Source: a virus (lineage: Duplodnaviria > Caudoviricetes). Taken from it: a stretch of 64,000 nt of DNA. The DNA is taken from positions 1,903-65,902 of IMG/VR virus record IMGVR_UViG_3300035698_021037; one strand, written 5' to 3'. Positions 1 through 64,000 of this stretch are shown in pieces. Positions within the stretch are counted from its first letter, which is position 1. Each line of letters begins with the position of its first letter. Made by a program: the position numbers and the translations under genes. The notes under the pieces are model-generated. The model made no database searches and was not told the origin of the DNA. It saw only the letters and a program-made list of their open reading frames with translations.

Positions 1-3
1 ATA

Positions 4-1089
4 TCATGCCAGTTCAACATTCAATCCAGACTCCTTTGCCTGAGATAGGATAATTCGCCAACTCTCTTTACGCGGAAAATCCGCTGGATCTTTTCCTGTG
101 GGAAAGAGAATACGCGCTTTCCCTTTTCGGAAGTTGCCGAAAGGATCATCCCATGCTTCGGTATTCACGTATTTATCCACGTAAGAGCCATCCTCGTAAA
201 CATCCGGATCGAGCGCAATAATCAGGGAGTCCCAGGCTTCCTGCATCATTATACTCTGGACAGCTGACACGTACTTTCCCAATAGCGCAACGGCTGGAGG
301 CCCAAGACGAATAACCGCAGGAATTCCTTCAACCAAAACGCCATAAGGATATTGTTTAGCCGCATCATACCCATAAAGCCACCACTGAACCGGATACCCG
401 GGCATGGTGTAATACTTAGGAATTTTTTTGTTGGGAGGACTTCCAAGCATTCGCGCCTGCCAGCCAATACACACTCCTTCTCTGTAAATAGGAAAAATAA
501 CCCTATTCTCGACAAGCGACGATCGGTAGTTCGAGCTTTCTGGAGCCTTCCAACAGAAATGAACTGCGTGGTACTTAGAGAGATAATCGATGTTAAAACC
601 ACGGCCTTCCATATACTGAATCGCCGGATGTGAGGCATCCAGTTTATCAATAGGCACACAAGACCCTGGAAGCGTCACAGGCTTAAACTCCACCTTCTCT
701 GCAGCCTTCGGAGGGACCCACAACTTCTTAGTTCTTCGGTAGATGTAGGATTTAAGCTGGTCTTTTAGATCCGTATAGACCTGTCGACAACGCTCGTTGT
801 AACATACCGCTAGCCACCCCCCGAATTCAATCTCTCCGTGTACGCTATCCGTACACGTCGTATTCCATCGATGATTAATGTACAGTCGAAATCGCCTATC
901 TTTACAGAAGGGGCAACAGACAGTGTAGTACTCGCCTCCACCATGCGGCGGGATAACTATTCTATCCTTCCAATTTAGCTTTTTATTGGGAAGTATGTGG
1001 TACCTCATTGGTTGCCCCAGACTTATTACATGCACCTCCCCAAAACGTTTCACCAAGGAGGCGTAGAGTCCGGGATTGAGAATTCCCAT
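4..1089 (-). CDS. DnaG-like DNA primase (Zn-binding domain + Toprim)
   Basis: CCPFC...CYNERC Zn ligands; FPI...GWQAR...PKY; Toprim VEG and DPD; C-terminal GKDPAD; directly downstream of the helicase gene. Confidence 0.85.
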   Translation of the reverse strand: MGILNPGLYASLVKRFGEVHVISLGQPMRYHILPNKKLNWKDRIVIPPHGGGEYYTVCCPFCKDRRFRLYINHRWNTTCTDSVHGEIEFGGWLAVCYNERCRQVYTDLKDQLKSYIYRRTKKLWVPPKAAEKVEFKPVTLPGSCVPIDKLDASHPAIQYMEGRGFNIDYLSKYHAVHFCWKAPESSNYRSSLVENRVIFPIYREGVCIGWQARMLGSPPNKKIPKYYTMPGYPVQWWLYGYDAAKQYPYGVLVEGIPAVIRLGPPAVALLGKYVSAVQSIMMQEAWDSLIIALDPDVYEDGSYVDKYVNTEAWDDPFGNFRKGKARILFPTGKDPADFPRKESWRIILSQAKESGLNVELA

Positions 1090-2564
1090 CAGACACCTCC
1101 ATCAGGATCATCCACTCCAGACGTCGCATAGTCATCGAGATCTGAGGGTACTACTCCTTTATCCTCAACGCGTGTCACGTAACCGCTACGCTCATCACGT
1201 TCGCATTCCAAATGTCTGTCAACAAACCTGCTAAACTTTCCTTGTAGTTCAATGAATCTATGATCAGCGCGCTGATTCCTAGTCTTAGACGCCGTAATGG
1301 TCGTCAAAGGAAACTCCGCTGTATTCGAAAGATCGATTGGGGATAGCGCAAAACAGGTGCTCACCAGCCACGCAAAGTTCTTAGCCTCTGCTGCATTGGT
1401 CCAGTGCATCATCTTCCCTGATTTCGACTTTGCTCCAGGAGTATCAACCTGGTGCGTAATCCATATGTTGATACCGTAAGCGCTCGCAATCTGACAGAAA
1501 CGATCGACCACTACAGTAACAAGCGCTCTAGCCTCTTCAATCTTTCGATTCTGCGCAATAACCCATCTGAGCATCATCGGCCAAAGCCAGTCAACGATCA
1601 CCAACTCAGGAAGCACGCCTTCTTTACTCATCGTCTCAACGATACCTTCTATCTCATCAGGACCTCCATTTCCCGCATGACTACCGCCTTCCGTTCTGCC
1701 ACTCATGTCAATCACGTGGATGTAATCTCCACAGACATTCTGACAAACTTTTAACCGTTTAATGATCGCTGGATCAATCTTATCCCTTGTTTTTTCAAAC
1801 TCTTTGATATCCGCGTGAGTTGTACAGGCATAAATACGATCATTGATATCTCCTTCGGCGGGAGACTCATACGTCAGAAATAACGCGTGCCGTTGCTGCA
1901 TACCCATCTTCACTAACATCTGAATACCCAACAACGTTTTACCACCGCTGGAGGGACCAAGTAATCCATATACCGCGCCGGGCTTCATTCCTCCACCAAG
2001 CAAAATATCGATAAAGTCGACACCACAAGGCCTTCTTGGAGATAGCCCAAACTTCTCACTTCCCGGCTTCATAGGAGACAGTATCTCCGCGCGCTGCACT
2101 CTTGTTGAAGAATAGCTCTTGGTCATAGCTGCAATAAGCGAAGGCACTTCAACGCCCGAAGCTATACCTTGTCGAACTTCATCAAGTACACGACGCTCGT
2201 CGAGAAACGTTTGCAACAGATCTTTTCCGTACGCCGGCGAAAATTTATTAGGCTGGGCGAAACAGTTTTCGACCATAATGTGAAGACTATCCACTAGACC
2301 CGGCATTTGATACTCCGGCTCTAGCTGCGCCCGTTTATCCACTTCGGCGTGAATATACTGAGGAACAATTAGCTCAGACTGTCCTTTGCTAATAAAATCC
2401 TGCATAATCGCCCATAGAATACGGTAATGATATTCGTTGGGCCTATTAAAGTCGTCGGGCGAAATACGGCCCACCGCCTCCGTTTGAACCTCCTTGCAAC
2501 GAAGCAAATGCATAACCAGCAAAAGAACGCTACTCGAAGGCATCTCTTGGAGTAAGTCACTCAT
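1089..2564 (-). CDS. DnaB-like (SF4/RecA-fold) replicative helicase
   Basis: GGMKPG, Walker A GPSSGGKT, FLTYE, Walker B LVIVDW, THQ and KTRN motifs; coupled to primase. Confidence 0.85.
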   Translation of the reverse strand: MSDLLQEMPSSSVLLLVMHLLRCKEVQTEAVGRISPDDFNRPNEYHYRILWAIMQDFISKGQSELIVPQYIHAEVDKRAQLEPEYQMPGLVDSLHIMVENCFAQPNKFSPAYGKDLLQTFLDERRVLDEVRQGIASGVEVPSLIAAMTKSYSSTRVQRAEILSPMKPGSEKFGLSPRRPCGVDFIDILLGGGMKPGAVYGLLGPSSGGKTLLGIQMLVKMGMQQRHALFLTYESPAEGDINDRIYACTTHADIKEFEKTRDKIDPAIIKRLKVCQNVCGDYIHVIDMSGRTEGGSHAGNGGPDEIEGIVETMSKEGVLPELVIVDWLWPMMLRWVIAQNRKIEEARALVTVVVDRFCQIASAYGINIWITHQVDTPGAKSKSGKMMHWTNAAEAKNFAWLVSTCFALSPIDLSNTAEFPLTTITASKTRNQRADHRFIELQGKFSRFVDRHLECERDERSGYVTRVEDKGVVPSDLDDYATSGVDDPDGGV

Positions 2565-3097
2565 TAACGCCCTCCCTCGTATTCTCGAAGCGCTATGCTA
2601 TAGTCTGGCTCCCGATCTAAAATCCTCTTGGCCTGTTCCTCATATACAGCTAAAACGGCGGGCAAGTTTTCCGAACGTCCCAACCAGTAACGAAGCACCA
2701 CAGGCACACGTAAGGTGTCATCAAGAAGCGTCTCTTCAAGCGACCTACCCATTTTCAACTCAATCGCTATAACTTGAGCTCCAGAACTAAGAAAGATGCG
2801 CCTCTCCATTTTCTCGGAGCCAGCCTTGTTATCAAAAGCTCGCCAAGCTGTACCAGATAAAAACTGATTTGGCCACAACTGACCGCTTCGATTACCGTAC
2901 ATACGGTGCATAAACCGAATGTAAGCATATGGGCTTTCGCCTGCATCAAGCAATCGGCCAGCCAACAGAAATAAAGACGAGTCACGCTTGTTGCTCATAC
3001 GACGAGCCTTTGGATTCCAAAGCTGCATTAACTCAACATACGCATCTTTTATTTCATCAACGATCTGCCAGATTTTTGTTTCTCGATCGTCACTCAT
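2564..3097 (-). CDS. hypothetical protein in replication operon
   Basis: 177 aa ORF overlapping both neighbours by 1-4 nt; no motif recognised. Confidence 0.6.
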   Translation of the reverse strand: MSDDRETKIWQIVDEIKDAYVELMQLWNPKARRMSNKRDSSLFLLAGRLLDAGESPYAYIRFMHRMYGNRSGQLWPNQFLSGTAWRAFDNKAGSEKMERRIFLSSGAQVIAIELKMGRSLEETLLDDTLRVPVVLRYWLGRSENLPAVLAVYEEQAKRILDREPDYSIALREYEGGR

Positions 3098-4575
3098 GTC
3101 GCCCTCTGTTGCAAGTACGCGTGTTCTTCATTCTTGAGTATCACCCAACCTCGTTTTTTGTAAGAGCGAATCCTAGCCAACGCGCGAGTACGAAAGTACC
3201 TATCGAATTCGTCTCCAAAATCCTCTAGAATTCCACCATTCTTTCCGTCTGAAATTCTAGACAGCCTACCAGGAATCTGGATATTACCGATCTCTCCCAT
3301 CCCTGCGTCCGCTCGAATCAAAACTTCAAGCCCGGTGAAATCTACACCTTGATTCCAGATTGGAGTAGCGATCGCTTTAAGCAAACTCCTCGCCTCAAAC
3401 ATCTCTTGTATTTGACGTAACTCATCTGAGGTCAACATCTGGTAATCTCGCGTCAATAATCCTCTATTCAACAGAGTCTTTTTCGCCTTTTCTCCCATGG
3501 TAGAATAGCAGGCCTGAAACTCAGGAAGCAGAGCTTTCAACGCAAACGCGTGTTGTACTGTCTGCACCATAATAAGTACCTGCGTATTTCCGTCATAACG
3601 TCTTGCCGCTTCCGCGATACACCGATTACGCACCTCGTTATACCACGCCCCATTCCTTAATCTTCCAACACGGGTCTTCTTGTCAATAGCATCGCCCGGC
3701 ACAGGATTGACGCGTACGTAGATTTGAGAAATGAGACCTAGCTTCAATGCTTCCTGATAAGGAAGATTATATATGACAGGACCAAATAAAGCCTCAATCA
3801 CGGGCTCGGCAAGATCAGAACGACCCGATGGCGAAGCGGTAAAACCAAACATCCTAGCATTACGAAATTTACCCAACATCTTTGCTGTCTGTTCGGCGGC
3901 GGCGCCATGGACTTCATCAAACAAAAGAAGACGGCAGTTCTCTACGTCTGTCTTCAGCAATGAACGTGTCGTCGTCACCGTAACCCTTCGAGGATTATTT
4001 TTACCTCCACCCACAATTCCTATCTGGGACTCTGGAAGAAATTGATGAAGCTGACGATAATGACTGTTTAGAATCGACACGCTAGGTACACACAATACAA
4101 TCTTCACGTCTTGATAAATCGCGCACACTAAACGCATAAGGTAGGACTTACCGTAAGCTGTAGGAGCTACGATCTGGCCGTGATCGTGTGAAATAATCGC
4201 CGCGATCGCCTTGTCCTGCCCGGGACGCAACGTAGTGAGCCTCGATAGATCATATTTTAACTGCGGGGAACTTCGAAGATCTTCAATACGATAAGAATAA
4301 TTAAATCGACGTAGAAGATCACAAACTCTTTCCGTTAACCCGGCTGGACATACTAAGGATCCAGAAGCGTCAAGAGTATAGAGAGCCCGCTGCTCCATCC
4401 TTTGCTTCTTAACCTCTTCCTTCTCTTCCTTCTCTTCCTCCAATTCTTCGGATTTAGTAAACCGCTTCTGATAATCAAAGTCCTGTCGCAAATGTGTATA
4501 CTGCAACTCCGGGCCCAAAAGCATCTCAAGATTTGGTGTGACTTGAATCAGGTTCCCCTGCCTGCGTATCAACAC
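3094..4575 (-). CDS. superfamily 2 DExH helicase (UvsW/XPB-like)
   Basis: LRPGQ Q-motif, PTAYGKS, DEVH, TASP, QGVD, QIPGRLSR. Start placed at the in-frame GTG at 4575 after GGGG to reduce overlap; the ORF track starts at 4713. Confidence 0.85.
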   Translation of the reverse strand: MLIRRQGNLIQVTPNLEMLLGPELQYTHLRQDFDYQKRFTKSEELEEEKEEKEEVKKQRMEQRALYTLDASGSLVCPAGLTERVCDLLRRFNYSYRIEDLRSSPQLKYDLSRLTTLRPGQDKAIAAIISHDHGQIVAPTAYGKSYLMRLVCAIYQDVKIVLCVPSVSILNSHYRQLHQFLPESQIGIVGGGKNNPRRVTVTTTRSLLKTDVENCRLLLFDEVHGAAAEQTAKMLGKFRNARMFGFTASPSGRSDLAEPVIEALFGPVIYNLPYQEALKLGLISQIYVRVNPVPGDAIDKKTRVGRLRNGAWYNEVRNRCIAEAARRYDGNTQVLIMVQTVQHAFALKALLPEFQACYSTMGEKAKKTLLNRGLLTRDYQMLTSDELRQIQEMFEARSLLKAIATPIWNQGVDFTGLEVLIRADAGMGEIGNIQIPGRLSRISDGKNGGILEDFGDEFDRYFRTRALARIRSYKKRGWVILKNEEHAYLQQRAT

Positions 4576-5041
4576 TACTACGTTTTCCCCAGTTTCTGGG
4601 CCTGACTTCAACAACACGGAATCTTCCATAATCTTCTCTCCATCCGTACGGGGAAATACCCAAGTACTTACCGCCGATGGACAATATCTCTGAGAAATCC
4701 TCGATACTAACACTTGCAGGTAGCATAAAATTAACGGCTACTACCGCGCCAGTTACAAACGCCTCATGCGCCTGCGTACCGAAATACCCTCGGTTTCTAA
4801 AATGACGTGTAAAAGCGTGCACAGGCCCATCGATAACTGATTCCGCCTGAATATTCTTAACGCCGTCCTGGCACCTAGCTAGCGCTCTTGCCCCGTAATC
4901 CAGAATACCACGCCACCATGTTTGCATAAAAACGACCTGCCCTTGGGAGTCTCGTGGCATAAGTACTGTATTCTTTTTTGGCTTTCTCACATTACCCAGA
5001 CAAGGAGTAATGAATTCCAATTTAGCTACAACCTCGATCAT
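4526..5041 (-). CDS. solo RAMP-superfamily (Cas7/Csm3-like) protein
   Basis: N-terminal LEFITPCLG; RDSQGQVVF..WWRGIL (cf. RD..G.P.IPGSS.KG.LR); HEAFVTGAVVAVNF; C-terminal Gly-rich loop GGKYLGISPYGWREDYGRFRV. Confidence 0.7.
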   Translation of the reverse strand: MIEVVAKLEFITPCLGNVRKPKKNTVLMPRDSQGQVVFMQTWWRGILDYGARALARCQDGVKNIQAESVIDGPVHAFTRHFRNRGYFGTQAHEAFVTGAVVAVNFMLPASVSIEDFSEILSIGGKYLGISPYGWREDYGRFRVVEVRPRNWGKRSSVDTQAGEPDSSHTKS

Positions 5042-5085
5042 ATCCTAGCTCCAACTCGTTCTGTGTCGCCCTTAGGAATTCCTGT

Positions 5086-5114
5086 AAATTAGCAAGTTAT
5101 TTGTCAGTTGTCAA
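5086..5114 (-). promoter_or_regulatory. sigma70-type promoter for the RAMP-helicase-primase operon
   Basis: TTGACA-N17-TAATTT with an extended TG, about 45 nt upstream of the ATG at 5041. Confidence 0.75.
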
Positions 5115-5160
5115 ACAGAAATACCCGTTGTATTGGTAATTTTTCAAAGAACTACAAGAT

Positions 5161-5194
5161 AAGGGGTAGAGGATAATTTGATCCCCTACCCCTT
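5161..5194 (-). terminator. intrinsic terminator-like hairpin after sbcC
   Basis: Minus strand AAGGGGTAGGGGAT-caaatt-ATCCTCTACCCCTT (one G-U pair), just after the sbcC stop codon. Confidence 0.7.
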
Positions 5195-5199
5195 GTGTT

Positions 5200-7317
5200 T
5201 TATCCAAGAACGATTGCGTTGTCGCACGTCGAACGAAGCGCGTCCTCATGCGTATTCACCAGCACCTGCCACGCACCGGACGAGGCAAGCTTTCTTGTGC
5301 TATTCAAAACATTAACCACATGCTCGATGTTTCCTTCGTCTAACCAAGTCGTCGGTTCATCAAGCACTAACAGTCCGAGCTTCGAAGCAAACAGATCGTT
5401 CACAGCAAACCGAAACGCAATAGCCAACACCACTCGTTGACCACCAGAGAGTCTCGCCGCACGTGGTCTCCATCCTCCCGGGAAATCACAAACGAAAGAC
5501 AAATCAGACTGAAGCGCACAAGTGAAAGGTGACTCAAAAAGCTGAAGATACTTGAAGAGCCTAATGTTGATAGCGTCCCGAAATGACTGCGCTACTATGT
5601 TGGGTAAGTTATCTCGATGAAACACAACACGAGATCTCGTAAGCAACTCGTGATACGTGCGTCTGGATTTTGACTCGAGATCCTTTTTACGCATGTCCTC
5701 CAGCTTCTCAGACAGCGAAACTTTCTGTCGGGTAGCTTCGTCTATCTTACCCTGGGACTCACCTATAACGCGACGCAGGCCGTCTGCACGCATAAGCGAC
5801 TCTCGAATACTCTCATACTCCTCGACGGATAAGAGCTGCTGACGAAGATTATTGCTATGCTTTTCCTTTTCCTCCAACAAAACAATTGTTGTCTTCAATG
5901 AGGCGGCGCGATCACGAGCTCTTTCCATATGGTTACGCTGTTGAGTAAACTGCGCGTCGAGACTCTGATACTCCTGCAAAGACTTTGTAATCACAGCCAG
6001 CTGCTGATCTGACACAGGCTCTACCTCTCCAATTTCAGAGAGACGATTACGCACTTCAGTACATCTGGCCATGTAGTTGCGAGACCATTCAGAGTACTCC
6101 GCCGCTCTTTGGTCGTAACTTTTCCACTCCGTCTCTAAAGCGTTCAATTTTGACGCGTAAAGTTGAGAGGACTTTTCAGCGCGCGCCTTATCAGCTTCAG
6201 CGTCGGTTATACGCTTTGGAGCATTCTTCACTTCCGATTGACAAAAAGCGCAATGGCCGTCACTCCGAATCGCGTCAATAAACCTGCAGCTAATTTCCCA
6301 TTCAGTAGTCAGATCCTGAAGCTGCTTCCTAACGTTGTCGATCTCATCGCGAGAGATTGTAGGCGGCACAGGGGACTCCCTACGAGACTGGGATAACAGC
6401 TTAGCCTCCGCAACACACCGCTCTAGCTCCTGCCGCTTCTGACGAAGATCAATAAGCTCTTTATACCTCAGTTGCAATTGAGGTAAATCCTTGGCGATAG
6501 TATCTCGACGAATCTCAGCAGCGGTTGCAAAACCTATCGCGTCTTTGACAAGCGCCGCTGCACGAACATAGCCATCACGCGTCTCACGCAGATCGGACTC
6601 TAAAGTTGTGAAAGTCTTCAGCTCCATATCAGCGTTGCTGTGCGACGCCATGTCTTCTCTCATGGCTGTTTCGTCAATACTTAGTATATCAGTCTCGGCA
6701 TTCCTCCTCGTTTCGATAGCAGCATCAAGAGCTACAGAGATAACCTCTTTAAGCTCCTTCTCAATTTCATCGATACGATCCTCGTAAGAAACAAGCTGTA
6801 TACGAGAAAGTTCTCCATGAAGCGCTTCTCGAATCTCCTCAAGTCGATACGTTCCAAACAACCGTTGAAAGGCAACGTTTCTCTCGGAGGGGCGTTCAAA
6901 GATAACCGAATCAAGCTTCTCCTGATGTACAAAGATGGTGCGACCAAGAAGGTCTGGAGTCACACCAAGAATTGGCCACAGGTTTTCGTTGACATCACGA
7001 GCGCTTCCAAATCTTTGAGATCCTATCTTAAGCGAGCATGAAGACGTCTTAAGCTGTCGACGAATACACCCGACCTCGCCGTTAACCTCGAACTCAACCT
7101 CAACAAAACCCCTGTCAGCGCCGTGCCGGATGTCGTCCAGCTTAACTCCGTCATTAGGACTTTCCCCGGTAAAGGCAAAGTAGATACCGCGTAACAGGTT
7201 AGACTTTCCAGACCCGTTTGGCCCAAAGATACCATTTACTCCGGGTGTGAAAGCTACGGTCAAGTCCTCATGCTGACAGAAATTATGCAACGTAGCTGTC
7301 AACAATTTCATAAACAA
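5200..7317 (-). CDS. sbcC: SbcC/Rad50-like SMC ATPase (gp46-like)
   Basis: GPNGSGKS, coiled coil with central CAFC zinc hook, LSGGQ signature, LDEPT Walker B, TH loop. Confidence 0.92.
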   Translation of the reverse strand: MFMKLLTATLHNFCQHEDLTVAFTPGVNGIFGPNGSGKSNLLRGIYFAFTGESPNDGVKLDDIRHGADRGFVEVEFEVNGEVGCIRRQLKTSSCSLKIGSQRFGSARDVNENLWPILGVTPDLLGRTIFVHQEKLDSVIFERPSERNVAFQRLFGTYRLEEIREALHGELSRIQLVSYEDRIDEIEKELKEVISVALDAAIETRRNAETDILSIDETAMREDMASHSNADMELKTFTTLESDLRETRDGYVRAAALVKDAIGFATAAEIRRDTIAKDLPQLQLRYKELIDLRQKRQELERCVAEAKLLSQSRRESPVPPTISRDEIDNVRKQLQDLTTEWEISCRFIDAIRSDGHCAFCQSEVKNAPKRITDAEADKARAEKSSQLYASKLNALETEWKSYDQRAAEYSEWSRNYMARCTEVRNRLSEIGEVEPVSDQQLAVITKSLQEYQSLDAQFTQQRNHMERARDRAASLKTTIVLLEEKEKHSNNLRQQLLSVEEYESIRESLMRADGLRRVIGESQGKIDEATRQKVSLSEKLEDMRKKDLESKSRRTYHELLTRSRVVFHRDNLPNIVAQSFRDAINIRLFKYLQLFESPFTCALQSDLSFVCDFPGGWRPRAARLSGGQRVVLAIAFRFAVNDLFASKLGLLVLDEPTTWLDEGNIEHVVNVLNSTRKLASSGAWQVLVNTHEDALRSTCDNAIVLG

Positions 7318-7369
7318 ATCTCCTCATTCTGGATCTTTACAAGCTAAAAGGATAGACTTAGCATCTTCC

Positions 7370-8569
7370 TCACTTTTCCTGCAACATCGCGATCAACTTA
7401 GCGAGAACTTCCGTTATGGTCTCGCGCACACCAACAGAATTACCCTTATAGCCAAAAGACAGGATACACCCATAAACAGAACCTTCTGGGTAGTTTGGCG
7501 CGGCAGGATGCAGCACGTTCACGTTATCCAAATTGACCAGTATCTCGTTATTGTGCGCATCAGTAAGTGTTACTAAATTTGGTACGCCGTGTCCCCTATA
7601 CGCCCGCAGGATCTCGCGCGCCGAAATTGGCCAAGTCTCAGCCTTTGGAGTCTCGGGTGTTACAGGCGCCGGCTTCTCAACCTGGGAGTGTGAATCGTAG
7701 GTCTTCGGAATCACGATAGGCGGCCGTTTGTCGCTCTCTGAAAAGAAATGTACGTGATCTTTCTTAGGCGTCTCTGGCGCCGCAGGGTCCGTATTCTGGA
7801 TCACGGTCTTTGTTGGTACAGAAACAGCCGATGAGGTGACGATATTAGGGGGCTCGGGCCGGCGGTGCGACCTAACGTTTTGGGTAAACATGGTTTGTTC
7901 AAGAAGCTTCACTTCCAGAATAACACCATGTTCTCTGAGCTCCTCGAAAGACTTCACAATGCTAAACCTTCCGAGTCCGCCAATAACTCCCATCCCGTGG
8001 TTACGTCCAAGACAAGAACAGTCGGAGTAATCAGTAAGGGAATTCAAACAAGTGGGAGAGCACTTTATCTGCAAACGCTTGGGCTGAATAACGTAGATAC
8101 GATTGAAACGGCGCAAAGTACGCTGCGTGATAAAATAGAACCAGGCACGAGAAAGTTTCCAATAATTCTCGACTTTCAGCCACTCAGCCGACGGACAGTT
8201 GAAACGCTTGAGCCACTTTCTTTCAGACTCAAGACTAGCCTCAGTCTTTTTACCCGGCAGCCTCAGCAGCAAATCGCTATGCTTCGGCGCATAAACAACT
8301 GGTAAGGCGCAATCTCCGCTCCAGATGTTGTTCACACAATCCATCGGCAGGCTTACAGCAGGCTTGGTTGCCGAATAACGATCGGACTTCACTACGTCTG
8401 CAGCGGCCCTAAAAGCATAGTTGACCGCGCTGTCGTCTTTCGGTGTGTTCTCGGAACTCATCAAACTTTCTCCTTTGACCAAGTTAACGCTTTTTGGAAC
8501 TGCTCTTCCAAAACGATGTAAGGCAGCTTCAGCTGCTTTTGCTTTCAACGCCGCGTCTTCGTGTGACAT
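7370..8569 (-). CDS. multidomain hypothetical protein (Cys/His motif, Pro-rich linker, FlbD-like C-terminus)
   Basis: CSPTC...CSCLGRNHG motif; C-terminal LVNLDNV...VRETITEVLAKL resembles FlbD-like domains. Confidence 0.5.
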   Translation of the reverse strand: MSHEDAALKAKAAEAALHRFGRAVPKSVNLVKGESLMSSENTPKDDSAVNYAFRAAADVVKSDRYSATKPAVSLPMDCVNNIWSGDCALPVVYAPKHSDLLLRLPGKKTEASLESERKWLKRFNCPSAEWLKVENYWKLSRAWFYFITQRTLRRFNRIYVIQPKRLQIKCSPTCLNSLTDYSDCSCLGRNHGMGVIGGLGRFSIVKSFEELREHGVILEVKLLEQTMFTQNVRSHRRPEPPNIVTSSAVSVPTKTVIQNTDPAAPETPKKDHVHFFSESDKRPPIVIPKTYDSHSQVEKPAPVTPETPKAETWPISAREILRAYRGHGVPNLVTLTDAHNNEILVNLDNVNVLHPAAPNYPEGSVYGCILSFGYKGNSVGVRETITEVLAKLIAMLQEK

Positions 8570-8775
8570 TAGAAATCTCCCAATTTATTTCGGATCTCTT
8601 TAACTGTTCCCAACACGGAGATCATCCACAATCCACTTCTCGCTAACCCGAGCATAAAAATGGAACACGTGCCCGACTCGCGACCGTCACTAATGTATGC
8701 AATATTATCGATGTTGATGTAAGTGTGAGTAGTTTTACCCTCGTACAGAAGTTCCGTCACCTCGAGCATCTTCAT
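8569..8775 (-). CDS. small FlbD-like hypothetical protein
   Basis: YINIDNIAYI...VLGTVKEIRNKL resembles the C-terminus of the adjacent ORF; TAATG-type coupling. Confidence 0.5.
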   Translation of the reverse strand: MKMLEVTELLYEGKTTHTYINIDNIAYISDGRESGTCSIFMLGLARSGLWMISVLGTVKEIRNKLGDF

Positions 8776-8877
8776 GTTTACACCAATATTTTTTCCTCTG
8801 TAGCGCCGTTACTACGTCTCAAAACCCAGAGTCCTGTTTTAATTTACAGGATGGATGAATCTTGATATCGTCAGGCA

Positions 8878-9468
8878 TTATGCCGCTCCCAATCCAAAAC
8901 TACGTCCCTCTACTGAAATCTCACCAGGACAAACGTTTTCAATTATCCAATAGACTGCTTGAGTTGTTCTCCTACTAACGTTATCTGCAAGATTATCGTA
9001 TGTAACCGTATCAAGCGCGTCTTTTAGCCTACCTTTAGCGGCCCAAACTCCGGGAAGATACCATATCTCCCATCGACGGCCATCTTCTCCCGTTCGGCTA
9101 CGGAGGCATTCAAAGCCACAGCTTTCCATAATCTTGGCCTTATTCTGATAAGCATCACTCTTCTTACCCGTCGAAGACCCGATTAAGTGTTGTACGTAAA
9201 TAGGCGAAAAATTTTTACATCTATCTCCACATCGAAGATAAGTATTCCCAGAGAAATATGGAAATAGATCAGGGTCTGGCGTCGAGATAGGAAGAGGTTC
9301 ATAGTAAGGTACTTTTCGCATCCCTCCATTTCCGTCGCTACATACCCAGCTCTCGCCAAGCAAACAAGCTTCAATTGCAGTCATATCAAACTTCGTGAGC
9401 TCTGAAATCGTCATGCTACAGTTGTTGCGGCTAGAATCCTTACCATAAGTTCGTGTGACAATTCTCAT
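8878..9468 (-). CDS. hypothetical protein
   Basis: 196 aa ORF with a 4-nt overlap with sbcD. Confidence 0.55.
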   Translation of the reverse strand: MRIVTRTYGKDSSRNNCSMTISELTKFDMTAIEACLLGESWVCSDGNGGMRKVPYYEPLPISTPDPDLFPYFSGNTYLRCGDRCKNFSPIYVQHLIGSSTGKKSDAYQNKAKIMESCGFECLRSRTGEDGRRWEIWYLPGVWAAKGRLKDALDTVTYDNLADNVSRRTTQAVYWIIENVCPGEISVEGRSFGLGAA

Positions 9469-10571
9469 TCCAAAGCTACCCCCATAGCGTCGCGCTGTAC
9501 CGCCAACACGTTACGTACCTCCTCCACGTTGTTTGTCCTCAGCAGACGCACCAGGAACCCGTGAAGCTCATTCTCGCTAGTCTTATCGACAAGTTGATCG
9601 AGACAGGTTTCAGCAGAGACCTTATTAGGGGCGACGTTGTCAATTATCTTACCGTTCGAAACCAGCTCGGGACGAATAGGTACAAGCCAACGCTCGCAGC
9701 CTCGATCGTTACACGCTGAGTTTAAATCCTCCTGCGCATCTTCTATGTCTGATTGAAAAATAACGACGACATAGGGCTTAGCTACCTCCTCAGGGAAGCT
9801 AGGGTCTGAGTCTCTGGGATCAGGAATTGATGTTCGAATAGTCTCGCACGTTGCTTTGAGTGTTTCCTTGCTAACAACTGTACCTCGATAAAATGGACGT
9901 GTCGCCAAGGGGATTCTCGTGATCTTGTTGTCCTTCCAAAGAATCACGGACTTATCTGGTGGCTCGTCAATCGCTTGAAGATTCGTCGTTCCCACGTAGT
10001 AAAAAGAATGACCTCCTATATTAAAGGTGTAGTCATGATGAATGTCGCCCATAAGAATGAGCTTAACATGCTCTGGAATCTGCGAAGCTTCAAAGTCCCA
10101 AGCAGTGTTTCCAATGTCATCCTCGAAAGGAAGAGCTTGTTTGAACGCTTGATGAAGACAAAGAGCTCCAGCTTCCTTAGGGATATGCTTCAGATCTTCC
10201 GCGAGTGTCTCTGGATCTCGGTAGTCGAGAAAGTACGTGTTTTCATCAAAGAGACACATCTTTTTATTCACGTGGATAATATTCTGATGAGACTCTACCC
10301 AGGGAGGATCAGAAAGATCGTGTTGTCCTTGAATCGCATAGACGGGCACTCCACCTTTTTGAAGTCGATCCATCTGTGTATGAAACTCGATGACTGTTCG
10401 ACTGTCTAACTTCTTCGCGTCGAAGAGATCACCTAAAATAACCAGAGACTCTTTTTCTCGAAGACAGATATCAACAATCTGTTTCAAAGCAAAATAACCA
10501 TCTCCTCGCAATGATGGATGACGTGACCATGTATAAGGGGCAAGATGATTGTCGCCTGTAACAATAGGCAA
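9465..10571 (-). CDS. sbcD: SbcD/Mre11-like metallophosphoesterase nuclease (gp47-like)
   Basis: GDNH, GDLFD, GQHD, LH and GDIH motifs; SbcC nearby. Confidence 0.9.
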   Translation of the reverse strand: MPIVTGDNHLAPYTWSRHPSLRGDGYFALKQIVDICLREKESLVILGDLFDAKKLDSRTVIEFHTQMDRLQKGGVPVYAIQGQHDLSDPPWVESHQNIIHVNKKMCLFDENTYFLDYRDPETLAEDLKHIPKEAGALCLHQAFKQALPFEDDIGNTAWDFEASQIPEHVKLILMGDIHHDYTFNIGGHSFYYVGTTNLQAIDEPPDKSVILWKDNKITRIPLATRPFYRGTVVSKETLKATCETIRTSIPDPRDSDPSFPEEVAKPYVVVIFQSDIEDAQEDLNSACNDRGCERWLVPIRPELVSNGKIIDNVAPNKVSAETCLDQLVDKTSENELHGFLVRLLRTNNVEEVRNVLAVQRDAMGVALE

Positions 10572-10628
10572 ATCTATTCTCCTTTCCGGTTAAAGCTGAG
10601 AGTCTAAAAGGGGCTTTAGGGTTCAAAA

Positions 10629-10702
10629 TAAACATTCTTGTAAAGAATGTTATGGTAAACAAACTACTTACTTACCATAACATTACTTAAAAGTAATGTT
10701 TA
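10629..10702. repeat. AT-rich nested inverted repeats
   Basis: AACATTCTT/AAGAATGTT, ATGTTATGGTAA/TTACCATAACAT and AACATTACTT/AAGTAATGTT, enclosed by outer TAAACATT/AATGTTTA. Confidence 0.85.
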
Positions 10703-10703
10703 C

Positions 10704-11558
10704 TTAAGAGATTAGAGGTTTATTTTTACATATAAGTGTATACGTCCTAAGTCCTTTCAGTTGGTTGATTAATGTAGTAAAGTCTTTAGCTGTTAACCTT
10801 CTTTCAGTACTCTCGTTACTAAGATCAGGAAAAAGGAGGTTCATATTTGAATTAAGTAGCTTTTCCGGATATCTGGCTTTGATATAACGACGTTTAAGGG
10901 TTAGCCGATGGGATCCCGTTTTTATTTCCATGTCCGTTAAATCGTCTGGACGAACACAACTATCTGAAATTGCTCTTAAATCTGCTCTCCAATTATCTTT
11001 TTCTGGGTAAACTGAGAACTGAATGACTGTGGGCACGTCCGTAATCCTCTTCACAGTACGCGAGAAGGCCTGTCTCAGAGCCCTGAACGTATCCAGAGGG
11101 GGTTTGTGAGGAAAAGACATACCCGCGCGAAAATACACTCGTTTTTCCGCGCTACCTGGAGACAGATAAGTCGAGAATTTTAGGACAGCGCGTAAATTAC
11201 AGAACACACAGGCACGAGATTTGCATGTGTGTATGGGTCCGTCTCGAAGCTTCGGAATGAAGATCGAATCTGGAAGAGTGCAATTCATCATGTTCCAGGT
11301 AAGTGAGGGATCTAACTGTTTCAACTTATGCAAAGGTAAAACAGCGTCTCTCCAAGCATGAAACGTAACAAGCATGGCTTTTGCGTATAAAGTTTCGTGC
11401 TCGCCAAGGCCAGAAAGGTTTGTATGCGCGGTGTAGGGAGATTCTTTAAACGCGCGCATGATCTCCCCAAACCGGGGCTGAAACATGAATTTCCATACCC
11501 TCCATCGCCATGGATTCATGGAAAAAGGCTCTTCAATTATCCACCTGACGGGTTTCAT
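10704..11558 (-). CDS. hypothetical protein with a Rep-like Zn finger
   Basis: C..(18)..CKSRACVFC resembles the Zn motif of rolling-circle Rep/IS91-type proteins; no intact HUH motif seen. Confidence 0.45.
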   Translation of the reverse strand: MKPVRWIIEEPFSMNPWRWRVWKFMFQPRFGEIMRAFKESPYTAHTNLSGLGEHETLYAKAMLVTFHAWRDAVLPLHKLKQLDPSLTWNMMNCTLPDSIFIPKLRDGPIHTCKSRACVFCNLRAVLKFSTYLSPGSAEKRVYFRAGMSFPHKPPLDTFRALRQAFSRTVKRITDVPTVIQFSVYPEKDNWRADLRAISDSCVRPDDLTDMEIKTGSHRLTLKRRYIKARYPEKLLNSNMNLLFPDLSNESTERRLTAKDFTTLINQLKGLRTYTLICKNKPLIS

Positions 11559-11971
11559 TGCTCTTCAATATCGGGTAATGACGCTCCAACCTCAATGATC
11601 CCCATCTGTTCCGCTAAAAAGTTGAGAGTTCCCATAGGTGGTACGCTAGACCAGGCATTCTCGGTTACCAAGTATATCTCGCATACCTGATTACGAATCT
11701 TGAAGTTGACGAATTCTGCGAGAGCTACCCATTCACCTTCCTTCAAGTGTGTCTGAATCTCTCCAATAACGAGCTGTGCATCTGGTAATTCATCGAAGAA
11801 AAAGATACTACCTTGAAGCAGCGCCGGATCTTCTTGGTAGGTTATTTTAGGGTAGCAGCTGGAGTTGGTAAAATGTAAGAACGATAAGTAGCTACCCAAT
11901 TTCTTCCCGCTTGTTAGGTTACGAGAGTGGCGTAAAATCGATAGCTGTCCCACTGGAAATGATTTCGTCAT
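11555..11971 (-). CDS. hypothetical protein
   Basis: 138 aa ORF overlapping both neighbours. Confidence 0.5.
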   Translation of the reverse strand: MTKSFPVGQLSILRHSRNLTSGKKLGSYLSFLHFTNSSCYPKITYQEDPALLQGSIFFFDELPDAQLVIGEIQTHLKEGEWVALAEFVNFKIRNQVCEIYLVTENAWSSVPPMGTLNFLAEQMGIIEVGASLPDIEEQ

Positions 11972-13277
11972 GATTTACATCCAAGGTTGTAATCTCTCCC
12001 CACGAACAAATTGTATCTCGAAAGAGGTGTGTCGACATTCCCGTTGATGTGAGTACCCATAACGTTGGGATGGGTTGTTCAACGGGAGCTATACCTGCCC
12101 CGTCCGTAAAGTAGACAACAAAATCTGGTGGTGGGTAGAGTTCTGGTATCTTCTTAAATGCGGGACGGAAATCGGTCCCTCCTCGACCAGAGAACTTCTC
12201 GATCTTCATGTACCTTTTGTACTCCACGATTTTTGTGACCCCAGCGTCTACATGCATAACGTGCACAAACGTTCCACGTTCTGCAAGCCCTTTAACCTCT
12301 GGCTCGACATATTGAAGCTCTTGCTTGCTCATTGACATACTTGTATCAATAACAAACAGAGCTACAAGTCCGTGTTTGCGGATGCGTCCAAAATGTTGTG
12401 GACAACGTCTGGAGGGTCTTCGTTTACTAGGTACAATATCCTTACGCGCGTACTTGCCTTCGTACTTACGAAGATGAACGTACCAAGGTATCTTGGACGG
12501 CTGTTCAAGAGCTTTAACGTACTCCTCAGCGTCCAGCGATTTAAATCCTCGCGCAACACTCTCTTTCAGCTCATCCGTTACCTGTTTAACAACGTTAACG
12601 ATCGCCGCGTCTTTAATAACGTCGGATACTTCATTGCCAGAGTCTGACTCATTCTCAAGGATAACTTCTAGCTTATACTCTCCGTTACCATCGTTGACGA
12701 GCTTCATCTCAATCTTGTTCTTCACTTCTTCAATCCGACCCAAGATGAGTTTACAATACGCTTCGGTTGTCAAATTAGGGGGAAAGTTGAAGTCCTTAAT
12801 AAGCAAAGGCTTAAACGCCGAGGTAATAATAGCCGGTGCGTCAATAAATTGATTAACCACAAGATCAGCGGCTATTCCCTCTATTTCTATTCCATACTTA
12901 TCCGCAAGTTTCCTACCTCGAGAGCCTACATGACCTTGAATAAAGTGAAGAGTTTCATGTTTCAGAACTTCTCGAAATGGGTTGATATCAAGCAATCCCA
13001 ACTTCTTTAACGCAGGAAAACAGAGTCGCATAACCATGGTTCCATCTGCGATTACTCCAATAGAAGCAGGGGCGGGTATGCGTGGAGTATCTTCAGCTCG
13101 AATGTCCATGTGATGTAAAAACAGCGCGTAGCCAATGTCACCCTGATCCTGGTAATCTTTACCATGAAGTAGCGTATAGATGACACGACTAACTAACTTC
13201 TGCTCCTCTTCGGTTAGCGGCCGGCTACCCAACGGCTGCTTCTTGCGCTGCTTGTTGCTGTTGGTTGATCCAGTCAT
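11919..13277 (-). CDS. HEXXH metallopeptidase-like + VWA domain protein (DUF2201-like)
   Basis: HETLH...AADLVVN; MIDAS DTSMSMS, GRGGTDF and FTDG; adjacent to a MoxR ATPase. Confidence 0.85.
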   Translation of the reverse strand: MTGSTNSNKQRKKQPLGSRPLTEEEQKLVSRVIYTLLHGKDYQDQGDIGYALFLHHMDIRAEDTPRIPAPASIGVIADGTMVMRLCFPALKKLGLLDINPFREVLKHETLHFIQGHVGSRGRKLADKYGIEIEGIAADLVVNQFIDAPAIITSAFKPLLIKDFNFPPNLTTEAYCKLILGRIEEVKNKIEMKLVNDGNGEYKLEVILENESDSGNEVSDVIKDAAIVNVVKQVTDELKESVARGFKSLDAEEYVKALEQPSKIPWYVHLRKYEGKYARKDIVPSKRRPSRRCPQHFGRIRKHGLVALFVIDTSMSMSKQELQYVEPEVKGLAERGTFVHVMHVDAGVTKIVEYKRYMKIEKFSGRGGTDFRPAFKKIPELYPPPDFVVYFTDGAGIAPVEQPIPTLWVLTSTGMSTHLFRDTICSWGEITTLDVNHDEIISSGTAIDFTPLS

Positions 13278-14469
13278 CGTATGTCTCCGAAGCCTTAATC
13301 ATCTTTTCGTTAAGGGTCTCTCGCTTGGTAGAGAGAAAGGTGAGCATCTCGTTTTGAAGTGAACCACTAGAAATTGAGTTCAGTAACTCATCAGCCATAT
13401 CCATTCGCGTATCCGCGATTACTTCCATGAAGTCAAAGAGATAGGTTTTTGCTTTCAAATCAATCTCTTTTTTGAGTACCTCAATATCTTGCTTTCGAGA
13501 GAGAAGCGCTCGCAGCTCGAAGCTAGTTACTCCAATCAGCGCTGTCTTTCCTTCTTTAATCCACTTTAAAATGCGGTTCATGTGAACGTTATGCTCAGAC
13601 TCGTCTGCGTCGAGGAACTGTGCGACTGAGATTGGATATAAGTCGGGGTTGTTTCCTTTTGAAATAAACGTGTTAAAAGCAACAGCAACGGCGTTACTAA
13701 CGTTGATCTCAACCATCTTGATGATCAGATCTCTGCTAATATTCGCTTGTGTCCACTTTTGAAAGGAGTGGCCTATGTTGGCCCATGCGCGAGAATCCAC
13801 AGCATCAATAAATGACTGGTTGAGAAACAAGAATTGAAATAGCAGCTCCGGAAGCGTCTTGTTCCTACTCCAATAAAGAAGCTTCTCGCTAGCTTTTGGT
13901 TGTACAGGAAGAACCAGAAACCGCGACATCAGGGCCTCATCAACTGATTTGACAGTAATGTACTCAGCGGTTTCCGGGTTGGTCGCTGCGATCTGAATCC
14001 AACCCGGGTGCATCTTCAACTCTCCCATCCGACCACTAATGATCATACGCAGCTGGTCTTGATGTTCAACGCTGCCAGAGAAGACCTCGTCATGAAATAG
14101 ACAACCACGTCCTGTAGCTGTGTTTGGTACTCGTCCAAAGCCGGGGATACCATCTGATGCCCTATGGACCGTATGACGATCCGCCTCACCGCCATTTACG
14201 ATTTCTTGAAGTCCAACATTATCTTCAAAAACCGTTGCTCCGACGTGCCAAGGTCCAAATTCCGCGTCCGCCGTATCACAAGCTTCTTCTACTACTCGAC
14301 TTTTACCTATGCCATGGCTACCGAGTAACAGTACTACCTTCCCCAGGTCGGGATGCCTGTCATCAACCCCGGGGATCTCCTTGAGTTCCGCCACTAAGAT
14401 CTTGTGGATTTCCTCCAGGCTGAAGCGTGTTGAGCTCTCCCATGCCTGTGTTAGCTTGCTCTTCGCCAT
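13225..14469 (-). CDS. MoxR-like AAA+ ATPase
   Basis: GSHGIGKS, FHDEV, AATNP, ALMSRF. Confidence 0.85.
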   Translation of the reverse strand: MAKSKLTQAWESSTRFSLEEIHKILVAELKEIPGVDDRHPDLGKVVLLLGSHGIGKSRVVEEACDTADAEFGPWHVGATVFEDNVGLQEIVNGGEADRHTVHRASDGIPGFGRVPNTATGRGCLFHDEVFSGSVEHQDQLRMIISGRMGELKMHPGWIQIAATNPETAEYITVKSVDEALMSRFLVLPVQPKASEKLLYWSRNKTLPELLFQFLFLNQSFIDAVDSRAWANIGHSFQKWTQANISRDLIIKMVEINVSNAVAVAFNTFISKGNNPDLYPISVAQFLDADESEHNVHMNRILKWIKEGKTALIGVTSFELRALLSRKQDIEVLKKEIDLKAKTYLFDFMEVIADTRMDMADELLNSISSGSLQNEMLTFLSTKRETLNEKMIKASETYDDWINQQQQAAQEAAVG

Positions 14470-14806
14470 CGGTTACCTTTCTTACAGGTTGTTGCTGTTG
14501 CTGAAACATCATAACGCCGCGCTGACAAAATCCCGCCTGGAAATCAGAAATTTTACCTGATACAGCAAGAACATCCAAAGGGGACATAGTTTGAGGTTGT
14601 ACAATCCAGGCCCCCGCCGGCGGATTTTGCCTATTGGACATCTGAGGAATCGCCCAGTCAATGATAAGCGCGACAGAGCGTATAGCAGGCTGTTGATCAA
14701 GTACTTCTTTAATCTTTACCTGAAGCTGCGTCATAACAACAGTATACGGATTGGTTTTTTCATCTTCTGCGCGTATTTCCTGCTTCGGTGTTTCAGATTT
14801 TGACAC
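14363..14806 (-). CDS. hypothetical protein
   Basis: 147 aa ORF; its low-complexity tail overlaps the ATPase start. Confidence 0.5.
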   Translation of the reverse strand: MSKSETPKQEIRAEDEKTNPYTVVMTQLQVKIKEVLDQQPAIRSVALIIDWAIPQMSNRQNPPAGAWIVQPQTMSPLDVLAVSGKISDFQAGFCQRGVMMFQQQQQPVRKVTDGEEQANTGMGELNTLQPGGNPQDLSGGTQGDPRG

Positions 14807-14823
14807 AATACGACCCTTCTTAT

Positions 14824-14970
14824 CTATGAACCTAATGACTGGGATTTCGCGAAGATGTAAATACAGCAGATTCCAAGAATAATCGCCAGGATGTTTTTAT
14901 CAATAAATCCCCAAGCGATAATCCCAAAGCCACCGACCGCTATAGCGCCTACGGTAAAATCATCATTCAA
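14824..14970 (-). CDS. small membrane protein (48 aa, below the ORF-track cutoff)
   Basis: TTG start after AGAGGG; MNDDFTVGAIAVGGFGIIAWGFIDKNILAIILGICCIYIFAKSQSLGS has two hydrophobic segments and fills the intergenic gap. Confidence 0.55.
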   Translation of the reverse strand: MNDDFTVGAIAVGGFGIIAWGFIDKNILAIILGICCIYIFAKSQSLGS

Positions 14971-15160
14971 GCTTTACCCTCTCGTCGTTATTTACGGTAA
15001 TAACGCGAGACTCCACGGTATCTGGATCTAGCGCAGCGAAGTTTGTTTTCACAGGTCTTCGGTGAGAATGTAGCTGACCCATGTAATAAAGTGGAGACTC
15101 TTGCCTAGGGTCTACTCTTCCCATACGCTCCATAAATGATCGTGAAGATCTTGTCAGCAT
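14963..15160 (-). CDS. small hypothetical protein
   Basis: 65 aa ORF preceded by GGAGGAG. Confidence 0.5.
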   Translation of the reverse strand: MLTRSSRSFMERMGRVDPRQESPLYYMGQLHSHRRPVKTNFAALDPDTVESRVITVNNDERVKLE

Positions 15161-15183
15161 AATCGCTCCTCCGAAGTTAAATC

Positions 15184-15213
15184 TTGACTTAGCAATCTGG
15201 TTGCTTGTATATT
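15184..15213 (+). promoter_or_regulatory. putative sigma70-type promoter for terminase
   Basis: TTGACT-N18-TATATT upstream of terL. Confidence 0.5.
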
Positions 15214-15330
15214 GTAAAACAATGCCTTACCGTTTACTGACGGAATAGGCGGGAAACAAGCTCAGCTATAGCTGTTGCGAACTCTTCAAACATACTGACT
15301 ATTAAACCAAACGGATTAGGAGAATTCATT

Positions 15331-17121
15331 ATGTCCTCCTTACTTGACCAGACTCGCGCCGCCGTAGGGGCGTGGGTCAGTGGCGCAAAAGATTTTAAGC
15401 CTTCAGTCGAAGACGTGATGGATGCGTTTGTTGAACAACAAAAGGTTAAACCAACCAGAACTCTTGTTCCTATTTTACCACTTCTAACGTTGAAGGGTGA
15501 GCCCTATAATCTGATTGATCATTTCCCAATGGAACCGTTGTTCAGCCTAGATGTCCCGCAGCAGCTGTTGTTAAAATGCGGCCGGCAGATATCCAAGTCT
15601 ACAAGTCTAGCAGCTCAAAACGTACTTCAATCGTTGACCTTACCTTACTTTCAAACATTGTTCATAGCTCCACGCTACGAACAGATTCGTAAGTTCTCCA
15701 GTAACTATATGCGACCCTTCATAGAATATTCTCCAATCTCGCACTTGATCACAGATAGCAAGTGTGAAAACTCCGTGTTACAAAAGACTCTACGAAATGG
15801 GTCGAGAATGTTCTTTACGTTCGCACTCCTCGACGTCGACCGAGCTCGTGGTATCTCAGGCGATAAGGCTGTGTACGACGAGGTACAAGACCTTGATTAC
15901 GATTTCATTCCTATCCTCCGTTCTTGTTTAGACGCGTCAGAGTGGTCGTTACAACAATACAGTGGGACTCCTAAAACACTCGACAATACGATTCAAGCGC
16001 TATGGGAAGATACTTCCCAAGCGGAATGGGCGATCAAGTGTGAAGCATGTAACTTCATCAACATTCCCGCCGCAGATCATCATATCATTAAGATGATCGG
16101 CAAGAATGGGATAGTTTGTTCAAAATGTGGTAGGCCTATTAACCCCCGGTATGGTAAGTGGTGGCATCGATATCCAGATCGTCGTTGGCAATTTGCTGGT
16201 TATCACATTCCTCAGATTATTATGCCTATGCATTATGCTGTAGAGGGCAAGTGGCAAAAGATCATAGCTGCTATGAATGGATTTCAGACAACTCAATCTG
16301 CGTTTATGAATGAGATCCTGGGGGAAAGTAGTGACGTAGGTGTCAAGCTGATTACTCTCACAGATCTTCAGAGAGCCGCCTGTTTACCCTGGAATAACGA
16401 GCGCAATGAGGCATTAAAACACGTAGGCGATTATGTTCTACGCGTCATGGGAGTGGACTGGGGAGGTGGAGGCGCCAACGAGATATCTTTCACTACGCTC
16501 TGTATTCTGGGGCTTAGGCCTGACGGAAAGATTGATTGTATCTACTCGGAACGGCTATATGCTACCCTGACTCATGACGAAGAAGCCTACAAGATACTCA
16601 TGGACTTTAAGGCTTTTCAGTGCCAGTACATTGCACATGATTACGGTGGGTCTGGATCAGTTAAAGAGGCGTTGCTCATCCATTCTGGAATTCCTATAGA
16701 CCGTATTATTCCTCTTCTCTACGTTCGCGCCACAACGAAAAACATACTGACGCATAACCCCCCATCCAACAACTCTTCCCGACACTTTTGGAGTCTAGAT
16801 AAGACACGATCCCTGGTGTTACTAACCTCGATGATCAAAACGGTGGGTATTCGCTTTCCAAAGTACGACTCTGTGAAAGACCTCGTCAGCGATTTTCTGG
16901 CGCTAATTGAGGACAAGCACGAAATGGCTAGCGGTGCGGACGTCTTTCTTATCACGAGGAATCCAAAGATGAAGGATGATCTTTGTCATTCGATTAACTT
17001 CGCTGCAATTACCATCTGGCATTACACCCAGAAGTGGCCTGACCTGGCTAAGCAATTTGACATGAAGCTTACGAAGGAACAGCGAGAGTTTCTTGCACCG
17101 AAGAAGCCTTCGTTTACGTGA
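15331..17121 (+). CDS. terL: terminase large subunit (GpA-like)
   Basis: GRQISKST Walker A, RARG, YDEVQD Walker B, GTPK, CxxC Zn motifs, nuclease GVDWG and DD..HS. Confidence 0.88.
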   Translation: MSSLLDQTRAAVGAWVSGAKDFKPSVEDVMDAFVEQQKVKPTRTLVPILPLLTLKGEPYNLIDHFPMEPLFSLDVPQQLLLKCGRQISKSTSLAAQNVLQSLTLPYFQTLFIAPRYEQIRKFSSNYMRPFIEYSPISHLITDSKCENSVLQKTLRNGSRMFFTFALLDVDRARGISGDKAVYDEVQDLDYDFIPILRSCLDASEWSLQQYSGTPKTLDNTIQALWEDTSQAEWAIKCEACNFINIPAADHHIIKMIGKNGIVCSKCGRPINPRYGKWWHRYPDRRWQFAGYHIPQIIMPMHYAVEGKWQKIIAAMNGFQTTQSAFMNEILGESSDVGVKLITLTDLQRAACLPWNNERNEALKHVGDYVLRVMGVDWGGGGANEISFTTLCILGLRPDGKIDCIYSERLYATLTHDEEAYKILMDFKAFQCQYIAHDYGGSGSVKEALLIHSGIPIDRIIPLLYVRATTKNILTHNPPSNNSSRHFWSLDKTRSLVLLTSMIKTVGIRFPKYDSVKDLVSDFLALIEDKHEMASGADVFLITRNPKMKDDLCHSINFAAITIWHYTQKWPDLAKQFDMKLTKEQREFLAPKKPSFT

Positions 17122-17162
17122 TAGGTGGAAATTCTTTAGGTATTGTACTGGTGGGTTTAGAA

Positions 17163-19907
17163 TTATATCGTTACGTTTTTCCACGCGCTTGAAACCCGCT
17201 CAAAGAACGATCGTTTAATAACCCAGCCGGATCCGTTATCCGCATCTTCGATATCCTCTACCAGCGCCTTTGATTTAATAAGCGATTGCGCGACATCGGA
17301 AAAGCTTGGATGCGGCAGCCCCAGTTTTTGAAGAGTGTGTAACAATTTTTTGCGTGAGATGTAAAGCAACTGATGCTCAGTATCGACCAAGATCGTTGCA
17401 TTACGTAATTCGGGCAAACTCCCATGCTTATACGCGTTATAAAATGCTTTATTGATTTTCTTGATCTCATTACGCCGGTACAGCTCGCAAAGAAGCAACA
17501 TCATACGTTCACCAACGGAGTACATTTCTGGTGCGATTGAAAGATACTTCATTATCGTTTCCGCTTCTTCGAAAACCTCACGGAAAGCAACCCCTTTGAA
17601 CTCATGCTCCAGCCACTTTCGCATACTGTGTAGCACATCAAAGGGGAAGATACCCCCCATCTCAATCTTGTAATCCCGTTCCTGCAGCCACCCGATATAT
17701 CGAAGCATCGCCGGCATGTTCAAAATATTACCCGCTTGCTGTGTTATTCCAGGTGAATGGATGAATAGCCAGGTTCCACACGCGGATACCGCGTACTGTT
17801 CCAGTATTCCCAATTTGGCGATGATGGGTCGTGTAACGCTGTTGGCCCACAGGCTAAGTCCCTTACCTCCCAAGACATCTTTATCGAAGTAACAAGGGAT
17901 GTCATGCGCCGACGCCTTTTCAATAAGAGAGTCGTGTATCGCAGCTTTTGATCTACTCGTCAGCACGTTTTGACCGAGCTTTACCAAATTCATGGAATCA
18001 ACAATCTTGTTGCCAATATAGACACCCGTATCGTTTTCTGTGCCCACCAGCCCTATTGGAATAAAAGGCGTATCAAAAACAGGAGCCAGCATGTTTGATA
18101 AGATAGTGGCCGAGGTGGCTAAGAATGTTGAAGAAGCCTTCGCATTTGAAATCCACGAATTCACAACATTGGAGTTCAGCGTCAACTGTGGCAGATAAAT
18201 GTTTCGAAATGGGAGATCTTTCTCAGGCTGTATGAGAAACACAGATCGGCCTTGAATGATTTTTCCATGCTGATAGGAGAAAGACGGGAATGTAAACGAT
18301 CCGTCCTTTTGCCATCCTATTCGGCCATCGGAGGACTCACTCGTAGGTGTATGAAATCTCTGTGCAATATTCATGAGTTTCTTTTCCCAGCCTCTCAAGA
18401 TGAACGGCTTCGGCCGACCTTTATCCATCATGAATCTAGTAAGCCAGCGGCCAGGATCCTTCTCGAAATCATCGTGTTCAGCTGTAAAGGTAAGATCAGG
18501 TTTGCCTTGAGACTGAATTATCCCTACAACATAGTGTTTACCGGTTGGACGATGATGCACGGTTTTTCTGATTTCCATATGAAAATCAGTAACCTGATAT
18601 GACTTCTTTCCTCGACGTGTAATGTACCATCCTGAGGGCTCGGCGCGTACTTCCATCGTAGACCAGCTTGTTCGTTTCACTTCGTCAACATGCCCAAGAC
18701 GAAGTTTCATTTCTCGCAGGTCGTGTCGCGCACAGTCATAGAGGATTTTTTCTGTCTCTCCCGCTGTAAGATTCATTTGCGTGAGAACAGTAGGGCAGTC
18801 ATTTTCAGGGATGCTGAGGAACCACGATTTGAACACGCGTTCCCACGGGGATGAATAACGATTCATCTTGTTCAAGATATCCATGGGCGCCATCTGACCG
18901 AGCATCTCTTCCATTGTCCTGGTTGTTGGTCTCGGCTTCATAGAGATGCATGAGTTTGCAACCATACGCGCCTGAATGAAAGTATCTACAGTAGGCTTAG
19001 GCTCCCATAAAATAACCTTCTGCGCACGTATGGACGACCAGGATCCTTCTGCCGTCAACCGATTATAAATAACCAAAGGAAGAGGTTTTGCCAGCGCATG
19101 GAAATGTTTTCTTTGCAGTTTTAGCCCAAGCCAAGGATCGTTGATCGCATAAACTACCCGCTCCTGATCACCAAGATCGTTGATCCAGGCGAGACCAGAG
19201 TCTACAGCTTCGGGATCATATCCATCGATAATGTATCGAATCTCGTGGTGTTTGGAGGCGAAGATGAAGGATCGTATTCTGCCGGGTAGATCATAATATG
19301 GAATGACCAGCGCATGCCGCATTCCTTTTGGAGATAGGCTTGCATTGGGGATATGATTCAGAATACCTTCTTGAGACAGCATTCCAATATAGTTATCCAT
19401 CCTACCTTTCCAGGCCCTCGTACTGGTTCCGCTCCATAGCCCCTTGTCCATCAATAGTTCTACCCACTCAGGCTGAACTCCTTTATCATATTCATGCCTG
19501 GAGTTTTCCCACAGCGCAATAGGACGTACCCTATTGATCTCATGCATACGCTGGTAGTAAGATATAGTATCGGGATCAAGAACAGAGCCTGGAAGCGAAA
19601 CAAGGCCCTCGGATTGCAGAATCCCCATAAGTCTTACAAGGCCTTTTGTTTCGCGAAGACGCTGGAAGAACCCAACGCCGTCAGAAGCGTAGCCACAAGA
19701 TCGACAATAGACCCAAGGACCCTGGTCAGACAATGAATCTTCTTGTGGATCTAGGAAAACTCTAAGTGACTTACCACTGTCATTACAAAACGGACAGACT
19801 GCAGGATGTGGAAAACCCGCTACGGTAGTCTTGACCCGTTCATTAAGCGCCTGTAAGATGGACTTAGCTGGTATAAGAGCATTTAGGTTTTGAATTGAGG
19901 ACGGCAT
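17163..19907 (-). CDS. large protein with primase-type Zn finger and DUF927-like region
   Basis: CPFC...CRSC N-terminus; LVIPYYDLPGRI primase-like segment; GRIGWQKDGSFTFP DUF927-like; no clear Toprim acidic motif or Walker A. Confidence 0.5.
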   Translation of the reverse strand: MPSSIQNLNALIPAKSILQALNERVKTTVAGFPHPAVCPFCNDSGKSLRVFLDPQEDSLSDQGPWVYCRSCGYASDGVGFFQRLRETKGLVRLMGILQSEGLVSLPGSVLDPDTISYYQRMHEINRVRPIALWENSRHEYDKGVQPEWVELLMDKGLWSGTSTRAWKGRMDNYIGMLSQEGILNHIPNASLSPKGMRHALVIPYYDLPGRIRSFIFASKHHEIRYIIDGYDPEAVDSGLAWINDLGDQERVVYAINDPWLGLKLQRKHFHALAKPLPLVIYNRLTAEGSWSSIRAQKVILWEPKPTVDTFIQARMVANSCISMKPRPTTRTMEEMLGQMAPMDILNKMNRYSSPWERVFKSWFLSIPENDCPTVLTQMNLTAGETEKILYDCARHDLREMKLRLGHVDEVKRTSWSTMEVRAEPSGWYITRRGKKSYQVTDFHMEIRKTVHHRPTGKHYVVGIIQSQGKPDLTFTAEHDDFEKDPGRWLTRFMMDKGRPKPFILRGWEKKLMNIAQRFHTPTSESSDGRIGWQKDGSFTFPSFSYQHGKIIQGRSVFLIQPEKDLPFRNIYLPQLTLNSNVVNSWISNAKASSTFLATSATILSNMLAPVFDTPFIPIGLVGTENDTGVYIGNKIVDSMNLVKLGQNVLTSRSKAAIHDSLIEKASAHDIPCYFDKDVLGGKGLSLWANSVTRPIIAKLGILEQYAVSACGTWLFIHSPGITQQAGNILNMPAMLRYIGWLQERDYKIEMGGIFPFDVLHSMRKWLEHEFKGVAFREVFEEAETIMKYLSIAPEMYSVGERMMLLLCELYRRNEIKKINKAFYNAYKHGSLPELRNATILVDTEHQLLYISRKKLLHTLQKLGLPHPSFSDVAQSLIKSKALVEDIEDADNGSGWVIKRSFFERVSSAWKNVTI

Positions 19908-19908
19908 T

Positions 19909-21015
19909 ATGACTCCAATTACCGATCAGTATGATGATGTTAACAGGCAACGGCTTCATCTACTTCTCAAGGTACACGAAGTTCCTCCTTTCGTCAAGCA
20001 ATCAGCTGATAAAGCGCTTGATACTCTTGAGGATGTCGCCCAGACAGTTTTTGCCTATCCTGTGCGACGCAAGTTTCCTTGTCACACAAAAGTAGCTACG
20101 TGGCTATCGACCGCATTCTTCCTTGATGAGAAACACAAACTGCCGGAGGACGAGGCCAGGTATGTTCGAGATCAGATTGAGAAAGCGGCCAACTATCACG
20201 GAATCGCTATGGAATTTCATGAACTTTGCGCTGATTTCGAAAAACGCTCAACCCCCTGGGATATCCCCGACGAACAGTTTGGTCTAGTTTATGAAATCGA
20301 CGGTATTGGTAAGCGCCGTTTATTTCCAGCGCACACTAAAGAAGCTTGCCTGAAGTCCATGGAAATGCTTTATACGCAAGCTGATAAGTTTCCTCTTATT
20401 GCTCGAAGACATGCTGCTCGTAACCTGATCAAATGTTCCACAGCCTTGAACATCACTGCGAACACCTCCGATATCTCTGAATGGATTGAGAAAGCGGCCG
20501 GCTACGGGATGTCATCGCCTAAGGAAGTTGGTGAGGGTTTTGCACAACGCGTTTATATGCTTGGAGAGAGACACAATGATATCAGAGAGAAGCTGGCGGA
20601 GATGGCGGTCGAAATAGGCGCTGCGGACAAGCTCAGTCATGCGCAGCTTGAGAAGGCGGCGTTCATTCTCGACGCGGTTGACCGCGACACGGGCATCTTC
20701 AGTCAATATCCCAATGGGCTGGACATGCCGGAAGAAGTTTGTTTCAACACTACAGAAAAACAGGCTGAAGATTCTCTCTTTGAGAACATTCAGCTGACCA
20801 ACGGCCATTATGTATCTCGTTCCTCGCTTCATGGCCTCCCCCTGGAAAAGATCTCTAAGGCGTTTGGAGACGACTTCCTAAACTCGGTTTTGGCTACCGA
20901 TGGAATGACGGTTGACTTTGAAAAGTTTGCTGAAATTCTTCCTACGCTACCAAGAGGTGACGCAGATCTCATTGAAAAACTTATGGATAGCGCAAACGTT
21001 AAAGCTTTAGGATAA
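19909..21015 (+). CDS. hypothetical protein, possibly head-associated
   Basis: GAGG RBS; two internal F...R.FP.HTK.A...S repeats (DUF6582-like by eye). Confidence 0.5.
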   Translation: MTPITDQYDDVNRQRLHLLLKVHEVPPFVKQSADKALDTLEDVAQTVFAYPVRRKFPCHTKVATWLSTAFFLDEKHKLPEDEARYVRDQIEKAANYHGIAMEFHELCADFEKRSTPWDIPDEQFGLVYEIDGIGKRRLFPAHTKEACLKSMEMLYTQADKFPLIARRHAARNLIKCSTALNITANTSDISEWIEKAAGYGMSSPKEVGEGFAQRVYMLGERHNDIREKLAEMAVEIGAADKLSHAQLEKAAFILDAVDRDTGIFSQYPNGLDMPEEVCFNTTEKQAEDSLFENIQLTNGHYVSRSSLHGLPLEKISKAFGDDFLNSVLATDGMTVDFEKFAEILPTLPRGDADLIEKLMDSANVKALG

Positions 21016-21026
21016 ATTCAAAGAGA

Positions 21027-21071
21027 ATCCGCGCGACGGTAACTTGGCTCTGTGAAAACCGCCGCGCGGAT
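21027..21071. promoter_or_regulatory. intergenic GC-rich hairpin
   Basis: ATCCGCGCGACGGT...ACCGCCGCGCGGAT between two plus-strand genes; no U-tract. Confidence 0.45.
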
Positions 21072-21089
21072 ATAAATGACGAGAATTGA

Positions 21090-21797
21090 ATGTCAACAGC
21101 CTTAGCCAAATCCCAATTCAAAGCCGCTCTTGAAAATCCAGATATGACAGCAACTGTTCTTATGGCTATCTTGCTGGATCGTTATGGTACCGAATTTCTA
21201 GAGTGGGAACCTGATACGCTGCGAATCCAGATTGCCGATGATTACGGGGCGAACCCGCCAGAAAACAACTGGGACAAGATTTGGGCCTGCGTGATGCTGT
21301 TGACTACGGATCTCTTTTATAACTCCCTAGAGGCCTTCAACTCGGTTTGCAACGCGCTTTCCGGGGAAGGGGCGCACTTTGACAAGTGGGAGCTCGCGGA
21401 GCCTGAAGAGATCATGTGGGGTGTTGCTGAGACTACATTGCTAGAGCCGCCTGAAAAAGGAAAGAAAAATCACGACTTCTCGCATGAGATCAGACAGTTT
21501 GTTGGTCTTGCGCTAGCTGAGTTTGGTATCTGGAGAACTCCGAAGCTCCTGCTTGGCATCGTCGAAAAACCCAATCTTACAGAAGACGCAACGAGCATCA
21601 ACTTCTCAGACGATCCGGCTATGCACGCGTCGTTCTTCAATAATCAGACGGCTATTCTGGCTGATCTTGAGGCGGGCGTCCATGAGCGTCTTGGAATGAT
21701 GTACGATCAGCTTCAGCTTCTTCCCTTTGAGACTGCTTCCTCTGAAGCTTTGCAATCTTTCCAACTGCCCGGAACACAGCAACTGGCAGCGCAATAG
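21090..21797 (+). CDS. hypothetical protein
   Basis: 235 aa acidic ORF. Confidence 0.6.
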   Translation: MSTALAKSQFKAALENPDMTATVLMAILLDRYGTEFLEWEPDTLRIQIADDYGANPPENNWDKIWACVMLLTTDLFYNSLEAFNSVCNALSGEGAHFDKWELAEPEEIMWGVAETTLLEPPEKGKKNHDFSHEIRQFVGLALAEFGIWRTPKLLLGIVEKPNLTEDATSINFSDDPAMHASFFNNQTAILADLEAGVHERLGMMYDQLQLLPFETASSEALQSFQLPGTQQLAAQ

Positions 21798-22209
21798 CGA
21801 CAGAAGTCAGGGGAGTATCTTCCGGATAACCGGACTCACAATCAACGAAATTCCACATGTCCCCGTCTAAAGTCACCCATCTATAATCGATAATCTGCAA
21901 TGTCGATACCGATACAGGTATAGGTTTTCCTCTTCCAATTTCTTTACCAATCAGAAACAGCTTATCTCGAAAATGCTTGATGAGCGCGTGTACGTCGGAC
22001 TGTGTAAATCCGACATTGATTAACAGGCGATAGAGAGACGCTATAAGGATTTCTGTCGCATTCAACGAAAGCTCTTCATATCCCGGCTTGAATATGTCGT
22101 GATCATGGTCGTAGACAATGGATAACCCTTGTCGTACATCATGCAGAGAAAAGCCTCCAGCAGTGATGAAGTCTTTAACTTTCTCTGAAATCATTACGCC
22201 GCCTGTCAT
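21652..22209 (-). CDS. hypothetical protein
   Basis: 185 aa ORF; convergent overlap with the previous gene. Confidence 0.5.
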   Translation of the reverse strand: MTGGVMISEKVKDFITAGGFSLHDVRQGLSIVYDHDHDIFKPGYEELSLNATEILIASLYRLLINVGFTQSDVHALIKHFRDKLFLIGKEIGRGKPIPVSVSTLQIIDYRWVTLDGDMWNFVDCESGYPEDTPLTSVAIALPVAVFRAVGKIAKLQRKQSQREEAEADRTSFQDAHGRPPQDQPE

Positions 22210-22490
22210 ATTCGACCTCGATGCAATGTGTATTCTTTCCTGAACATCAGCTCTTCCGCAGGGATCGACGCTCCCGGAGACGCCGCGACGCCCTCTTTGT
22301 TACATGGGTAGTGATCTCCACCCTCAAGCCCAGCCATGTCCATGCCGTGACTTAAGCGTTCTTTCCATACGAGAGCCCGCGCTTGCGCCGAGGTTACTTC
22401 GTCCAAACGTGGACCCTCAACGGTAACGATAAGATCGCTGTGCTCAAATCGCGTAGCTACAATTTTCAAGTCTTCCAGCGCCATCGTCAA
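22206..22490 (-). CDS. hypothetical protein
   Basis: 94 aa ORF with AGGAG RBS and ATGA coupling to the next gene. Confidence 0.55.
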   Translation of the reverse strand: MTMALEDLKIVATRFEHSDLIVTVEGPRLDEVTSAQARALVWKERLSHGMDMAGLEGGDHYPCNKEGVAASPGASIPAEELMFRKEYTLHRGRI

Positions 22491-22564
22491 CTCCTTTAGT
22501 AACTCTGCTTGTAACTATGTACACGCGCATACGTGTAGCGAATAGCTAAGAATGAGTCTAAAAT

Positions 22565-22590
22565 CTGGACCCTCTTCACAGAGGGCCCAG
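22565..22590 (-). terminator. GC-rich hairpin with short U-tract
   Basis: CTGGGCCCTCT-gtga-AGAGGGTCCAG followed by ATTTT on the minus strand. Confidence 0.6.
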
Positions 22591-22615
22591 TACCGTTCAG
22601 CACTAACCCTCAGAC

Positions 22616-22708
22616 CTACGAACAACCTCGTAGGCCGTCTACCATAAGGTAGATTATAATTATCCAACAAAGGATACTTATAACTTTGAATATCCTATAC
22701 AAACTCAT
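22616..22708 (-). CDS. 30-aa hydrophobic peptide, candidate type I toxin
   Basis: MSLYRIFKVISILCWIIIIYLMVDGLRGCS; GAGAG RBS 6 nt upstream, lying in a hairpin; alternative start at 22714. Confidence 0.5.
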   Translation of the reverse strand: MSLYRIFKVISILCWIIIIYLMVDGLRGCS

Positions 22709-22795
22709 TTGCATCTCTCAATAAGTGGAGAAATGCACAGCTGCGGACTCCAATATATAGTAACGCGAGAGGAAACGTAAATAAAGAAATGAGAG

Positions 22796-23077
22796 TTACA
22801 GCGTCTGTTTCTTTACTAGGCCTCGACTAAGCTGAACAACCTCAAATTCCTTTACCCCGAGAATCTCCTTGAGACGATTGCGACGGTCGTTCGGCATTGA
22901 TTGTATAGCCTGCTTTGTCTGTTGTAAGATCCTCTCTCGTTGCTTCCCTCGTTTACACTTACAAGGTTTTGGACGTTTCAAATCTCGCCATAGAGATGTA
23001 AAGGTTGGAAATTCCTTACGAACGCGTGGGTTATCCAAGATACCCGCTAGAACCTGCGCCGATAGAAAAAGAGCCAT
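22796..23077 (-). CDS. small basic hypothetical protein
   Basis: 93 aa, KPCKCKR motif; GGAG RBS. Confidence 0.55.
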   Translation of the reverse strand: MALFLSAQVLAGILDNPRVRKEFPTFTSLWRDLKRPKPCKCKRGKQRERILQQTKQAIQSMPNDRRNRLKEILGVKEFEVVQLSRGLVKKQTL

Positions 23078-23090
23078 TTATCATAATCTC

Positions 23091-23609
23091 CTATGAGGAG
23101 GAGGAGGAGGAAGAAGATTCTACGTATGCGCTACTTGAGGAGGAGGAGGAGGAGTAGGAGGAATAACTTGACGAGGAGCTAGAACTTCCAAAGAAAACCT
23201 CTTCCTGTAACTCCAGGTCATCCATACGATCGAGACCCGTAACCAACGCGGCTACCTCTTCCTGAATATACTCCCATACTTCGTTAGCGTCTTCCAAATT
23301 ACGAAGAACAAGATCAGCGGAAGATAAGCGGAAAAACGGTCGGCCTGTTTCATTCGGCGCATTTTCCGGATACTCCTCCATATCGGCCGGAGACGCTACA
23401 TTTGTAAATTCATCCCTAGGTTCTGTTTCTCCAGCTCCGGCAGAGAAGCGACGAAAAACAAATATTGAAGAACTCATCCAATAAGCAGATGTAACCGTCA
23501 CAACCATGCGATAGCCTTGAAGAGCATTCCTATCGTAGCGTACAGGTACGCTTCTACTCAAACGTATAGATCTGTACGGCCACGCGGAAGATGAAGAAGA
23601 CGAAGCCAT
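23091..23609 (-). CDS. hypothetical protein with poly-Ser at both termini
   Basis: MASSSSSS start and a Ser-rich C-terminus of about 30 residues; AAGGA RBS. Confidence 0.65.
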   Translation of the reverse strand: MASSSSSSAWPYRSIRLSRSVPVRYDRNALQGYRMVVTVTSAYWMSSSIFVFRRFSAGAGETEPRDEFTNVASPADMEEYPENAPNETGRPFFRLSSADLVLRNLEDANEVWEYIQEEVAALVTGLDRMDDLELQEEVFFGSSSSSSSYSSYSSSSSSSSAYVESSSSSSSS

Positions 23610-23667
23610 TTCATTTCCTTTCCAACGCCGCTACTTATTCTCGCCAGACTTCTCTGTGCTCTGTTTG

Positions 23668-23676
23668 ATTATAGCA
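23668..23676 (-). promoter_or_regulatory. extended -10 promoter element
   Basis: TGcTATAAT about 58 nt upstream of the ATG at 23609; -35 element is weak. Confidence 0.45.
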
Positions 23677-23693
23677 CGGCTAGGAACGCACAG

Positions 23694-24980
23694 TTAGGCC
23701 TCTGGATACTCTTCGTGAGTGCCACGCCTGTTTTTACGCCCTTCCGCATCAGGGATGATACCGTCGTAGTACCAATCGAGTTTATACCCGTGCTGTCGAA
23801 GAGCTTCGCCCAGCGCCGCATCCCCACCATTATGGTTAAGACGTTTATCCGGCCAATCCAGTTCTTTGACAACCGTAGCGTCCATTGCGAACCATGCCCC
23901 AAGAATAAAGTCCACCTTCTTATAGCCTTTGGCGCGCATTCGCTCATCCGGATGATCAGCAAACGGAATACATTTGAACCAAGAAGCCCGCTGCATCCAC
24001 TTTTGATATCCCTGCGTGACGTGTACGTAGAGAGGTTTTCCATAGCAAGCGTAGCCTTGAGGGCGTCTATTGGAAATACGATGAGACAACTTTTGCAACC
24101 AATCACCTTCCTTGACATATGAATCGTCATCAAACCAGACGATCCAGGGTGAGACGTTGTCGGCGAACATCTTACGCATGAGAGGATACTTGTTGACGTT
24201 TTTGGGCTCGATATAGATCTTGACATCATCTACTTGTGTCTTTATTGTTTCAAGCCACGTCAATGTCTCCTGACAGACTTCGTTACAGCCGATACGCAAC
24301 GCGTAGGAGCCTGGTGGAGTATTAGCGATGATACTGGAGACGCAACGGAAATGAAGGTTGGTAAAGTTTCCGTAAAGCAGAACGTAGATCTCCACAGGCG
24401 GTAAGATATGTTTAAGCTCAGGATAGGTCTGTAGCAGCGTTACTGTATCCGGACCACCTGTTCGTTGCTGTACTTGATTCTCAGATTGAACTACCGGAGT
24501 AGAAGAAACAACCAACGGAGGAAGTTGATTCAACGCTTCTTCTCCTTGCTTTCTCATAATTTCTTCTTCACCTTTACGCGCAGCGCTAACTTCTTGCCAT
24601 GAAACTCCTTTTTTATCCATAGGCTTCTTGGTGATCACTACTCCAGATTCAAGTCGTACCTGATCTGGATATTCCGAACGCGCGCATTCCGCACAAAGCA
24701 CACGCCGCCGGCCGATGTCCCAGAAGCTCTCCTTTGTTTTCAAAGGTTTTCCACACTTACCGCAAGGCTGCTCACCTGTCTCGAGTGGCCTATTGACAGG
24801 TACAAGCTTCCCGGCCTCGGACGGAGAATCCAACTCTCCCAGTCTTTTGGACGCGCAATCGGCGCATACGATCGTCAGATTACCCATGTCACGATACGCG
24901 TTTCCTCGAATATCCTTGGAACATCCCGCGCACACCGCTGTGTCTTCAGAAGCTATCCTAAAAGATTCCAAGCTACCCAT
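23694..24980 (-). CDS. GT-A (GT2-like) glycosyltransferase with N-terminal Zn fingers
   Basis: Four CxxC motifs, then WIVWFDDDSYV (DxD) and HNGGD; start at ATG 24980, coupled to the upstream stop. Confidence 0.75.
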   Translation of the reverse strand: MGSLESFRIASEDTAVCAGCSKDIRGNAYRDMGNLTIVCADCASKRLGELDSPSEAGKLVPVNRPLETGEQPCGKCGKPLKTKESFWDIGRRRVLCAECARSEYPDQVRLESGVVITKKPMDKKGVSWQEVSAARKGEEEIMRKQGEEALNQLPPLVVSSTPVVQSENQVQQRTGGPDTVTLLQTYPELKHILPPVEIYVLLYGNFTNLHFRCVSSIIANTPPGSYALRIGCNEVCQETLTWLETIKTQVDDVKIYIEPKNVNKYPLMRKMFADNVSPWIVWFDDDSYVKEGDWLQKLSHRISNRRPQGYACYGKPLYVHVTQGYQKWMQRASWFKCIPFADHPDERMRAKGYKKVDFILGAWFAMDATVVKELDWPDKRLNHNGGDAALGEALRQHGYKLDWYYDGIIPDAEGRKNRRGTHEEYPEA

Positions 24981-25524
24981 CGGTTTTTTCTCCTTCTTCT
25001 TCTTCTGTTTTCGCCCTATAATAACGAAGACTGTCATAGAGATCCGCCATGCCTAGCTCTCCGGCGGTACGGAGTAACATCGCTTCCATCTTTCCATCGT
25101 AACCCCAACGAGTTCTACCTGCTGAAATGGATTCAATAATCTTGCCTTTACTGATTTTACGTGTAGCCGCTTTCCAATCACAGAGCATCTCAATGAGCTG
25201 CAAGAATGACGCGCGCTCAAAGAATTTAGTTTCGTGCTCTGGGTGGTGATCATTGAATTCATAGTGATGATCAAGCGCAGGTTTCATCTTACGTAGATTA
25301 TCTTTGTACTCCTTGCTGAGATACTCTATATGCTTTAACTTCCGAGTATACTGAGAAAAAATAGGCCACTCTCCCTCACCAAACTTCGAAAGGTCATGGG
25401 TTATTGCTCGCCATATAAGCTTCCAGCAAACATTGACGATGTAATAGAGAACCCAGAACTTATGTGACATGATGGAGAACCTTGCATGGATGCTAAACAT
25501 TCTCTTCCTCTTCCTTGCTTTCAA
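24973..25524 (-). CDS. HD-like metal-binding protein (DUF5662-like)
   Basis: HDLSK, HHYEFNDHHPEH, EMLCDW. Confidence 0.7.
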   Translation of the reverse strand: MKARKRKRMFSIHARFSIMSHKFWVLYYIVNVCWKLIWRAITHDLSKFGEGEWPIFSQYTRKLKHIEYLSKEYKDNLRKMKPALDHHYEFNDHHPEHETKFFERASFLQLIEMLCDWKAATRKISKGKIIESISAGRTRWGYDGKMEAMLLRTAGELGMADLYDSLRYYRAKTEEEEGEKTDG

Positions 25525-25676
25525 CGATTTTTATTGGGTGGTCCGTATCAACTAGCTTAAGCGTAGTCTCTTACCTATTTTTACAACCAAACAACAAATG
25601 CAATCCAGAGGATATGCAAGTCGCCAATCAGATGCGCGTAGATCCAGTGCAGTTGATTCTTACCTCTGTAATGGCG

Positions 25677-26684
25677 TTACTTACCTGGGAAGGTCAAGAT
25701 ACCATCCTCGTAGTAGCTCATAACGCATTTGTAAACCAGCTCAGGCTCAATCATTGCGAGACAGCTAGGTATAATCGCTCCGTTATCCAAGAAAGGCGCC
25801 TTACACTTCTCTTTCTCTTTATCAGATACGATCTTGCTCTTCCAACATCCACCTATCTTGCAGCACTCAAGCTGACCACAGGTATGAATAAAACGATGAG
25901 GGATGAAAAGATCCGGCGTTTGAGGTTTCCAGCCTGGAATGCCTCGGCGCATGTTGACTTCACGATTGTTCTCTGTATAAGCCTCCCACCACCACGGCTC
26001 CCTCCCGCCAGCTACAACGACGCAGGGACGGTTAAATGCGGCCGCGATATGCATTAGACAAGTCACTACGCTCATAACACCGTCTGAGTGATAGATAAGC
26101 TTCATCAGATCCCTGAAGCGTGTCTTACCTACCAAATCAATGGCCCCCTTCATGCGTGGATGACAGTGGCCACTATCGCCTACCTGAACGCAGAGAATAT
26201 TTTGCTCGGCCAGCATATCAACAACGCGTTGCCATCTAGCAGGGTTCCACCACTTAGCGGTGAAATCATATTTACCTCCGGAAGCCATCACCCAGTAGTT
26301 CTCCTGGAACGGCCTCTCAGTCTTCTCCTCATCCGTAAGGTGTAGATCCGGCCGAAACTCTGTCAGCACCACCTTCTCGCTACCCTGTGAGCCGTCTAGA
26401 CCAAGCTTGACGTTCATATCGTCGATGAAGCCCCACATGAAATGAACACGTTCTTGATTAGAGTGGTGGATAAGCGGGTAATTCATCTTGATGGCACGAG
26501 GTTTTGGGGTATCAGGTAGAACGTCCACGATATATGGGTTACCTCGCCATATATCCTTCGTGACGGTTTTTATTGCAATTTGATACTTATTTGGGTGTCG
26601 TCTAACCAAATCTCGAATAGCTGCAGACATGACGACAAAGTCTCCAGGACTTTGTTTGTTGAACAAAAGAATAGGTTCTGGCAT
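25677..26684 (-). CDS. GT9 (ADP-heptose:LPS heptosyltransferase-like) glycosyltransferase
   Basis: PGDFVV, KWW...W, DLVGKT, MHIAAAFNRPCVVV, C-terminal Cys cluster and CL..I.P. Confidence 0.8.
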   Translation of the reverse strand: MPEPILLFNKQSPGDFVVMSAAIRDLVRRHPNKYQIAIKTVTKDIWRGNPYIVDVLPDTPKPRAIKMNYPLIHHSNQERVHFMWGFIDDMNVKLGLDGSQGSEKVVLTEFRPDLHLTDEEKTERPFQENYWVMASGGKYDFTAKWWNPARWQRVVDMLAEQNILCVQVGDSGHCHPRMKGAIDLVGKTRFRDLMKLIYHSDGVMSVVTCLMHIAAAFNRPCVVVAGGREPWWWEAYTENNREVNMRRGIPGWKPQTPDLFIPHRFIHTCGQLECCKIGGCWKSKIVSDKEKEKCKAPFLDNGAIIPSCLAMIEPELVYKCVMSYYEDGILTFPGK

Positions 26685-26710
26685 GATTCCTCCTTATTGT
26701 GGTTGTTTCG

Positions 26711-26739
26711 AGTTTAGCGCCCGGGTTGCTAAGTGTCAA
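26711..26739 (-). promoter_or_regulatory. sigma70-type promoter upstream of the GT9 gene
   Basis: TTGACA-N17-TAAACT, followed by an AGGAGG RBS. Confidence 0.7.
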
Positions 26740-26743
26740 GAGT

Positions 26744-27463
26744 CTAAGCATCAAACATACGACGGAATTCCACGCGAGGAAAGGCCTTTAACTTTCCACC
26801 TATTCCGCCGTTTAAGATAACGATGCCATGATCTTCGCTGTACTTACGCACTATCTCATAAGATCGAAGCGCCTGAGACATAAACTTAGACTGTGATCGA
26901 AGACGTTTAGCGGACACTTTTGGTAGATCATAGGCGTGTGCATCTCCCGCAGGGCATGTACAGTCGCACCCAAGCAGGACAATAGGGTTACATCCAAGAT
27001 ACATGGCAAGGGGTATGGCGATATCAATAACTACGGTACCGGAGAGCATAACATCTCGAACAACGTCCAAATTATGATTAAATGCTCCGGCAATCCTCCG
27101 GCCAAATCGGACGATTTTAAGAAGATTCTTTGCTGTATAGCCGAACGTCTTATATGCTCCCTCTCCAAGTACAACGTGAGTATCTATAGATGATAATATC
27201 TTGTATATGTCTTTCGCCGGAGCGGCGGCGTCTAGGGCGCAGTGATAGGGGCAGATAAATCCGTGAGGCGCAGTAATCAAGTAGGCTCGATTGACACCAA
27301 TCGTGACCTCTGACTGTAAAGGAGTCAAATCCATAAATCTCAAGGAGGGACCAGAGCCTATAATGAAACAGCGAGATCCCTTATGGGAATCTTTTATCCA
27401 TGCATGCTTAGGCGAAGCGCGATCGCCAGCCGCTTCTTGAATTCTTTGTATAAGGTTACTCAA
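26744..27463 (-). CDS. DUF115/Maf (MptE-like) family protein
   Basis: CFIIGSGPSL, IGVN, TV...AI.LA.YLGCNPIVLLGCD, LN...GG.L..FPRV. Confidence 0.8.
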   Translation of the reverse strand: MSNLIQRIQEAAGDRASPKHAWIKDSHKGSRCFIIGSGPSLRFMDLTPLQSEVTIGVNRAYLITAPHGFICPYHCALDAAAPAKDIYKILSSIDTHVVLGEGAYKTFGYTAKNLLKIVRFGRRIAGAFNHNLDVVRDVMLSGTVVIDIAIPLAMYLGCNPIVLLGCDCTCPAGDAHAYDLPKVSAKRLRSQSKFMSQALRSYEIVRKYSEDHGIVILNGGIGGKLKAFPRVEFRRMFDA

Positions 27464-28103
27464 GATTTGGTATCGAATTAAAAAGAACTCGTGGATAAGC
27501 GTTCAATAGACCACCAGGGCCCGCATTGAGTACAATCTTTCCTTTAGCCTGTGAACAGCGACGAACAACTTTATGCGCTCTTATCAACTGCATCTGTAAT
27601 GTTTTAGTCATTACCGCTTTTGGTTGTCCGGCATAACCCGAGCGATCGCAATCGCAACCAAGGAGATAAACGGGGTTACACCCCATGTAAAACGCTGAAG
27701 AAATCGCTAAGTCTATGATTACAGAACCGGATAAAGATTTATAAGGTACTTCATCAATGTTCCAGTGAAACACGTCATTCCACTTAGACCGATTTCTAAA
27801 GTATTGAACAACTTTAACTAGATTCGGATGTGAATATCCGTGTCGAGCATACACTATTCCGGATAAAACAATACCTGTATCTTTCAACTTTGGATACTCT
27901 TCAGCAAGCCGATGTTTGCAAGAAGCGGTAGGATCTCCGGCACAAACTAGCGTAGGCGTTACTCCGAATAGTTCTAAAACATGAAATCCGCTGTCGGCTG
28001 CAATTACAATTTCATTTTTGAGTTTGGACAGATCGACGCGTAATAACGAAGGACCGTTACCACAAACAAAAGCTCTTTGATTTAAATGGCTATCCCTTTC
28101 CAT
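27456..28103 (-). CDS. second DUF115/Maf-like paralog
   Basis: AFVCGNGPSL, SV...AI..AFYMGCNPVYLLGCD; start at ATG 28103, overlapping the upstream stop. Confidence 0.78.
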   Translation of the reverse strand: MERDSHLNQRAFVCGNGPSLLRVDLSKLKNEIVIAADSGFHVLELFGVTPTLVCAGDPTASCKHRLAEEYPKLKDTGIVLSGIVYARHGYSHPNLVKVVQYFRNRSKWNDVFHWNIDEVPYKSLSGSVIIDLAISSAFYMGCNPVYLLGCDCDRSGYAGQPKAVMTKTLQMQLIRAHKVVRRCSQAKGKIVLNAGPGGLLNAYPRVLFNSIPNLE

Positions 28104-30264
28104 CTTTAGTAACTCCTTGCTTGATGGGATTCCAACCAAGATTAAGGAATGCGGGTAACGTCTTCGTATACAAAATATTTCTTCTGCCGGGCTTAAGAGC
28201 CAATGAAGAACCAGGAGACGTATCCTTCAAAAATTTCAATCCGGGGCCTTTTCCTCTTACAACGGCTGGACGTCCACAGGCGCATTTCTCCATTGCCAAA
28301 CATACTGTCACGTCGTCCATAGTATGATCGCCAAACAAATCGTGAGCTGTGTCCCAGTAGTTAACCTTACCAATAGTTTCTTGTATGGCAGCGCGCGGGG
28401 CCATCATTCCACAAGGAGATACCATGTCTACATACATCGCGCGGTGCTCATTCAGCGTATGACTATGAAACTCCTTTCGCGTACGATAATGGTTGAAAGG
28501 ATAATTGAACGCCCATCCCCAAAGTCCTAAGACATTATTTGGGAATACTCTACTGGTTTCCAGTAATGCGCTAATACCATCATCTGTGATAACGCACTCG
28601 TCGTCACAATACATGACATAAGGAGTTCGCACCATTCCAGCTAGGGCAAATCGTTGCCACAGCCCGAAGTTGATAGAGCATTGGAAGGATACCTCTGTAT
28701 GCGCTGGTACCGCCGCGTTTTCATTACACCATACCCAGATATGCTTGAAGCCGCGATTGTAAAAGGAATCGACAACCTGCTGAATCGTTTGGCGTTTCCA
28801 TGACAGAATGAAAACCGTAACGTCATCCTTCGGTGTCGACAAAACTTCAGATTTTGCTGAAACAGCCTGGAGTGTAGGTGTAGAAATTTCCAAAACCTTA
28901 TTCTCCTCTTCCATCTCTTTTTCTTTTTCAAGCATATCTGGGTGCGTAAGGCTAAACATCCGACGGACACTAGCAGCGTCTGTACACTCTTGGATAGTTA
29001 ATTGTCTACTATGCATAAAAGCAAAGAACTTACGCGCGCGGTGTATATCGATATTATTAGGGTTGACTACCGATGCGCGAATTGTACTACATTCATTGAC
29101 CACCTTGTTTCCGGTAAACCAGCCTTTACCAAGAGTGAATATTGGAGTACCTAACATCTGCGCTGTAAAAATCGTCGTGGAATTTATAGCTATCATCCTG
29201 CTACAATTTTCCAACAGGTAAGAGAGAACCGATGTGTTCTGATTACCCATTGAAAGGTTCTTTACCACGCAATGATGCTCTCCGCAATCGGGTACACCTT
29301 CCAGTGCACGATCAAATGGGTGGGGCTTGATAACCACAAACTTACCCGCTAATCTCATCTCATTGATAATATCTCGAGCTACTCGGCTTTGATCTCGGCG
29401 GGCTGCAGGGGCATCTCGAAGCAGAACTTGGTCACCTGTTCTTTGTAGAATCAGAAGATCAAATTGTTTAGGTAGCTTGTTCAGGTTGGCTATATCCAGA
29501 TAGGATTTACCTTTTTCCGCATCAGCATGTACGCCATCTTCCATACCTGTGATATATTTCTCAGACTCTTCGGCGGCCGCTTTTTGCAAAGGGTTGTTCA
29601 TCAGCACGTCGAAGTTACCAGGCACAGAGGAATCCGCATTGTCCCCTACGGTATCAAAGATTGAGGAAGTGTAATGATCCCACACACCGAAATCCATGAT
29701 CAGCTTTCGAATGCCCTTCTCTTGAATAATCTTATCAACCTCTTTACACCAACCCAGTTTGTATAGGCGCTGCCAGGTGATAATAAGATCGAAGTGTTCC
29801 TTCTGAAGTCTTTGGATTGCCTCATCTTTCCATTGTCCCTCGCCCCGACGAAGTACAGATACGTCAAAATTCATACTATCCAATGTCTTGATAATATTAC
29901 GAACAGCGCCTTTGTCTCCCCAAGGCATGACAAGAATACGACGTCCGCCAGCGTAGGGCTTTCTTGCTGTAGAGGTACAAAATGGACATGCTTCACAGCG
30001 AATACCCCAAGCTTCACCATCTTTCATACCTGGTTGTGCGCATTCGTAGAGTACTTCACGCCGTATTTTACCTCCGCAGCAGGTATGATCTTTATGACTT
30101 TTTTCAGCCCCACGATAGCTACAAGGAGGAAGGATCCTGATTTTAACCTTATTCCCCAAATCCTTAAACTTCGGCCCTTCTCTTATAGCTTCTCGTTTTT
30201 CAAAGTCTTTTTTGGCGATTCGCATACGATCTAAGAATGTCTTTCCTTCGTTTTCCGGCGCCAT
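28090..30264 (-). CDS. multidomain glycosyltransferase (Cys-rich N-terminus + KpsS/KpsC-like + GT-A domain)
   Basis: D..G.NADSS, LQ..GD, KPHP, INST..FTA..LG.P..TLG capsule-synthesis-type motifs; C-terminal YCDDE and MDD motifs. Confidence 0.7.
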   Translation of the reverse strand: MAPENEGKTFLDRMRIAKKDFEKREAIREGPKFKDLGNKVKIRILPPCSYRGAEKSHKDHTCCGGKIRREVLYECAQPGMKDGEAWGIRCEACPFCTSTARKPYAGGRRILVMPWGDKGAVRNIIKTLDSMNFDVSVLRRGEGQWKDEAIQRLQKEHFDLIITWQRLYKLGWCKEVDKIIQEKGIRKLIMDFGVWDHYTSSIFDTVGDNADSSVPGNFDVLMNNPLQKAAAEESEKYITGMEDGVHADAEKGKSYLDIANLNKLPKQFDLLILQRTGDQVLLRDAPAARRDQSRVARDIINEMRLAGKFVVIKPHPFDRALEGVPDCGEHHCVVKNLSMGNQNTSVLSYLLENCSRMIAINSTTIFTAQMLGTPIFTLGKGWFTGNKVVNECSTIRASVVNPNNIDIHRARKFFAFMHSRQLTIQECTDAASVRRMFSLTHPDMLEKEKEMEEENKVLEISTPTLQAVSAKSEVLSTPKDDVTVFILSWKRQTIQQVVDSFYNRGFKHIWVWCNENAAVPAHTEVSFQCSINFGLWQRFALAGMVRTPYVMYCDDECVITDDGISALLETSRVFPNNVLGLWGWAFNYPFNHYRTRKEFHSHTLNEHRAMYVDMVSPCGMMAPRAAIQETIGKVNYWDTAHDLFGDHTMDDVTVCLAMEKCACGRPAVVRGKGPGLKFLKDTSPGSSLALKPGRRNILYTKTLPAFLNLGWNPIKQGVTKDGKG

Positions 30265-30321
30265 CGATTTCTCCTTGTTTTATGCCTCGTCGCAGCATAA
30301 AGCATAACTCTTTTAGTTGTG

Positions 30322-30768
30322 TCAGGTCAGCTCTGGTAGCTCCTCTTTTGCCACAGCTACTCCAAGATCACAATCCATACCGTTTTTAACAGCCGCTACT
30401 AAGAATTCACCGGCAGTAACAGCGTTGCTATACCTCTTCAGGTTACGAACACGATAAGAAGTCAAAGCTTTTATTCTTTCATTCGAAATGCTTTTCCAGC
30501 CAACAGCGATTAGCGCCGCTAAATTTCGCTGTATCAAAGCCTTTACCACGGGACATTTTTCTGTGAATCTATTTTCGTCTTCCGCACATTTCAAACAGGT
30601 ATCGCTTGAAACGAATACTTTTCCAGCACAGGCTATATTCGACAACTTGCAGGTAACTATGTTTTCTGGAGTCATTTCTAGGTTAGGACATCCTAAAGCT
30701 TTTGCCTTCTCTGTAGTTTCCAAGATTTTCCTGCGTGTCTCTTCAAGACTCAGCCGTCGCTTTGTCAT
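30322..30768 (-). CDS. Cys-rich hypothetical protein
   Basis: 148 aa with 7 Cys. Confidence 0.55.
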   Translation of the reverse strand: MTKRRLSLEETRRKILETTEKAKALGCPNLEMTPENIVTCKLSNIACAGKVFVSSDTCLKCAEDENRFTEKCPVVKALIQRNLAALIAVGWKSISNERIKALTSYRVRNLKRYSNAVTAGEFLVAAVKNGMDCDLGVAVAKEELPELT

Positions 30769-30801
30769 CGAATTTTACCTTCATTTTCAAGAATACTTGG
30801 T

Positions 30802-32373
30802 TTACGAGTCCGTACAACCTGCAGTACATAATCCTTCTGACGTAAAGGGACCGCTATGGATGCCATATTTCCAACACATATTAAACTCTTCGTCACACGC
30901 GCAAGGTTTTACGTAGTCGCTGTAATTTTCAGGGGTAAGTAGTACACATTCGAGACCGATCCACTCACCCTCACCCTCACAGTTTGTAGAATCAAAAAAC
31001 TCTTCAATTCCAACGCAATACCATCCGTATTCAAAGCTTGTGCCTGGACTCGCACTTGGACTCGCACTTGGACTTGCACTTGGACTTGGACTTTTACTTG
31101 GGCTATGGATATGACTTTTACTCGGACTCTCGCTTGGACTAGAGATATGACTTGTACTTGGACTCGTACTTGGACTCTGGACAGTACTTAGGCTAGGACT
31201 GGGGCTTAAACAATCCTCACTAATCAATGTCCATATCATATAGCATTTACTACCGTAATGCTCAAGATTAAGCTGATAGGAACATCCATCATCTTTATCA
31301 ATATCAGAGCACTCGGGACCTAGACCTTCGTTACAGTTTCTTGTCCACTTACCCGTACCATTATAATATAAAGTCCAAATAAATTCGGCGTTTACCTCAT
31401 TACAATCCTCCTCTGAAAGTGAAGAGATATTTGTAAGCTCCTCCCAACAGCATATTCCAGGCGCTGCGCTAGGCAATGAGAAGCTTGGCGTATCCAAACC
31501 AGGAGACGAGCCAGCAGGGCTAGAACTTTCAGGACTAACGCTCGCCGAACTTGGTGTAGCCGGGCTTGGAGTGCCGGGGCCGGGCGTAAGACTCACGCCT
31601 GGACTTGATATTATTGGACTAGGAGGTACAGGAGATACCACGGGACTAGGCACCGCAGGGCTAGGCACAGAGATTATAGGACTTGGTACCGAGATTACGG
31701 GACTCGGTATTGAGATTCCAGGACTTGGTACCGAGATTACAGGACTTGGTACCGAGATTACAGGACTTGGTACCGAGATTACGGGACTCGGTATTGAGAT
31801 TCCAGGACTTGGTACCGAGATTACAGGACTTGGTACCGAGATTACAGGACTCTTAACCGCAGGGCTAGAGATATCCGGGCTATCGATCGCAGGCGTAGTA
31901 GTAATGAAACACGCCTCTTCCCACTCTAAGGTAAACATCACCTGTGAACGACAACTTTGATTATCCGAACCATCTACGACAGAAAGTTTTTTCAGAGTAT
32001 GGCTACAGCTTGGACGCTCCGGGTTGATAATAAGAACTCGAGTTACAGGTATCTTCAGGTCGAACTTTATTGTAGGCTCACACCATCCTGTTTCTGGATC
32101 CGGAGTGACCGAGACATCAAGCTGCGGATCACACGCTATCATAGATGAAGAGTATTCAAATGGAACCGACCATGTAGCCGTTGTCGATCCAATTCTCATT
32201 TCGTAGCATCCGAAAAGAAAATCCGGAGGCTCTGGAATAGGAAAATCGAAGAACTCACCTTCCCAAATTGGTTCGGGGGGAGCTTCAACGAAACAGCTGG
32301 ATAACAAGTTCCCCTCAATTGCAGGGATGCTTGGCATCGAACAACCGGATCTAGATGAAAAGGCTTCCGTCAT
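30802..32373 (-). CDS. mucin-like Ser/Pro-rich protein with Cys-rich domains, probably virion-associated
   Basis: SPVISVP-type unit x9 and SPSx repeats separating small Cys-rich domains; last gene of the structural run. Confidence 0.65.
   Translation of the reverse strand: MTEAFSSRSGCSMPSIPAIEGNLLSSCFVEAPPEPIWEGEFFDFPIPEPPDFLFGCYEMRIGSTTATWSVPFEYSSSMIACDPQLDVSVTPDPETGWCEPTIKFDLKIPVTRVLIINPERPSCSHTLKKLSVVDGSDNQSCRSQVMFTLEWEEACFITTTPAIDSPDISSPAVKSPVISVPSPVISVPSPGISIPSPVISVPSPVISVPSPVISVPSPGISIPSPVISVPSPIISVPSPAVPSPVVSPVPPSPIISSPGVSLTPGPGTPSPATPSSASVSPESSSPAGSSPGLDTPSFSLPSAAPGICCWEELTNISSLSEEDCNEVNAEFIWTLYYNGTGKWTRNCNEGLGPECSDIDKDDGCSYQLNLEHYGSKCYMIWTLISEDCLSPSPSLSTVQSPSTSPSTSHISSPSESPSKSHIHSPSKSPSPSASPSASPSASPGTSFEYGWYCVGIEEFFDSTNCEGEGEWIGLECVLLTPENYSDYVKPCACDEEFNMCWKYGIHSGPFTSEGLCTAGCTDS
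31044..31205. repeat. coding 12-bp degenerate tandem repeat (SPSx)
   Basis: GGACTCGCACTT-like units. Confidence 0.75.
31659..31851. repeat. coding 21-bp tandem repeat (about 9 units)
   Basis: GGACTTGGTACCGAGATTACA units with no spacers; variant unit SPGISIP recurs 84 bp apart. Confidence 0.9.
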
Positions 32374-32390
32374 GATCTATCTCATCTCGA

Positions 32391-33932
32391 TTACGACGTA
32401 CACAGGTTCGTTTCTAGCTGAACAGTTAGTAGGTATCCAGAGCTGTCTGGAACGATCCTGACACCTCTACTTCCTGTAAGGCTGAAAGCTGTAGATTCAA
32501 TTCCTACGCCGTTGATATCTGTAATGAAACCGTCACAGGCTTCGCACGCCTGTCCGCTAGAAAGCCCATATTCGTCAATAACAATATCCTTACAGGTCTC
32601 TCCACGCCCATAGCCAAGATTCGCATTGATCTCAACCGAGTTATCAGCATCGCTTATGATTAGCTCGCAATTGTAACCCTCGCGAAGAATTACATGATCT
32701 TTTATGTTACGTGTTTGAAAAAACGTGGTTTCTTCTCCGGCATAAGAACTACTGCTGCCGCATAAAACCGGACATCTTCTTGCGTCATTGGCAAGCGTAA
32801 TTCCTGTTACGTAGCTACTTGCCAACGTTTGAATACACGCTGGTTCAACCTCAGAAAACATGTAATAGTATTCGCCATCCGCGAGCGCCGCATACTCTGA
32901 AAGATCGCCTGTCACAAGAAACGCTCGTCCCATAAGGTTGGTAGAGACAGTAACAGACGATACACTGCTTGACGAAGAGCTGCGACTTTCACTACTGGAC
33001 GAAGAACCTAATGGCAAGGAACTCTCTGAAGATGAAGATGAAAAAGAAACAGAACTCATTGAATCGCTACTACTTGATGAGCTCATACTATTGGAGCTTG
33101 AGCTTGAACTAGATAAAGAGGAAGAAGATACTCCAACCCATTCAGCGTCTACGTACTGGGTTTCGCCAAAACAGACGTCTGATAAATCCCGAGTAAACGT
33201 GAACTCCCACTCTAAAAATCCTGGAGCGTTGGATCTAAAATCAAATTCCAGGCTATTTCCAGCTTTCACAACTCTGTTGAGATACACAGTGTGTAAGGAG
33301 ACATCGAATTCAGAATCAATTCCCATGATGAAGCCGGCGTCGACAATACCTCGACCATCAAACGGGAAGGACTGTTCAATGTCAGACGCGTGCTTTGCTT
33401 CAATGTACACCGCGAATATTTTTGTTTTCGCGGCCCCAGTAACAGACATATTGGCGAAATAGTATCGTATTGCGTTGAAATCAGCTACAGATATTTCTTT
33501 GTTGACTGTAAGTCTATGCCACTGCGCAACACCATCTCCGACTATATCCAGGTCATGATTCGTGAAGTCAGATTCCTGCGCACGTATGCGTGTTGTATTA
33601 CCTAGGGGTACCAAGGAGTAAACATAAACAGTGAACCCTATCACAGGCTTTGTGATGTCTTCAGCTGTGAAAGTAACGATTGACGGAACTGAGTTGGACC
33701 AAACATAATCTGAAATGTTCGGAATTGACGGGTACCTCGTTGTATCGTCGATACAGCCCCAGGGCGATAGCGCCGGCGGATAAGCGTTCCATCCCAGGCT
33801 AAATACTAAAGTGTCTGGCGCTACGTCTGTATGCTCTCCTACCCACGCAGCAGACGACGAGCTTGACGATCCCCGAGTTACAAAGGGATAGTCAATATGA
33901 TCATTCCAGTTGTACCAATCCATACCTGGCAT
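32391..33932 (-). CDS. putative baseplate/fibre-associated protein with poly-Ser inserts
   Basis: W.N.N...YPF start, INGV motif, Ser tract of about 60 aa. Confidence 0.55.
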   Translation of the reverse strand: MPGMDWYNWNDHIDYPFVTRGSSSSSSAAWVGEHTDVAPDTLVFSLGWNAYPPALSPWGCIDDTTRYPSIPNISDYVWSNSVPSIVTFTAEDITKPVIGFTVYVYSLVPLGNTTRIRAQESDFTNHDLDIVGDGVAQWHRLTVNKEISVADFNAIRYYFANMSVTGAAKTKIFAVYIEAKHASDIEQSFPFDGRGIVDAGFIMGIDSEFDVSLHTVYLNRVVKAGNSLEFDFRSNAPGFLEWEFTFTRDLSDVCFGETQYVDAEWVGVSSSSLSSSSSSSNSMSSSSSSDSMSSVSFSSSSSESSLPLGSSSSSESRSSSSSSVSSVTVSTNLMGRAFLVTGDLSEYAALADGEYYYMFSEVEPACIQTLASSYVTGITLANDARRCPVLCGSSSSYAGEETTFFQTRNIKDHVILREGYNCELIISDADNSVEINANLGYGRGETCKDIVIDEYGLSSGQACEACDGFITDINGVGIESTAFSLTGSRGVRIVPDSSGYLLTVQLETNLCTS

Positions 33933-34681
33933 TAGATATCTTTCTGTCCAACAAAGCTGATCTGCAGACCGTCAGTTGTCGGTATAAGCCTTAAGACCGT
34001 ATCGCTGGCTAAGTTATCACCCGCCGTAATTGTGAATCTACCATCAATAGCTTTGATACCGTTAATTGTTCGCAACCCTTGAACACAACCACGTTCTTTT
34101 TCTTCTTCCTCACACAGCTTCCGTAAGTAATAGGGATCACCAACAATATCGAAGCGTATTGTTCCTTCATCCTCTCGTAATACAATACCATCATGGCCAA
34201 CAAGAATCACCTCTCCTGTAAATACCGTCCCATCGGCGAGCACAATACTTTTTACACCCGCAGCAGGTTGTGGCGTGACTATAGAAGCGGCAAATTCTGT
34301 TTGAGCCTGTTCAAATTCATGAATACCAGGGATCCAGTTGATTAACGTCTGGAGTTTTTCCCACGTAGAAACAAGCACGCCGGCCGGCCGGGAATAAGTA
34401 TCAACGAGCCGTATAAGATCAATCTCATAATTGAATTCAAAAGAGCCTGTCGCAATCTCTCCAGTACCGTCAGAGATAGTGATTTCCACGTTATCGTCGA
34501 TCGTTACACGAGATAGAAATTGCCTGTAGCTACCCCCAATAGGGTAGATTCGCGCGTCAATAAATAGGTCTGTAGGAACAGTATCGCCTTCTGTATTAAT
34601 CAACGTAGCCGCATCCGTAAAAGGATACTTGATATACTCCGTCGAGTCTCTCCATTCCTGAAATAGATGTGCGCGAGCCAT
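33932..34681 (-). CDS. putative baseplate-associated paralog
   Basis: EW...YPF start and TINGI motif. Confidence 0.55.
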   Translation of the reverse strand: MARAHLFQEWRDSTEYIKYPFTDAATLINTEGDTVPTDLFIDARIYPIGGSYRQFLSRVTIDDNVEITISDGTGEIATGSFEFNYEIDLIRLVDTYSRPAGVLVSTWEKLQTLINWIPGIHEFEQAQTEFAASIVTPQPAAGVKSIVLADGTVFTGEVILVGHDGIVLREDEGTIRFDIVGDPYYLRKLCEEEEKERGCVQGLRTINGIKAIDGRFTITAGDNLASDTVLRLIPTTDGLQISFVGQKDI

Positions 34682-34682
34682 C

Positions 34683-36845
34683 TTAGGTGTCCTCCAAATA
34701 CATGCAGTTAAAACTCAACTTACCGCCGCCGCCCGGATCTTCAACAAACTTAATTTTCATACCTCCGTTGTGAATGTAATTTGCTCCGCCACCTAGAGTA
34801 ATCACAACAATTTGATCGGAAAAAGCTATTGGTAAATCCGTTGTTTCTGCGGTAACGTCTTCCCACAACAGCGTCGTATAGTTGTACAGTTTAAGCTTTA
34901 CGTTATGCCCAATTGGAGCGATGAATAGATATTTAATGCTGATATCTTTACTATCCAAGTCAGGCAGATTATCGAATTCAAATTCCCAATCTATACCTGG
35001 TGACCCGATTACTTCAAATGTAGACGCATACTTCGCGTTATCGCAGTTATACAAATTAGCAATGCGGTTGTCACCGGTTTGAGCTCCCGTATTCACTACA
35101 TAACTCTTAGGCCACATCCATTTGATATCTTCACTAGATTCAGAAGAATCGCTACTGCTGCTATCGCTGCTGTCACTATCGGATGAGCTAAATGAACTGC
35201 TGGAGGAAGAGCTACTGGAGTAAGAACTACTACTTGACGGCATCGGGTCCTGACAGCCCCAGCCAATGTTATCGAATTCTGTATAGCTATCTACAGTACC
35301 AATACCGAGCAACCCAGGAAGAGCGTCATCTGATAGATTTATTGTGGCGTAAAGAGTATCGAGCGCAGGGTAGTTGTAGACTTGTAATGTAATCTCTGTC
35401 GTTGTTGTTTGTGTAAGAGAAATCTGAATATAATAATCCGTGTCTGGCGCGAAGGATCCTAGAGCAACGTTTGCCGTACGCTCGAATCTAAATCCATAAC
35501 CTAACCCGTTTTCTCCGCCAGAACCTATCTCACTACTTCTATGTCCGATGAATACCTGCTGCATATAGTTTGACCCGTCGTACACTTGTTTCAGCGATAT
35601 TCCAGCGAACCAGAAATCTGTATCTCCTTTAAAGCTAAAGATGAGAAATCCATTACCATCCGAATCATGGGTATTTATCACACCCTCTAAAATGTGAGTC
35701 CCTGATTTAGGGGCGCTTGCCGAGTGATAAAGACTGAATTGTGGGCCGGCAAAGGATTCACCGGATAGGCGCCGCGAACGCGCTAAGGTCCAATCACCTG
35801 TATTTTGGTCCCAATGCCACGGGATATTTGGAGGATCCCAATCCTCACAAATAAACTGAGCCGACCAGGATGAACTACTAGAGCTGTAGTCAGAGCTACT
35901 AAATGATGCAGACGACAAAGAAGAACTACTGCTACAGCTTTTAGAAGAATAAGACCCTTCGCATACGTCTGAAGGCGCATAGGGCATCTGAAGAAAATCG
36001 TCAATAAGATTAGTTTTGTCACAAACGTCAATGAGCCCTAACGGGTAATCCAGAATAATTCCACCACCGCCAACGATAGGAGCTACGCGTAATGGGTCAG
36101 GAAAATCAATCGCTAGTTCTCCATTTTCGTTGGGGATTACACCATTGATGTTCAAAAAAGGTTGCCGCGCACAGCTGTAACTATCCAAGCGACCGCCACA
36201 ATCTCCAGCGTATGTCCGTAGCGTATCCTTAGGATTATCCTCCAGATCAAGACCAACAAGAATGACGTCATGCAAAACACCGTCTATTAATCTTGAGCCG
36301 GATTCTACAAGTACAAGATCCTCTGTGCCTAACAGCGTTATTGAATTCTCGAGTTGATTAGTACCCTGTTCCTTCGTCAACGAGAGAACGGGCGGTAGAG
36401 TGTATGAACGGGCTACGCGAGGCAATAACATCGAAGCGTCCGGCGTATCAAAGCGTAAAGAAAACGCATCATTTTCATCAATACCGGAACCAAACGCTAC
36501 CCAACCGGCGACTCCGTCAGCCAAGGCTTCAATCGCATAGTTACGCCATTTCGTTGGGTTGACGACGGTAATAGCTGCGATAGGGCGAAATATTCCAGAT
36601 GATGCGCCACCGCAGAAAGGATGTTCATTTAGAGCCAAGAAAGTGACGGACACAACTGTAGATGAAACGACAACGGATGAGACGTATAAGTAACGCCCAA
36701 GGCTATCTGGAAAAGAGATATTGCAATCTACGATAATATCATTCGGCAGGAACACGCCGCCATGCCCCGCTAGTGACGCGTTGTCATCAAAGGGATAATT
36801 CCTATTTTCATTTTTATTGTGCCACTCTTGCCGAATAATCGCCAC
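34683..36845 (-). CDS. putative baseplate/fibre protein with beta-rich domains between poly-Ser tracts
   Basis: EWHNKNENRNYPF, INGVIP and two Ser tracts. Confidence 0.55.
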   Translation of the reverse strand: MAIIRQEWHNKNENRNYPFDDNASLAGHGGVFLPNDIIVDCNISFPDSLGRYLYVSSVVVSSTVVSVTFLALNEHPFCGGASSGIFRPIAAITVVNPTKWRNYAIEALADGVAGWVAFGSGIDENDAFSLRFDTPDASMLLPRVARSYTLPPVLSLTKEQGTNQLENSITLLGTEDLVLVESGSRLIDGVLHDVILVGLDLEDNPKDTLRTYAGDCGGRLDSYSCARQPFLNINGVIPNENGELAIDFPDPLRVAPIVGGGGIILDYPLGLIDVCDKTNLIDDFLQMPYAPSDVCEGSYSSKSCSSSSSLSSASFSSSDYSSSSSSWSAQFICEDWDPPNIPWHWDQNTGDWTLARSRRLSGESFAGPQFSLYHSASAPKSGTHILEGVINTHDSDGNGFLIFSFKGDTDFWFAGISLKQVYDGSNYMQQVFIGHRSSEIGSGGENGLGYGFRFERTANVALGSFAPDTDYYIQISLTQTTTTEITLQVYNYPALDTLYATINLSDDALPGLLGIGTVDSYTEFDNIGWGCQDPMPSSSSSYSSSSSSSSSFSSSDSDSSDSSSSDSSESSEDIKWMWPKSYVVNTGAQTGDNRIANLYNCDNAKYASTFEVIGSPGIDWEFEFDNLPDLDSKDISIKYLFIAPIGHNVKLKLYNYTTLLWEDVTAETTDLPIAFSDQIVVITLGGGANYIHNGGMKIKFVEDPGGGGKLSFNCMYLEDT

Positions 36846-36848
36846 GGT

Positions 36849-38261
36849 CTATTCCTTTTGAAGCGGAGGTAACAATTCAACAGTTTCAGAAATAGCAGAC
36901 GCTGACGTTACTGTGTCGCTTCCACTAATTGTACCTTGTACAGCTAAATTTATAGCTATTGTTGACCCAAGCCTAGATACACCTTCGTCATCATTTCTAA
37001 GCTCTAGCCCAAAAGTATAGCGCATCCAGCGTGTTCCTGCTAGATCTTCTGTAGTTGTAACTATCCACGTATGTCCCCAGATTCCTCCAGGGTCTACCTG
37101 TACAGTTCCAGCGCCATCTGAGGTGAATAACCCGGATTTATCCGAGTAGAGTCCAAGCATGGCGATAGATGGAGACGCGGAGAAGTAAAACCTAATTGGA
37201 CCCTTTACATCGCAGGGTTGTGAGTTCGTAGCCATACCCATGACAAGCAACCCGAATCCAGGTTTCGGTATGATTTTTACTACAGCCTTCAAACCTATCT
37301 CACGCGTAGCTTTCTGAGCCATCCATTCAGCTCGAAGTCTATTATATGTTGTTCGCAGCGCCTGTAACGTATTCGACATGTTTTTAGCACGATTCCAAAG
37401 TCCTTGAAGCGCTAAATACGTTTTGACGTAATCTTCACAGTCACAGCAAGGCCCACAGTCGTTGTGCAGTTTGAGCGCATGATCTACCACTAAAGCATTA
37501 CCACCGGAGTAAAGAGAAGGCCGTTCAATCCAGTAACAATCTTTTGGGATAATCCGCATATCTCCATCTACAGTAGACTGCCCGTTGATGGTGATTAGGG
37601 GCTGCGTGACTCCACTACACGGCTCTTTGTAAACACCAAGCCCTGCTCCGGTTTCGGCCGTGAACTCAACTTTCGTGGGATCACGCACTTCGTCCGTGTC
37701 TTCAAAAGGAATCTCTGGAAGCGCTATTCGTCCACCTTTGGTTTGTCCGGAGAGCGCTACTTCCGCGTTATAGCCACTACTTAACTGAATCTCATCGGTG
37801 AAATCCCATAGCGGTGTGACCAGCTTGTTAACACGCAAAGGCCTACGATAAAAGGTGGAGTCAGTCAGCCGAGCTCCTGCAGGAGATAAAGGGAAAGAGA
37901 AATCCGAGATGCGATCGGTGACGAGCGTAATACGACAAACTTCTGTTCCCTTAATCCATTCAATAACGCTCCACCGGCCATAGGAAGAGTATTTCGATAT
38001 AACAGATCCCGTCGTACTATCGAAAAGCATGGTATAGTCGGTATCGCGTATCTTGATGTTGTAAGAGCTCCCAGACACGTCAACATGAAGATAATTAAGT
38101 AGCGCTGGATAAACACTGTCGTTTTCGTGCAACAGATAGAAATCAACAACAAGATTTTCCAAGCCAGAGGGGTCGCTAACCTTATTCAGAAAAGGATAAG
38201 GAATGGACATCCTTGAACTAAGAATACCTATAGAAGAGCTTGGAACTGTTGTTATTACCAT
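36849..38261 (-). CDS. putative baseplate-associated paralog
   Basis: YPF, TINGQ, CGPCCDC, then a coiled coil. Confidence 0.5.
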   Translation of the reverse strand: MVITTVPSSSIGILSSRMSIPYPFLNKVSDPSGLENLVVDFYLLHENDSVYPALLNYLHVDVSGSSYNIKIRDTDYTMLFDSTTGSVISKYSSYGRWSVIEWIKGTEVCRITLVTDRISDFSFPLSPAGARLTDSTFYRRPLRVNKLVTPLWDFTDEIQLSSGYNAEVALSGQTKGGRIALPEIPFEDTDEVRDPTKVEFTAETGAGLGVYKEPCSGVTQPLITINGQSTVDGDMRIIPKDCYWIERPSLYSGGNALVVDHALKLHNDCGPCCDCEDYVKTYLALQGLWNRAKNMSNTLQALRTTYNRLRAEWMAQKATREIGLKAVVKIIPKPGFGLLVMGMATNSQPCDVKGPIRFYFSASPSIAMLGLYSDKSGLFTSDGAGTVQVDPGGIWGHTWIVTTTEDLAGTRWMRYTFGLELRNDDEGVSRLGSTIAINLAVQGTISGSDTVTSASAISETVELLPPLQKE

Positions 38262-39190
38262 TAAGTGCTACAAGGCAGTTCGCCGGTCTTAGACGCAATC
38301 AAATTCGTTTGCATTTGAGAAATTGCGCCCTGTAACCGCGCCGCCAAGTTCTCCAAAGTTTGTACCTGGTTACCTACATGCTGCATTGCGCGTACAACTT
38401 CAGCTAACTCATCGCAACCGCAGCAAGGCTTAGAACACTCATCATCAATAGTAATGGCGTTTTCGGCTGCGCTAATGACAACGCATTCCATACCAGCGAG
38501 AATAAAATTACCACTTTCATCAGGAGTTACACCGTTGATGGAAACAATAGGTGTCGCGTCTGAACTGTCAATACATTCACATTCCTGCGAAAGTCCGGCG
38601 CCTTGAATCGCATCAAACTGTATCTGTTGGGTGGCGCCAACCACAGAGTAAGACAATCTGAAGTTCGTTCCCGCTACAAACTGTACATCTCCCTGAATAG
38701 GATCTGACTGTTCACTACCATTGACGAGGACAATTCCTGTAACCGCGCGAATGTCGGGACGTGTAGCACAAGCTTCAATACGCGCCCCAGTGACGTCGAA
38801 TGACCAGCTACCGCTAGGTTGTAGAAGCAAGTTATCTAGAAAACCAAACGTGATCTTACCTATAGAATCACTGAAATCCCCATACCCTCTCAGGGGTAAC
38901 GTCTGGAAATTGACAAAGGTACTAAAGGCTACGCTGACAGATCCAATCGCTGTTCCGTTATATCCTAAAACGACGGTTACGCCTTCGCCAAAGATTGTAA
39001 GAGTTTTTATGTGAAATAGAGTGCTGTCAATCGTATCGTTGGTATGATACGGAAACACTAAGTCCACGAAAAAGTCATCAGGAATCCTAAAGGCTCCCGT
39101 GGTATCATACAAGGTAGCCGCCTCGGACAACGGATAATTACGATTAGCGTTAGTCGTTAACCAACCAGCATTCCAAATATCTGTAGCCAT
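38261..39190 (-). CDS. putative baseplate-associated paralog
   Basis: WLTTNANRNYPL, SINGVTPD, CSKPCCGC, then a coiled coil. Confidence 0.55.
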   Translation of the reverse strand: MATDIWNAGWLTTNANRNYPLSEAATLYDTTGAFRIPDDFFVDLVFPYHTNDTIDSTLFHIKTLTIFGEGVTVVLGYNGTAIGSVSVAFSTFVNFQTLPLRGYGDFSDSIGKITFGFLDNLLLQPSGSWSFDVTGARIEACATRPDIRAVTGIVLVNGSEQSDPIQGDVQFVAGTNFRLSYSVVGATQQIQFDAIQGAGLSQECECIDSSDATPIVSINGVTPDESGNFILAGMECVVISAAENAITIDDECSKPCCGCDELAEVVRAMQHVGNQVQTLENLAARLQGAISQMQTNLIASKTGELPCST

Positions 39191-39208
39191 TGCTAAAGCT
39201 TTCCTTCA

Positions 39209-41110
39209 CTACGATCCCGAATGAGAGGAAGACGAAGAGCTTGAAGATAACGCCGATTCGATGAGATATCCTACGCGCATGATTCCAACTTCGCCCGAAT
39301 ATCCATCACTCGCAGCTCTCTTTAATGAGAAGAAAACAACGTCACCCTCTTCAACATCGAACTGTGAGCTTTCGACTTCGATATATTGGTTAGCGGATAA
39401 GGCGCCACAAAGCTGCGGTTTGATATTTCCAACAAGTTCAGTGTCTGTCAAAGGCAAATTCTTAGCGGTACAGCCCGTAGGCCTGTTAACGGTTCTATAT
39501 GTGAAATCCATACCAGGTAGCGTGCCGGCCGCTCGCGCCATTACCCAAAACCATACCTTAAGCTTTGGAGAAGTAGGAAGACCACTCCTTGGGATCTCAA
39601 CCTTACAACGAAGCTCAGAATCGAAACCAGTAGGCATCCCCAGATAAAATACAGCCTGAATCGTCTGTTCACGAACATTATCCAACCCAACGAGTTCTAT
39701 ACCGCCTTCCTTTTGATCCGAACCAGGAATAACGGCGTCAATCGTTACTGTGCCTTGATACCCGGTAGCGACACTTCCGCGAGAGCCACTGATGTTAACG
39801 TTTGATCCAGGCTTGATCTTTTCAACAACATACCCCTTGTTAGCCGTAAGGCCTGTAAAAGATTTGATGACCAGATCGCCGTCAACGGGTAAAGGAGCCT
39901 CTGAAAGCTCCAGGTCAATATCGAGATAAAGGTCACCGGAAGTAGCTGCGACTCCGCTGCAATTCGTAACCTCTAGCGCAGATCCATCAATGGGTCTCAA
40001 GCTTGTTACTACGGCATCACTTGTTTTGTAAACCATCTTGGTAAACCAGAGTGTCATTGACATCTGACTCAGGTCACCATGACCCGTCATGTAACTCAAC
40101 GGGGGCCCCTCTTCACAGGAACTGCTTGACCAGTAATGGGAGGAGCTGCTACTGGATGAAGATCCGTCTACTCCGCTAGACCAGCTAGAAGATGAGCTGT
40201 CACAAGGCTCAAATTCAGGAGGCCAAGGTCCGTGCCCATAACAGTCTTTCATCCACCAGATACCGTTGATATCAATTATGCAGGTTCCTGCCGCGCCAAG
40301 ATCTACGGCATAGCCATTCTGATCAAGATAGACACTTCCGGCGGGTACGGGAGGCCATACGTTTTGTAGTTCGGGATGCATAGCCAGGTTGTACCCAAAC
40401 TTTGCCCCTTCTGGAGCCGTTCCACCAAAAACCGAGTTATCGGCGGGCAACCACCCAGGAACGTTTGGATTGACGTCCAATAAATGATGACGATCGCCGT
40501 ATTCAAGACACGCGGCTAGGCCGGCAGGCTGCGCATACAGATCAAATCTATAATGGATATGTCCATCAAGCACATCTTTTGGCATCGGATTGATCAACGC
40601 CGTGCTGGAATCCATGAGAGTCATCACAAAGACGCCCACAGGAGGGCGTGAGAGCGTCAATGTTCCTGCTGAGGTAGATCCTAGGTAATACTGCCCTGGA
40701 GTAGCTGTAGCCCCGCCCAGGGTCGTGGAGAAGTCAAAATCTTCCAGCAAGCCGGAGAGAATAACATCAGCAGTTGTGGCGCCACTCTTTGAAATGACAA
40801 TTCCAGAGACATACGCGCTATCTGATACGTGAACGATGCCTCCAGTAATCTCCGTAGTTGTGGTGGCCAGCGCTTTTTCATACCTCGCGTCCGTGGAATT
40901 CCAATAAACTGGATTACCAATCTCCACGTCGGATTTTACAGCGACACTCCTATGATAGAGCGCCTGCCCTTCTGAGATTAACTCCAACATATCTTTCAGG
41001 TAATCCGTACGACCCATCAGCTGAGTCAGCGCACGGTTTGGCGTGGCTTGTCGTACCTGTTCTCCGTCAACTACCAGATCAATTTGATGTTCCCAAGGCG
41101 TTAATGCCAT
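39209..41110 (-). CDS. putative tail fibre/baseplate protein with poly-Ser
   Basis: DGE.V....NR.L.QL..RT.YLK fibre-like N-terminus; internal and C-terminal Ser tracts. Confidence 0.55.
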   Translation of the reverse strand: MALTPWEHQIDLVVDGEQVRQATPNRALTQLMGRTDYLKDMLELISEGQALYHRSVAVKSDVEIGNPVYWNSTDARYEKALATTTTEITGGIVHVSDSAYVSGIVISKSGATTADVILSGLLEDFDFSTTLGGATATPGQYYLGSTSAGTLTLSRPPVGVFVMTLMDSSTALINPMPKDVLDGHIHYRFDLYAQPAGLAACLEYGDRHHLLDVNPNVPGWLPADNSVFGGTAPEGAKFGYNLAMHPELQNVWPPVPAGSVYLDQNGYAVDLGAAGTCIIDINGIWWMKDCYGHGPWPPEFEPCDSSSSSWSSGVDGSSSSSSSSHYWSSSSCEEGPPLSYMTGHGDLSQMSMTLWFTKMVYKTSDAVVTSLRPIDGSALEVTNCSGVAATSGDLYLDIDLELSEAPLPVDGDLVIKSFTGLTANKGYVVEKIKPGSNVNISGSRGSVATGYQGTVTIDAVIPGSDQKEGGIELVGLDNVREQTIQAVFYLGMPTGFDSELRCKVEIPRSGLPTSPKLKVWFWVMARAAGTLPGMDFTYRTVNRPTGCTAKNLPLTDTELVGNIKPQLCGALSANQYIEVESSQFDVEEGDVVFFSLKRAASDGYSGEVGIMRVGYLIESALSSSSSSSSHSGS

Positions 41111-41123
41111 GATTCATCCTCGC

Positions 41124-41810
41124 TTATGTGCAGCGAATTACCCACGCGCAACCAATCTCGTAGTTATCCGCTTTCAGGACCTTATCGACATAGGTGCGCG
41201 CGAAAACCACATCGCTCGCTTGCGTGTTCCACTCCGGTGAAGCGATAAGACCCACACCGAAAACAGCGCTATTATTCGACGCTGAGAAAGGTAGATTGGA
41301 TATTGCCCCAAGCGCCCCCTGAGTCGCAGCGTAGAAGGTAACCTGGTTAGAGGAGTATTTTGATCCATCTGAAGCTGCGAGCGCCGGAGAAACGGTCAAA
41401 GGTACTCGAATGACGTCATAAGGATCTGATAACCCGTTGTAGTAGTCGATTCCTCCGCTTCGATCAAACGTTGGAGTCGTAATAGGGTCTGTGGGCAGCG
41501 TGAGATTCTTGAATTCAAAGTACATACTAGCCACCCGGTAATCCTGATCACCGGTTAAACAGGACGCTATAATGTCGGCGCCACTATAGGTGATAAGATT
41601 AGGCCCGTCCACCATACGGGCAATACGCATTGTCTTAGGATCATAGAGGAAGACACGAACGAAGCCTCGAGACTGTTGCGTCGCTGGAAAGTCATCAATA
41701 GCGCAGGGTCTAGAGAGAACCCTATTTACGGACCTTCTGTGTTTACGCAGCTCTCTGACGTCTCTGGCAAAGCTTGGAGTCAGGATTTTATCTCGCAGAT
41801 TACTGTTCAT
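41124..41810 (-). CDS. putative baseplate/tail collar protein
   Basis: NLITYSG and GL...VFAR..K....W.I motifs typical of fibre-attachment proteins. Confidence 0.5.
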   Translation of the reverse strand: MNSNLRDKILTPSFARDVRELRKHRRSVNRVLSRPCAIDDFPATQQSRGFVRVFLYDPKTMRIARMVDGPNLITYSGADIIASCLTGDQDYRVASMYFEFKNLTLPTDPITTPTFDRSGGIDYYNGLSDPYDVIRVPLTVSPALAASDGSKYSSNQVTFYAATQGALGAISNLPFSASNNSAVFGVGLIASPEWNTQASDVVFARTYVDKVLKADNYEIGCAWVIRCT

Positions 41811-41820
41811 TGATAAGCCC

Positions 41821-43434
41821 TCAGCTACAGGTCAAAGATACAGGCCAGACGCGCACATGAACTTCGCCGCACGCCGCACCGGAATGAGATAGAAAGTTAC
41901 CGTAAACTGTTTCTTCAGAAGGCGCTACTGAAAGTAACATCGTAGGAGTGTCTTGACATCCGGCTTTCAGCGCCGTGCCGGCTTCCGATACTTCAACATA
42001 TTCTATTTCCGGACTCAACTCAATATAGATCAAGTAGGTGGTATGTGGAGCTATCACATTTCTGAGATAACGAAGACATAAAACGCCGGGAGCGTCTGCA
42101 GAAAACGCCGACGCGTTGAGACGAATAAGAAACATGTTGTTGGCAAAGAAGTTCTCTACCAAGAATTGTACAGGATTAATCGTTGCTGGAAGATACTCCG
42201 CCGTAGTTTCGAGCGTAGGGTTGTCTCGTGTATCTAATAGTGCTGCAAGAGTTTGAGCGCCTTCTGTCTTACCGAGCGTCTGTGCGTCTGTCCAAAACTT
42301 CTCCATGTCAGCCGGGAATCCAGATACTTCAAAAGTCACGATAGCTCGATTATCGGCGTCTAGTCCGCCATAATCAACCGTCACAGTTTTATTCTCAAAA
42401 ACCAGCTCACCGTAATAGCCACCAGAAAGGAATTGCGGCCCAAGCGAGATTGAGGGGATGCTTGAGTAATCTGGATCGTTACCCGCGAGCTCAATGACTT
42501 CAATATCACTCACCAAAGTATCACCGGCGTGAACAGTATCTTCCACGCTTACATCTACTGTAGCGGCAAGCGGGAATCGGTAGACGTTACAATTTGTGAT
42601 AACAAGTTTCGATTCAGTTTCGGTTCGAATAACTTTGACAACTTCTACAGCTTCTTCAACCATCGGAAGTCCGCTAAGGGCGGAAAGGAAACCTTGAATG
42701 TACTCCATAGCCGGCCCAGCAACGAAAGATGACCAGAAAGAGTTGAGCAAATCACGATAAAAGTCGCTGGAGTTTAATCTCATTCCAATCGCGTAGCCAA
42801 ACTGCGCGTATATTTGATCGAGATCCCACGCGCTGTTGTACAGCCATAAAGATACTTCCGTTTCCGTCTTATCACCAGTGACGTCGTCATAGGTTTCAAT
42901 TTGAGCGATGAGCGCGTCATTAAACGGATTTTCTCGGAACCTGATGATGTTCTTATCAAGATCTATTTCAAAATCCAGACCACCCGTCCACGTAACGCTT
43001 GGATAAATCACTCGATTAAGTATTTGATACCTACCCTGTTTAAGTCCGGCCGGCAGCGGAAACTCGTAAAGATTAGACGCCCCGGGTCCTCCATATTCGT
43101 AAACCTTTCCAACGGGACGAATAGGGTCGCTTCCATCCTGCGCCCCGTAGATAGCTCCCTCACCATAATAGAGAGGACGCGTGTTCATTTCACTCAGTTT
43201 GAGCGCTAGATGCGCCCAATTTTTCTTATGGAAAACAGGCACAGTAAATCGAGACAAGCAGGCTACTGTCTCCAGGAAATCAAGATAAGTTTGACCATGA
43301 GACCATCCCTGGTGACGTAAATGAGACTGCAACTTATGCGCATCCTCGAAAAAATACGTCCAAAATGTACCGAGGGCGTGGAGTAGGTCGCTGCCTCTTC
43401 GAAAGTCGTCTGCTGGGTAGATGGGTTCTGTCAT
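41821..43434 (-). CDS. putative baseplate wedge protein
   Basis: Follows the baseplate J-like gene; C-terminal IAPHT (P.H motif). Confidence 0.5.
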   Translation of the reverse strand: MTEPIYPADDFRRGSDLLHALGTFWTYFFEDAHKLQSHLRHQGWSHGQTYLDFLETVACLSRFTVPVFHKKNWAHLALKLSEMNTRPLYYGEGAIYGAQDGSDPIRPVGKVYEYGGPGASNLYEFPLPAGLKQGRYQILNRVIYPSVTWTGGLDFEIDLDKNIIRFRENPFNDALIAQIETYDDVTGDKTETEVSLWLYNSAWDLDQIYAQFGYAIGMRLNSSDFYRDLLNSFWSSFVAGPAMEYIQGFLSALSGLPMVEEAVEVVKVIRTETESKLVITNCNVYRFPLAATVDVSVEDTVHAGDTLVSDIEVIELAGNDPDYSSIPSISLGPQFLSGGYYGELVFENKTVTVDYGGLDADNRAIVTFEVSGFPADMEKFWTDAQTLGKTEGAQTLAALLDTRDNPTLETTAEYLPATINPVQFLVENFFANNMFLIRLNASAFSADAPGVLCLRYLRNVIAPHTTYLIYIELSPEIEYVEVSEAGTALKAGCQDTPTMLLSVAPSEETVYGNFLSHSGAACGEVHVRVWPVSLTCS

Positions 43435-43460
43435 TTTAGTAACAGCGTTACTCCATTGTC

Positions 43461-45101
43461 TTAAATTTCAACGACGTCCACCGTCTCGAAATCTACTGAA
43501 ATATTCGAGGGTACGGTTATAAACACCACGGTGCGGGATGAGACGCTATTTGTGTAGTCTATCGGAATTTCTAGAGCTGTATGCGCTCGATAGAGTATTG
43601 ACGATCCGTTTGGTTTATACAGCCTAGCTGATATCTCGATCGGGGATGCAATATACGCGTCGATTCCCAACACGTCCTTGACCGCAGCAATAATATCGGA
43701 TGTTTCCAACACCCCGGAGCCAAACCCTATAGAGTTGATGGTATCCGCGATAATCTGTTGAATGGCCGATTCGCTAGGTTTTGCCGTACCTGTTCTATAC
43801 TTAATGAGTAGAGACGCAGCCGTCCACGCTGGAATGGGCGCTCGTACTAAGTAATCCGCCTGAGGGTTACGTACCCCACGTTGATTGACGTAATCCTGCA
43901 ACGTATCGATACCTGGTAGATACCACACGTCACAATAATATGTGGCCGTGGCGCCGACAACACCAGATGAATCTGGATCCTTGAAACGTACAACCGCTGT
44001 TTGATACCTGGAATAGGCGCTCTCCACAGAACTCTCTACATTGATATAAGGCGCAAACTCAGAGCTTTCCTGCGATACATCAGTTCCACGAGCTTGATAA
44101 GTAACCTCTAAAGAGCCGGCAGAACTAGAGTCCTCGTAGACAGAAGAAAGAATGAGAAACCCAGGAGCGTCATCGCGCTCAATTCCAAATTGCCATTCCT
44201 TTGTAGTAACGTCAATCATTGTCGCTGTAACAGTTAGTGTCTTACGAATTGGGGCCTTTTGTGTCTGAACGTAAATATCTGCTTTGCCTCCATATCCGAT
44301 TCGAAAGATGTTATGCTTGTCTCGTAACATCTCCGCGTCTCCATAACCAACAATGGAGATTGATTCAATACCATCCAACTGATCTCGAAGTAACGCGGCT
44401 ATGTGTTGCCGACCAGACAATACGCTGGCGGTAACTCCATTCTTTAGTTTAGAAACAAGCTCAGAGTTCGTTTCTTGCGCCAGGCCACTGGAGAAGTCCA
44501 CAGCAGCTTCACTTAGAACCAGCGTTGCAGGGGCAGGGCTCATTGTTAAATCAACACCCTTCTCGATGTTGTAACCATCCCCTTCAGCAACAGCGATCAC
44601 AGGAATTGTAAACTCATAGGCGCCGTCATTACGTTGTATGATCAAACGCTCCGTAGCGCGAGTAACAGCTCCGGCGAGTGTGACTCCAATATACGTAGCC
44701 GCTGTCGTGAAAACGTAGCTTCCCGAGGTAAAAGTTGTACCATCGTTGATAATCGTTGTCTGCAGTGAGTTGATGATAATACGAACGTATCCCGTAGCCT
44801 TTGCCCCGGCGCTTCGATCAATAAGAAAGTTGGACATAATACCGTCCACGTAGCTCGAATCAGCAAGGGAAGGGTCGGCATTGATCGCAGCTAAAGACAT
44901 GCTGCGTTGTAACGCCGCGATGTCCTGTTGTTCCAGCGCATGGAAAATAGCTGCGACTCGAATAAGAAGATCGTTCCAGACGCTACCCGTCTTGAGATCA
45001 AGACTAGGATATTCATCTCCAAGAGTCTCACGGAGAAAGATCCTTGCCTGTTCAATCTCGTTGTCCGTTAACTTGCTGATATCAAATAGGGTTGTACTCA
45101 T
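43461..45101 (-). CDS. baseplate J-like protein
   Basis: R..G.KATG.V, GTTF, V.A...G..YN, G...ETN.EL, GG.ADIYV. Confidence 0.8.
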   Translation of the reverse strand: MSTTLFDISKLTDNEIEQARIFLRETLGDEYPSLDLKTGSVWNDLLIRVAAIFHALEQQDIAALQRSMSLAAINADPSLADSSYVDGIMSNFLIDRSAGAKATGYVRIIINSLQTTIINDGTTFTSGSYVFTTAATYIGVTLAGAVTRATERLIIQRNDGAYEFTIPVIAVAEGDGYNIEKGVDLTMSPAPATLVLSEAAVDFSSGLAQETNSELVSKLKNGVTASVLSGRQHIAALLRDQLDGIESISIVGYGDAEMLRDKHNIFRIGYGGKADIYVQTQKAPIRKTLTVTATMIDVTTKEWQFGIERDDAPGFLILSSVYEDSSSAGSLEVTYQARGTDVSQESSEFAPYINVESSVESAYSRYQTAVVRFKDPDSSGVVGATATYYCDVWYLPGIDTLQDYVNQRGVRNPQADYLVRAPIPAWTAASLLIKYRTGTAKPSESAIQQIIADTINSIGFGSGVLETSDIIAAVKDVLGIDAYIASPIEISARLYKPNGSSILYRAHTALEIPIDYTNSVSSRTVVFITVPSNISVDFETVDVVEI

Positions 45102-45583
45102 GTGATCGCTACCGTTACCGGATAGAAATATTCTCGGCTGTCGCCTGCTTCCGTAGTCAGGCGAACCCGCAGCATCAGCTTGTCGACTTCTATCGAAAAG
45201 TCGAGTAGCTCGATATCAATGAGTCGTTCATCATCCAGAATAGTTGGTACGTATCCGTTGGATTCCTCTGTTTCCCAGCGTGTGGAGAGCTTATCCAGGA
45301 TCTGCGTAGCCGCCATACTGAACTTAGCCTGTACATCGGCCTCCGTACGCAAACCCCCTCTTTGTAACTCATAGAGAAAGGAACAGCCCATTGTAGGATC
45401 GCCAGTGATGGAATCCTCGTCAGTTAGCAGCATCATGTAAAACAATTGAGCGACTTTCTGTGCGCCAGTTGTAATCTTTGCCGTATCTCCAAATTCTATA
45501 GTGATACGGCTTTCTCCCTCAGGAAGTCCTCCCTGAAAGATCAAAAGGTCATTCAATCGTCCTGTGTAGTCTGATGTAACCAC
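45098..45583 (-). CDS. gp25/GpW-like baseplate wedge protein
   Basis: TG.QK.AQ....LLT...S....P..G; immediately upstream of baseplate J. Confidence 0.7.
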   Translation of the reverse strand: MVTSDYTGRLNDLLIFQGGLPEGESRITIEFGDTAKITTGAQKVAQLFYMMLLTDEDSITGDPTMGCSFLYELQRGGLRTEADVQAKFSMAATQILDKLSTRWETEESNGYVPTILDDERLIDIELLDFSIEVDKLMLRVRLTTEAGDSREYFYPVTVAIT

Positions 45584-45591
45584 AAAATCTC

Positions 45592-46026
45592 CTAGTCAGA
45601 TCCTCCAGCGCCCATTATACGTTTTAAGTAACCCATATAGCTAAGATACATCGGACCCTGCGCCAGAGACTCAGAGCCTCCAGTAGCAGCCCTATGCGCA
45701 ATATCACGTATTCTCGTCCTATGTCGCGCGCGGTAGTGTCTTTCCATTGCGCCCAGCATATCAATAGCTAGGCAATCAAGGACCTCGTCACGTTTTTGCG
45801 CTGTTGGGTCCGATCTTGTAGCTTGAACGCGTATGCCGGCTTCATCACGATTGAAACAGTTATGGATAGCTACCGTATCCGCCGGCGCGGGATTACCTAA
45901 TCCGCCGCTATCAAAGAAATCAGGCCATTCGCGACGAGACTTTGCCACGACCGCTCTGTCTATCTTGCCCATGTTTTCCATGATCCACTTGATCTTGGAT
46001 TCCATGTTTTTATCTATTACGCCCAT
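45592..46026 (-). CDS. hypothetical protein
   Basis: 144 aa ORF overlapping the sigma factor stop. Confidence 0.5.
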   Translation of the reverse strand: MGVIDKNMESKIKWIMENMGKIDRAVVAKSRREWPDFFDSGGLGNPAPADTVAIHNCFNRDEAGIRVQATRSDPTAQKRDEVLDCLAIDMLGAMERHYRARHRTRIRDIAHRAATGGSESLAQGPMYLSYMGYLKRIMGAGGSD

Positions 46027-46775
46027 AGACTCGTATCCTCAGGTATCTTGGACTGGATCTTTGCCGCACGCTGCGATGCAGCGGAGGATGTCATGTTTAA
46101 TCGCTTTGCTATTTCTTGTGTGGATAAAATAGGCTTATCGTACATCCCCGTTTTCCACTCAAGTATTTGTTGATCGATCGGACCAAGGTCGAAGTGAACG
46201 AGTTCTAAAGTGATTTGATTCGGATCCTCTTTTTGCGTCCCAGAGAATATGGGGATACCTTGTTCATCAAAAGCGGAGCCTTCGTAAGCCTCTGGACTAT
46301 CATATTTGGATAGGAGTCTTACACGGCGGGTAGAGAGCCCAGTGTTGTCAGCCATCTCTGCGTCTGAAGGCTCTCGTCCAAGTTCGTTTGTCAGGTTTCT
46401 ACGTATAGATCCCATTCCGTATATCTCCCGGGACGCTTGTTCCGGGATACGAACACTTGTTCTCCTGCGGTGCGCGACACGATTAAGAGGTTGTAACTGA
46501 ATCATTAGATACGTACGAAGTCGCGTACCGCTTGATGGGTTGTATTTTCCGAACGCTTTAATAGCCAACATTTTCGCTTGTGCTATAACCTGATCCTGCT
46601 GTCCTCTTGCATAAGACGTTGCTGCGCTGTTAAGTGTAGGCATCGACGCATTCACCAACGTATTCAGGGTGTCCTGATTAGGATTGGCTTTCCATCTATC
46701 GAACTGCATATCCATATCGGATTTTACAGCTGGATTTTTGGACTGCATTTTATTTGCCTTGAGCGTAGGTTTCAT
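46017..46775 (-). CDS. sigma-70 family sigma factor (FliA/WhiG/SigF-like)
   Basis: YNPSSGTRLRTY (region 2), VRIPE, LGREPSDAEMA (region 3), STQEIAKRLNMTSSAASQ HTH (region 4). Confidence 0.85.
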   Translation of the reverse strand: MKPTLKANKMQSKNPAVKSDMDMQFDRWKANPNQDTLNTLVNASMPTLNSAATSYARGQQDQVIAQAKMLAIKAFGKYNPSSGTRLRTYLMIQLQPLNRVAHRRRTSVRIPEQASREIYGMGSIRRNLTNELGREPSDAEMADNTGLSTRRVRLLSKYDSPEAYEGSAFDEQGIPIFSGTQKEDPNQITLELVHFDLGPIDQQILEWKTGMYDKPILSTQEIAKRLNMTSSAASQRAAKIQSKIPEDTSLWA

Positions 46776-46778
46776 ATC

Positions 46779-48680
46779 TTATCCTCCGGACTTTCCAGGC
46801 CTAAGCAACGGGCAACCATACCAGATGTTTTTAGCTTCGGTGAAAATAGGATGCGCTTCATGCATCATCGTGCCGCTTCCTTGCTCTTGCGCTGTACGAA
46901 GATGCGTGATAACAAATGAAGTTGTAGCTGAACCTGTTTGATCGCCAACGTTAATCGCGATGGCGACTTCATTTACTATTCCAAACAGATCTTGCTCACT
47001 ATACGAGGACAGCCTGTCTCCGATTCCGTGTAACTTTATTGTTGAACCAGGAGCTATATCGAATCGAAGTCGGCCGCTGATTGTTACACGACGAGCCGCG
47101 AATAACAGGTTTATCAATATCGTTTTCGCATAACGGGTGCCTATGTTGTAATTGTCCATGTCTTGAACTGGAGATGTTGTATCTCCTACTACTCTTCCAT
47201 TATAAACCTCAGTCGTCTCATCGGTATCTATCTCTATGTTTTTTTTCTTCAAATAAGTTGATGGAGAACCTGAGCCTTTTGATACAGCTTGGATGTGCAA
47301 GTCCTGCTCTGTCTCCGTAATTATAGTCAACTCTTCTTCACTAGCTCCCGCTATCCCTGTACCTATTTCATCTAAAGTGTCTATTTCAGGCACATAGCGT
47401 GGGGCGCCGTCTGGTGAGTTTGGAAGATTAACAGGTTTTTTGCCCTTAGCAGCTTGTTTACCTACACTCCTTCCAGCCTGGGTACCTGTTCCGTTACCAA
47501 GAAGCCAAGCTGGAGAATTGAAGAAACGAATAGCTCCAGCTCTAGCGGCTCCTGTTACTAATTTGCCTTCTTCATTAAGCGGCTCAATATCGTAGTACCC
47601 AAAATACTGAAGCGCCGGTATGTAAGAGTTACCTACGCCTGTCACAGAGGGCACACTCGACGAGGGCATAAGCTTCACTCCCGTTGTAGGTTCTTTGGGT
47701 GAAGATAGCGACATATTGACTACAGAGTATTCATCATCGTGAATAATGCGCCAGACACGATTTCCCGCGAGCTGTGGGACAAGAGGTACTAGAAAAGCGT
47801 TACTAACGGTGGGTACAACGTGTACTAGAAACTGCTTACAAAATGCGAGCATCGCTTGCCAGATCGTTCCTCCGTACCACGTATTAATAAGAATTCCAGC
47901 TACATAGGTCGCAAGACCATTGTTAATCTTGGTTCCTACGATGTCCAGAGGAAGCTGTAACGGAGGAATTGGTACACCGAAATCTTCTGTATTGAAATAC
48001 TGAAGCGCGTTCAATCCTCGTTCATTGGACGCGTCGCTTTCAGCGCCTCGTGTTTCTGGTCGCCAAATTGATTCGCTCATAAGCGTCGTTAACGCTTTTT
48101 TAAGCATGACCCACATATCACTATTTTGAATATTCAGGAACTGACGGGCTAGGGCAAGTCTGGCGTCAATATTTGTTCTCTCTTTATTGTTAGCGACACC
48201 AGACGTTTGATTTACATTTCCAGGGTAACGCGGCGGGCCCATGAATCCGTTCATATCCGGATTAGAATATGAACGTGATGCGGTTACAGAGCCGTCCATA
48301 TCTACAAGCCAGCCTCTTGCCGCAAGTGTGAATCCGACAGTCTTACCGTCAGACGCGTAACCGGGATCCACGAGATATCCTTCGAAAATCTTAGTACCTT
48401 CGTCAGGCCATGTCGCTCCGCGAGGGGCTGCGCGGTCCTCAGGTTTCGCTGTTCCTGTAAAGTAAACGGAGATATCTTTGAACATATGCATTGCTTTGAT
48501 CGTATTATGAGCCTGGGCGTACTTCCCATCTGTTGTACGCCCTACAGCGAGACGCATCATCGCGGTAGGAATGCCGTCCAAAGCGTAACGGATCTCAACG
48601 GCGACAAGATCAACAGGATGTTCAAATCCGTCAATCTCAGCCCATAATTTCAATTTTGACCAGTAGTATTTATGAGCCAC
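46779..48680 (-). CDS. putative baseplate hub protein (gp27/GpD-like)
   Basis: IFEGYL, C-terminal G.LRFDIAPGS.I; position downstream of the tape measure gene. Confidence 0.55.
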   Translation of the reverse strand: MAHKYYWSKLKLWAEIDGFEHPVDLVAVEIRYALDGIPTAMMRLAVGRTTDGKYAQAHNTIKAMHMFKDISVYFTGTAKPEDRAAPRGATWPDEGTKIFEGYLVDPGYASDGKTVGFTLAARGWLVDMDGSVTASRSYSNPDMNGFMGPPRYPGNVNQTSGVANNKERTNIDARLALARQFLNIQNSDMWVMLKKALTTLMSESIWRPETRGAESDASNERGLNALQYFNTEDFGVPIPPLQLPLDIVGTKINNGLATYVAGILINTWYGGTIWQAMLAFCKQFLVHVVPTVSNAFLVPLVPQLAGNRVWRIIHDDEYSVVNMSLSSPKEPTTGVKLMPSSSVPSVTGVGNSYIPALQYFGYYDIEPLNEEGKLVTGAARAGAIRFFNSPAWLLGNGTGTQAGRSVGKQAAKGKKPVNLPNSPDGAPRYVPEIDTLDEIGTGIAGASEEELTIITETEQDLHIQAVSKGSGSPSTYLKKKNIEIDTDETTEVYNGRVVGDTTSPVQDMDNYNIGTRYAKTILINLLFAARRVTISGRLRFDIAPGSTIKLHGIGDRLSSYSEQDLFGIVNEVAIAINVGDQTGSATTSFVITHLRTAQEQGSGTMMHEAHPIFTEAKNIWYGCPLLRPGKSGG

Positions 48681-49470
48681 TACGAACCTCTTCTATTCTA
48701 TACGCTAACGCAAGAAGCGCTCCAGACAGCCGGTAAGGAATCAGAACGTGATAATTCCATAGTTCTCCGAAAGTCTTGTAAGGCTCGTCGTCACTAAAAA
48801 GTGAATCAATCTCTGATTGCATAGATTCACCGATCGAGGCAACTACATTCGGTAAGGTTATATTTGGAGAGAGCACGGATTCCAGAAGCCAACGACGGTC
48901 CGCTTTCCAAAGCTCGGCCGGCCCGCCAAGAATCCTTCCGAAGAAGTTATCTCCATTCCCATGTAGTGGGAAAAGGCTACTCTGTCCGCCAGACCACGTT
49001 ACACCCGTTTCACGAGTTACTTTGCTATTGGAGTTGGTAACCATTACACGTTGCGTAGATTGTGTTACTACAGTCCAACGAAGACGCATCTTTCCATCCG
49101 CGTAGATGCGCTCAGGTTCGCCGGCGTAGTAAAGCTGTGTTGAATCCCCTGAGGAGATGCGTTGCGTGGTTATTCCATAGTTATAGTTGACCATGGATCG
49201 GTTTAAGTCGTATGTAACTCTTGGATCTAACGCGGTCAGATAACTGGAAAACTCTGTTGAATGAATCATACGCATGTATTGCCAAAGTCGAAAATTCAAG
49301 AAATGATTATCTGGATTTGGACCAAATAGAGCAGACCATACGCCTCGCATTTGCAAGGGTAGCTCTATAGTATGGAAATCTTCGGGCACGTACTCTTCTC
49401 CGTAGAAATCCACACCAGGCCTCTCCGAGCCTTCTTGATTCAGTAGTAACGTTCTCACGTGATTGATCAT
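48670..49470 (-). CDS. hypothetical tail-module protein
   Basis: 266 aa coupled ORF. Confidence 0.5.
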   Translation of the reverse strand: MINHVRTLLLNQEGSERPGVDFYGEEYVPEDFHTIELPLQMRGVWSALFGPNPDNHFLNFRLWQYMRMIHSTEFSSYLTALDPRVTYDLNRSMVNYNYGITTQRISSGDSTQLYYAGEPERIYADGKMRLRWTVVTQSTQRVMVTNSNSKVTRETGVTWSGGQSSLFPLHGNGDNFFGRILGGPAELWKADRRWLLESVLSPNITLPNVVASIGESMQSEIDSLFSDDEPYKTFGELWNYHVLIPYRLSGALLALAYRIEEVRSGS

Positions 49471-49943
49471 CGTTGAGATCCTGGAAGCGTGTTAATAGTA
49501 AATCGAAACCGATTAATGAGAAATTGCACGTCACTAGCCAATGCTTGAACACTCAACTCCGTCATGAATCCTGCGATGGTATAATTTCCAATTGTTACGC
49601 TGACCGTATCATTCGTTCTAGCCAGTCGATAATTTCTGTAGTAGTCCATAACTTGTCTGAGTCCCGTACCCCCGGATTGTGATGTTTCACATTTCTGGGA
49701 GAAAGCGACACCGCTAAGTACGATAGAACCCATCTGATCACCGAAGACGTATACGTAAATGACGTCACGCAACGAGGCCATGAATTGTTGTTTTGTCGCC
49801 TGTCGGTATTCGATGTTGGTAATGATGACGTTACCATCAAATTCATCATTTTTTCCGGCGGACATAGATACTCTAGCAGGCGCTCCTCCAATTCCGGAGA
49901 GCACTGCAACTTTTCCAGGCGTCGATAGAAGAAGATCAGCCAT
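49467..49943 (-). CDS. tube-fold protein (tube initiator-like)
   Basis: Pattern similar to the tube protein (IYVYVFGDQMGSIVLSG); immediately after the tape measure gene. Confidence 0.5.
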   Translation of the reverse strand: MADLLLSTPGKVAVLSGIGGAPARVSMSAGKNDEFDGNVIITNIEYRQATKQQFMASLRDVIYVYVFGDQMGSIVLSGVAFSQKCETSQSGGTGLRQVMDYYRNYRLARTNDTVSVTIGNYTIAGFMTELSVQALASDVQFLINRFRFTINTLPGSQR

Positions 49944-49948
49944 TTTGG

Positions 49949-52900
49949 TTATCCAAAGGTATACTTGGTATCGCCTTGTTTGAAGCCTTGAGACATCAGA
50001 GCTACCTTATCGGCGGTATCGGCAGTGTTTTTGACGATTAGAGCCAGCTTATCATCTACGGACGATCCACCTCCCATTGAGGCTCCAGTAGTTGAAGGGG
50101 TAGCTTCGGGAGCGTCCTTAGTAGCTGCAAAACCTCTATACTCCGTCTCTTTTTCTTTCTCTTTTTGTTCTTTAGCTTCTTTTTCTATTCTTGCAGCATT
50201 CGTTTGCTTCATCGTCAGTTCTTCTGGGCCACTTACCTTCTTCGTGTCTCGCTTCTTATCTGCTTCCGTCGCTTTACGTGTTTCGACAGCGCGATTAGTT
50301 TCTTCTTTTACTTCTTCAACATCTCCAGGAGCAGTACCCTTTTTCCAGGAAGCTTGACCAAAATATCCCGCAGCCGCATTAGTAGCTATTTCAAGTTGAC
50401 GCGCTGCTTCGTTACGTTTAGTAACCAAGTCTTCTGGTACTTTTTCGCCAGTTTCCCGCATCTTTAATACACGTTGCGAAACTTTTGAGTAGGTGTCGCG
50501 TGTGCTAAAGTAATCCTGAATAGCATCTCTAGCGCGACCGGCCGATTCCGCGTTACCTCCACCCTTATAAATGCGGTTCATGATTTCTTGTGTACCCGCA
50601 TTTCGAAGATCTAAAGGCTCTGAGTCACCACCAATTGAAGCAGCGCCTAGCTTTCTAATCTGTTCCGACACCGCGTCGGAAGAGGCCATAATGTGTTGTT
50701 GCGCTGTTTTTTTACCCGCAGCGTGTTCGGCTTCTACAATCTGTGCTTTAATATCAGCTCTTTTTCCAGGATCTTTTTCTTTGGCCAGCTCACGATTTAA
50801 TCTTATGACTCCGGGATCTGTTTCTTTCAGTTGTGATACGAGGTCCTCTTGTCTATCCAAATCTTCTTTGGACAACTCCCTACCCTGGCGCTGAAGACGA
50901 CGTTCACGATCTTCAATCTCCTGCAAATCTCTTGCGTTTCTCTGTACCACAGAAGATCGTCCTTGAGCGTCCCTCAATCCAGATAGCTCTGCAGCTTCCT
51001 GCGCCGTATTCCACGACGTAGCTCTTTTTTGATCACGATCCCTGACTGTCTTTAACAAAGTAGCGCGTTCCGCTGCAGCTTCTGGACTATCTGCAAAAAG
51101 CCTTCTTTTGTTCTCTTGGAAAGTTGCCTTCGCTTCGTCGTCGAATGAAGCCAGCTTCTCAAGCTCATTTAGATAGGTTTTCTGTTGACGAGGATCAGAC
51201 ATTGAATAAGCTGTTGCAAGCTGTTCCTTTAGTATATCGTCGATCTTAACGCCGCCATTACCCCTAAGCAGCGCATCTTTCGCTGCTTTTTTGAGGGGTG
51301 TTCCTGTTGGGCTCGCCATGAAATCAAAGACACGTTCAAGAACTCCGCGTTGGTCTGTCGAAGCTGGAATAGCCGCTTCAAGCGCCCGCTGAATATCTCC
51401 ACGAGCTTCGGCGGTCCTTCGTAAATCCATTGTTCCGCCAAGAAATGACTTTCCGTCTTTCTGTAGCTGACTCCAATAAAAGCCGGCCTGTTGCGTGTTT
51501 CCTGTAGCGGTAATCCATTGACGAGCGAATCCGTTAGCTAGTTGACGTGTTCTGTAGTCAAACTGTTCCTTGCCCATCTGTGAGATTGTAGCTGCTTTAG
51601 CATCCTCGGCATTCATGGTTCTACCATACCGTGCTTCAAGTCTAGTTCGAGTTTGTATGAGCGCGCGGTCTTCGCTGTTATAAGCTTCTGAACCCATTTG
51701 CTCTATAGTAGCGGCGTTACTAGGGTCAGCGGAATCAAGCCTGGGATCCGCTGCACGAAGCGCAGCCATTCGCGCGTTTACATCATTGGGATTTATGATA
51801 TTTGGATTATCCTTTGTGAGCTGATCAAAATATCTGTCCTGGCGGTTTTGCGCTTCATCCGCACTCATCCCATGAGTTACCCCGGCCATCTCATTGAAAA
51901 ATTTGTCGTTTCGAATAAGGCCACGAACTCCTACCTGTTTACTATTCATTAAGTTCGCTACTTGAATATCTCGTACTACTCCCGCGCCTCCCAGGTCCTT
52001 CGCATACTTATTCAAAGCAAGAGGATCGCGTTTCAACGCTTCGATAGCGTCCGACCCTACAGCTCTGCGCATCGTTTTCCATGCTTCCTGACTCTCCATC
52101 TTTCCAAGAGCCGAGTTTACACGCTCAGAATCTCCGGATTTGAGATCTTCAATAATACTCATTGCATCCATCTGCGATTCATTCATCGGCCCACCGCCGC
52201 CAAGAATCTCCTTTTGTACGTAACCCGCGACTCCCATGAACTTCATTGTCTGAGAATTGGCTGCGGCGAATCCTGAATGCATCGCGGTTTGAGCGTACTG
52301 AGCGTCATCCATTCCTCTCCAACCAGCCGCAGAGCGTCCGCCTCTCTTATAGTTGTTCAGCATCATGGCCGAATCAATACCTATCTCTGCGCCGAGAGGC
52401 CTATAGGCAACACCAGCCATTGCTCCTTGTTGCTGTCCAATAAGAGCCGCCTGCTGCAATCCGGCTCCGCTAATACCACTCATTGTCGACATTTGTTTGA
52501 TGCGTGAAGTAAAGGATCGAAGCTGAGACGGATCCATTCCAGAGGCTGCGCCACCCGTAACATCATCCATCGTTTTGATAACGTCCGCCATGGGACCAAA
52601 AACGTCTTTCAAGCTGCTGGCGACTTCCGCCCATTCCGCTGTTTTGCGCATGATACTTTCTGTACGAGCGCGAGTCTTCGCAGCAGATTTTCCTCCAGCG
52701 TCTAACTCACCAAAGATATCTTTACCTTCAGATATAGCCGCGAGGTTACGAGCTTCATTTGAACTTCTACCTAGGCTAAAAGGATTGATTCTGTCTTCTT
52801 GCTCCGCCCGACTCATACCCTGAAGACTTCTTTCACCGAGCTGTCTCTGAGCTTCAGTTGTAGCCGCCATGTCTGACATTCTTGCCGGAAGCATTCCTTT

Positions 52901-53512
52901 TCTGCCCATGCTCGACATAAGACTTGTGACGTCTGGGGCGGTTAGATTTGAAAATGGTGAACGATTTTGGCCATCTGGAAACCAATTGTCTAGAACGCCA
53001 CCCATGATATTTGTGACGTCCCTAGCGGCTGGAACGGATCCCATAGGCATTCTCATTTGTTGCGCCTGATACACCTGCATAGCCATCTTTTGCGCAGAGG
53101 GTCTTCCACCAAGGAAAACAGAGTTATAGGCTTCAGGAAAAGATAATCGCATCGTGTTAAGCCCGTAGGCTTGCGTATCCGTTAAACCTTCCCGCGCATA
53201 GACACTCGCCATGACCCGGCCACCTTCACGGCTCTGAAACGTGCCTCCCCACTTTTGAGCTACCGTGGGCATGTCATACATGCGCATCATCTGCTGATTA
53301 ATGTCATTTTTAACACGAGTTGCCTGTTGCAGCTCAAGCTCTGCGGCCGGATTGAATGGGGCTCCGATCGGGAAAGCCATATTGTTCCCGGTCATCTGAT
53401 TTACTTGGTTCATAAGCATTGGAAGCGCTTGTTTGACAAACGGGTTGTTCATCAAAGCAGCTAGATCCGGAGGTATATTTCCATAGGCGCTTCCATAGCC
53501 TGTATTTGCCAT
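49949..53512 (-). CDS. tail tape measure protein
   Basis: 1187 aa, Ala/Gln/Met-rich helical composition; follows the chaperone pair. Confidence 0.7.
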   Translation of the reverse strand: MANTGYGSAYGNIPPDLAALMNNPFVKQALPMLMNQVNQMTGNNMAFPIGAPFNPAAELELQQATRVKNDINQQMMRMYDMPTVAQKWGGTFQSREGGRVMASVYAREGLTDTQAYGLNTMRLSFPEAYNSVFLGGRPSAQKMAMQVYQAQQMRMPMGSVPAARDVTNIMGGVLDNWFPDGQNRSPFSNLTAPDVTSLMSSMGRKGMLPARMSDMAATTEAQRQLGERSLQGMSRAEQEDRINPFSLGRSSNEARNLAAISEGKDIFGELDAGGKSAAKTRARTESIMRKTAEWAEVASSLKDVFGPMADVIKTMDDVTGGAASGMDPSQLRSFTSRIKQMSTMSGISGAGLQQAALIGQQQGAMAGVAYRPLGAEIGIDSAMMLNNYKRGGRSAAGWRGMDDAQYAQTAMHSGFAAANSQTMKFMGVAGYVQKEILGGGGPMNESQMDAMSIIEDLKSGDSERVNSALGKMESQEAWKTMRRAVGSDAIEALKRDPLALNKYAKDLGGAGVVRDIQVANLMNSKQVGVRGLIRNDKFFNEMAGVTHGMSADEAQNRQDRYFDQLTKDNPNIINPNDVNARMAALRAADPRLDSADPSNAATIEQMGSEAYNSEDRALIQTRTRLEARYGRTMNAEDAKAATISQMGKEQFDYRTRQLANGFARQWITATGNTQQAGFYWSQLQKDGKSFLGGTMDLRRTAEARGDIQRALEAAIPASTDQRGVLERVFDFMASPTGTPLKKAAKDALLRGNGGVKIDDILKEQLATAYSMSDPRQQKTYLNELEKLASFDDEAKATFQENKRRLFADSPEAAAERATLLKTVRDRDQKRATSWNTAQEAAELSGLRDAQGRSSVVQRNARDLQEIEDRERRLQRQGRELSKEDLDRQEDLVSQLKETDPGVIRLNRELAKEKDPGKRADIKAQIVEAEHAAGKKTAQQHIMASSDAVSEQIRKLGAASIGGDSEPLDLRNAGTQEIMNRIYKGGGNAESAGRARDAIQDYFSTRDTYSKVSQRVLKMRETGEKVPEDLVTKRNEAARQLEIATNAAAGYFGQASWKKGTAPGDVEEVKEETNRAVETRKATEADKKRDTKKVSGPEELTMKQTNAARIEKEAKEQKEKEKETEYRGFAATKDAPEATPSTTGASMGGGSSVDDKLALIVKNTADTADKVALMSQGFKQGDTKYTFG

Positions 53513-53516
53513 TCCG

Positions 53517-54047
53517 TTATCCTCGCTTCAACTTGCCACGACGCCTAGCGCCCATAATCTTCTTACGTTTTTGATCTCGTGTTTGAATTGCCTCTCTAAG
53601 CCCTTGTGCTACAGTTTTTTGCGATCTATTACGATTTTGAGTATCCTCCAAAATCTTTCGCAGCTTTTTACGATGTTCCTGCGCACGCGGGTTTTTGCTG
53701 ACAACTTCCTTTTCTTCCTTCCATGCGTCTGCAAGAGAGTGCATGTTTTCAGGAAGCTGTTTTTCCCACGCGAACCAAGGAACAATATTTTTTGCAATCG
53801 TATGCGCCATCGTCGCGGATTCCTTTAAGTAGAAATCCGATAACTCCGTTGAATTTGTGACGCTGATGCCAGCCAGGTACTTTTGGTAGCGAAGATCGTA
53901 AACTCGAAGCCATGCCTGATTCTCCAACTCAGCCAGTATAATGCTCTCTTTAGGGTACCACGCGGCGTCATAACGCTGAAACTTTGAGAAGTCTAAGGCG
54001 CCAAGGATATGCGCCCTAGTCATTAAGCAGTTCCACCGCTCTCCCAA
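53517..54047 (-). CDS. tail assembly chaperone (gpT-like; possible -1 frameshift extension)
   Basis: Directly upstream of the tape measure gene; in the -1 frame relative to the upstream ORF; alternative ATG at 54023. Confidence 0.55.
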   Translation of the reverse strand: MGERWNCLMTRAHILGALDFSKFQRYDAAWYPKESIILAELENQAWLRVYDLRYQKYLAGISVTNSTELSDFYLKESATMAHTIAKNIVPWFAWEKQLPENMHSLADAWKEEKEVVSKNPRAQEHRKKLRKILEDTQNRNRSQKTVAQGLREAIQTRDQKRKKIMGARRRGKLKRG

Positions 54048-54850
54048 AAATCCGAGTCTTGGGCCCTCGATGAGAGAACGTCTACTTCTCCTTCAAACTG
54101 TTGGTGAACCTGTAACACGGCCTGCAGTAGAGGCTGTGGCCAGTCTTTGGTTTTATTATCAAAAACCCTCGTCAGTAAGGAGCGCGAATCGTCTTCGTTA
54201 TATGGCATATAGTCTTTTGTCGCTTGGAGAGTCACGTTTGGGTATACGCTGTCTTTTCCTTCTTTTCTACGAATACCCGCCAGGCTAACTGCTAACTGAT
54301 AGCGCTGGAAAAACCACAGCCACCGCTGCAAGTTGTTAGGATCTGCTCGCTTTTGCTGCGTATCCTCATTCATCTGATCGGAAATCATATCCATCTGTTC
54401 GGTTGTACGTACACGGAAAACGAGGCGTACAGAACCGTCGAAGATCGGAAACTCTTTCTCATAGAGCGTTCCACCAAGCATAGAACGCATGAAAGCCTTT
54501 TTGTCGTGCTCATCAGGATCATAAACAGTAAGCGTTGTATCAAACCCACAACGAGCGCAGATACGACTACCGCCTACGTTAGCGTCCACCGGCTCGGCAG
54601 CGTCCACCGGCTCGGCTACTTCAAGCTTTCCAACGCTTTGAGTTTCTGAAACTTTTTTGGGCTCGTCCCCCTTCTTTTCTTCCAGATTGGCAATACTCTC
54701 TTGAGACACTGTTTCTGCGTCAACAACGCCCACCTCTTTAAAGAACTCGTCATATCGTTGACGATCTTCCGGAGGAAGCTCTGTAATGTCCTGTACGGGA
54801 GCTGTATCTTTCTCAGGTCCAGCCGCCGGCTGAGGAAAATCTTTTGCCAT
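54023..54850 (-). CDS. tail assembly chaperone (gpG-like)
   Basis: AGGAG RBS before ATG 54850; CARCG; ends ..DSDFWE containing GGATTTT. Confidence 0.55.
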   Translation of the reverse strand: MAKDFPQPAAGPEKDTAPVQDITELPPEDRQRYDEFFKEVGVVDAETVSQESIANLEEKKGDEPKKVSETQSVGKLEVAEPVDAAEPVDANVGGSRICARCGFDTTLTVYDPDEHDKKAFMRSMLGGTLYEKEFPIFDGSVRLVFRVRTTEQMDMISDQMNEDTQQKRADPNNLQRWLWFFQRYQLAVSLAGIRRKEGKDSVYPNVTLQATKDYMPYNEDDSRSLLTRVFDNKTKDWPQPLLQAVLQVHQQFEGEVDVLSSRAQDSDFWESGGTA

Positions 54851-54863
54851 CGTTTTTCTCCTG

Positions 54864-57527
54864 CTACTGTTTAGTGACGAGATAGTTACCATCGAATTTC
54901 ATACTAACCATTTCAGACATCTCATTGTCAAGCGGTTTATTCATAGCTGTTCCTGCGCCGATATCAAAAAGTGACGACGTAAGAAGATCAGAGCCTTTAT
55001 AAGCGTCACCGCGATATACCCATGTTTCATGCCCAGGGTAGGGAAGCGTGTTCAGAAGATTTGGAGACAGCACAGGTTTCTCTTCCCATGTTTGGCTAGC
55101 GGCTCCCGCCCTCTGCAGCTGTTGCCAACGTGGCTCATAGATCACGAAGTCTTCAGCAATCGCATATTGCTCCTCATTACGAAGTGAAAAGCCCAGAGTC
55201 TGAAAGACTGCGATGTTACCGAGCGCTTCATTTCCTTCAGCGAAAGCCGCGTTCTCCTGACTTTTCAGATAGCTTCTGTAGCTGGTCAGATTTTCAGTTG
55301 CCCAGCCTGTCCACTCGGTTAGGTCATACCTATCTGGAAGCGACCCGCCGAAGACGCGACCATGAGTTTTAGCCGATTGAATCAAGTAATGAGCAGACAC
55401 AGATCCGTGGGTGTAATATCCACGATTAGAGATGGACCATCCGTTATTCAGAATATGCGCGCTACAGATAATAGAGCTTTGCACGATAAGGAACTTATTC
55501 ATATACGTTACGCTGGGATAAAGACAGATAGCATTCGACGATTTAGTGGGTGTATCCGCGCCACGAGACCCACAGAATATCTGTATGGAACTTTTTCCTA
55601 CGACTTGAACGCTTCGACCAAATATGATCGTTGAGTTATCGTAACTTCCCAGTGAAAGGTTACCACTAGCTCCCGGAGCCAACGCCAGCTGCATTTCGTT
55701 GCCAAGAACCGCAATCTTACTTTTCGCCGCTTTAATGAGGATACCGGGCGCGTCGACCTCTTCTCCAAGCTTGTTGTCGAAGTTCTCTTTACTCTGACGG
55801 CCTCGGCTACGACACTCAATAACAATACCACCTGAGCCATTGCAGGTATGTGGATTACCGTTACCGCCCAGCATATGAAGATTACGTTCAGCCTTAAGCC
55901 GCACATCATGTTTTGCCGCTGTGATATCCACGCTGTTTCCCGCGCGTTGAACGATGTCGTGAGGAGCCCAAGTCACAGAGCTACGTCCAGGCATGTAAAA
56001 GAAGTCCAGAGGGGCGGACATGAAAATTGATCCGCCGGTCATCATGATCTGACTACCGTAACCGTCCTCGATCAGAATAGAGCCATCATCCATCTGTTTA
56101 ATACAACTTCGAGACATAAAGTACTTGACGGTACCACCCCGCTCGTCGATGTTCAGCTCAACCGACTGTGGCATGGACATAAGAAAACCATTTGGGGCCC
56201 TATTTGCTTCGCTGTGAACAGCGCTGACAGCCGAAACGTTAGCGCTAGCAAAGACTTCGTCCTCACTACAGAAATAGAAGTCCTTTTTATGGCTATTCAG
56301 CCCCTCAACAAAGTACCTATTGAATAGATACGCGTGGTAATCAAATAGCTGCGCCGCGCGCGAAGAGGGCACATCCGCGTCCACGAACTCGAACTCACTC
56401 TTGGAATACTTATCTCCACCCTGCCAAACGTTGGACGCGCTGTAGGTTCTTCGAGAATCTCCGTCAGGATCATCCGGTTCCGCCAGTTGTTTTGGCACAG
56501 GGATCAGTGCATATTTCTCAAATGTGATCTCTTTGGCCGATCGAACAGCGAAACGCCCATCGACATGTTTGATGACTTCAAGAAGCCCGGGATAGCTAAT
56601 TGCGTCATTCGAAGACTCAATATCTGGCTTATCTCCGCCCAGTTTAGCGGGTGGCCATGCTATCCATTCGTGTTCCAACTCCCCTAAATATCCGCGAAGT
56701 CGGTGATGTCGCCATATTCCCATCTGATTCGCGTCATCAACGGGCTCTCGGCCCGCATCATCCTTTGAGGGCTCTCGGGACTCAATAGGCGCCGTGGAGC
56801 GCAGACGGGCGCCCAGGGCCTCCCACGGAAGGTGTGTGGACCTCCAAAGGTCAAAAGCCTCCCCCTCATCATCCAGAATGGAATGTTCAAGGAACGCGTG
56901 ACGCAAAACGTAATTATAGGCGGTAATCCGCACAAGGTCATCGAGGTGAAACATTTCCAATTTAGCTACATCGCTGGCCTGTAGCTTGAGAAAGAACCTG
57001 CCAAGGAAATACATGAGCCCTAGCTCATTAACATGGCCCCAGTCGCCCGGGAGCAGGTCGTAGGGAGCATGACAACCGTAATTGGCAAGAACGGTATCCG
57101 GATCTTCCAAATCGGAGTTGTAAATAGGTTCTTCGTAGAATCCGCAACGAGAACGAGGAACAACAGCGCTCATGAACGTATTTTCATACGCTCCGGCCGC
57201 ATCGGCAAAAGATCCGATGATAAACGCTTCCGCATTGGGCTCGTCGGGAATGAGAAGATAAACACGTGTACCCGGCATATAGGCGCAAAAGTCTGTGGTA
57301 CCTATCGAGTGACGTGTTCCTCTACCGAGGGGTCTGGCTATGTATACCTGATTAGTGCCGACGCCTACAGTATAACACTGCAGAATGGGATAAACGTCGA
57401 GGATCTGCCCAAACGTAATCTGGGCCGAGCCTGCGGGGCCGGAACCCGGCTGCGGTACGACGGGGCTTATAGAGTCCGCCGGACTGCCGCCCAGGTCCCC
57501 GAATTTAATAGGTATTTCGGGAGACAT
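54864..57527 (-). CDS. baseplate spike protein (gp5/VgrG-like)
   Basis: OB-fold-like PGTRVYL..P....AFIIGS; IEDGYGSQI.M followed by beta-helix-like repeats. Confidence 0.65.
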   Translation of the reverse strand: MSPEIPIKFGDLGGSPADSISPVVPQPGSGPAGSAQITFGQILDVYPILQCYTVGVGTNQVYIARPLGRGTRHSIGTTDFCAYMPGTRVYLLIPDEPNAEAFIIGSFADAAGAYENTFMSAVVPRSRCGFYEEPIYNSDLEDPDTVLANYGCHAPYDLLPGDWGHVNELGLMYFLGRFFLKLQASDVAKLEMFHLDDLVRITAYNYVLRHAFLEHSILDDEGEAFDLWRSTHLPWEALGARLRSTAPIESREPSKDDAGREPVDDANQMGIWRHHRLRGYLGELEHEWIAWPPAKLGGDKPDIESSNDAISYPGLLEVIKHVDGRFAVRSAKEITFEKYALIPVPKQLAEPDDPDGDSRRTYSASNVWQGGDKYSKSEFEFVDADVPSSRAAQLFDYHAYLFNRYFVEGLNSHKKDFYFCSEDEVFASANVSAVSAVHSEANRAPNGFLMSMPQSVELNIDERGGTVKYFMSRSCIKQMDDGSILIEDGYGSQIMMTGGSIFMSAPLDFFYMPGRSSVTWAPHDIVQRAGNSVDITAAKHDVRLKAERNLHMLGGNGNPHTCNGSGGIVIECRSRGRQSKENFDNKLGEEVDAPGILIKAAKSKIAVLGNEMQLALAPGASGNLSLGSYDNSTIIFGRSVQVVGKSSIQIFCGSRGADTPTKSSNAICLYPSVTYMNKFLIVQSSIICSAHILNNGWSISNRGYYTHGSVSAHYLIQSAKTHGRVFGGSLPDRYDLTEWTGWATENLTSYRSYLKSQENAAFAEGNEALGNIAVFQTLGFSLRNEEQYAIAEDFVIYEPRWQQLQRAGAASQTWEEKPVLSPNLLNTLPYPGHETWVYRGDAYKGSDLLTSSLFDIGAGTAMNKPLDNEMSEMVSMKFDGNYLVTKQ

Positions 57528-57556
57528 AATTCCAATTCCAATTCCAAGTCAAAAGT

Positions 57557-57634
57557 GGGAAGGCGGCTGGCGGCGACAGCCGCCCTCCCTGGGAGAGATC
57601 GGAGACCGATGGCTTTCTACCGATAAACTCTCCC
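57557..57634 (-). terminator. two hairpins after the tube gene, the distal one terminator-like
   Basis: GGGAGAG..ATCGG/CCGAT..CTCTCCC, then GGGAGGGCGGCTG/CAGCCGCCTTCCC followed by ACTTTT on the minus strand. Confidence 0.6.
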
Positions 57635-57640
57635 GTTGGT

Positions 57641-58114
57641 TTAATTGGCCCCCGTCTGATGCAGCTCCAAAAAGGCGAACATGAGCGCCATGTCCTGGCT
57701 AACCACCATATCCGCCGAAGCAACCCGAAAACCGATGCTTGTCAGGACGCATCCGACGCATGCGAGATTGGCGACGTCCGTATTTGAGCAGGGATTATCC
57801 ATCTGGAACCCTACCGTGTTGGACTCGCCAAAGTTCGTCATCGTACAGACATCGCCCAAACGCTCAATAAGAGCGCTGTTGATGGCTTTGGGGCCGACAA
57901 CGGAACCCATCTGCAGGTTGCCCTGTGTACGACCGCCAATGAAATATGAGTTGTTGCTGCCAATTTCCCAGATACGAGAGACTTGCTGAAGATACTGAAC
58001 ATTGAGATTCTGCACCACCAGCACGTCGTCGGCGCCGGGAAGGATCAACGCGGAGTTCTCGGCCTTATAGGGTTGACCGATACCCGCTTCCCTACTAAAA
58101 ATATCCTTAGCCAT
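57641..58114 (-). CDS. tail tube protein
   Basis: 157 aa immediately downstream of the sheath; Q.V.RIWEIGS motif; AAGGAG RBS. Confidence 0.75.
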   Translation of the reverse strand: MAKDIFSREAGIGQPYKAENSALILPGADDVLVVQNLNVQYLQQVSRIWEIGSNNSYFIGGRTQGNLQMGSVVGPKAINSALIERLGDVCTMTNFGESNTVGFQMDNPCSNTDVANLACVGCVLTSIGFRVASADMVVSQDMALMFAFLELHQTGAN

Positions 58115-58134
58115 AATTCCTTCTCCTTTTCCAT

Positions 58135-58177
58135 AGGTAGGTCACGTCCCTTACCTGTTGCAAGGGACGCGCTACCT
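58135..58177. promoter_or_regulatory. sheath-tube intergenic hairpin
   Basis: AGGTAG..CGTCCCTT/AAGGGACG..CTACCT. Confidence 0.45.
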
Positions 58178-58184
58178 TTAGAGG

Positions 58185-61034
58185 CTAGACGACCAGGTGG
58201 ACCTCAATATTATTGAGCGGGTAAGGAAGCTCAAGGTCAACCACAACGACTACTCTGTCGAGCAGCGTTGCGTGCTGTTCGAGAGTACGAATAGTTCCGC
58301 CGATAAGCTGCGGACCAATACGCTCGATAGTAACGTTGTTCTTAAAGTACCCAAGCGTGTTGATGATTTCTTGACGAATAAGAGTCATCATCGTTCTGGT
58401 CACGTTACCACGACCAATATAAGGCTCCAACGCACTCTTGAGAGCGTAGCTGATACTGTCTACGTTCGTCGTAACGCTGTATTCCTTCGTATTGGTGCTC
58501 GTCATATCCGTAGTAAGCTGATGGCGCGTATAGATGGTACCAAGATCCGGATCCTGCGTTACAATCCAGGTGCCAGATGCGGCCAAGGTATTGAGCTGAT
58601 CATGAGTAAAGTACTCGGTCGTACGCGTCATGCTGTCGAAACCAGAAATCGCGACATTCGTCAGCCCCTGCTGAGGAGCCACACCCGATTTCAAGCCGGC
58701 CAGCGCGGCGCAGAGGTAGTAACCACATACCGACACACCACTAACGATCGGGTAATCCGGCCAGATGTTGACGACACGGCTACTTGCGTACGTGGCGCTC
58801 TTCGTAGCGATATAGGTAGCCTGCTCATTCTTCGTACGAGTTCTCCAAATTTCGATCTTCGAAGGCGTCGCCGTTGGAACCGAGGGCCCGGAGTAAAGAC
58901 GGATAGTATCCTCGTTAACAACGGTGTCAACCAGATACTCTTCGTAAGAAATTCCGTCCCATCCGTTACCGGTATATTTACAGCGTACGGTATCTCCGGC
59001 GCGAACTCCATTTGTACTGAAATTACCGTTGATGCCAGTCAGAAGCGTATACTGCGTCCCGACCGCATCCGGATCGTCGGTAATAGTAGCCAACAGAGTT
59101 CCGTCAGAGGTATTCTTGGTGACAAGTCCATAAGTGGCGACAGTAGGCGTACTGAGGAAAGCCGTACGCCATTTCGCTTCCGATGCGCTGGAGACGGACT
59201 GAACGTGCGACGCAACAAGATCTTGAATATCCTCGTCCCAAGTCATGGGCACAAGCCCATACACGGCGTCAGTGCCCTTGAGAACGCTCAGCGTATCCGT
59301 CCAACCGGTTACGGTATCAGCTGCAATACCGACGTACTTGACCGCAGTTCCGTTGGAATTGCTCACAGCCTTATACACGCCGTAGGCAATCGGGTTATCC
59401 GTATCGATCTCGCCAAGCAAGGCAGGAATATCGCTGACGTCGGAAATACTACCGACTGATGTAGCGTAAGAAGGATCAAGTGCGCGGTATTCCACGTAAA
59501 TCGTACCACCCTTGACAGTCAGAGGCAGCAGAGTCGAACCATCAATCCACGTGGAATCATAAGCGGTGACACCAGCTTCGAGACAAATCTGTGTAAGATT
59601 TTGAGTCCAGTTATAGACGCCAAGAACTCCTGTACGCTGTTCGGTAACTTCGATGTCTTTCTTGATGTAGAGCTTAACATCCAAATCACCAGCAGTAGAC
59701 TGCACACTGGAAGAACTTGAGCTGGAGTCATACCATCCGCTGCACAGGCCAAGCAACTCGTCCGGAAGGTTATTGGCCAAAACGAGCGTTCGGTAGGCTC
59801 CGGACGACGCGGCTTCAACAGAAATCGTCCACATATCTCCATCACACATGTACAAGCCGGTCAATACTGCTGTGACTCCCTTGGTACCTACTGCGAAAGC
59901 TACACCATTTGTTACTGTAGTTGGCCCGCTAACATCGGTACCACTGGCGTTGTAACAAGTTACCTGGGGCTTCACGCCGCCGTTGTATCCACCCAACGTA
60001 CATTCGATGATATACACGTCGTCTGAAGCTCCAGTGTAAGATCCGCTGGAAACAACTGTAGGCACTGCGTAAGTCTCTTGAACTGTGATGGTCCAAACCT
60101 GCCCAGTAACAAAATCGTCATCCACAAAAGCGCTCGTAGAACTAGAGAGCTCTCCGGATTCACTCGAATCAGAACTGGAAGAACTCGAGCTATTGGTAGA
60201 CGAAGCGTTATTCTGGAAAGTTACGGTAAGACCTCTCGCACCAATCGCTGTAGCAACACCGAAGGCGGAAGGTACAACAGAATCAACATCATCGTTCCCG
60301 CTGGCGCTAACCACAGAGAGTTCGGCCGTTGTCGCATCTCCGCCTGTAGAACCTTCGACAACAGTCACTACGTAGGTCTCGGAGGGGTCACCTTCGGGAA
60401 GTCCGAGGTAGGACGAAGAATTTACTGCGCCCCACAGACCTGTAGATGCGCCAGCTGTCTGCGTAATACTATCAGCAGCGCTAGTAGCCGTCTGGTTGCC
60501 AGAAGCGACAATAGCGGTTCCAACAACAGCGGCAACCGTATCGGCGACCATACCAATAATTGTGGTAAGCAGCTCCGTAGTCCGGCTACAGCTTAGGCTG
60601 GTCAAACGAACAACGTCGCCAATAGCTACGTCTCGATCATAAAAGGCTGCGCTACGAGAATACCCGTTGGCCGTCTTAAAGACCAACGTATCAGAACTGA
60701 CACGATTTCTCCCGGTGAAGCCTGCAGGGGCGCTAATTGAAGAAAGACTTCCAATCGGGTCGTGATAATACATCAACAACGCATCGTCGATGTAGATCTT
60801 GGTGTAGTCTTGATCCACTACGGTACCCACAGCGCGGCTAGGCCAACTGTAACAGGTATCGAGAAGTGGGTCGTACTCTCCAAGGTTTGTTTGCGCTTTT
60901 TCGGCTGCTGTATCATACCTGAACAGGTCGTACTTGGGGCCGATAACGCAAGCTCGCAGAGGCTCAGTGATAGCATCCGGAACAGTATTGAATTCCTGAT
61001 ACACCAGAGTCTGCGGAAGAATGTAGCTCGACAT
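58185..61034 (-). CDS. contractile tail sheath protein with poly-Ser inserts
   Basis: P.TLVYQE N-terminus; AALAG...P.QGLTN, TRHQLTT, EYSV, YIG, PYPLNNI.V C-terminal sheath motifs. Confidence 0.85.
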   Translation of the reverse strand: MSSYILPQTLVYQEFNTVPDAITEPLRACVIGPKYDLFRYDTAAEKAQTNLGEYDPLLDTCYSWPSRAVGTVVDQDYTKIYIDDALLMYYHDPIGSLSSISAPAGFTGRNRVSSDTLVFKTANGYSRSAAFYDRDVAIGDVVRLTSLSCSRTTELLTTIIGMVADTVAAVVGTAIVASGNQTATSAADSITQTAGASTGLWGAVNSSSYLGLPEGDPSETYVVTVVEGSTGGDATTAELSVVSASGNDDVDSVVPSAFGVATAIGARGLTVTFQNNASSTNSSSSSSSDSSESGELSSSTSAFVDDDFVTGQVWTITVQETYAVPTVVSSGSYTGASDDVYIIECTLGGYNGGVKPQVTCYNASGTDVSGPTTVTNGVAFAVGTKGVTAVLTGLYMCDGDMWTISVEAASSGAYRTLVLANNLPDELLGLCSGWYDSSSSSSSVQSTAGDLDVKLYIKKDIEVTEQRTGVLGVYNWTQNLTQICLEAGVTAYDSTWIDGSTLLPLTVKGGTIYVEYRALDPSYATSVGSISDVSDIPALLGEIDTDNPIAYGVYKAVSNSNGTAVKYVGIAADTVTGWTDTLSVLKGTDAVYGLVPMTWDEDIQDLVASHVQSVSSASEAKWRTAFLSTPTVATYGLVTKNTSDGTLLATITDDPDAVGTQYTLLTGINGNFSTNGVRAGDTVRCKYTGNGWDGISYEEYLVDTVVNEDTIRLYSGPSVPTATPSKIEIWRTRTKNEQATYIATKSATYASSRVVNIWPDYPIVSGVSVCGYYLCAALAGLKSGVAPQQGLTNVAISGFDSMTRTTEYFTHDQLNTLAASGTWIVTQDPDLGTIYTRHQLTTDMTSTNTKEYSVTTNVDSISYALKSALEPYIGRGNVTRTMMTLIRQEIINTLGYFKNNVTIERIGPQLIGGTIRTLEQHATLLDRVVVVVDLELPYPLNNIEVHLVV

Positions 61035-61052
61035 AAGCTTTTCCTCCTAGGG

Positions 61053-61694
61053 TTAAGTGATCGTGTTACTAACGGTAATCTTCTGGAGGTAAGGAGCGAT
61101 AGGACGTAGACGCCAAGTAATAAAGTAGGCCCACGCTACGGTCACAGGGACCACAAAGCTTTCGCGGGACTCTTCCAACTTGCCGACGCCGCCCATTCCG
61201 GCTATCTCCCATTTCGCCAGGGCAAAATCGCGGTGAATAACGGGGCCAAATTCGAGCAGTTCTTGAAGAACTTCCTGTCCAAGAGCCTCCGCCTCAGATC
61301 CTGCTTGACCTACACAAAAAATCGTATGACTTCCAGTCATTGCGCAGGTCTTTAAGTCTCCCTGATACTGATCAGCTCCTGTTTTGTCAATCCCGATCGT
61401 AATTCCATGATCGATTCCCAGCTTTCGTGGTCGAATTTCATTACGCTTAATCATAAGCGCAGGTCGTTGTTGCGTCGCCACGATGTTCCACCGATACGTC
61501 GATTCAATGAGAAGCTTCGACTGTGTCTCATCAGGGAGCCAAGTATAGCCTCTCAACTGATCCTGTTCAATGAAATCCGAGTTCGAGAAGTGCGAGATCA
61601 ACATCCAGCGTATCGCTCCGGTAATATACCGGGGACGAACCCCCTGTTGACAGAAGGCGCTGAGTTGCTCGAACGTGTACGTTGGCTCGGTCAT
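61053..61694 (-). CDS. putative tail terminator/neck protein
   Basis: RPALMIKR motif; position upstream of the sheath. Confidence 0.55.
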   Translation of the reverse strand: MTEPTYTFEQLSAFCQQGVRPRYITGAIRWMLISHFSNSDFIEQDQLRGYTWLPDETQSKLLIESTYRWNIVATQQRPALMIKRNEIRPRKLGIDHGITIGIDKTGADQYQGDLKTCAMTGSHTIFCVGQAGSEAEALGQEVLQELLEFGPVIHRDFALAKWEIAGMGGVGKLEESRESFVVPVTVAWAYFITWRLRPIAPYLQKITVSNTIT

Positions 61695-61900
61695 TGAACC
61701 TGTTCCGTTTCCATTTCACTGTGAACGCTTTGTCGTACGGCCCTTAGAGCGTTCGCATCTAGCTGCGGAGGAGGACCAAACAATGCTTCGTCAATCTCTT
61801 CCTCCGTCGGCTCAAATCCGAAGAGCGAATATTTTTGAAGCATCGTCTTAGTTTCTTCGCCTTCATTCTTCATTGTATCCTCGTTTTGTGCGTGGGGCAA
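61691..61900 (-). CDS. small acidic hypothetical protein
   Basis: 69 aa (shorter if started at ATG 61873); ATGA coupling. Confidence 0.4.
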   Translation of the reverse strand: MPHAQNEDTMKNEGEETKTMLQKYSLFGFEPTEEEIDEALFGPPPQLDANALRAVRQSVHSEMETEQVQ

Positions 61901-61910
61901 TGGCTTTTAC

Positions 61911-62957
61911 TTACCATCTGTCCTCACTTAATCCTTGTCTCCATTCTACGATAGGCGTCGCCGCTGAACTCGAGGATAGGGAGCTACTGAATGCTTCTGG
62001 ACCTACAAGGGGCGTTTCATATACCTTGTGTGTGAAAGGCGCAAGCCGAAGCTCGGCGTTGTAGATGAGAGGCACTCCGCGTATGGATGTCTGAATGCTA
62101 ATAGTCTGGAAGAAAAATCGTTCCCCGGTATCCTCGTCTACCCATACATCTTCTGTTTCCAGCATGGGATAAGCTACACACTCGATTTGAATCGTCTTCG
62201 GGTCTGTCACACCAATATTTTCTTGAGTTGTCTTTCTTCTCGGCTGCCGGTTTGTCGTTGCCGTCACAAAAGGAATAGCCGGGAAGTAGCCGTACAGAAT
62301 GCCAACGCCGTAACAGCGATTACAGTCGGCGTTCGTACGCTCATCCGTATCATAATCCAGACAAGAGGGACATTTTACGCCCCAGCGTCGTCGTTTGATG
62401 AGCCACCCGGTTTGACCGTCGCCCTTACTGAATCCCAAGTATTTCTGGCGAACGACCTCTCGAGCAATCAACCAATCATTTCGATTCAAATCCCCAAAGA
62501 TTGACTGGGGCTGTGAGATGTAGATCATTTCTTTAGAAGGCACAACCATACGAACGCGATAGTAACTCTGTTTCTGAACTCCCCAGTTACGTTTTTGTTC
62601 GTCAATGAACGAACAGCTATCAATAACCGGGTTGTCTGGGTTAAGGCATTCCCAGGGCCCACCCGGCCGCGCATGGTCCACGTAGAAGTGTACGCTTCCG
62701 GGATAGTTATAGGCCGGATCTATCTCCCAATAAATAACGCTGTCTCCAGGTACCCAGGAAGAGACGTGTAATCGCGAGATAGGGCTATCGCATTCGGCGG
62801 CGATAGTGTAAGAGGCAAAGGGATTATATCCGCTGGATAGACTGCATGAACTAGAACATGACGAACTTGATGAACTCGACGAACTGGGCGGAGGGGCAAT
62901 GATGATCTCCCACCAGCCGTGTGTGAATCTACTAAGATAATCACTGGGTGTCGCCAT
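61911..62957 (-). CDS. putative head-tail connector/neck protein with poly-Ser
   Basis: KRR.WG..CPSC...CNRCYGVG...GYF motif; Ser tracts near both ends. Confidence 0.6.
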   Translation of the reverse strand: MATPSDYLSRFTHGWWEIIIAPPPSSSSSSSSSCSSSCSLSSGYNPFASYTIAAECDSPISRLHVSSWVPGDSVIYWEIDPAYNYPGSVHFYVDHARPGGPWECLNPDNPVIDSCSFIDEQKRNWGVQKQSYYRVRMVVPSKEMIYISQPQSIFGDLNRNDWLIAREVVRQKYLGFSKGDGQTGWLIKRRRWGVKCPSCLDYDTDERTNADCNRCYGVGILYGYFPAIPFVTATTNRQPRRKTTQENIGVTDPKTIQIECVAYPMLETEDVWVDEDTGERFFFQTISIQTSIRGVPLIYNAELRLAPFTHKVYETPLVGPEAFSSSLSSSSAATPIVEWRQGLSEDRW

Positions 62958-64000
62958 TAGGGTGTTCTCATCAAGTATGTAATGCTGAATGTCACCAAAG
63001 GCGTCGTTTTATCATCATCATACATAATCAGCTGGCTACCGTCATCATTGATGGTCCATTTACCACCCGCCATGGAGTATACGATACGAAGAATATCAGC
63101 GAAGCTTGCTGTGCCTGTCGCCGTAAGCCCTGTCTTTGCGAAGACCGCGTCTCGAATCTGATTAGCGGTAGGTAGCCCACCTATAACATCGCTAGCAGAG
63201 TGCGTGGAAAATCCTGTAGCCTTGAAATCCGCAACACCGGATACGCTAGCTCCATTGACTTTTCCAACATCTACTTCATCGCTTGCAGGGTTGAACGTTG
63301 AAAATCCAGCGGCCTTGAAATCATCAACACTAGCTACAGCTGCCCCATTAACTTTTCCAACGTCTACCTTATCACTTGACGCATCAAAGGTTGAGAGTCC
63401 TAGAATACTTGCTTTAAAGTCACCTACCCCGGATACAACTACACCAGCGACCTTACCAATATCTACGGTGTCAGAAGTCGCATCAAACGTTGAAAATCCC
63501 GTGGCCTTGAAATCATCGATACTAGCCACATCAACCCCGTTAACTTTACCGATGTTCACTTCATCGCTCGATACATCAAACGTTGAAAATCCTGTAGCTT
63601 TAAAATCTGCAACACCGGTTACAACTACACCGGCGACCTTACCGATATCTACGGTGTCAGAAGTCACATCAAACGTTGAAAATCCTGTAGCTTTGAAATC
63701 TGCAACACCGGTTACAGCCGCACCTGCGACTTTACCTATGTCTACAGTATCTAAAGCTGCGCTAAATACAGAGAATCCCGTAGCCTTGAAATCATCAACA
63801 CTGGCTACGAGTGTCCCGTTAACTTTACCAATATCTACCTCGTCACTCGCAGCGTTGAACGTTGAAAATCCTGTAGCCTTGAAATCATCTATATCCGTAA
63901 TACCAACGTCACCAACCTCTTTTATGTTTGCTTCGACAACACCAGCATCAATGTTTAAGTTGTCAGTCAACGCGGTATCAGCTTCTGTGTTGATAGCGGG
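62957..64000 (-). CDS. repeat-containing virion fibre-like protein (5' end outside window)
   Basis: Frame is open to the window end; seven full 31-33 aa repeats DFKATGFSTF...VDIGKV.G plus one partial. Confidence 0.65.
   Translation of the reverse strand, partial: PAINTEADTALTDNLNIDAGVVEANIKEVGDVGITDIDDFKATGFSTFNAASDEVDIGKVNGTLVASVDDFKATGFSVFSAALDTVDIGKVAGAAVTGVADFKATGFSTFDVTSDTVDIGKVAGVVVTGVADFKATGFSTFDVSSDEVNIGKVNGVDVASIDDFKATGFSTFDATSDTVDIGKVAGVVVSGVGDFKASILGLSTFDASSDKVDVGKVNGAAVASVDDFKAAGFSTFNPASDEVDVGKVNGASVSGVADFKATGFSTHSASDVIGGLPTANQIRDAVFAKTGLTATGTASFADILRIVYSMAGGKWTINDDGSQLIMYDDDKTTPLVTFSITYLMRTP

What the first reader, a model, noticed from the sequence alone, without database searches (positions are those of the whole stretch)
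4526..5114. Solo Cas7/Csm3-like RAMP protein heading the helicase-primase operon, with no CRISPR array or cas genes in view
Seen: the 171-aa ORF has, in order, the RAMP hallmarks of a beta1 LEFITPCLG, an RD..G.V.F...WWRG segment, an E...G..V.V.F strand and a C-terminal Gly-rich loop (GG..LGISPYG...YGRF). It has a TTGACA-N17-TAATTT promoter, is insulated upstream by a terminator-like hairpin, and overlaps an SF2 helicase followed by an unknown gene, a DnaB-like helicase and primase. Established: Cas7-group RAMPs polymerise on guide RNA, and T4 origins use R-loops that the SF2 helicase UvsW removes. Inference: this may be a non-CRISPR RNA-binding or RNA-guided module, for example R-loop formation or priming in replication, crRNA decoying as an anti-CRISPR, or phage-phage interference like recently reported viral RAMP systems with tandem-repeat guides (recalled from memory). 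I found no guide array in this window, so any guide lies elsewhere or does not exist.
Basis: partly seen in the sequence, partly recalled or inferred. Interest (0 to 1): 0.85.

Follow-up and report, generated by a model that had tools for sequence, protein, structure and literature searches.

The report
Guide-less Vipr-like RAMP beside phage helicase
A small protein of a large uncultured phage really has the fold of the RNA-binding RAMP proteins of CRISPR systems and is a distant cousin of the newly described viral Vipr proteins, but it has no guide-RNA array and sits directly in front of a replication/repair helicase, so its job is probably different and is still unknown.

Summary
The 171-aa ORF (window 4526-5041, minus strand) is real. 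It belongs to a family of about 200 sequence clusters. A high-confidence model (pLDDT 94.3) is a single-RRM RAMP. The best 49 of 50 structural matches listed are chains of CRISPR-Cas entries, top Z 12.0. By sequence the only solved relative is the Vipr protein of phage SUSP1, the protein of the VIPR RNA-guided systems described in 2026.

It does not meet the features that define VIPR:
- No pentamer guide tract in the window's record, in a complete 200-kb relative or next to the gene in relatives. The same scanner finds all four SUSP1 guides.
- Short flanking spacers and no helical bundle.

The gene always lies directly upstream of a UvsW-like SF2 helicase, inside an SbcCD, helicase, DnaB, primase module (19 of 19 loci; 60 of 79 helicase-anchored loci). 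It co-diverges with that helicase, yet was lost or gained at least 7 times.

Best reading (about 40%): a guide-array-less, Vipr-related nucleic-acid-binding partner of the helicase. The function is untested.

The parts
4526..5041 (-). Gene for the 171-aa single-RRM RAMP protein (P0001), a distant Vipr relative. The last ~22 residues are a variable, low-confidence tail.
   Evidence: ORF and translation; family of 209 clusters; AF2 model pLDDT 94.3; structural matches to CRISPR RAMPs with Z up to 12.0; Vipr link.
5086..5114 (-). Promoter-like site: TTGACA (5114-5109), 17-nt spacer, TG-n-TAATTT (5094-5086).
   Evidence: Read from the sequence. The -35 hexamer and TGnTAnnnT are conserved in L002 and L003. 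Not called by the consensus scanner.
5161..5194 (-). 14-bp hairpin just after the SbcC-like stop codon, a likely terminator or RNA-end stabiliser that separates the upstream gene from the RAMP-helicase string.
   Evidence: Fold. The stem is kept through base changes in two relatives. It fails the T-run rule of the scanner.
3094..4632 (-). UvsW/Rad25-like SF2 helicase whose 5' end overlaps the RAMP gene. It is the constant downstream neighbour of the RAMP.
   Evidence: Pfam ResIII/DEAD/Helicase_C and phrog_16; 23% identity to cyanophage UvsW and 28% to the Microcystis phage helicase; adjacency in 19 of 19 and 60 of 79 loci.
2564..3097 (-). 177-aa protein of unknown function between the helicase and the DnaB-like gene. 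Sequence relatives were found only in the two close relatives L002 and L003; an ORF fills the same slot in four other loci checked.
   Evidence: No family hit. tblastn matches at 57-61% identity in L002 and L003 only, of 19 loci. The slot is coding in L031, L024, L034 and L026. Only a weak PDB sequence hit, E 0.069.
1089..2564 (-). DnaB-like replicative helicase.
   Evidence: phrog_19 E 2.4e-17; a tblastn match downstream of the helicase in 16 of 19 loci.
4..1089 (-). DNA primase.
   Evidence: phrog_47 E 3e-32; a match downstream of the helicase in 18 of 19 loci.
5200..7317 (-). SbcC/Rad50-like ATPase, the upstream neighbour.
   Evidence: Pfam SMC_N/AAA_23 and phrog_77; upstream of the RAMP in 19 of 19 loci.
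9465..10571 (-). SbcD/Mre11-like phosphoesterase of the same module.
   Evidence: Pfam Metallophos and phrog_100; present in 18 of 19 loci.

Best explanation
The gene encodes a minimal, single-RRM RAMP protein. It is a deep-branching relative of the viral Vipr proteins rather than a Cas7/Csm3.

Unlike Vipr, it has no pentamer-repeat guide RNA genes. It is instead inherited as a fixed pair with a UvsW-like SF2 helicase inside the SbcCD, helicase, DnaB, primase module of a clade of large tailed phages (contigs of roughly 160-230 kb).

Most likely it is a basic nucleic-acid-binding accessory subunit. It would coat or clamp single-stranded RNA or DNA in replication/recombination intermediates (RNA-DNA hybrids, R-loops, primers or displaced strands) through helix alpha1, the Gly-rich loop and the beta-sheet face. 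In that way it would deliver substrates to, or restrict the substrates of, the helicase translated right after it.

Shown: the fold, the Vipr link, the absence of guide arrays, the synteny, the co-divergence with the helicase, and dispensability. Inferred: nucleic-acid binding, the functional pairing with the helicase, and the substrate.
For: **Fold**
- AF2 with 128 sequences gives pLDDT 94.3 and pTM 0.83, with order b1-a1-b2-b3-a2-[Gly loop]-b4.
- Foldseek against the PDB: 172 matches at E<=0.001. The best are Csm3, type VII Cas7 and gRAMP, at E 5e-7 and TM 0.5-0.6.
- An exhaustive VIA-align run over 48,161 chains: top Z 12.0 (143-147 residues, 3.2-4.2 A) and 33 chains at Z>=8. Ranks 1-49 of the 50 shown are all chains of CRISPR-Cas entries.
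- A first model from only 2 sequences gave the same answer.

**Vipr link**
- The family profile against 177,635 PDB sequences returns 4 hits at E<=10. The best, and the only RAMP, is 'SUSP1 Vipr protein' at E 0.043.
- The profile finds only the vipr gene in the SUSP1 genome, E 2.5e-4.
- hhalign against 40 Viprs gives probability 94.8% and E 5e-8.
- The reverse Vipr HMM, run over all ORFs of the window, a 200-kb relative and 19 loci, hits only one true Vipr and 10 rows of this family.

**No guides**
- The scanners recover all 4 SUSP1 vrRNAs.
- They find nothing above shuffle level in G000 or in the first 200,000 of 200,903 bases of the complete relative G001.
- They find 1 tract in 19 loci and 1 in 80 loci. 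Both are the same contig, where the tract follows a separate true vipr gene.

**Pairing with the helicase**
- The RAMP lies immediately upstream of the helicase on the same strand in 19 of 19 RAMP-anchored loci and in 60 of 79 helicase-anchored loci, with a median gap of 26 nt.
- Some loci show 4-nt overlaps, and the window shows a ~107-nt overlap.
- Pairwise identities of RAMP and helicase correlate, Spearman 0.86 over 1128 pairs from 48 distinct loci. Median identity is 44% for both.

**Charge**
- The core is basic: median net charge +5 in 123 members.

**From memory, not from a call**
- T4 UvsW unwinds R-loops and branched DNA.
Against: - Nothing here shows nucleic-acid binding or contact with the helicase. 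The complex prediction could not be run.
- The gene is absent from 19 of 79 helicase-anchored loci. The helicase tree needs 7-11 gains or losses among 67 distinct helicases (a quick tree, the careful search was not finished). So it is not needed for replication as such.
- Helicases with and without the RAMP keep the same N-terminal motif. No helicase feature therefore tracks the RAMP.
- The Vipr similarity covers only 42 profile columns: alpha2, Gly loop and beta4.
- Degenerate guides of the NNNNG kind, or a guide of another design, would escape my scanners.
- The near-invariant H92-E93 and R79 would also fit a catalytic site or base-specific reading, which this explanation does not account for.
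Confidence: 0.4

Rival explanations
1. It is a cryptic VIPR system. The RAMP is a true Vipr that assembles on a guide RNA I could not recognise: degenerate NNNNG-type repeats, a guide encoded far away, or one supplied in trans. It binds DNA of competing elements, with the SF2 helicase acting as its accessory (Vap) enzyme.
For: - Sequence and fold link to Vipr.
- The VIPR preprint states that types III-V have nuclease or helicase vap genes, and that some loci have only NNNGG, YNNNG or NNNNG repeats found through Evo2 scores (Results and Methods sections read).
- The gene is dispensable and repeatedly lost, as accessory conflict genes are.
Against: - No period-5 tract with two fixed positions anywhere in a complete 200-kb relative (first 200,000 of 200,903 bases) or in the window's record, although the scanners find all SUSP1 guides.
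- Spacers next to the gene are mostly 11-166 nt, with no room for ~100-nt guides. The preprint describes long flanking intergenic regions.
- The helicase is present in loci without the RAMP and sits among core replication genes.
- The RAMP co-diverges with the helicase at the same rate.
- The Gly-loop residues that read GGY in SUSP1 Vipr (D177, W178, R179) align to P131, Y132, G133.
- One phage carries a separate true Vipr with its own tract next to this gene.
Confidence: 0.25
2. It is a counter-defence or competition decoy. As a guide-less RAMP, it soaks up crRNAs of host type III/I systems or vrRNAs of rival phages, or poisons their filaments.
For: - RAMP fold without its own guide.
- Repeated loss.
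- The preprint 10.64898/2026.10.15.759431 (passages read) shows that elements compete for Vipr and vrRNA components.
Against: - Fixed position and co-divergence with a core helicase are unusual for anti-defence genes, which move and turn over quickly.
- The residues that bind GGY are not kept.
- No host and no host defence system is known.
Confidence: 0.1
3. It is an RNA-processing or RNA-regulating RAMP. It would be either a Cas6-like endoribonuclease or a translational or mRNA-stability regulator of the replication operon, using H92, E93 and R79.
For: - Near-invariant His-Glu and Arg on the sheet.
- Cas6 chains are among the structural matches, Z 6-8.
- A conserved hairpin lies just upstream of the gene in the three closest genomes.
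Against: - Best structural matches are Cas7/Cas5-type subunits, not Cas6.
- In most relatives the gap upstream of the gene is 11-84 nt behind another ORF, and I did not test those gaps for a hairpin.
- The 5' leader is not conserved.
Confidence: 0.1

Closest known systems
Vipr proteins of VIPR systems (type II of Escherichia phage SUSP1 and a Pseudomonas fulva prophage; bioRxiv 10.64898/2026.04.26.720920 and 10.64898/2026.04.26.720927)
   Same: - Phage-encoded, small (150-200 aa), single-RRM RAMP with a Gly-rich loop before the last strand.
- The only solved protein the family profile finds.
- hhalign probability 94.8%, with reciprocal HMM specificity.
- No cas genes and no CRISPR array.
- A helicase as neighbour, as the preprint reports for some types.
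   Different: - No GGY/NN or other period-5 guide tract.
- Short flanking spacers.
- No helical bundle between beta1 and alpha1 in the model.
- The GGY-reading Gly-loop residues are not kept.
- Similarity is limited to 42 columns.
- Embedded in and co-diverging with a replication/recombination module.
- Coexists with a true VIPR in one phage.
Cas7-group RAMPs of type III and VII CRISPR-Cas (Csm3, Cmr4, gRAMP/Cas7-11 domains, type VII Cas7)
   Same: Best structural matches: Z 9.4-12.0 with 123-149 aligned residues; Foldseek E about 1e-6 to 5e-7. The beta1 TPxxG and alpha1-start motifs look alike; that comparison with Csm3 is recalled, not computed.
   Different: - Sequence identity of 8-16% in the structural alignments.
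- No Pfam RAMPs hit in 0 of 128 members.
- No invariant acidic residue where Csm3/Cmr4 carry the catalytic Asp.
- No Cas10, Csm/Cmr partners or array.
- Much smaller, with no insertions.
Type IV-A CRISPR-Cas (Csf2 Cas7 backbone working with the DinG helicase)
   Same: A RAMP backbone protein paired with an SF2 helicase instead of a nuclease. Csf2 chains match at Z 9.2-9.4.
   Different: Type IV has Csf1, Csf3, Cas6 and a CRISPR array. Its helicase is DinG/XPD-type, whereas this one is UvsW/Rad25-like. None of the other components is present.
T4 UvsW with its small partner UvsW.1 (recalled from memory, not tested)
   Same: A phage SF2 helicase for R-loops and branched DNA, encoded next to a small accessory gene.
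   Different: UvsW.1 is a small helical protein encoded downstream, not a RAMP. The nearest cultured phages with a related helicase lack this RAMP; Microcystis phage MaMV-DC gave no match.

Membership tests
RAMP superfamily (fold level) | RRM/ferredoxin-like core b1-a1-b2-b3-a2-b4 | tested here: met
   DSSP order of the pLDDT 94.3 model. Z up to 12.0 to solved RAMPs, and ranks 1-49 of 50 are CRISPR-Cas chains.
RAMP superfamily (fold level) | Glycine-rich loop between alpha2 and the last strand | tested here: met
   G124, G128, S130 and P131 are at least 90% conserved and G139 is invariant. They lie between helix 113-126 and strand 141-148.
RAMP superfamily (fold level) | Thumb hairpin that intercalates into the bound nucleic acid | tested here: inconclusive
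   A long beta-hairpin (75-83 / 86-95) exists. I had no coordinates or residue alignments to show that it corresponds to a thumb.
RAMP superfamily (sequence level) | Match to Pfam RAMPs (PF03787) or to NCBIfam/PADLOC Cas7 models | tested here: not met
   0 families for P0001 in Pfam, NCBIfam and PADLOC. None of 128 members matches PF03787.
Cas7/Csm3 of type III CRISPR-Cas | Conserved catalytic Asp in the beta1-alpha1 loop | tested here: not met
   No acidic residue in that stretch is invariant or 90% conserved in 128 or in 25 members. P0001 has N/T where many members have D. The position in Csm3 is recalled, not aligned.
Cas7/Csm3 of type III CRISPR-Cas | Encoded with cas10/csm or cmr genes and a CRISPR array | tested here: not met
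   No array and no PF03787 match in the window's record or the complete relative. The neighbours are replication genes. The window's own record is about 32% complete.
VIPR system | Vipr protein homology | tested here: inconclusive
   Significant but local: E 0.043 over 64 residues, hhalign 94.8% over 42 columns, and reciprocal HMM hits at E 0.0016-0.03. A true Vipr in L021 aligns over 130 columns by the same test.
VIPR system | vrRNA genes: tandem YNNGG (or NNNGG/YNNNG) pentamer tracts beside the vipr gene | tested here: not met
   Positive control: 4 of 4 SUSP1 vrRNAs found. None found in G000, G001 (200,000 of 200,903 bases) or L002. One tract in 19 loci and one in 80 loci, both from the same contig, where it belongs to another gene. 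One-position NNNNG repeats were not testable.
VIPR system | Long intergenic regions flanking vipr | tested here: not met
   158 nt upstream and an overlap downstream in the window. In relatives the flanking gaps are mostly 11-166 nt upstream and -86 to 113 nt downstream (248 nt in one locus). Apparent larger gaps further along are coding.
VIPR system | Alpha-helical bundle domain and the GGY-reading residues of the Gly loop (D177, W178, R179 in SUSP1) | tested here: not met
   The model has only short strands between beta1 and alpha1. The HMM alignment puts P131, Y132, G133 at those positions. The residue roles come from passages of 10.64898/2026.04.26.720927. The alignment is weak.
VIPR system | Accessory vap gene next to vipr | tested here: inconclusive
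   A helicase always follows the gene, and the preprint says types III-V have nuclease or helicase vaps. But this helicase also occurs without the RAMP.

The most novel reading that the evidence does not exclude
This is a RAMP lineage that works without any dedicated guide array. It would polymerise on ordinary transcripts, primers or displaced single strands at phage replication/recombination intermediates, and so make or hold R-loops for a UvsW-like helicase. In the boldest form it would set up RNA-primed origin firing ahead of DnaB and primase. RAMPs would then have had a DNA-metabolism role in viruses before, or beside, their recruitment into RNA-guided interference (VIPR, CRISPR).
Probability: 0.15. 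Interest if true: 0.9.

Novelty: new variant of a known kind. Interest (0 to 1): 0.62.

Why it matters
RAMPs were long known only from CRISPR-Cas. In 2026 the VIPR preprints added a viral, guide-using branch and argued that it predates CRISPR. Here is a second, sizeable viral RAMP family: 209 clusters at 50% identity, found on IMG/VR viral contigs of up to 229 kb.

This family keeps the RNA-binding architecture but lacks the repeat guides. It is wired instead to a replication/repair helicase. If it binds nucleic acid without a programmed guide, it shows what a RAMP can do before or without programmability. That bears directly on how RNA-guided systems arose. It would also give a new accessory factor for UvsW-type helicases.

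If it turns out to use a cryptic guide, it would widen the range of VIPR guide designs.

Either answer is reachable with ordinary experiments, namely pull-down, small-RNA sequencing and helicase assays. The text I could read of the three VIPR preprints does not describe this arrangement. My searches for it in print found only those preprints.

Tried and rejected
**Family and homolog searches**
- Pfam, PHROGs, PADLOC and NCBIfam gave no family for the protein.
- tblastn of the protein against 50,697 phage records found no match.
- The word-index homolog search found only one relative. The exhaustive HMMER search was needed.
- One of its 150 listed hits, P0100 (1750 aa, 7 stretches), is a calcium-binding-repeat protein that matches through 'GRFRV'-like low complexity. 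I dropped it.
- For alignment A2 I kept 128 of the 151 stored proteins (length 140-230 aa). That drops 23 fragments or long forms.
- A search for longer, fused forms found none, which is weak evidence.
- A search of 185,579 prokaryote genomes with one sub-alignment pattern found no relative. Only one motif variant was tried.

**Repeats that were not guides**
- The period-6 and period-21 DNA repeats at 31045-31851 looked like possible guide arrays, but they code for Ser/Pro-rich linkers.
- Period-6 hits in G000 and G001 are codon periodicity.
- Apparent 470-720-nt gaps after the helicase in four relatives are coding.

I used sub-alignments instead.

**Steps that could not be run**
- RNA evidence: no RNA holder was listed for the stretch, and read laying was not used.
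- The RAMP + helicase complex prediction was never accepted because the queue was full. No verdict exists.
I could not check whether this family is in its lists of 2,664 Viprs or among its seven types.

**Other**
- The ESM Atlas gave only unnamed viral clusters at score 0.92-0.93, and a RAMP cluster at 0.85, which is a lead only.
Its only PDB sequence hit has E 0.069.
Full report
**1. The observation.** The window is bases 1903-65902 of a 65.9-kb IMG/VR virus record estimated at about 32% complete. It carries a large terminase, a tail sheath and a baseplate wedge, so it is a large tailed phage.

Its neighbours on the same strand, in reading order, are:
- an SbcD-like phosphoesterase;
- an SbcC-like ATPase;
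- the ORF itself;
- an SF2 helicase (ResIII/DEAD, phrog_16);
- a 177-aa unknown;
- a DnaB-like helicase;
- a primase.

The promoter-like TTGACA-N17-TAATTT (5114-5086, with TG before the second hexamer) and the 14-bp hairpin (5161-5194) are both in the sequence. A simple consensus scanner calls neither. Both are conserved in two relatives, the hairpin through changes that keep pairing, while the 5' leader is not conserved. The helicase frame overlaps the end of the ORF. A helicase N-terminal motif shared by 16 homologues is encoded inside that overlap.

**2. It is a real protein family.** Curated libraries are silent on it. An exhaustive HMMER search of 1.84 billion cluster representatives found 209 proteins at E<=0.001 and 138 at E<=1e-10, almost all 110-220 aa. 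One hit, P0100, is spurious. An alignment of 128 of the 151 stored proteins (140-230 aa) shows a conserved core: R79, H92, E93, G98, P108, G124, G128, S130, P131, G139 and F141, followed by variable tails.

**3. The fold is RAMP.** A first model built from two sequences (pLDDT 68) already matched only CRISPR RAMPs at the top. With 128 sequences the model reaches pLDDT 94.3 and pTM 0.83.
- Foldseek against the PDB gives 172 matches at E<=0.001, led by Csm3, type VII Cas7 and gRAMP domains (E 5e-7, TM 0.5-0.6).
- An independent all-against-all run over 48,161 chains gives top Z 12.0 (143-147 residues at 3.2-4.2 A) and 33 chains at Z>=8.
- Ranks 1-49 of the 50 rows shown in that run are all chains of CRISPR-Cas entries (Cas7, Cas5 and Cas6 types). 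The first unrelated fold appears at Z 5.7.
- In the viral structure library only 4 proteins match at E<=0.001. One of them is named a RAMP superfamily protein.
- The Gly-rich loop sits between alpha2 and the last strand, which is the RAMP hallmark.

**4. The nearest sequence relative is Vipr.** The family profile, searched against all PDB sequences, returns one RAMP: 'SUSP1 Vipr protein' (E 0.043). None of the many Cas7, Csm3 or Cmr4 chains appears.

VIPR systems were described in 2026 in bioRxiv 10.64898/2026.04.26.720920. I read its Results and two Methods sections, plus passages of two companion preprints. A VIPR system has:
- a minimal viral RAMP (Vipr);
- an accessory vap gene;
- vrRNAs made of 9-16 YNNGG pentamers with a 3' tail.

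There are seven types, and types III-V have nuclease or helicase vaps.

I tested the link in both directions:
- The family profile finds only the vipr gene in the SUSP1 genome (E 2.5e-4).
- hhalign against 40 SUSP1-type Viprs gives probability 94.8% and E 5e-8, but over only 42 columns (alpha2, Gly loop, beta4).
- The reverse Vipr HMM, run over every ORF of the window, a 200-kb relative and 19 loci, hits only one true Vipr and ten rows of this family.

**5. It lacks what defines a VIPR system.**
- My two scanners recover all four SUSP1 vrRNAs.
- They find nothing above shuffle level in the window's record or in the complete relative G001, which has direct terminal repeats and of which 200,000 of 200,903 bases were scanned.
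- Among 19 RAMP-anchored loci and 80 helicase-anchored loci (738 kb), one contig has a tract. There a 12-unit CNNNG tract follows a separate 194-aa ORF. That ORF aligns to Vipr over 130 columns (probability 95.3%) and lies just upstream of this RAMP.
- Spacers around the gene are short, and larger apparent gaps are coding.
- The model has no helical bundle. The Gly-loop residues that read GGY in SUSP1 Vipr align to P-Y-G here.

**6. What it goes with.**
- In 19 of 19 RAMP-anchored viral loci (contigs of 36-229 kb, RAMP identity down to 27%) the order is SbcC, RAMP, helicase, all on one strand.
- SbcD is matched in 18 of the 19, DnaB in 16 and primase in 18. Several of these loci are near-duplicates.
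- Anchoring on the helicase instead, 60 of 79 assessable loci have the RAMP directly upstream, with a median gap of 26 nt. The other 19 lack it, and in most of them a ~310-350-aa ORF directly precedes the helicase (SbcC, ~310-aa ORF, helicase).
- On a quick helicase tree of 67 distinct sequences, presence or absence needs 11 changes. At least 7 are forced by well-supported branches, and shuffled labels need 13 on average. So the gene has been lost or gained many times.
- Where present, it co-diverges with the helicase: Spearman 0.86 over 1128 pairs, with both at 44% median identity. These pairs are not independent.
- The helicase is UvsW-like: 23% identity to UvsW of T4-like cyanophages and 28% to a Microcystis phage helicase. 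That Microcystis phage has no such RAMP.
- No fused forms and no prokaryotic copies were found, which is weak evidence.
- The RAMP core is basic.

**7. Reading.**
- Shown: a Vipr-related minimal RAMP, no repeat guides, a fixed pairing with a UvsW-like helicase in a replication/recombination module, vertical co-divergence, and dispensability.
- Inferred: it binds single-stranded nucleic acid without a programmed guide and modulates or feeds the helicase (about 0.4).
- Rivals: a cryptic VIPR with an unrecognised guide and the helicase as vap (0.25); a decoy against CRISPR or VIPR (0.1); an RNA-processing or regulatory RAMP using H92, E93 and R79 (0.1).
- The complex prediction that might have tested helicase contact was never accepted.
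- No RNA data exist for this stretch.

**8. Novelty.** The fold and the existence of viral, non-CRISPR RAMPs are now known. The text I could read of the three VIPR preprints does not describe a guide-less Vipr-like family locked to a UvsW-like helicase in replication modules. My searches found nothing else. The supplementary lists, which I could not open, might contain it. I therefore rate it a new variant of a known kind, of good but not top interest until a function is shown.

Noticed in passing
L021:7282-7938 (same contig as L111:2780-3468): A 169-kb relative carries a compact true VIPR system directly in front of its copy of this RAMP. It consists of a 194-aa Vipr homologue (hhalign to Viprs over 130 columns, probability 95.3%; phrog_4652) followed by a single tract of 12 CNNNG pentamers. 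The phage therefore has two different RAMPs side by side.
   Followed up: yes
L031:7050-7985, L023:6904-7920, L025:6906-7904, L036:6697-7596, and upstream of the helicase in most RAMP-less loci (e.g. L041, L047, L093): A conserved family of ~300-350-aa proteins of unknown function (24-36% identity to each other; shared GGWHE and DPRW-type motifs) sits between SbcC and the RAMP or helicase in most relatives. It has no tblastn match in the window or in G001, and no Pfam family.
   Followed up: partly
window 30802-32373 (minus): A 523-aa Cys-rich protein with two Ser/Pro-rich repeat linkers (SPVISVP x10 and SPSASPS runs). These produce the period-21 and period-6 DNA repeats at 31045-31851. It is coding sequence, not an RNA array.
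   Followed up: yes
window 63203-63808: 93/186-bp tandem repeats (about 4 copies, 69-80% matches) lie inside the ORF at 62957-63970, next to tail genes. This is probably a repeat-domain structural protein.
   Followed up: no
window 2564-3097 (minus): The 177-aa protein between the helicase and DnaB has no family. tblastn finds relatives only in L002 and L003 (57-61% identity), but an ORF fills the same slot in four other loci checked. Its only PDB sequence match is a phage 'gp87' at E 0.069. Whether it plays a Cas11-like small-subunit role for the RAMP is an open idea that I could not fold.
   Followed up: partly
window 46017-46775 (minus) and 17163-19907 (minus): A sigma-factor-like protein (phrog_351, E 5.5e-15) lies among the structural genes. 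A 914-aa ORF has only a faint primase-family match (E 6.6e-4).
   Followed up: no
window 11919-14469 (minus): An ATPase (phrog_1297) and a 452-aa partner (phrog_1314, labelled HNH endonuclease by PHROGs) are conserved with the replication module in the two close relatives at 59-69% identity.
   Followed up: no
window 2500-7400: The only public runs listed as holding this stretch are DNA runs labelled salt lake metagenome (best share of words 0.71). No RNA run was listed. The best holder may be the sample the record was assembled from.
   Followed up: no
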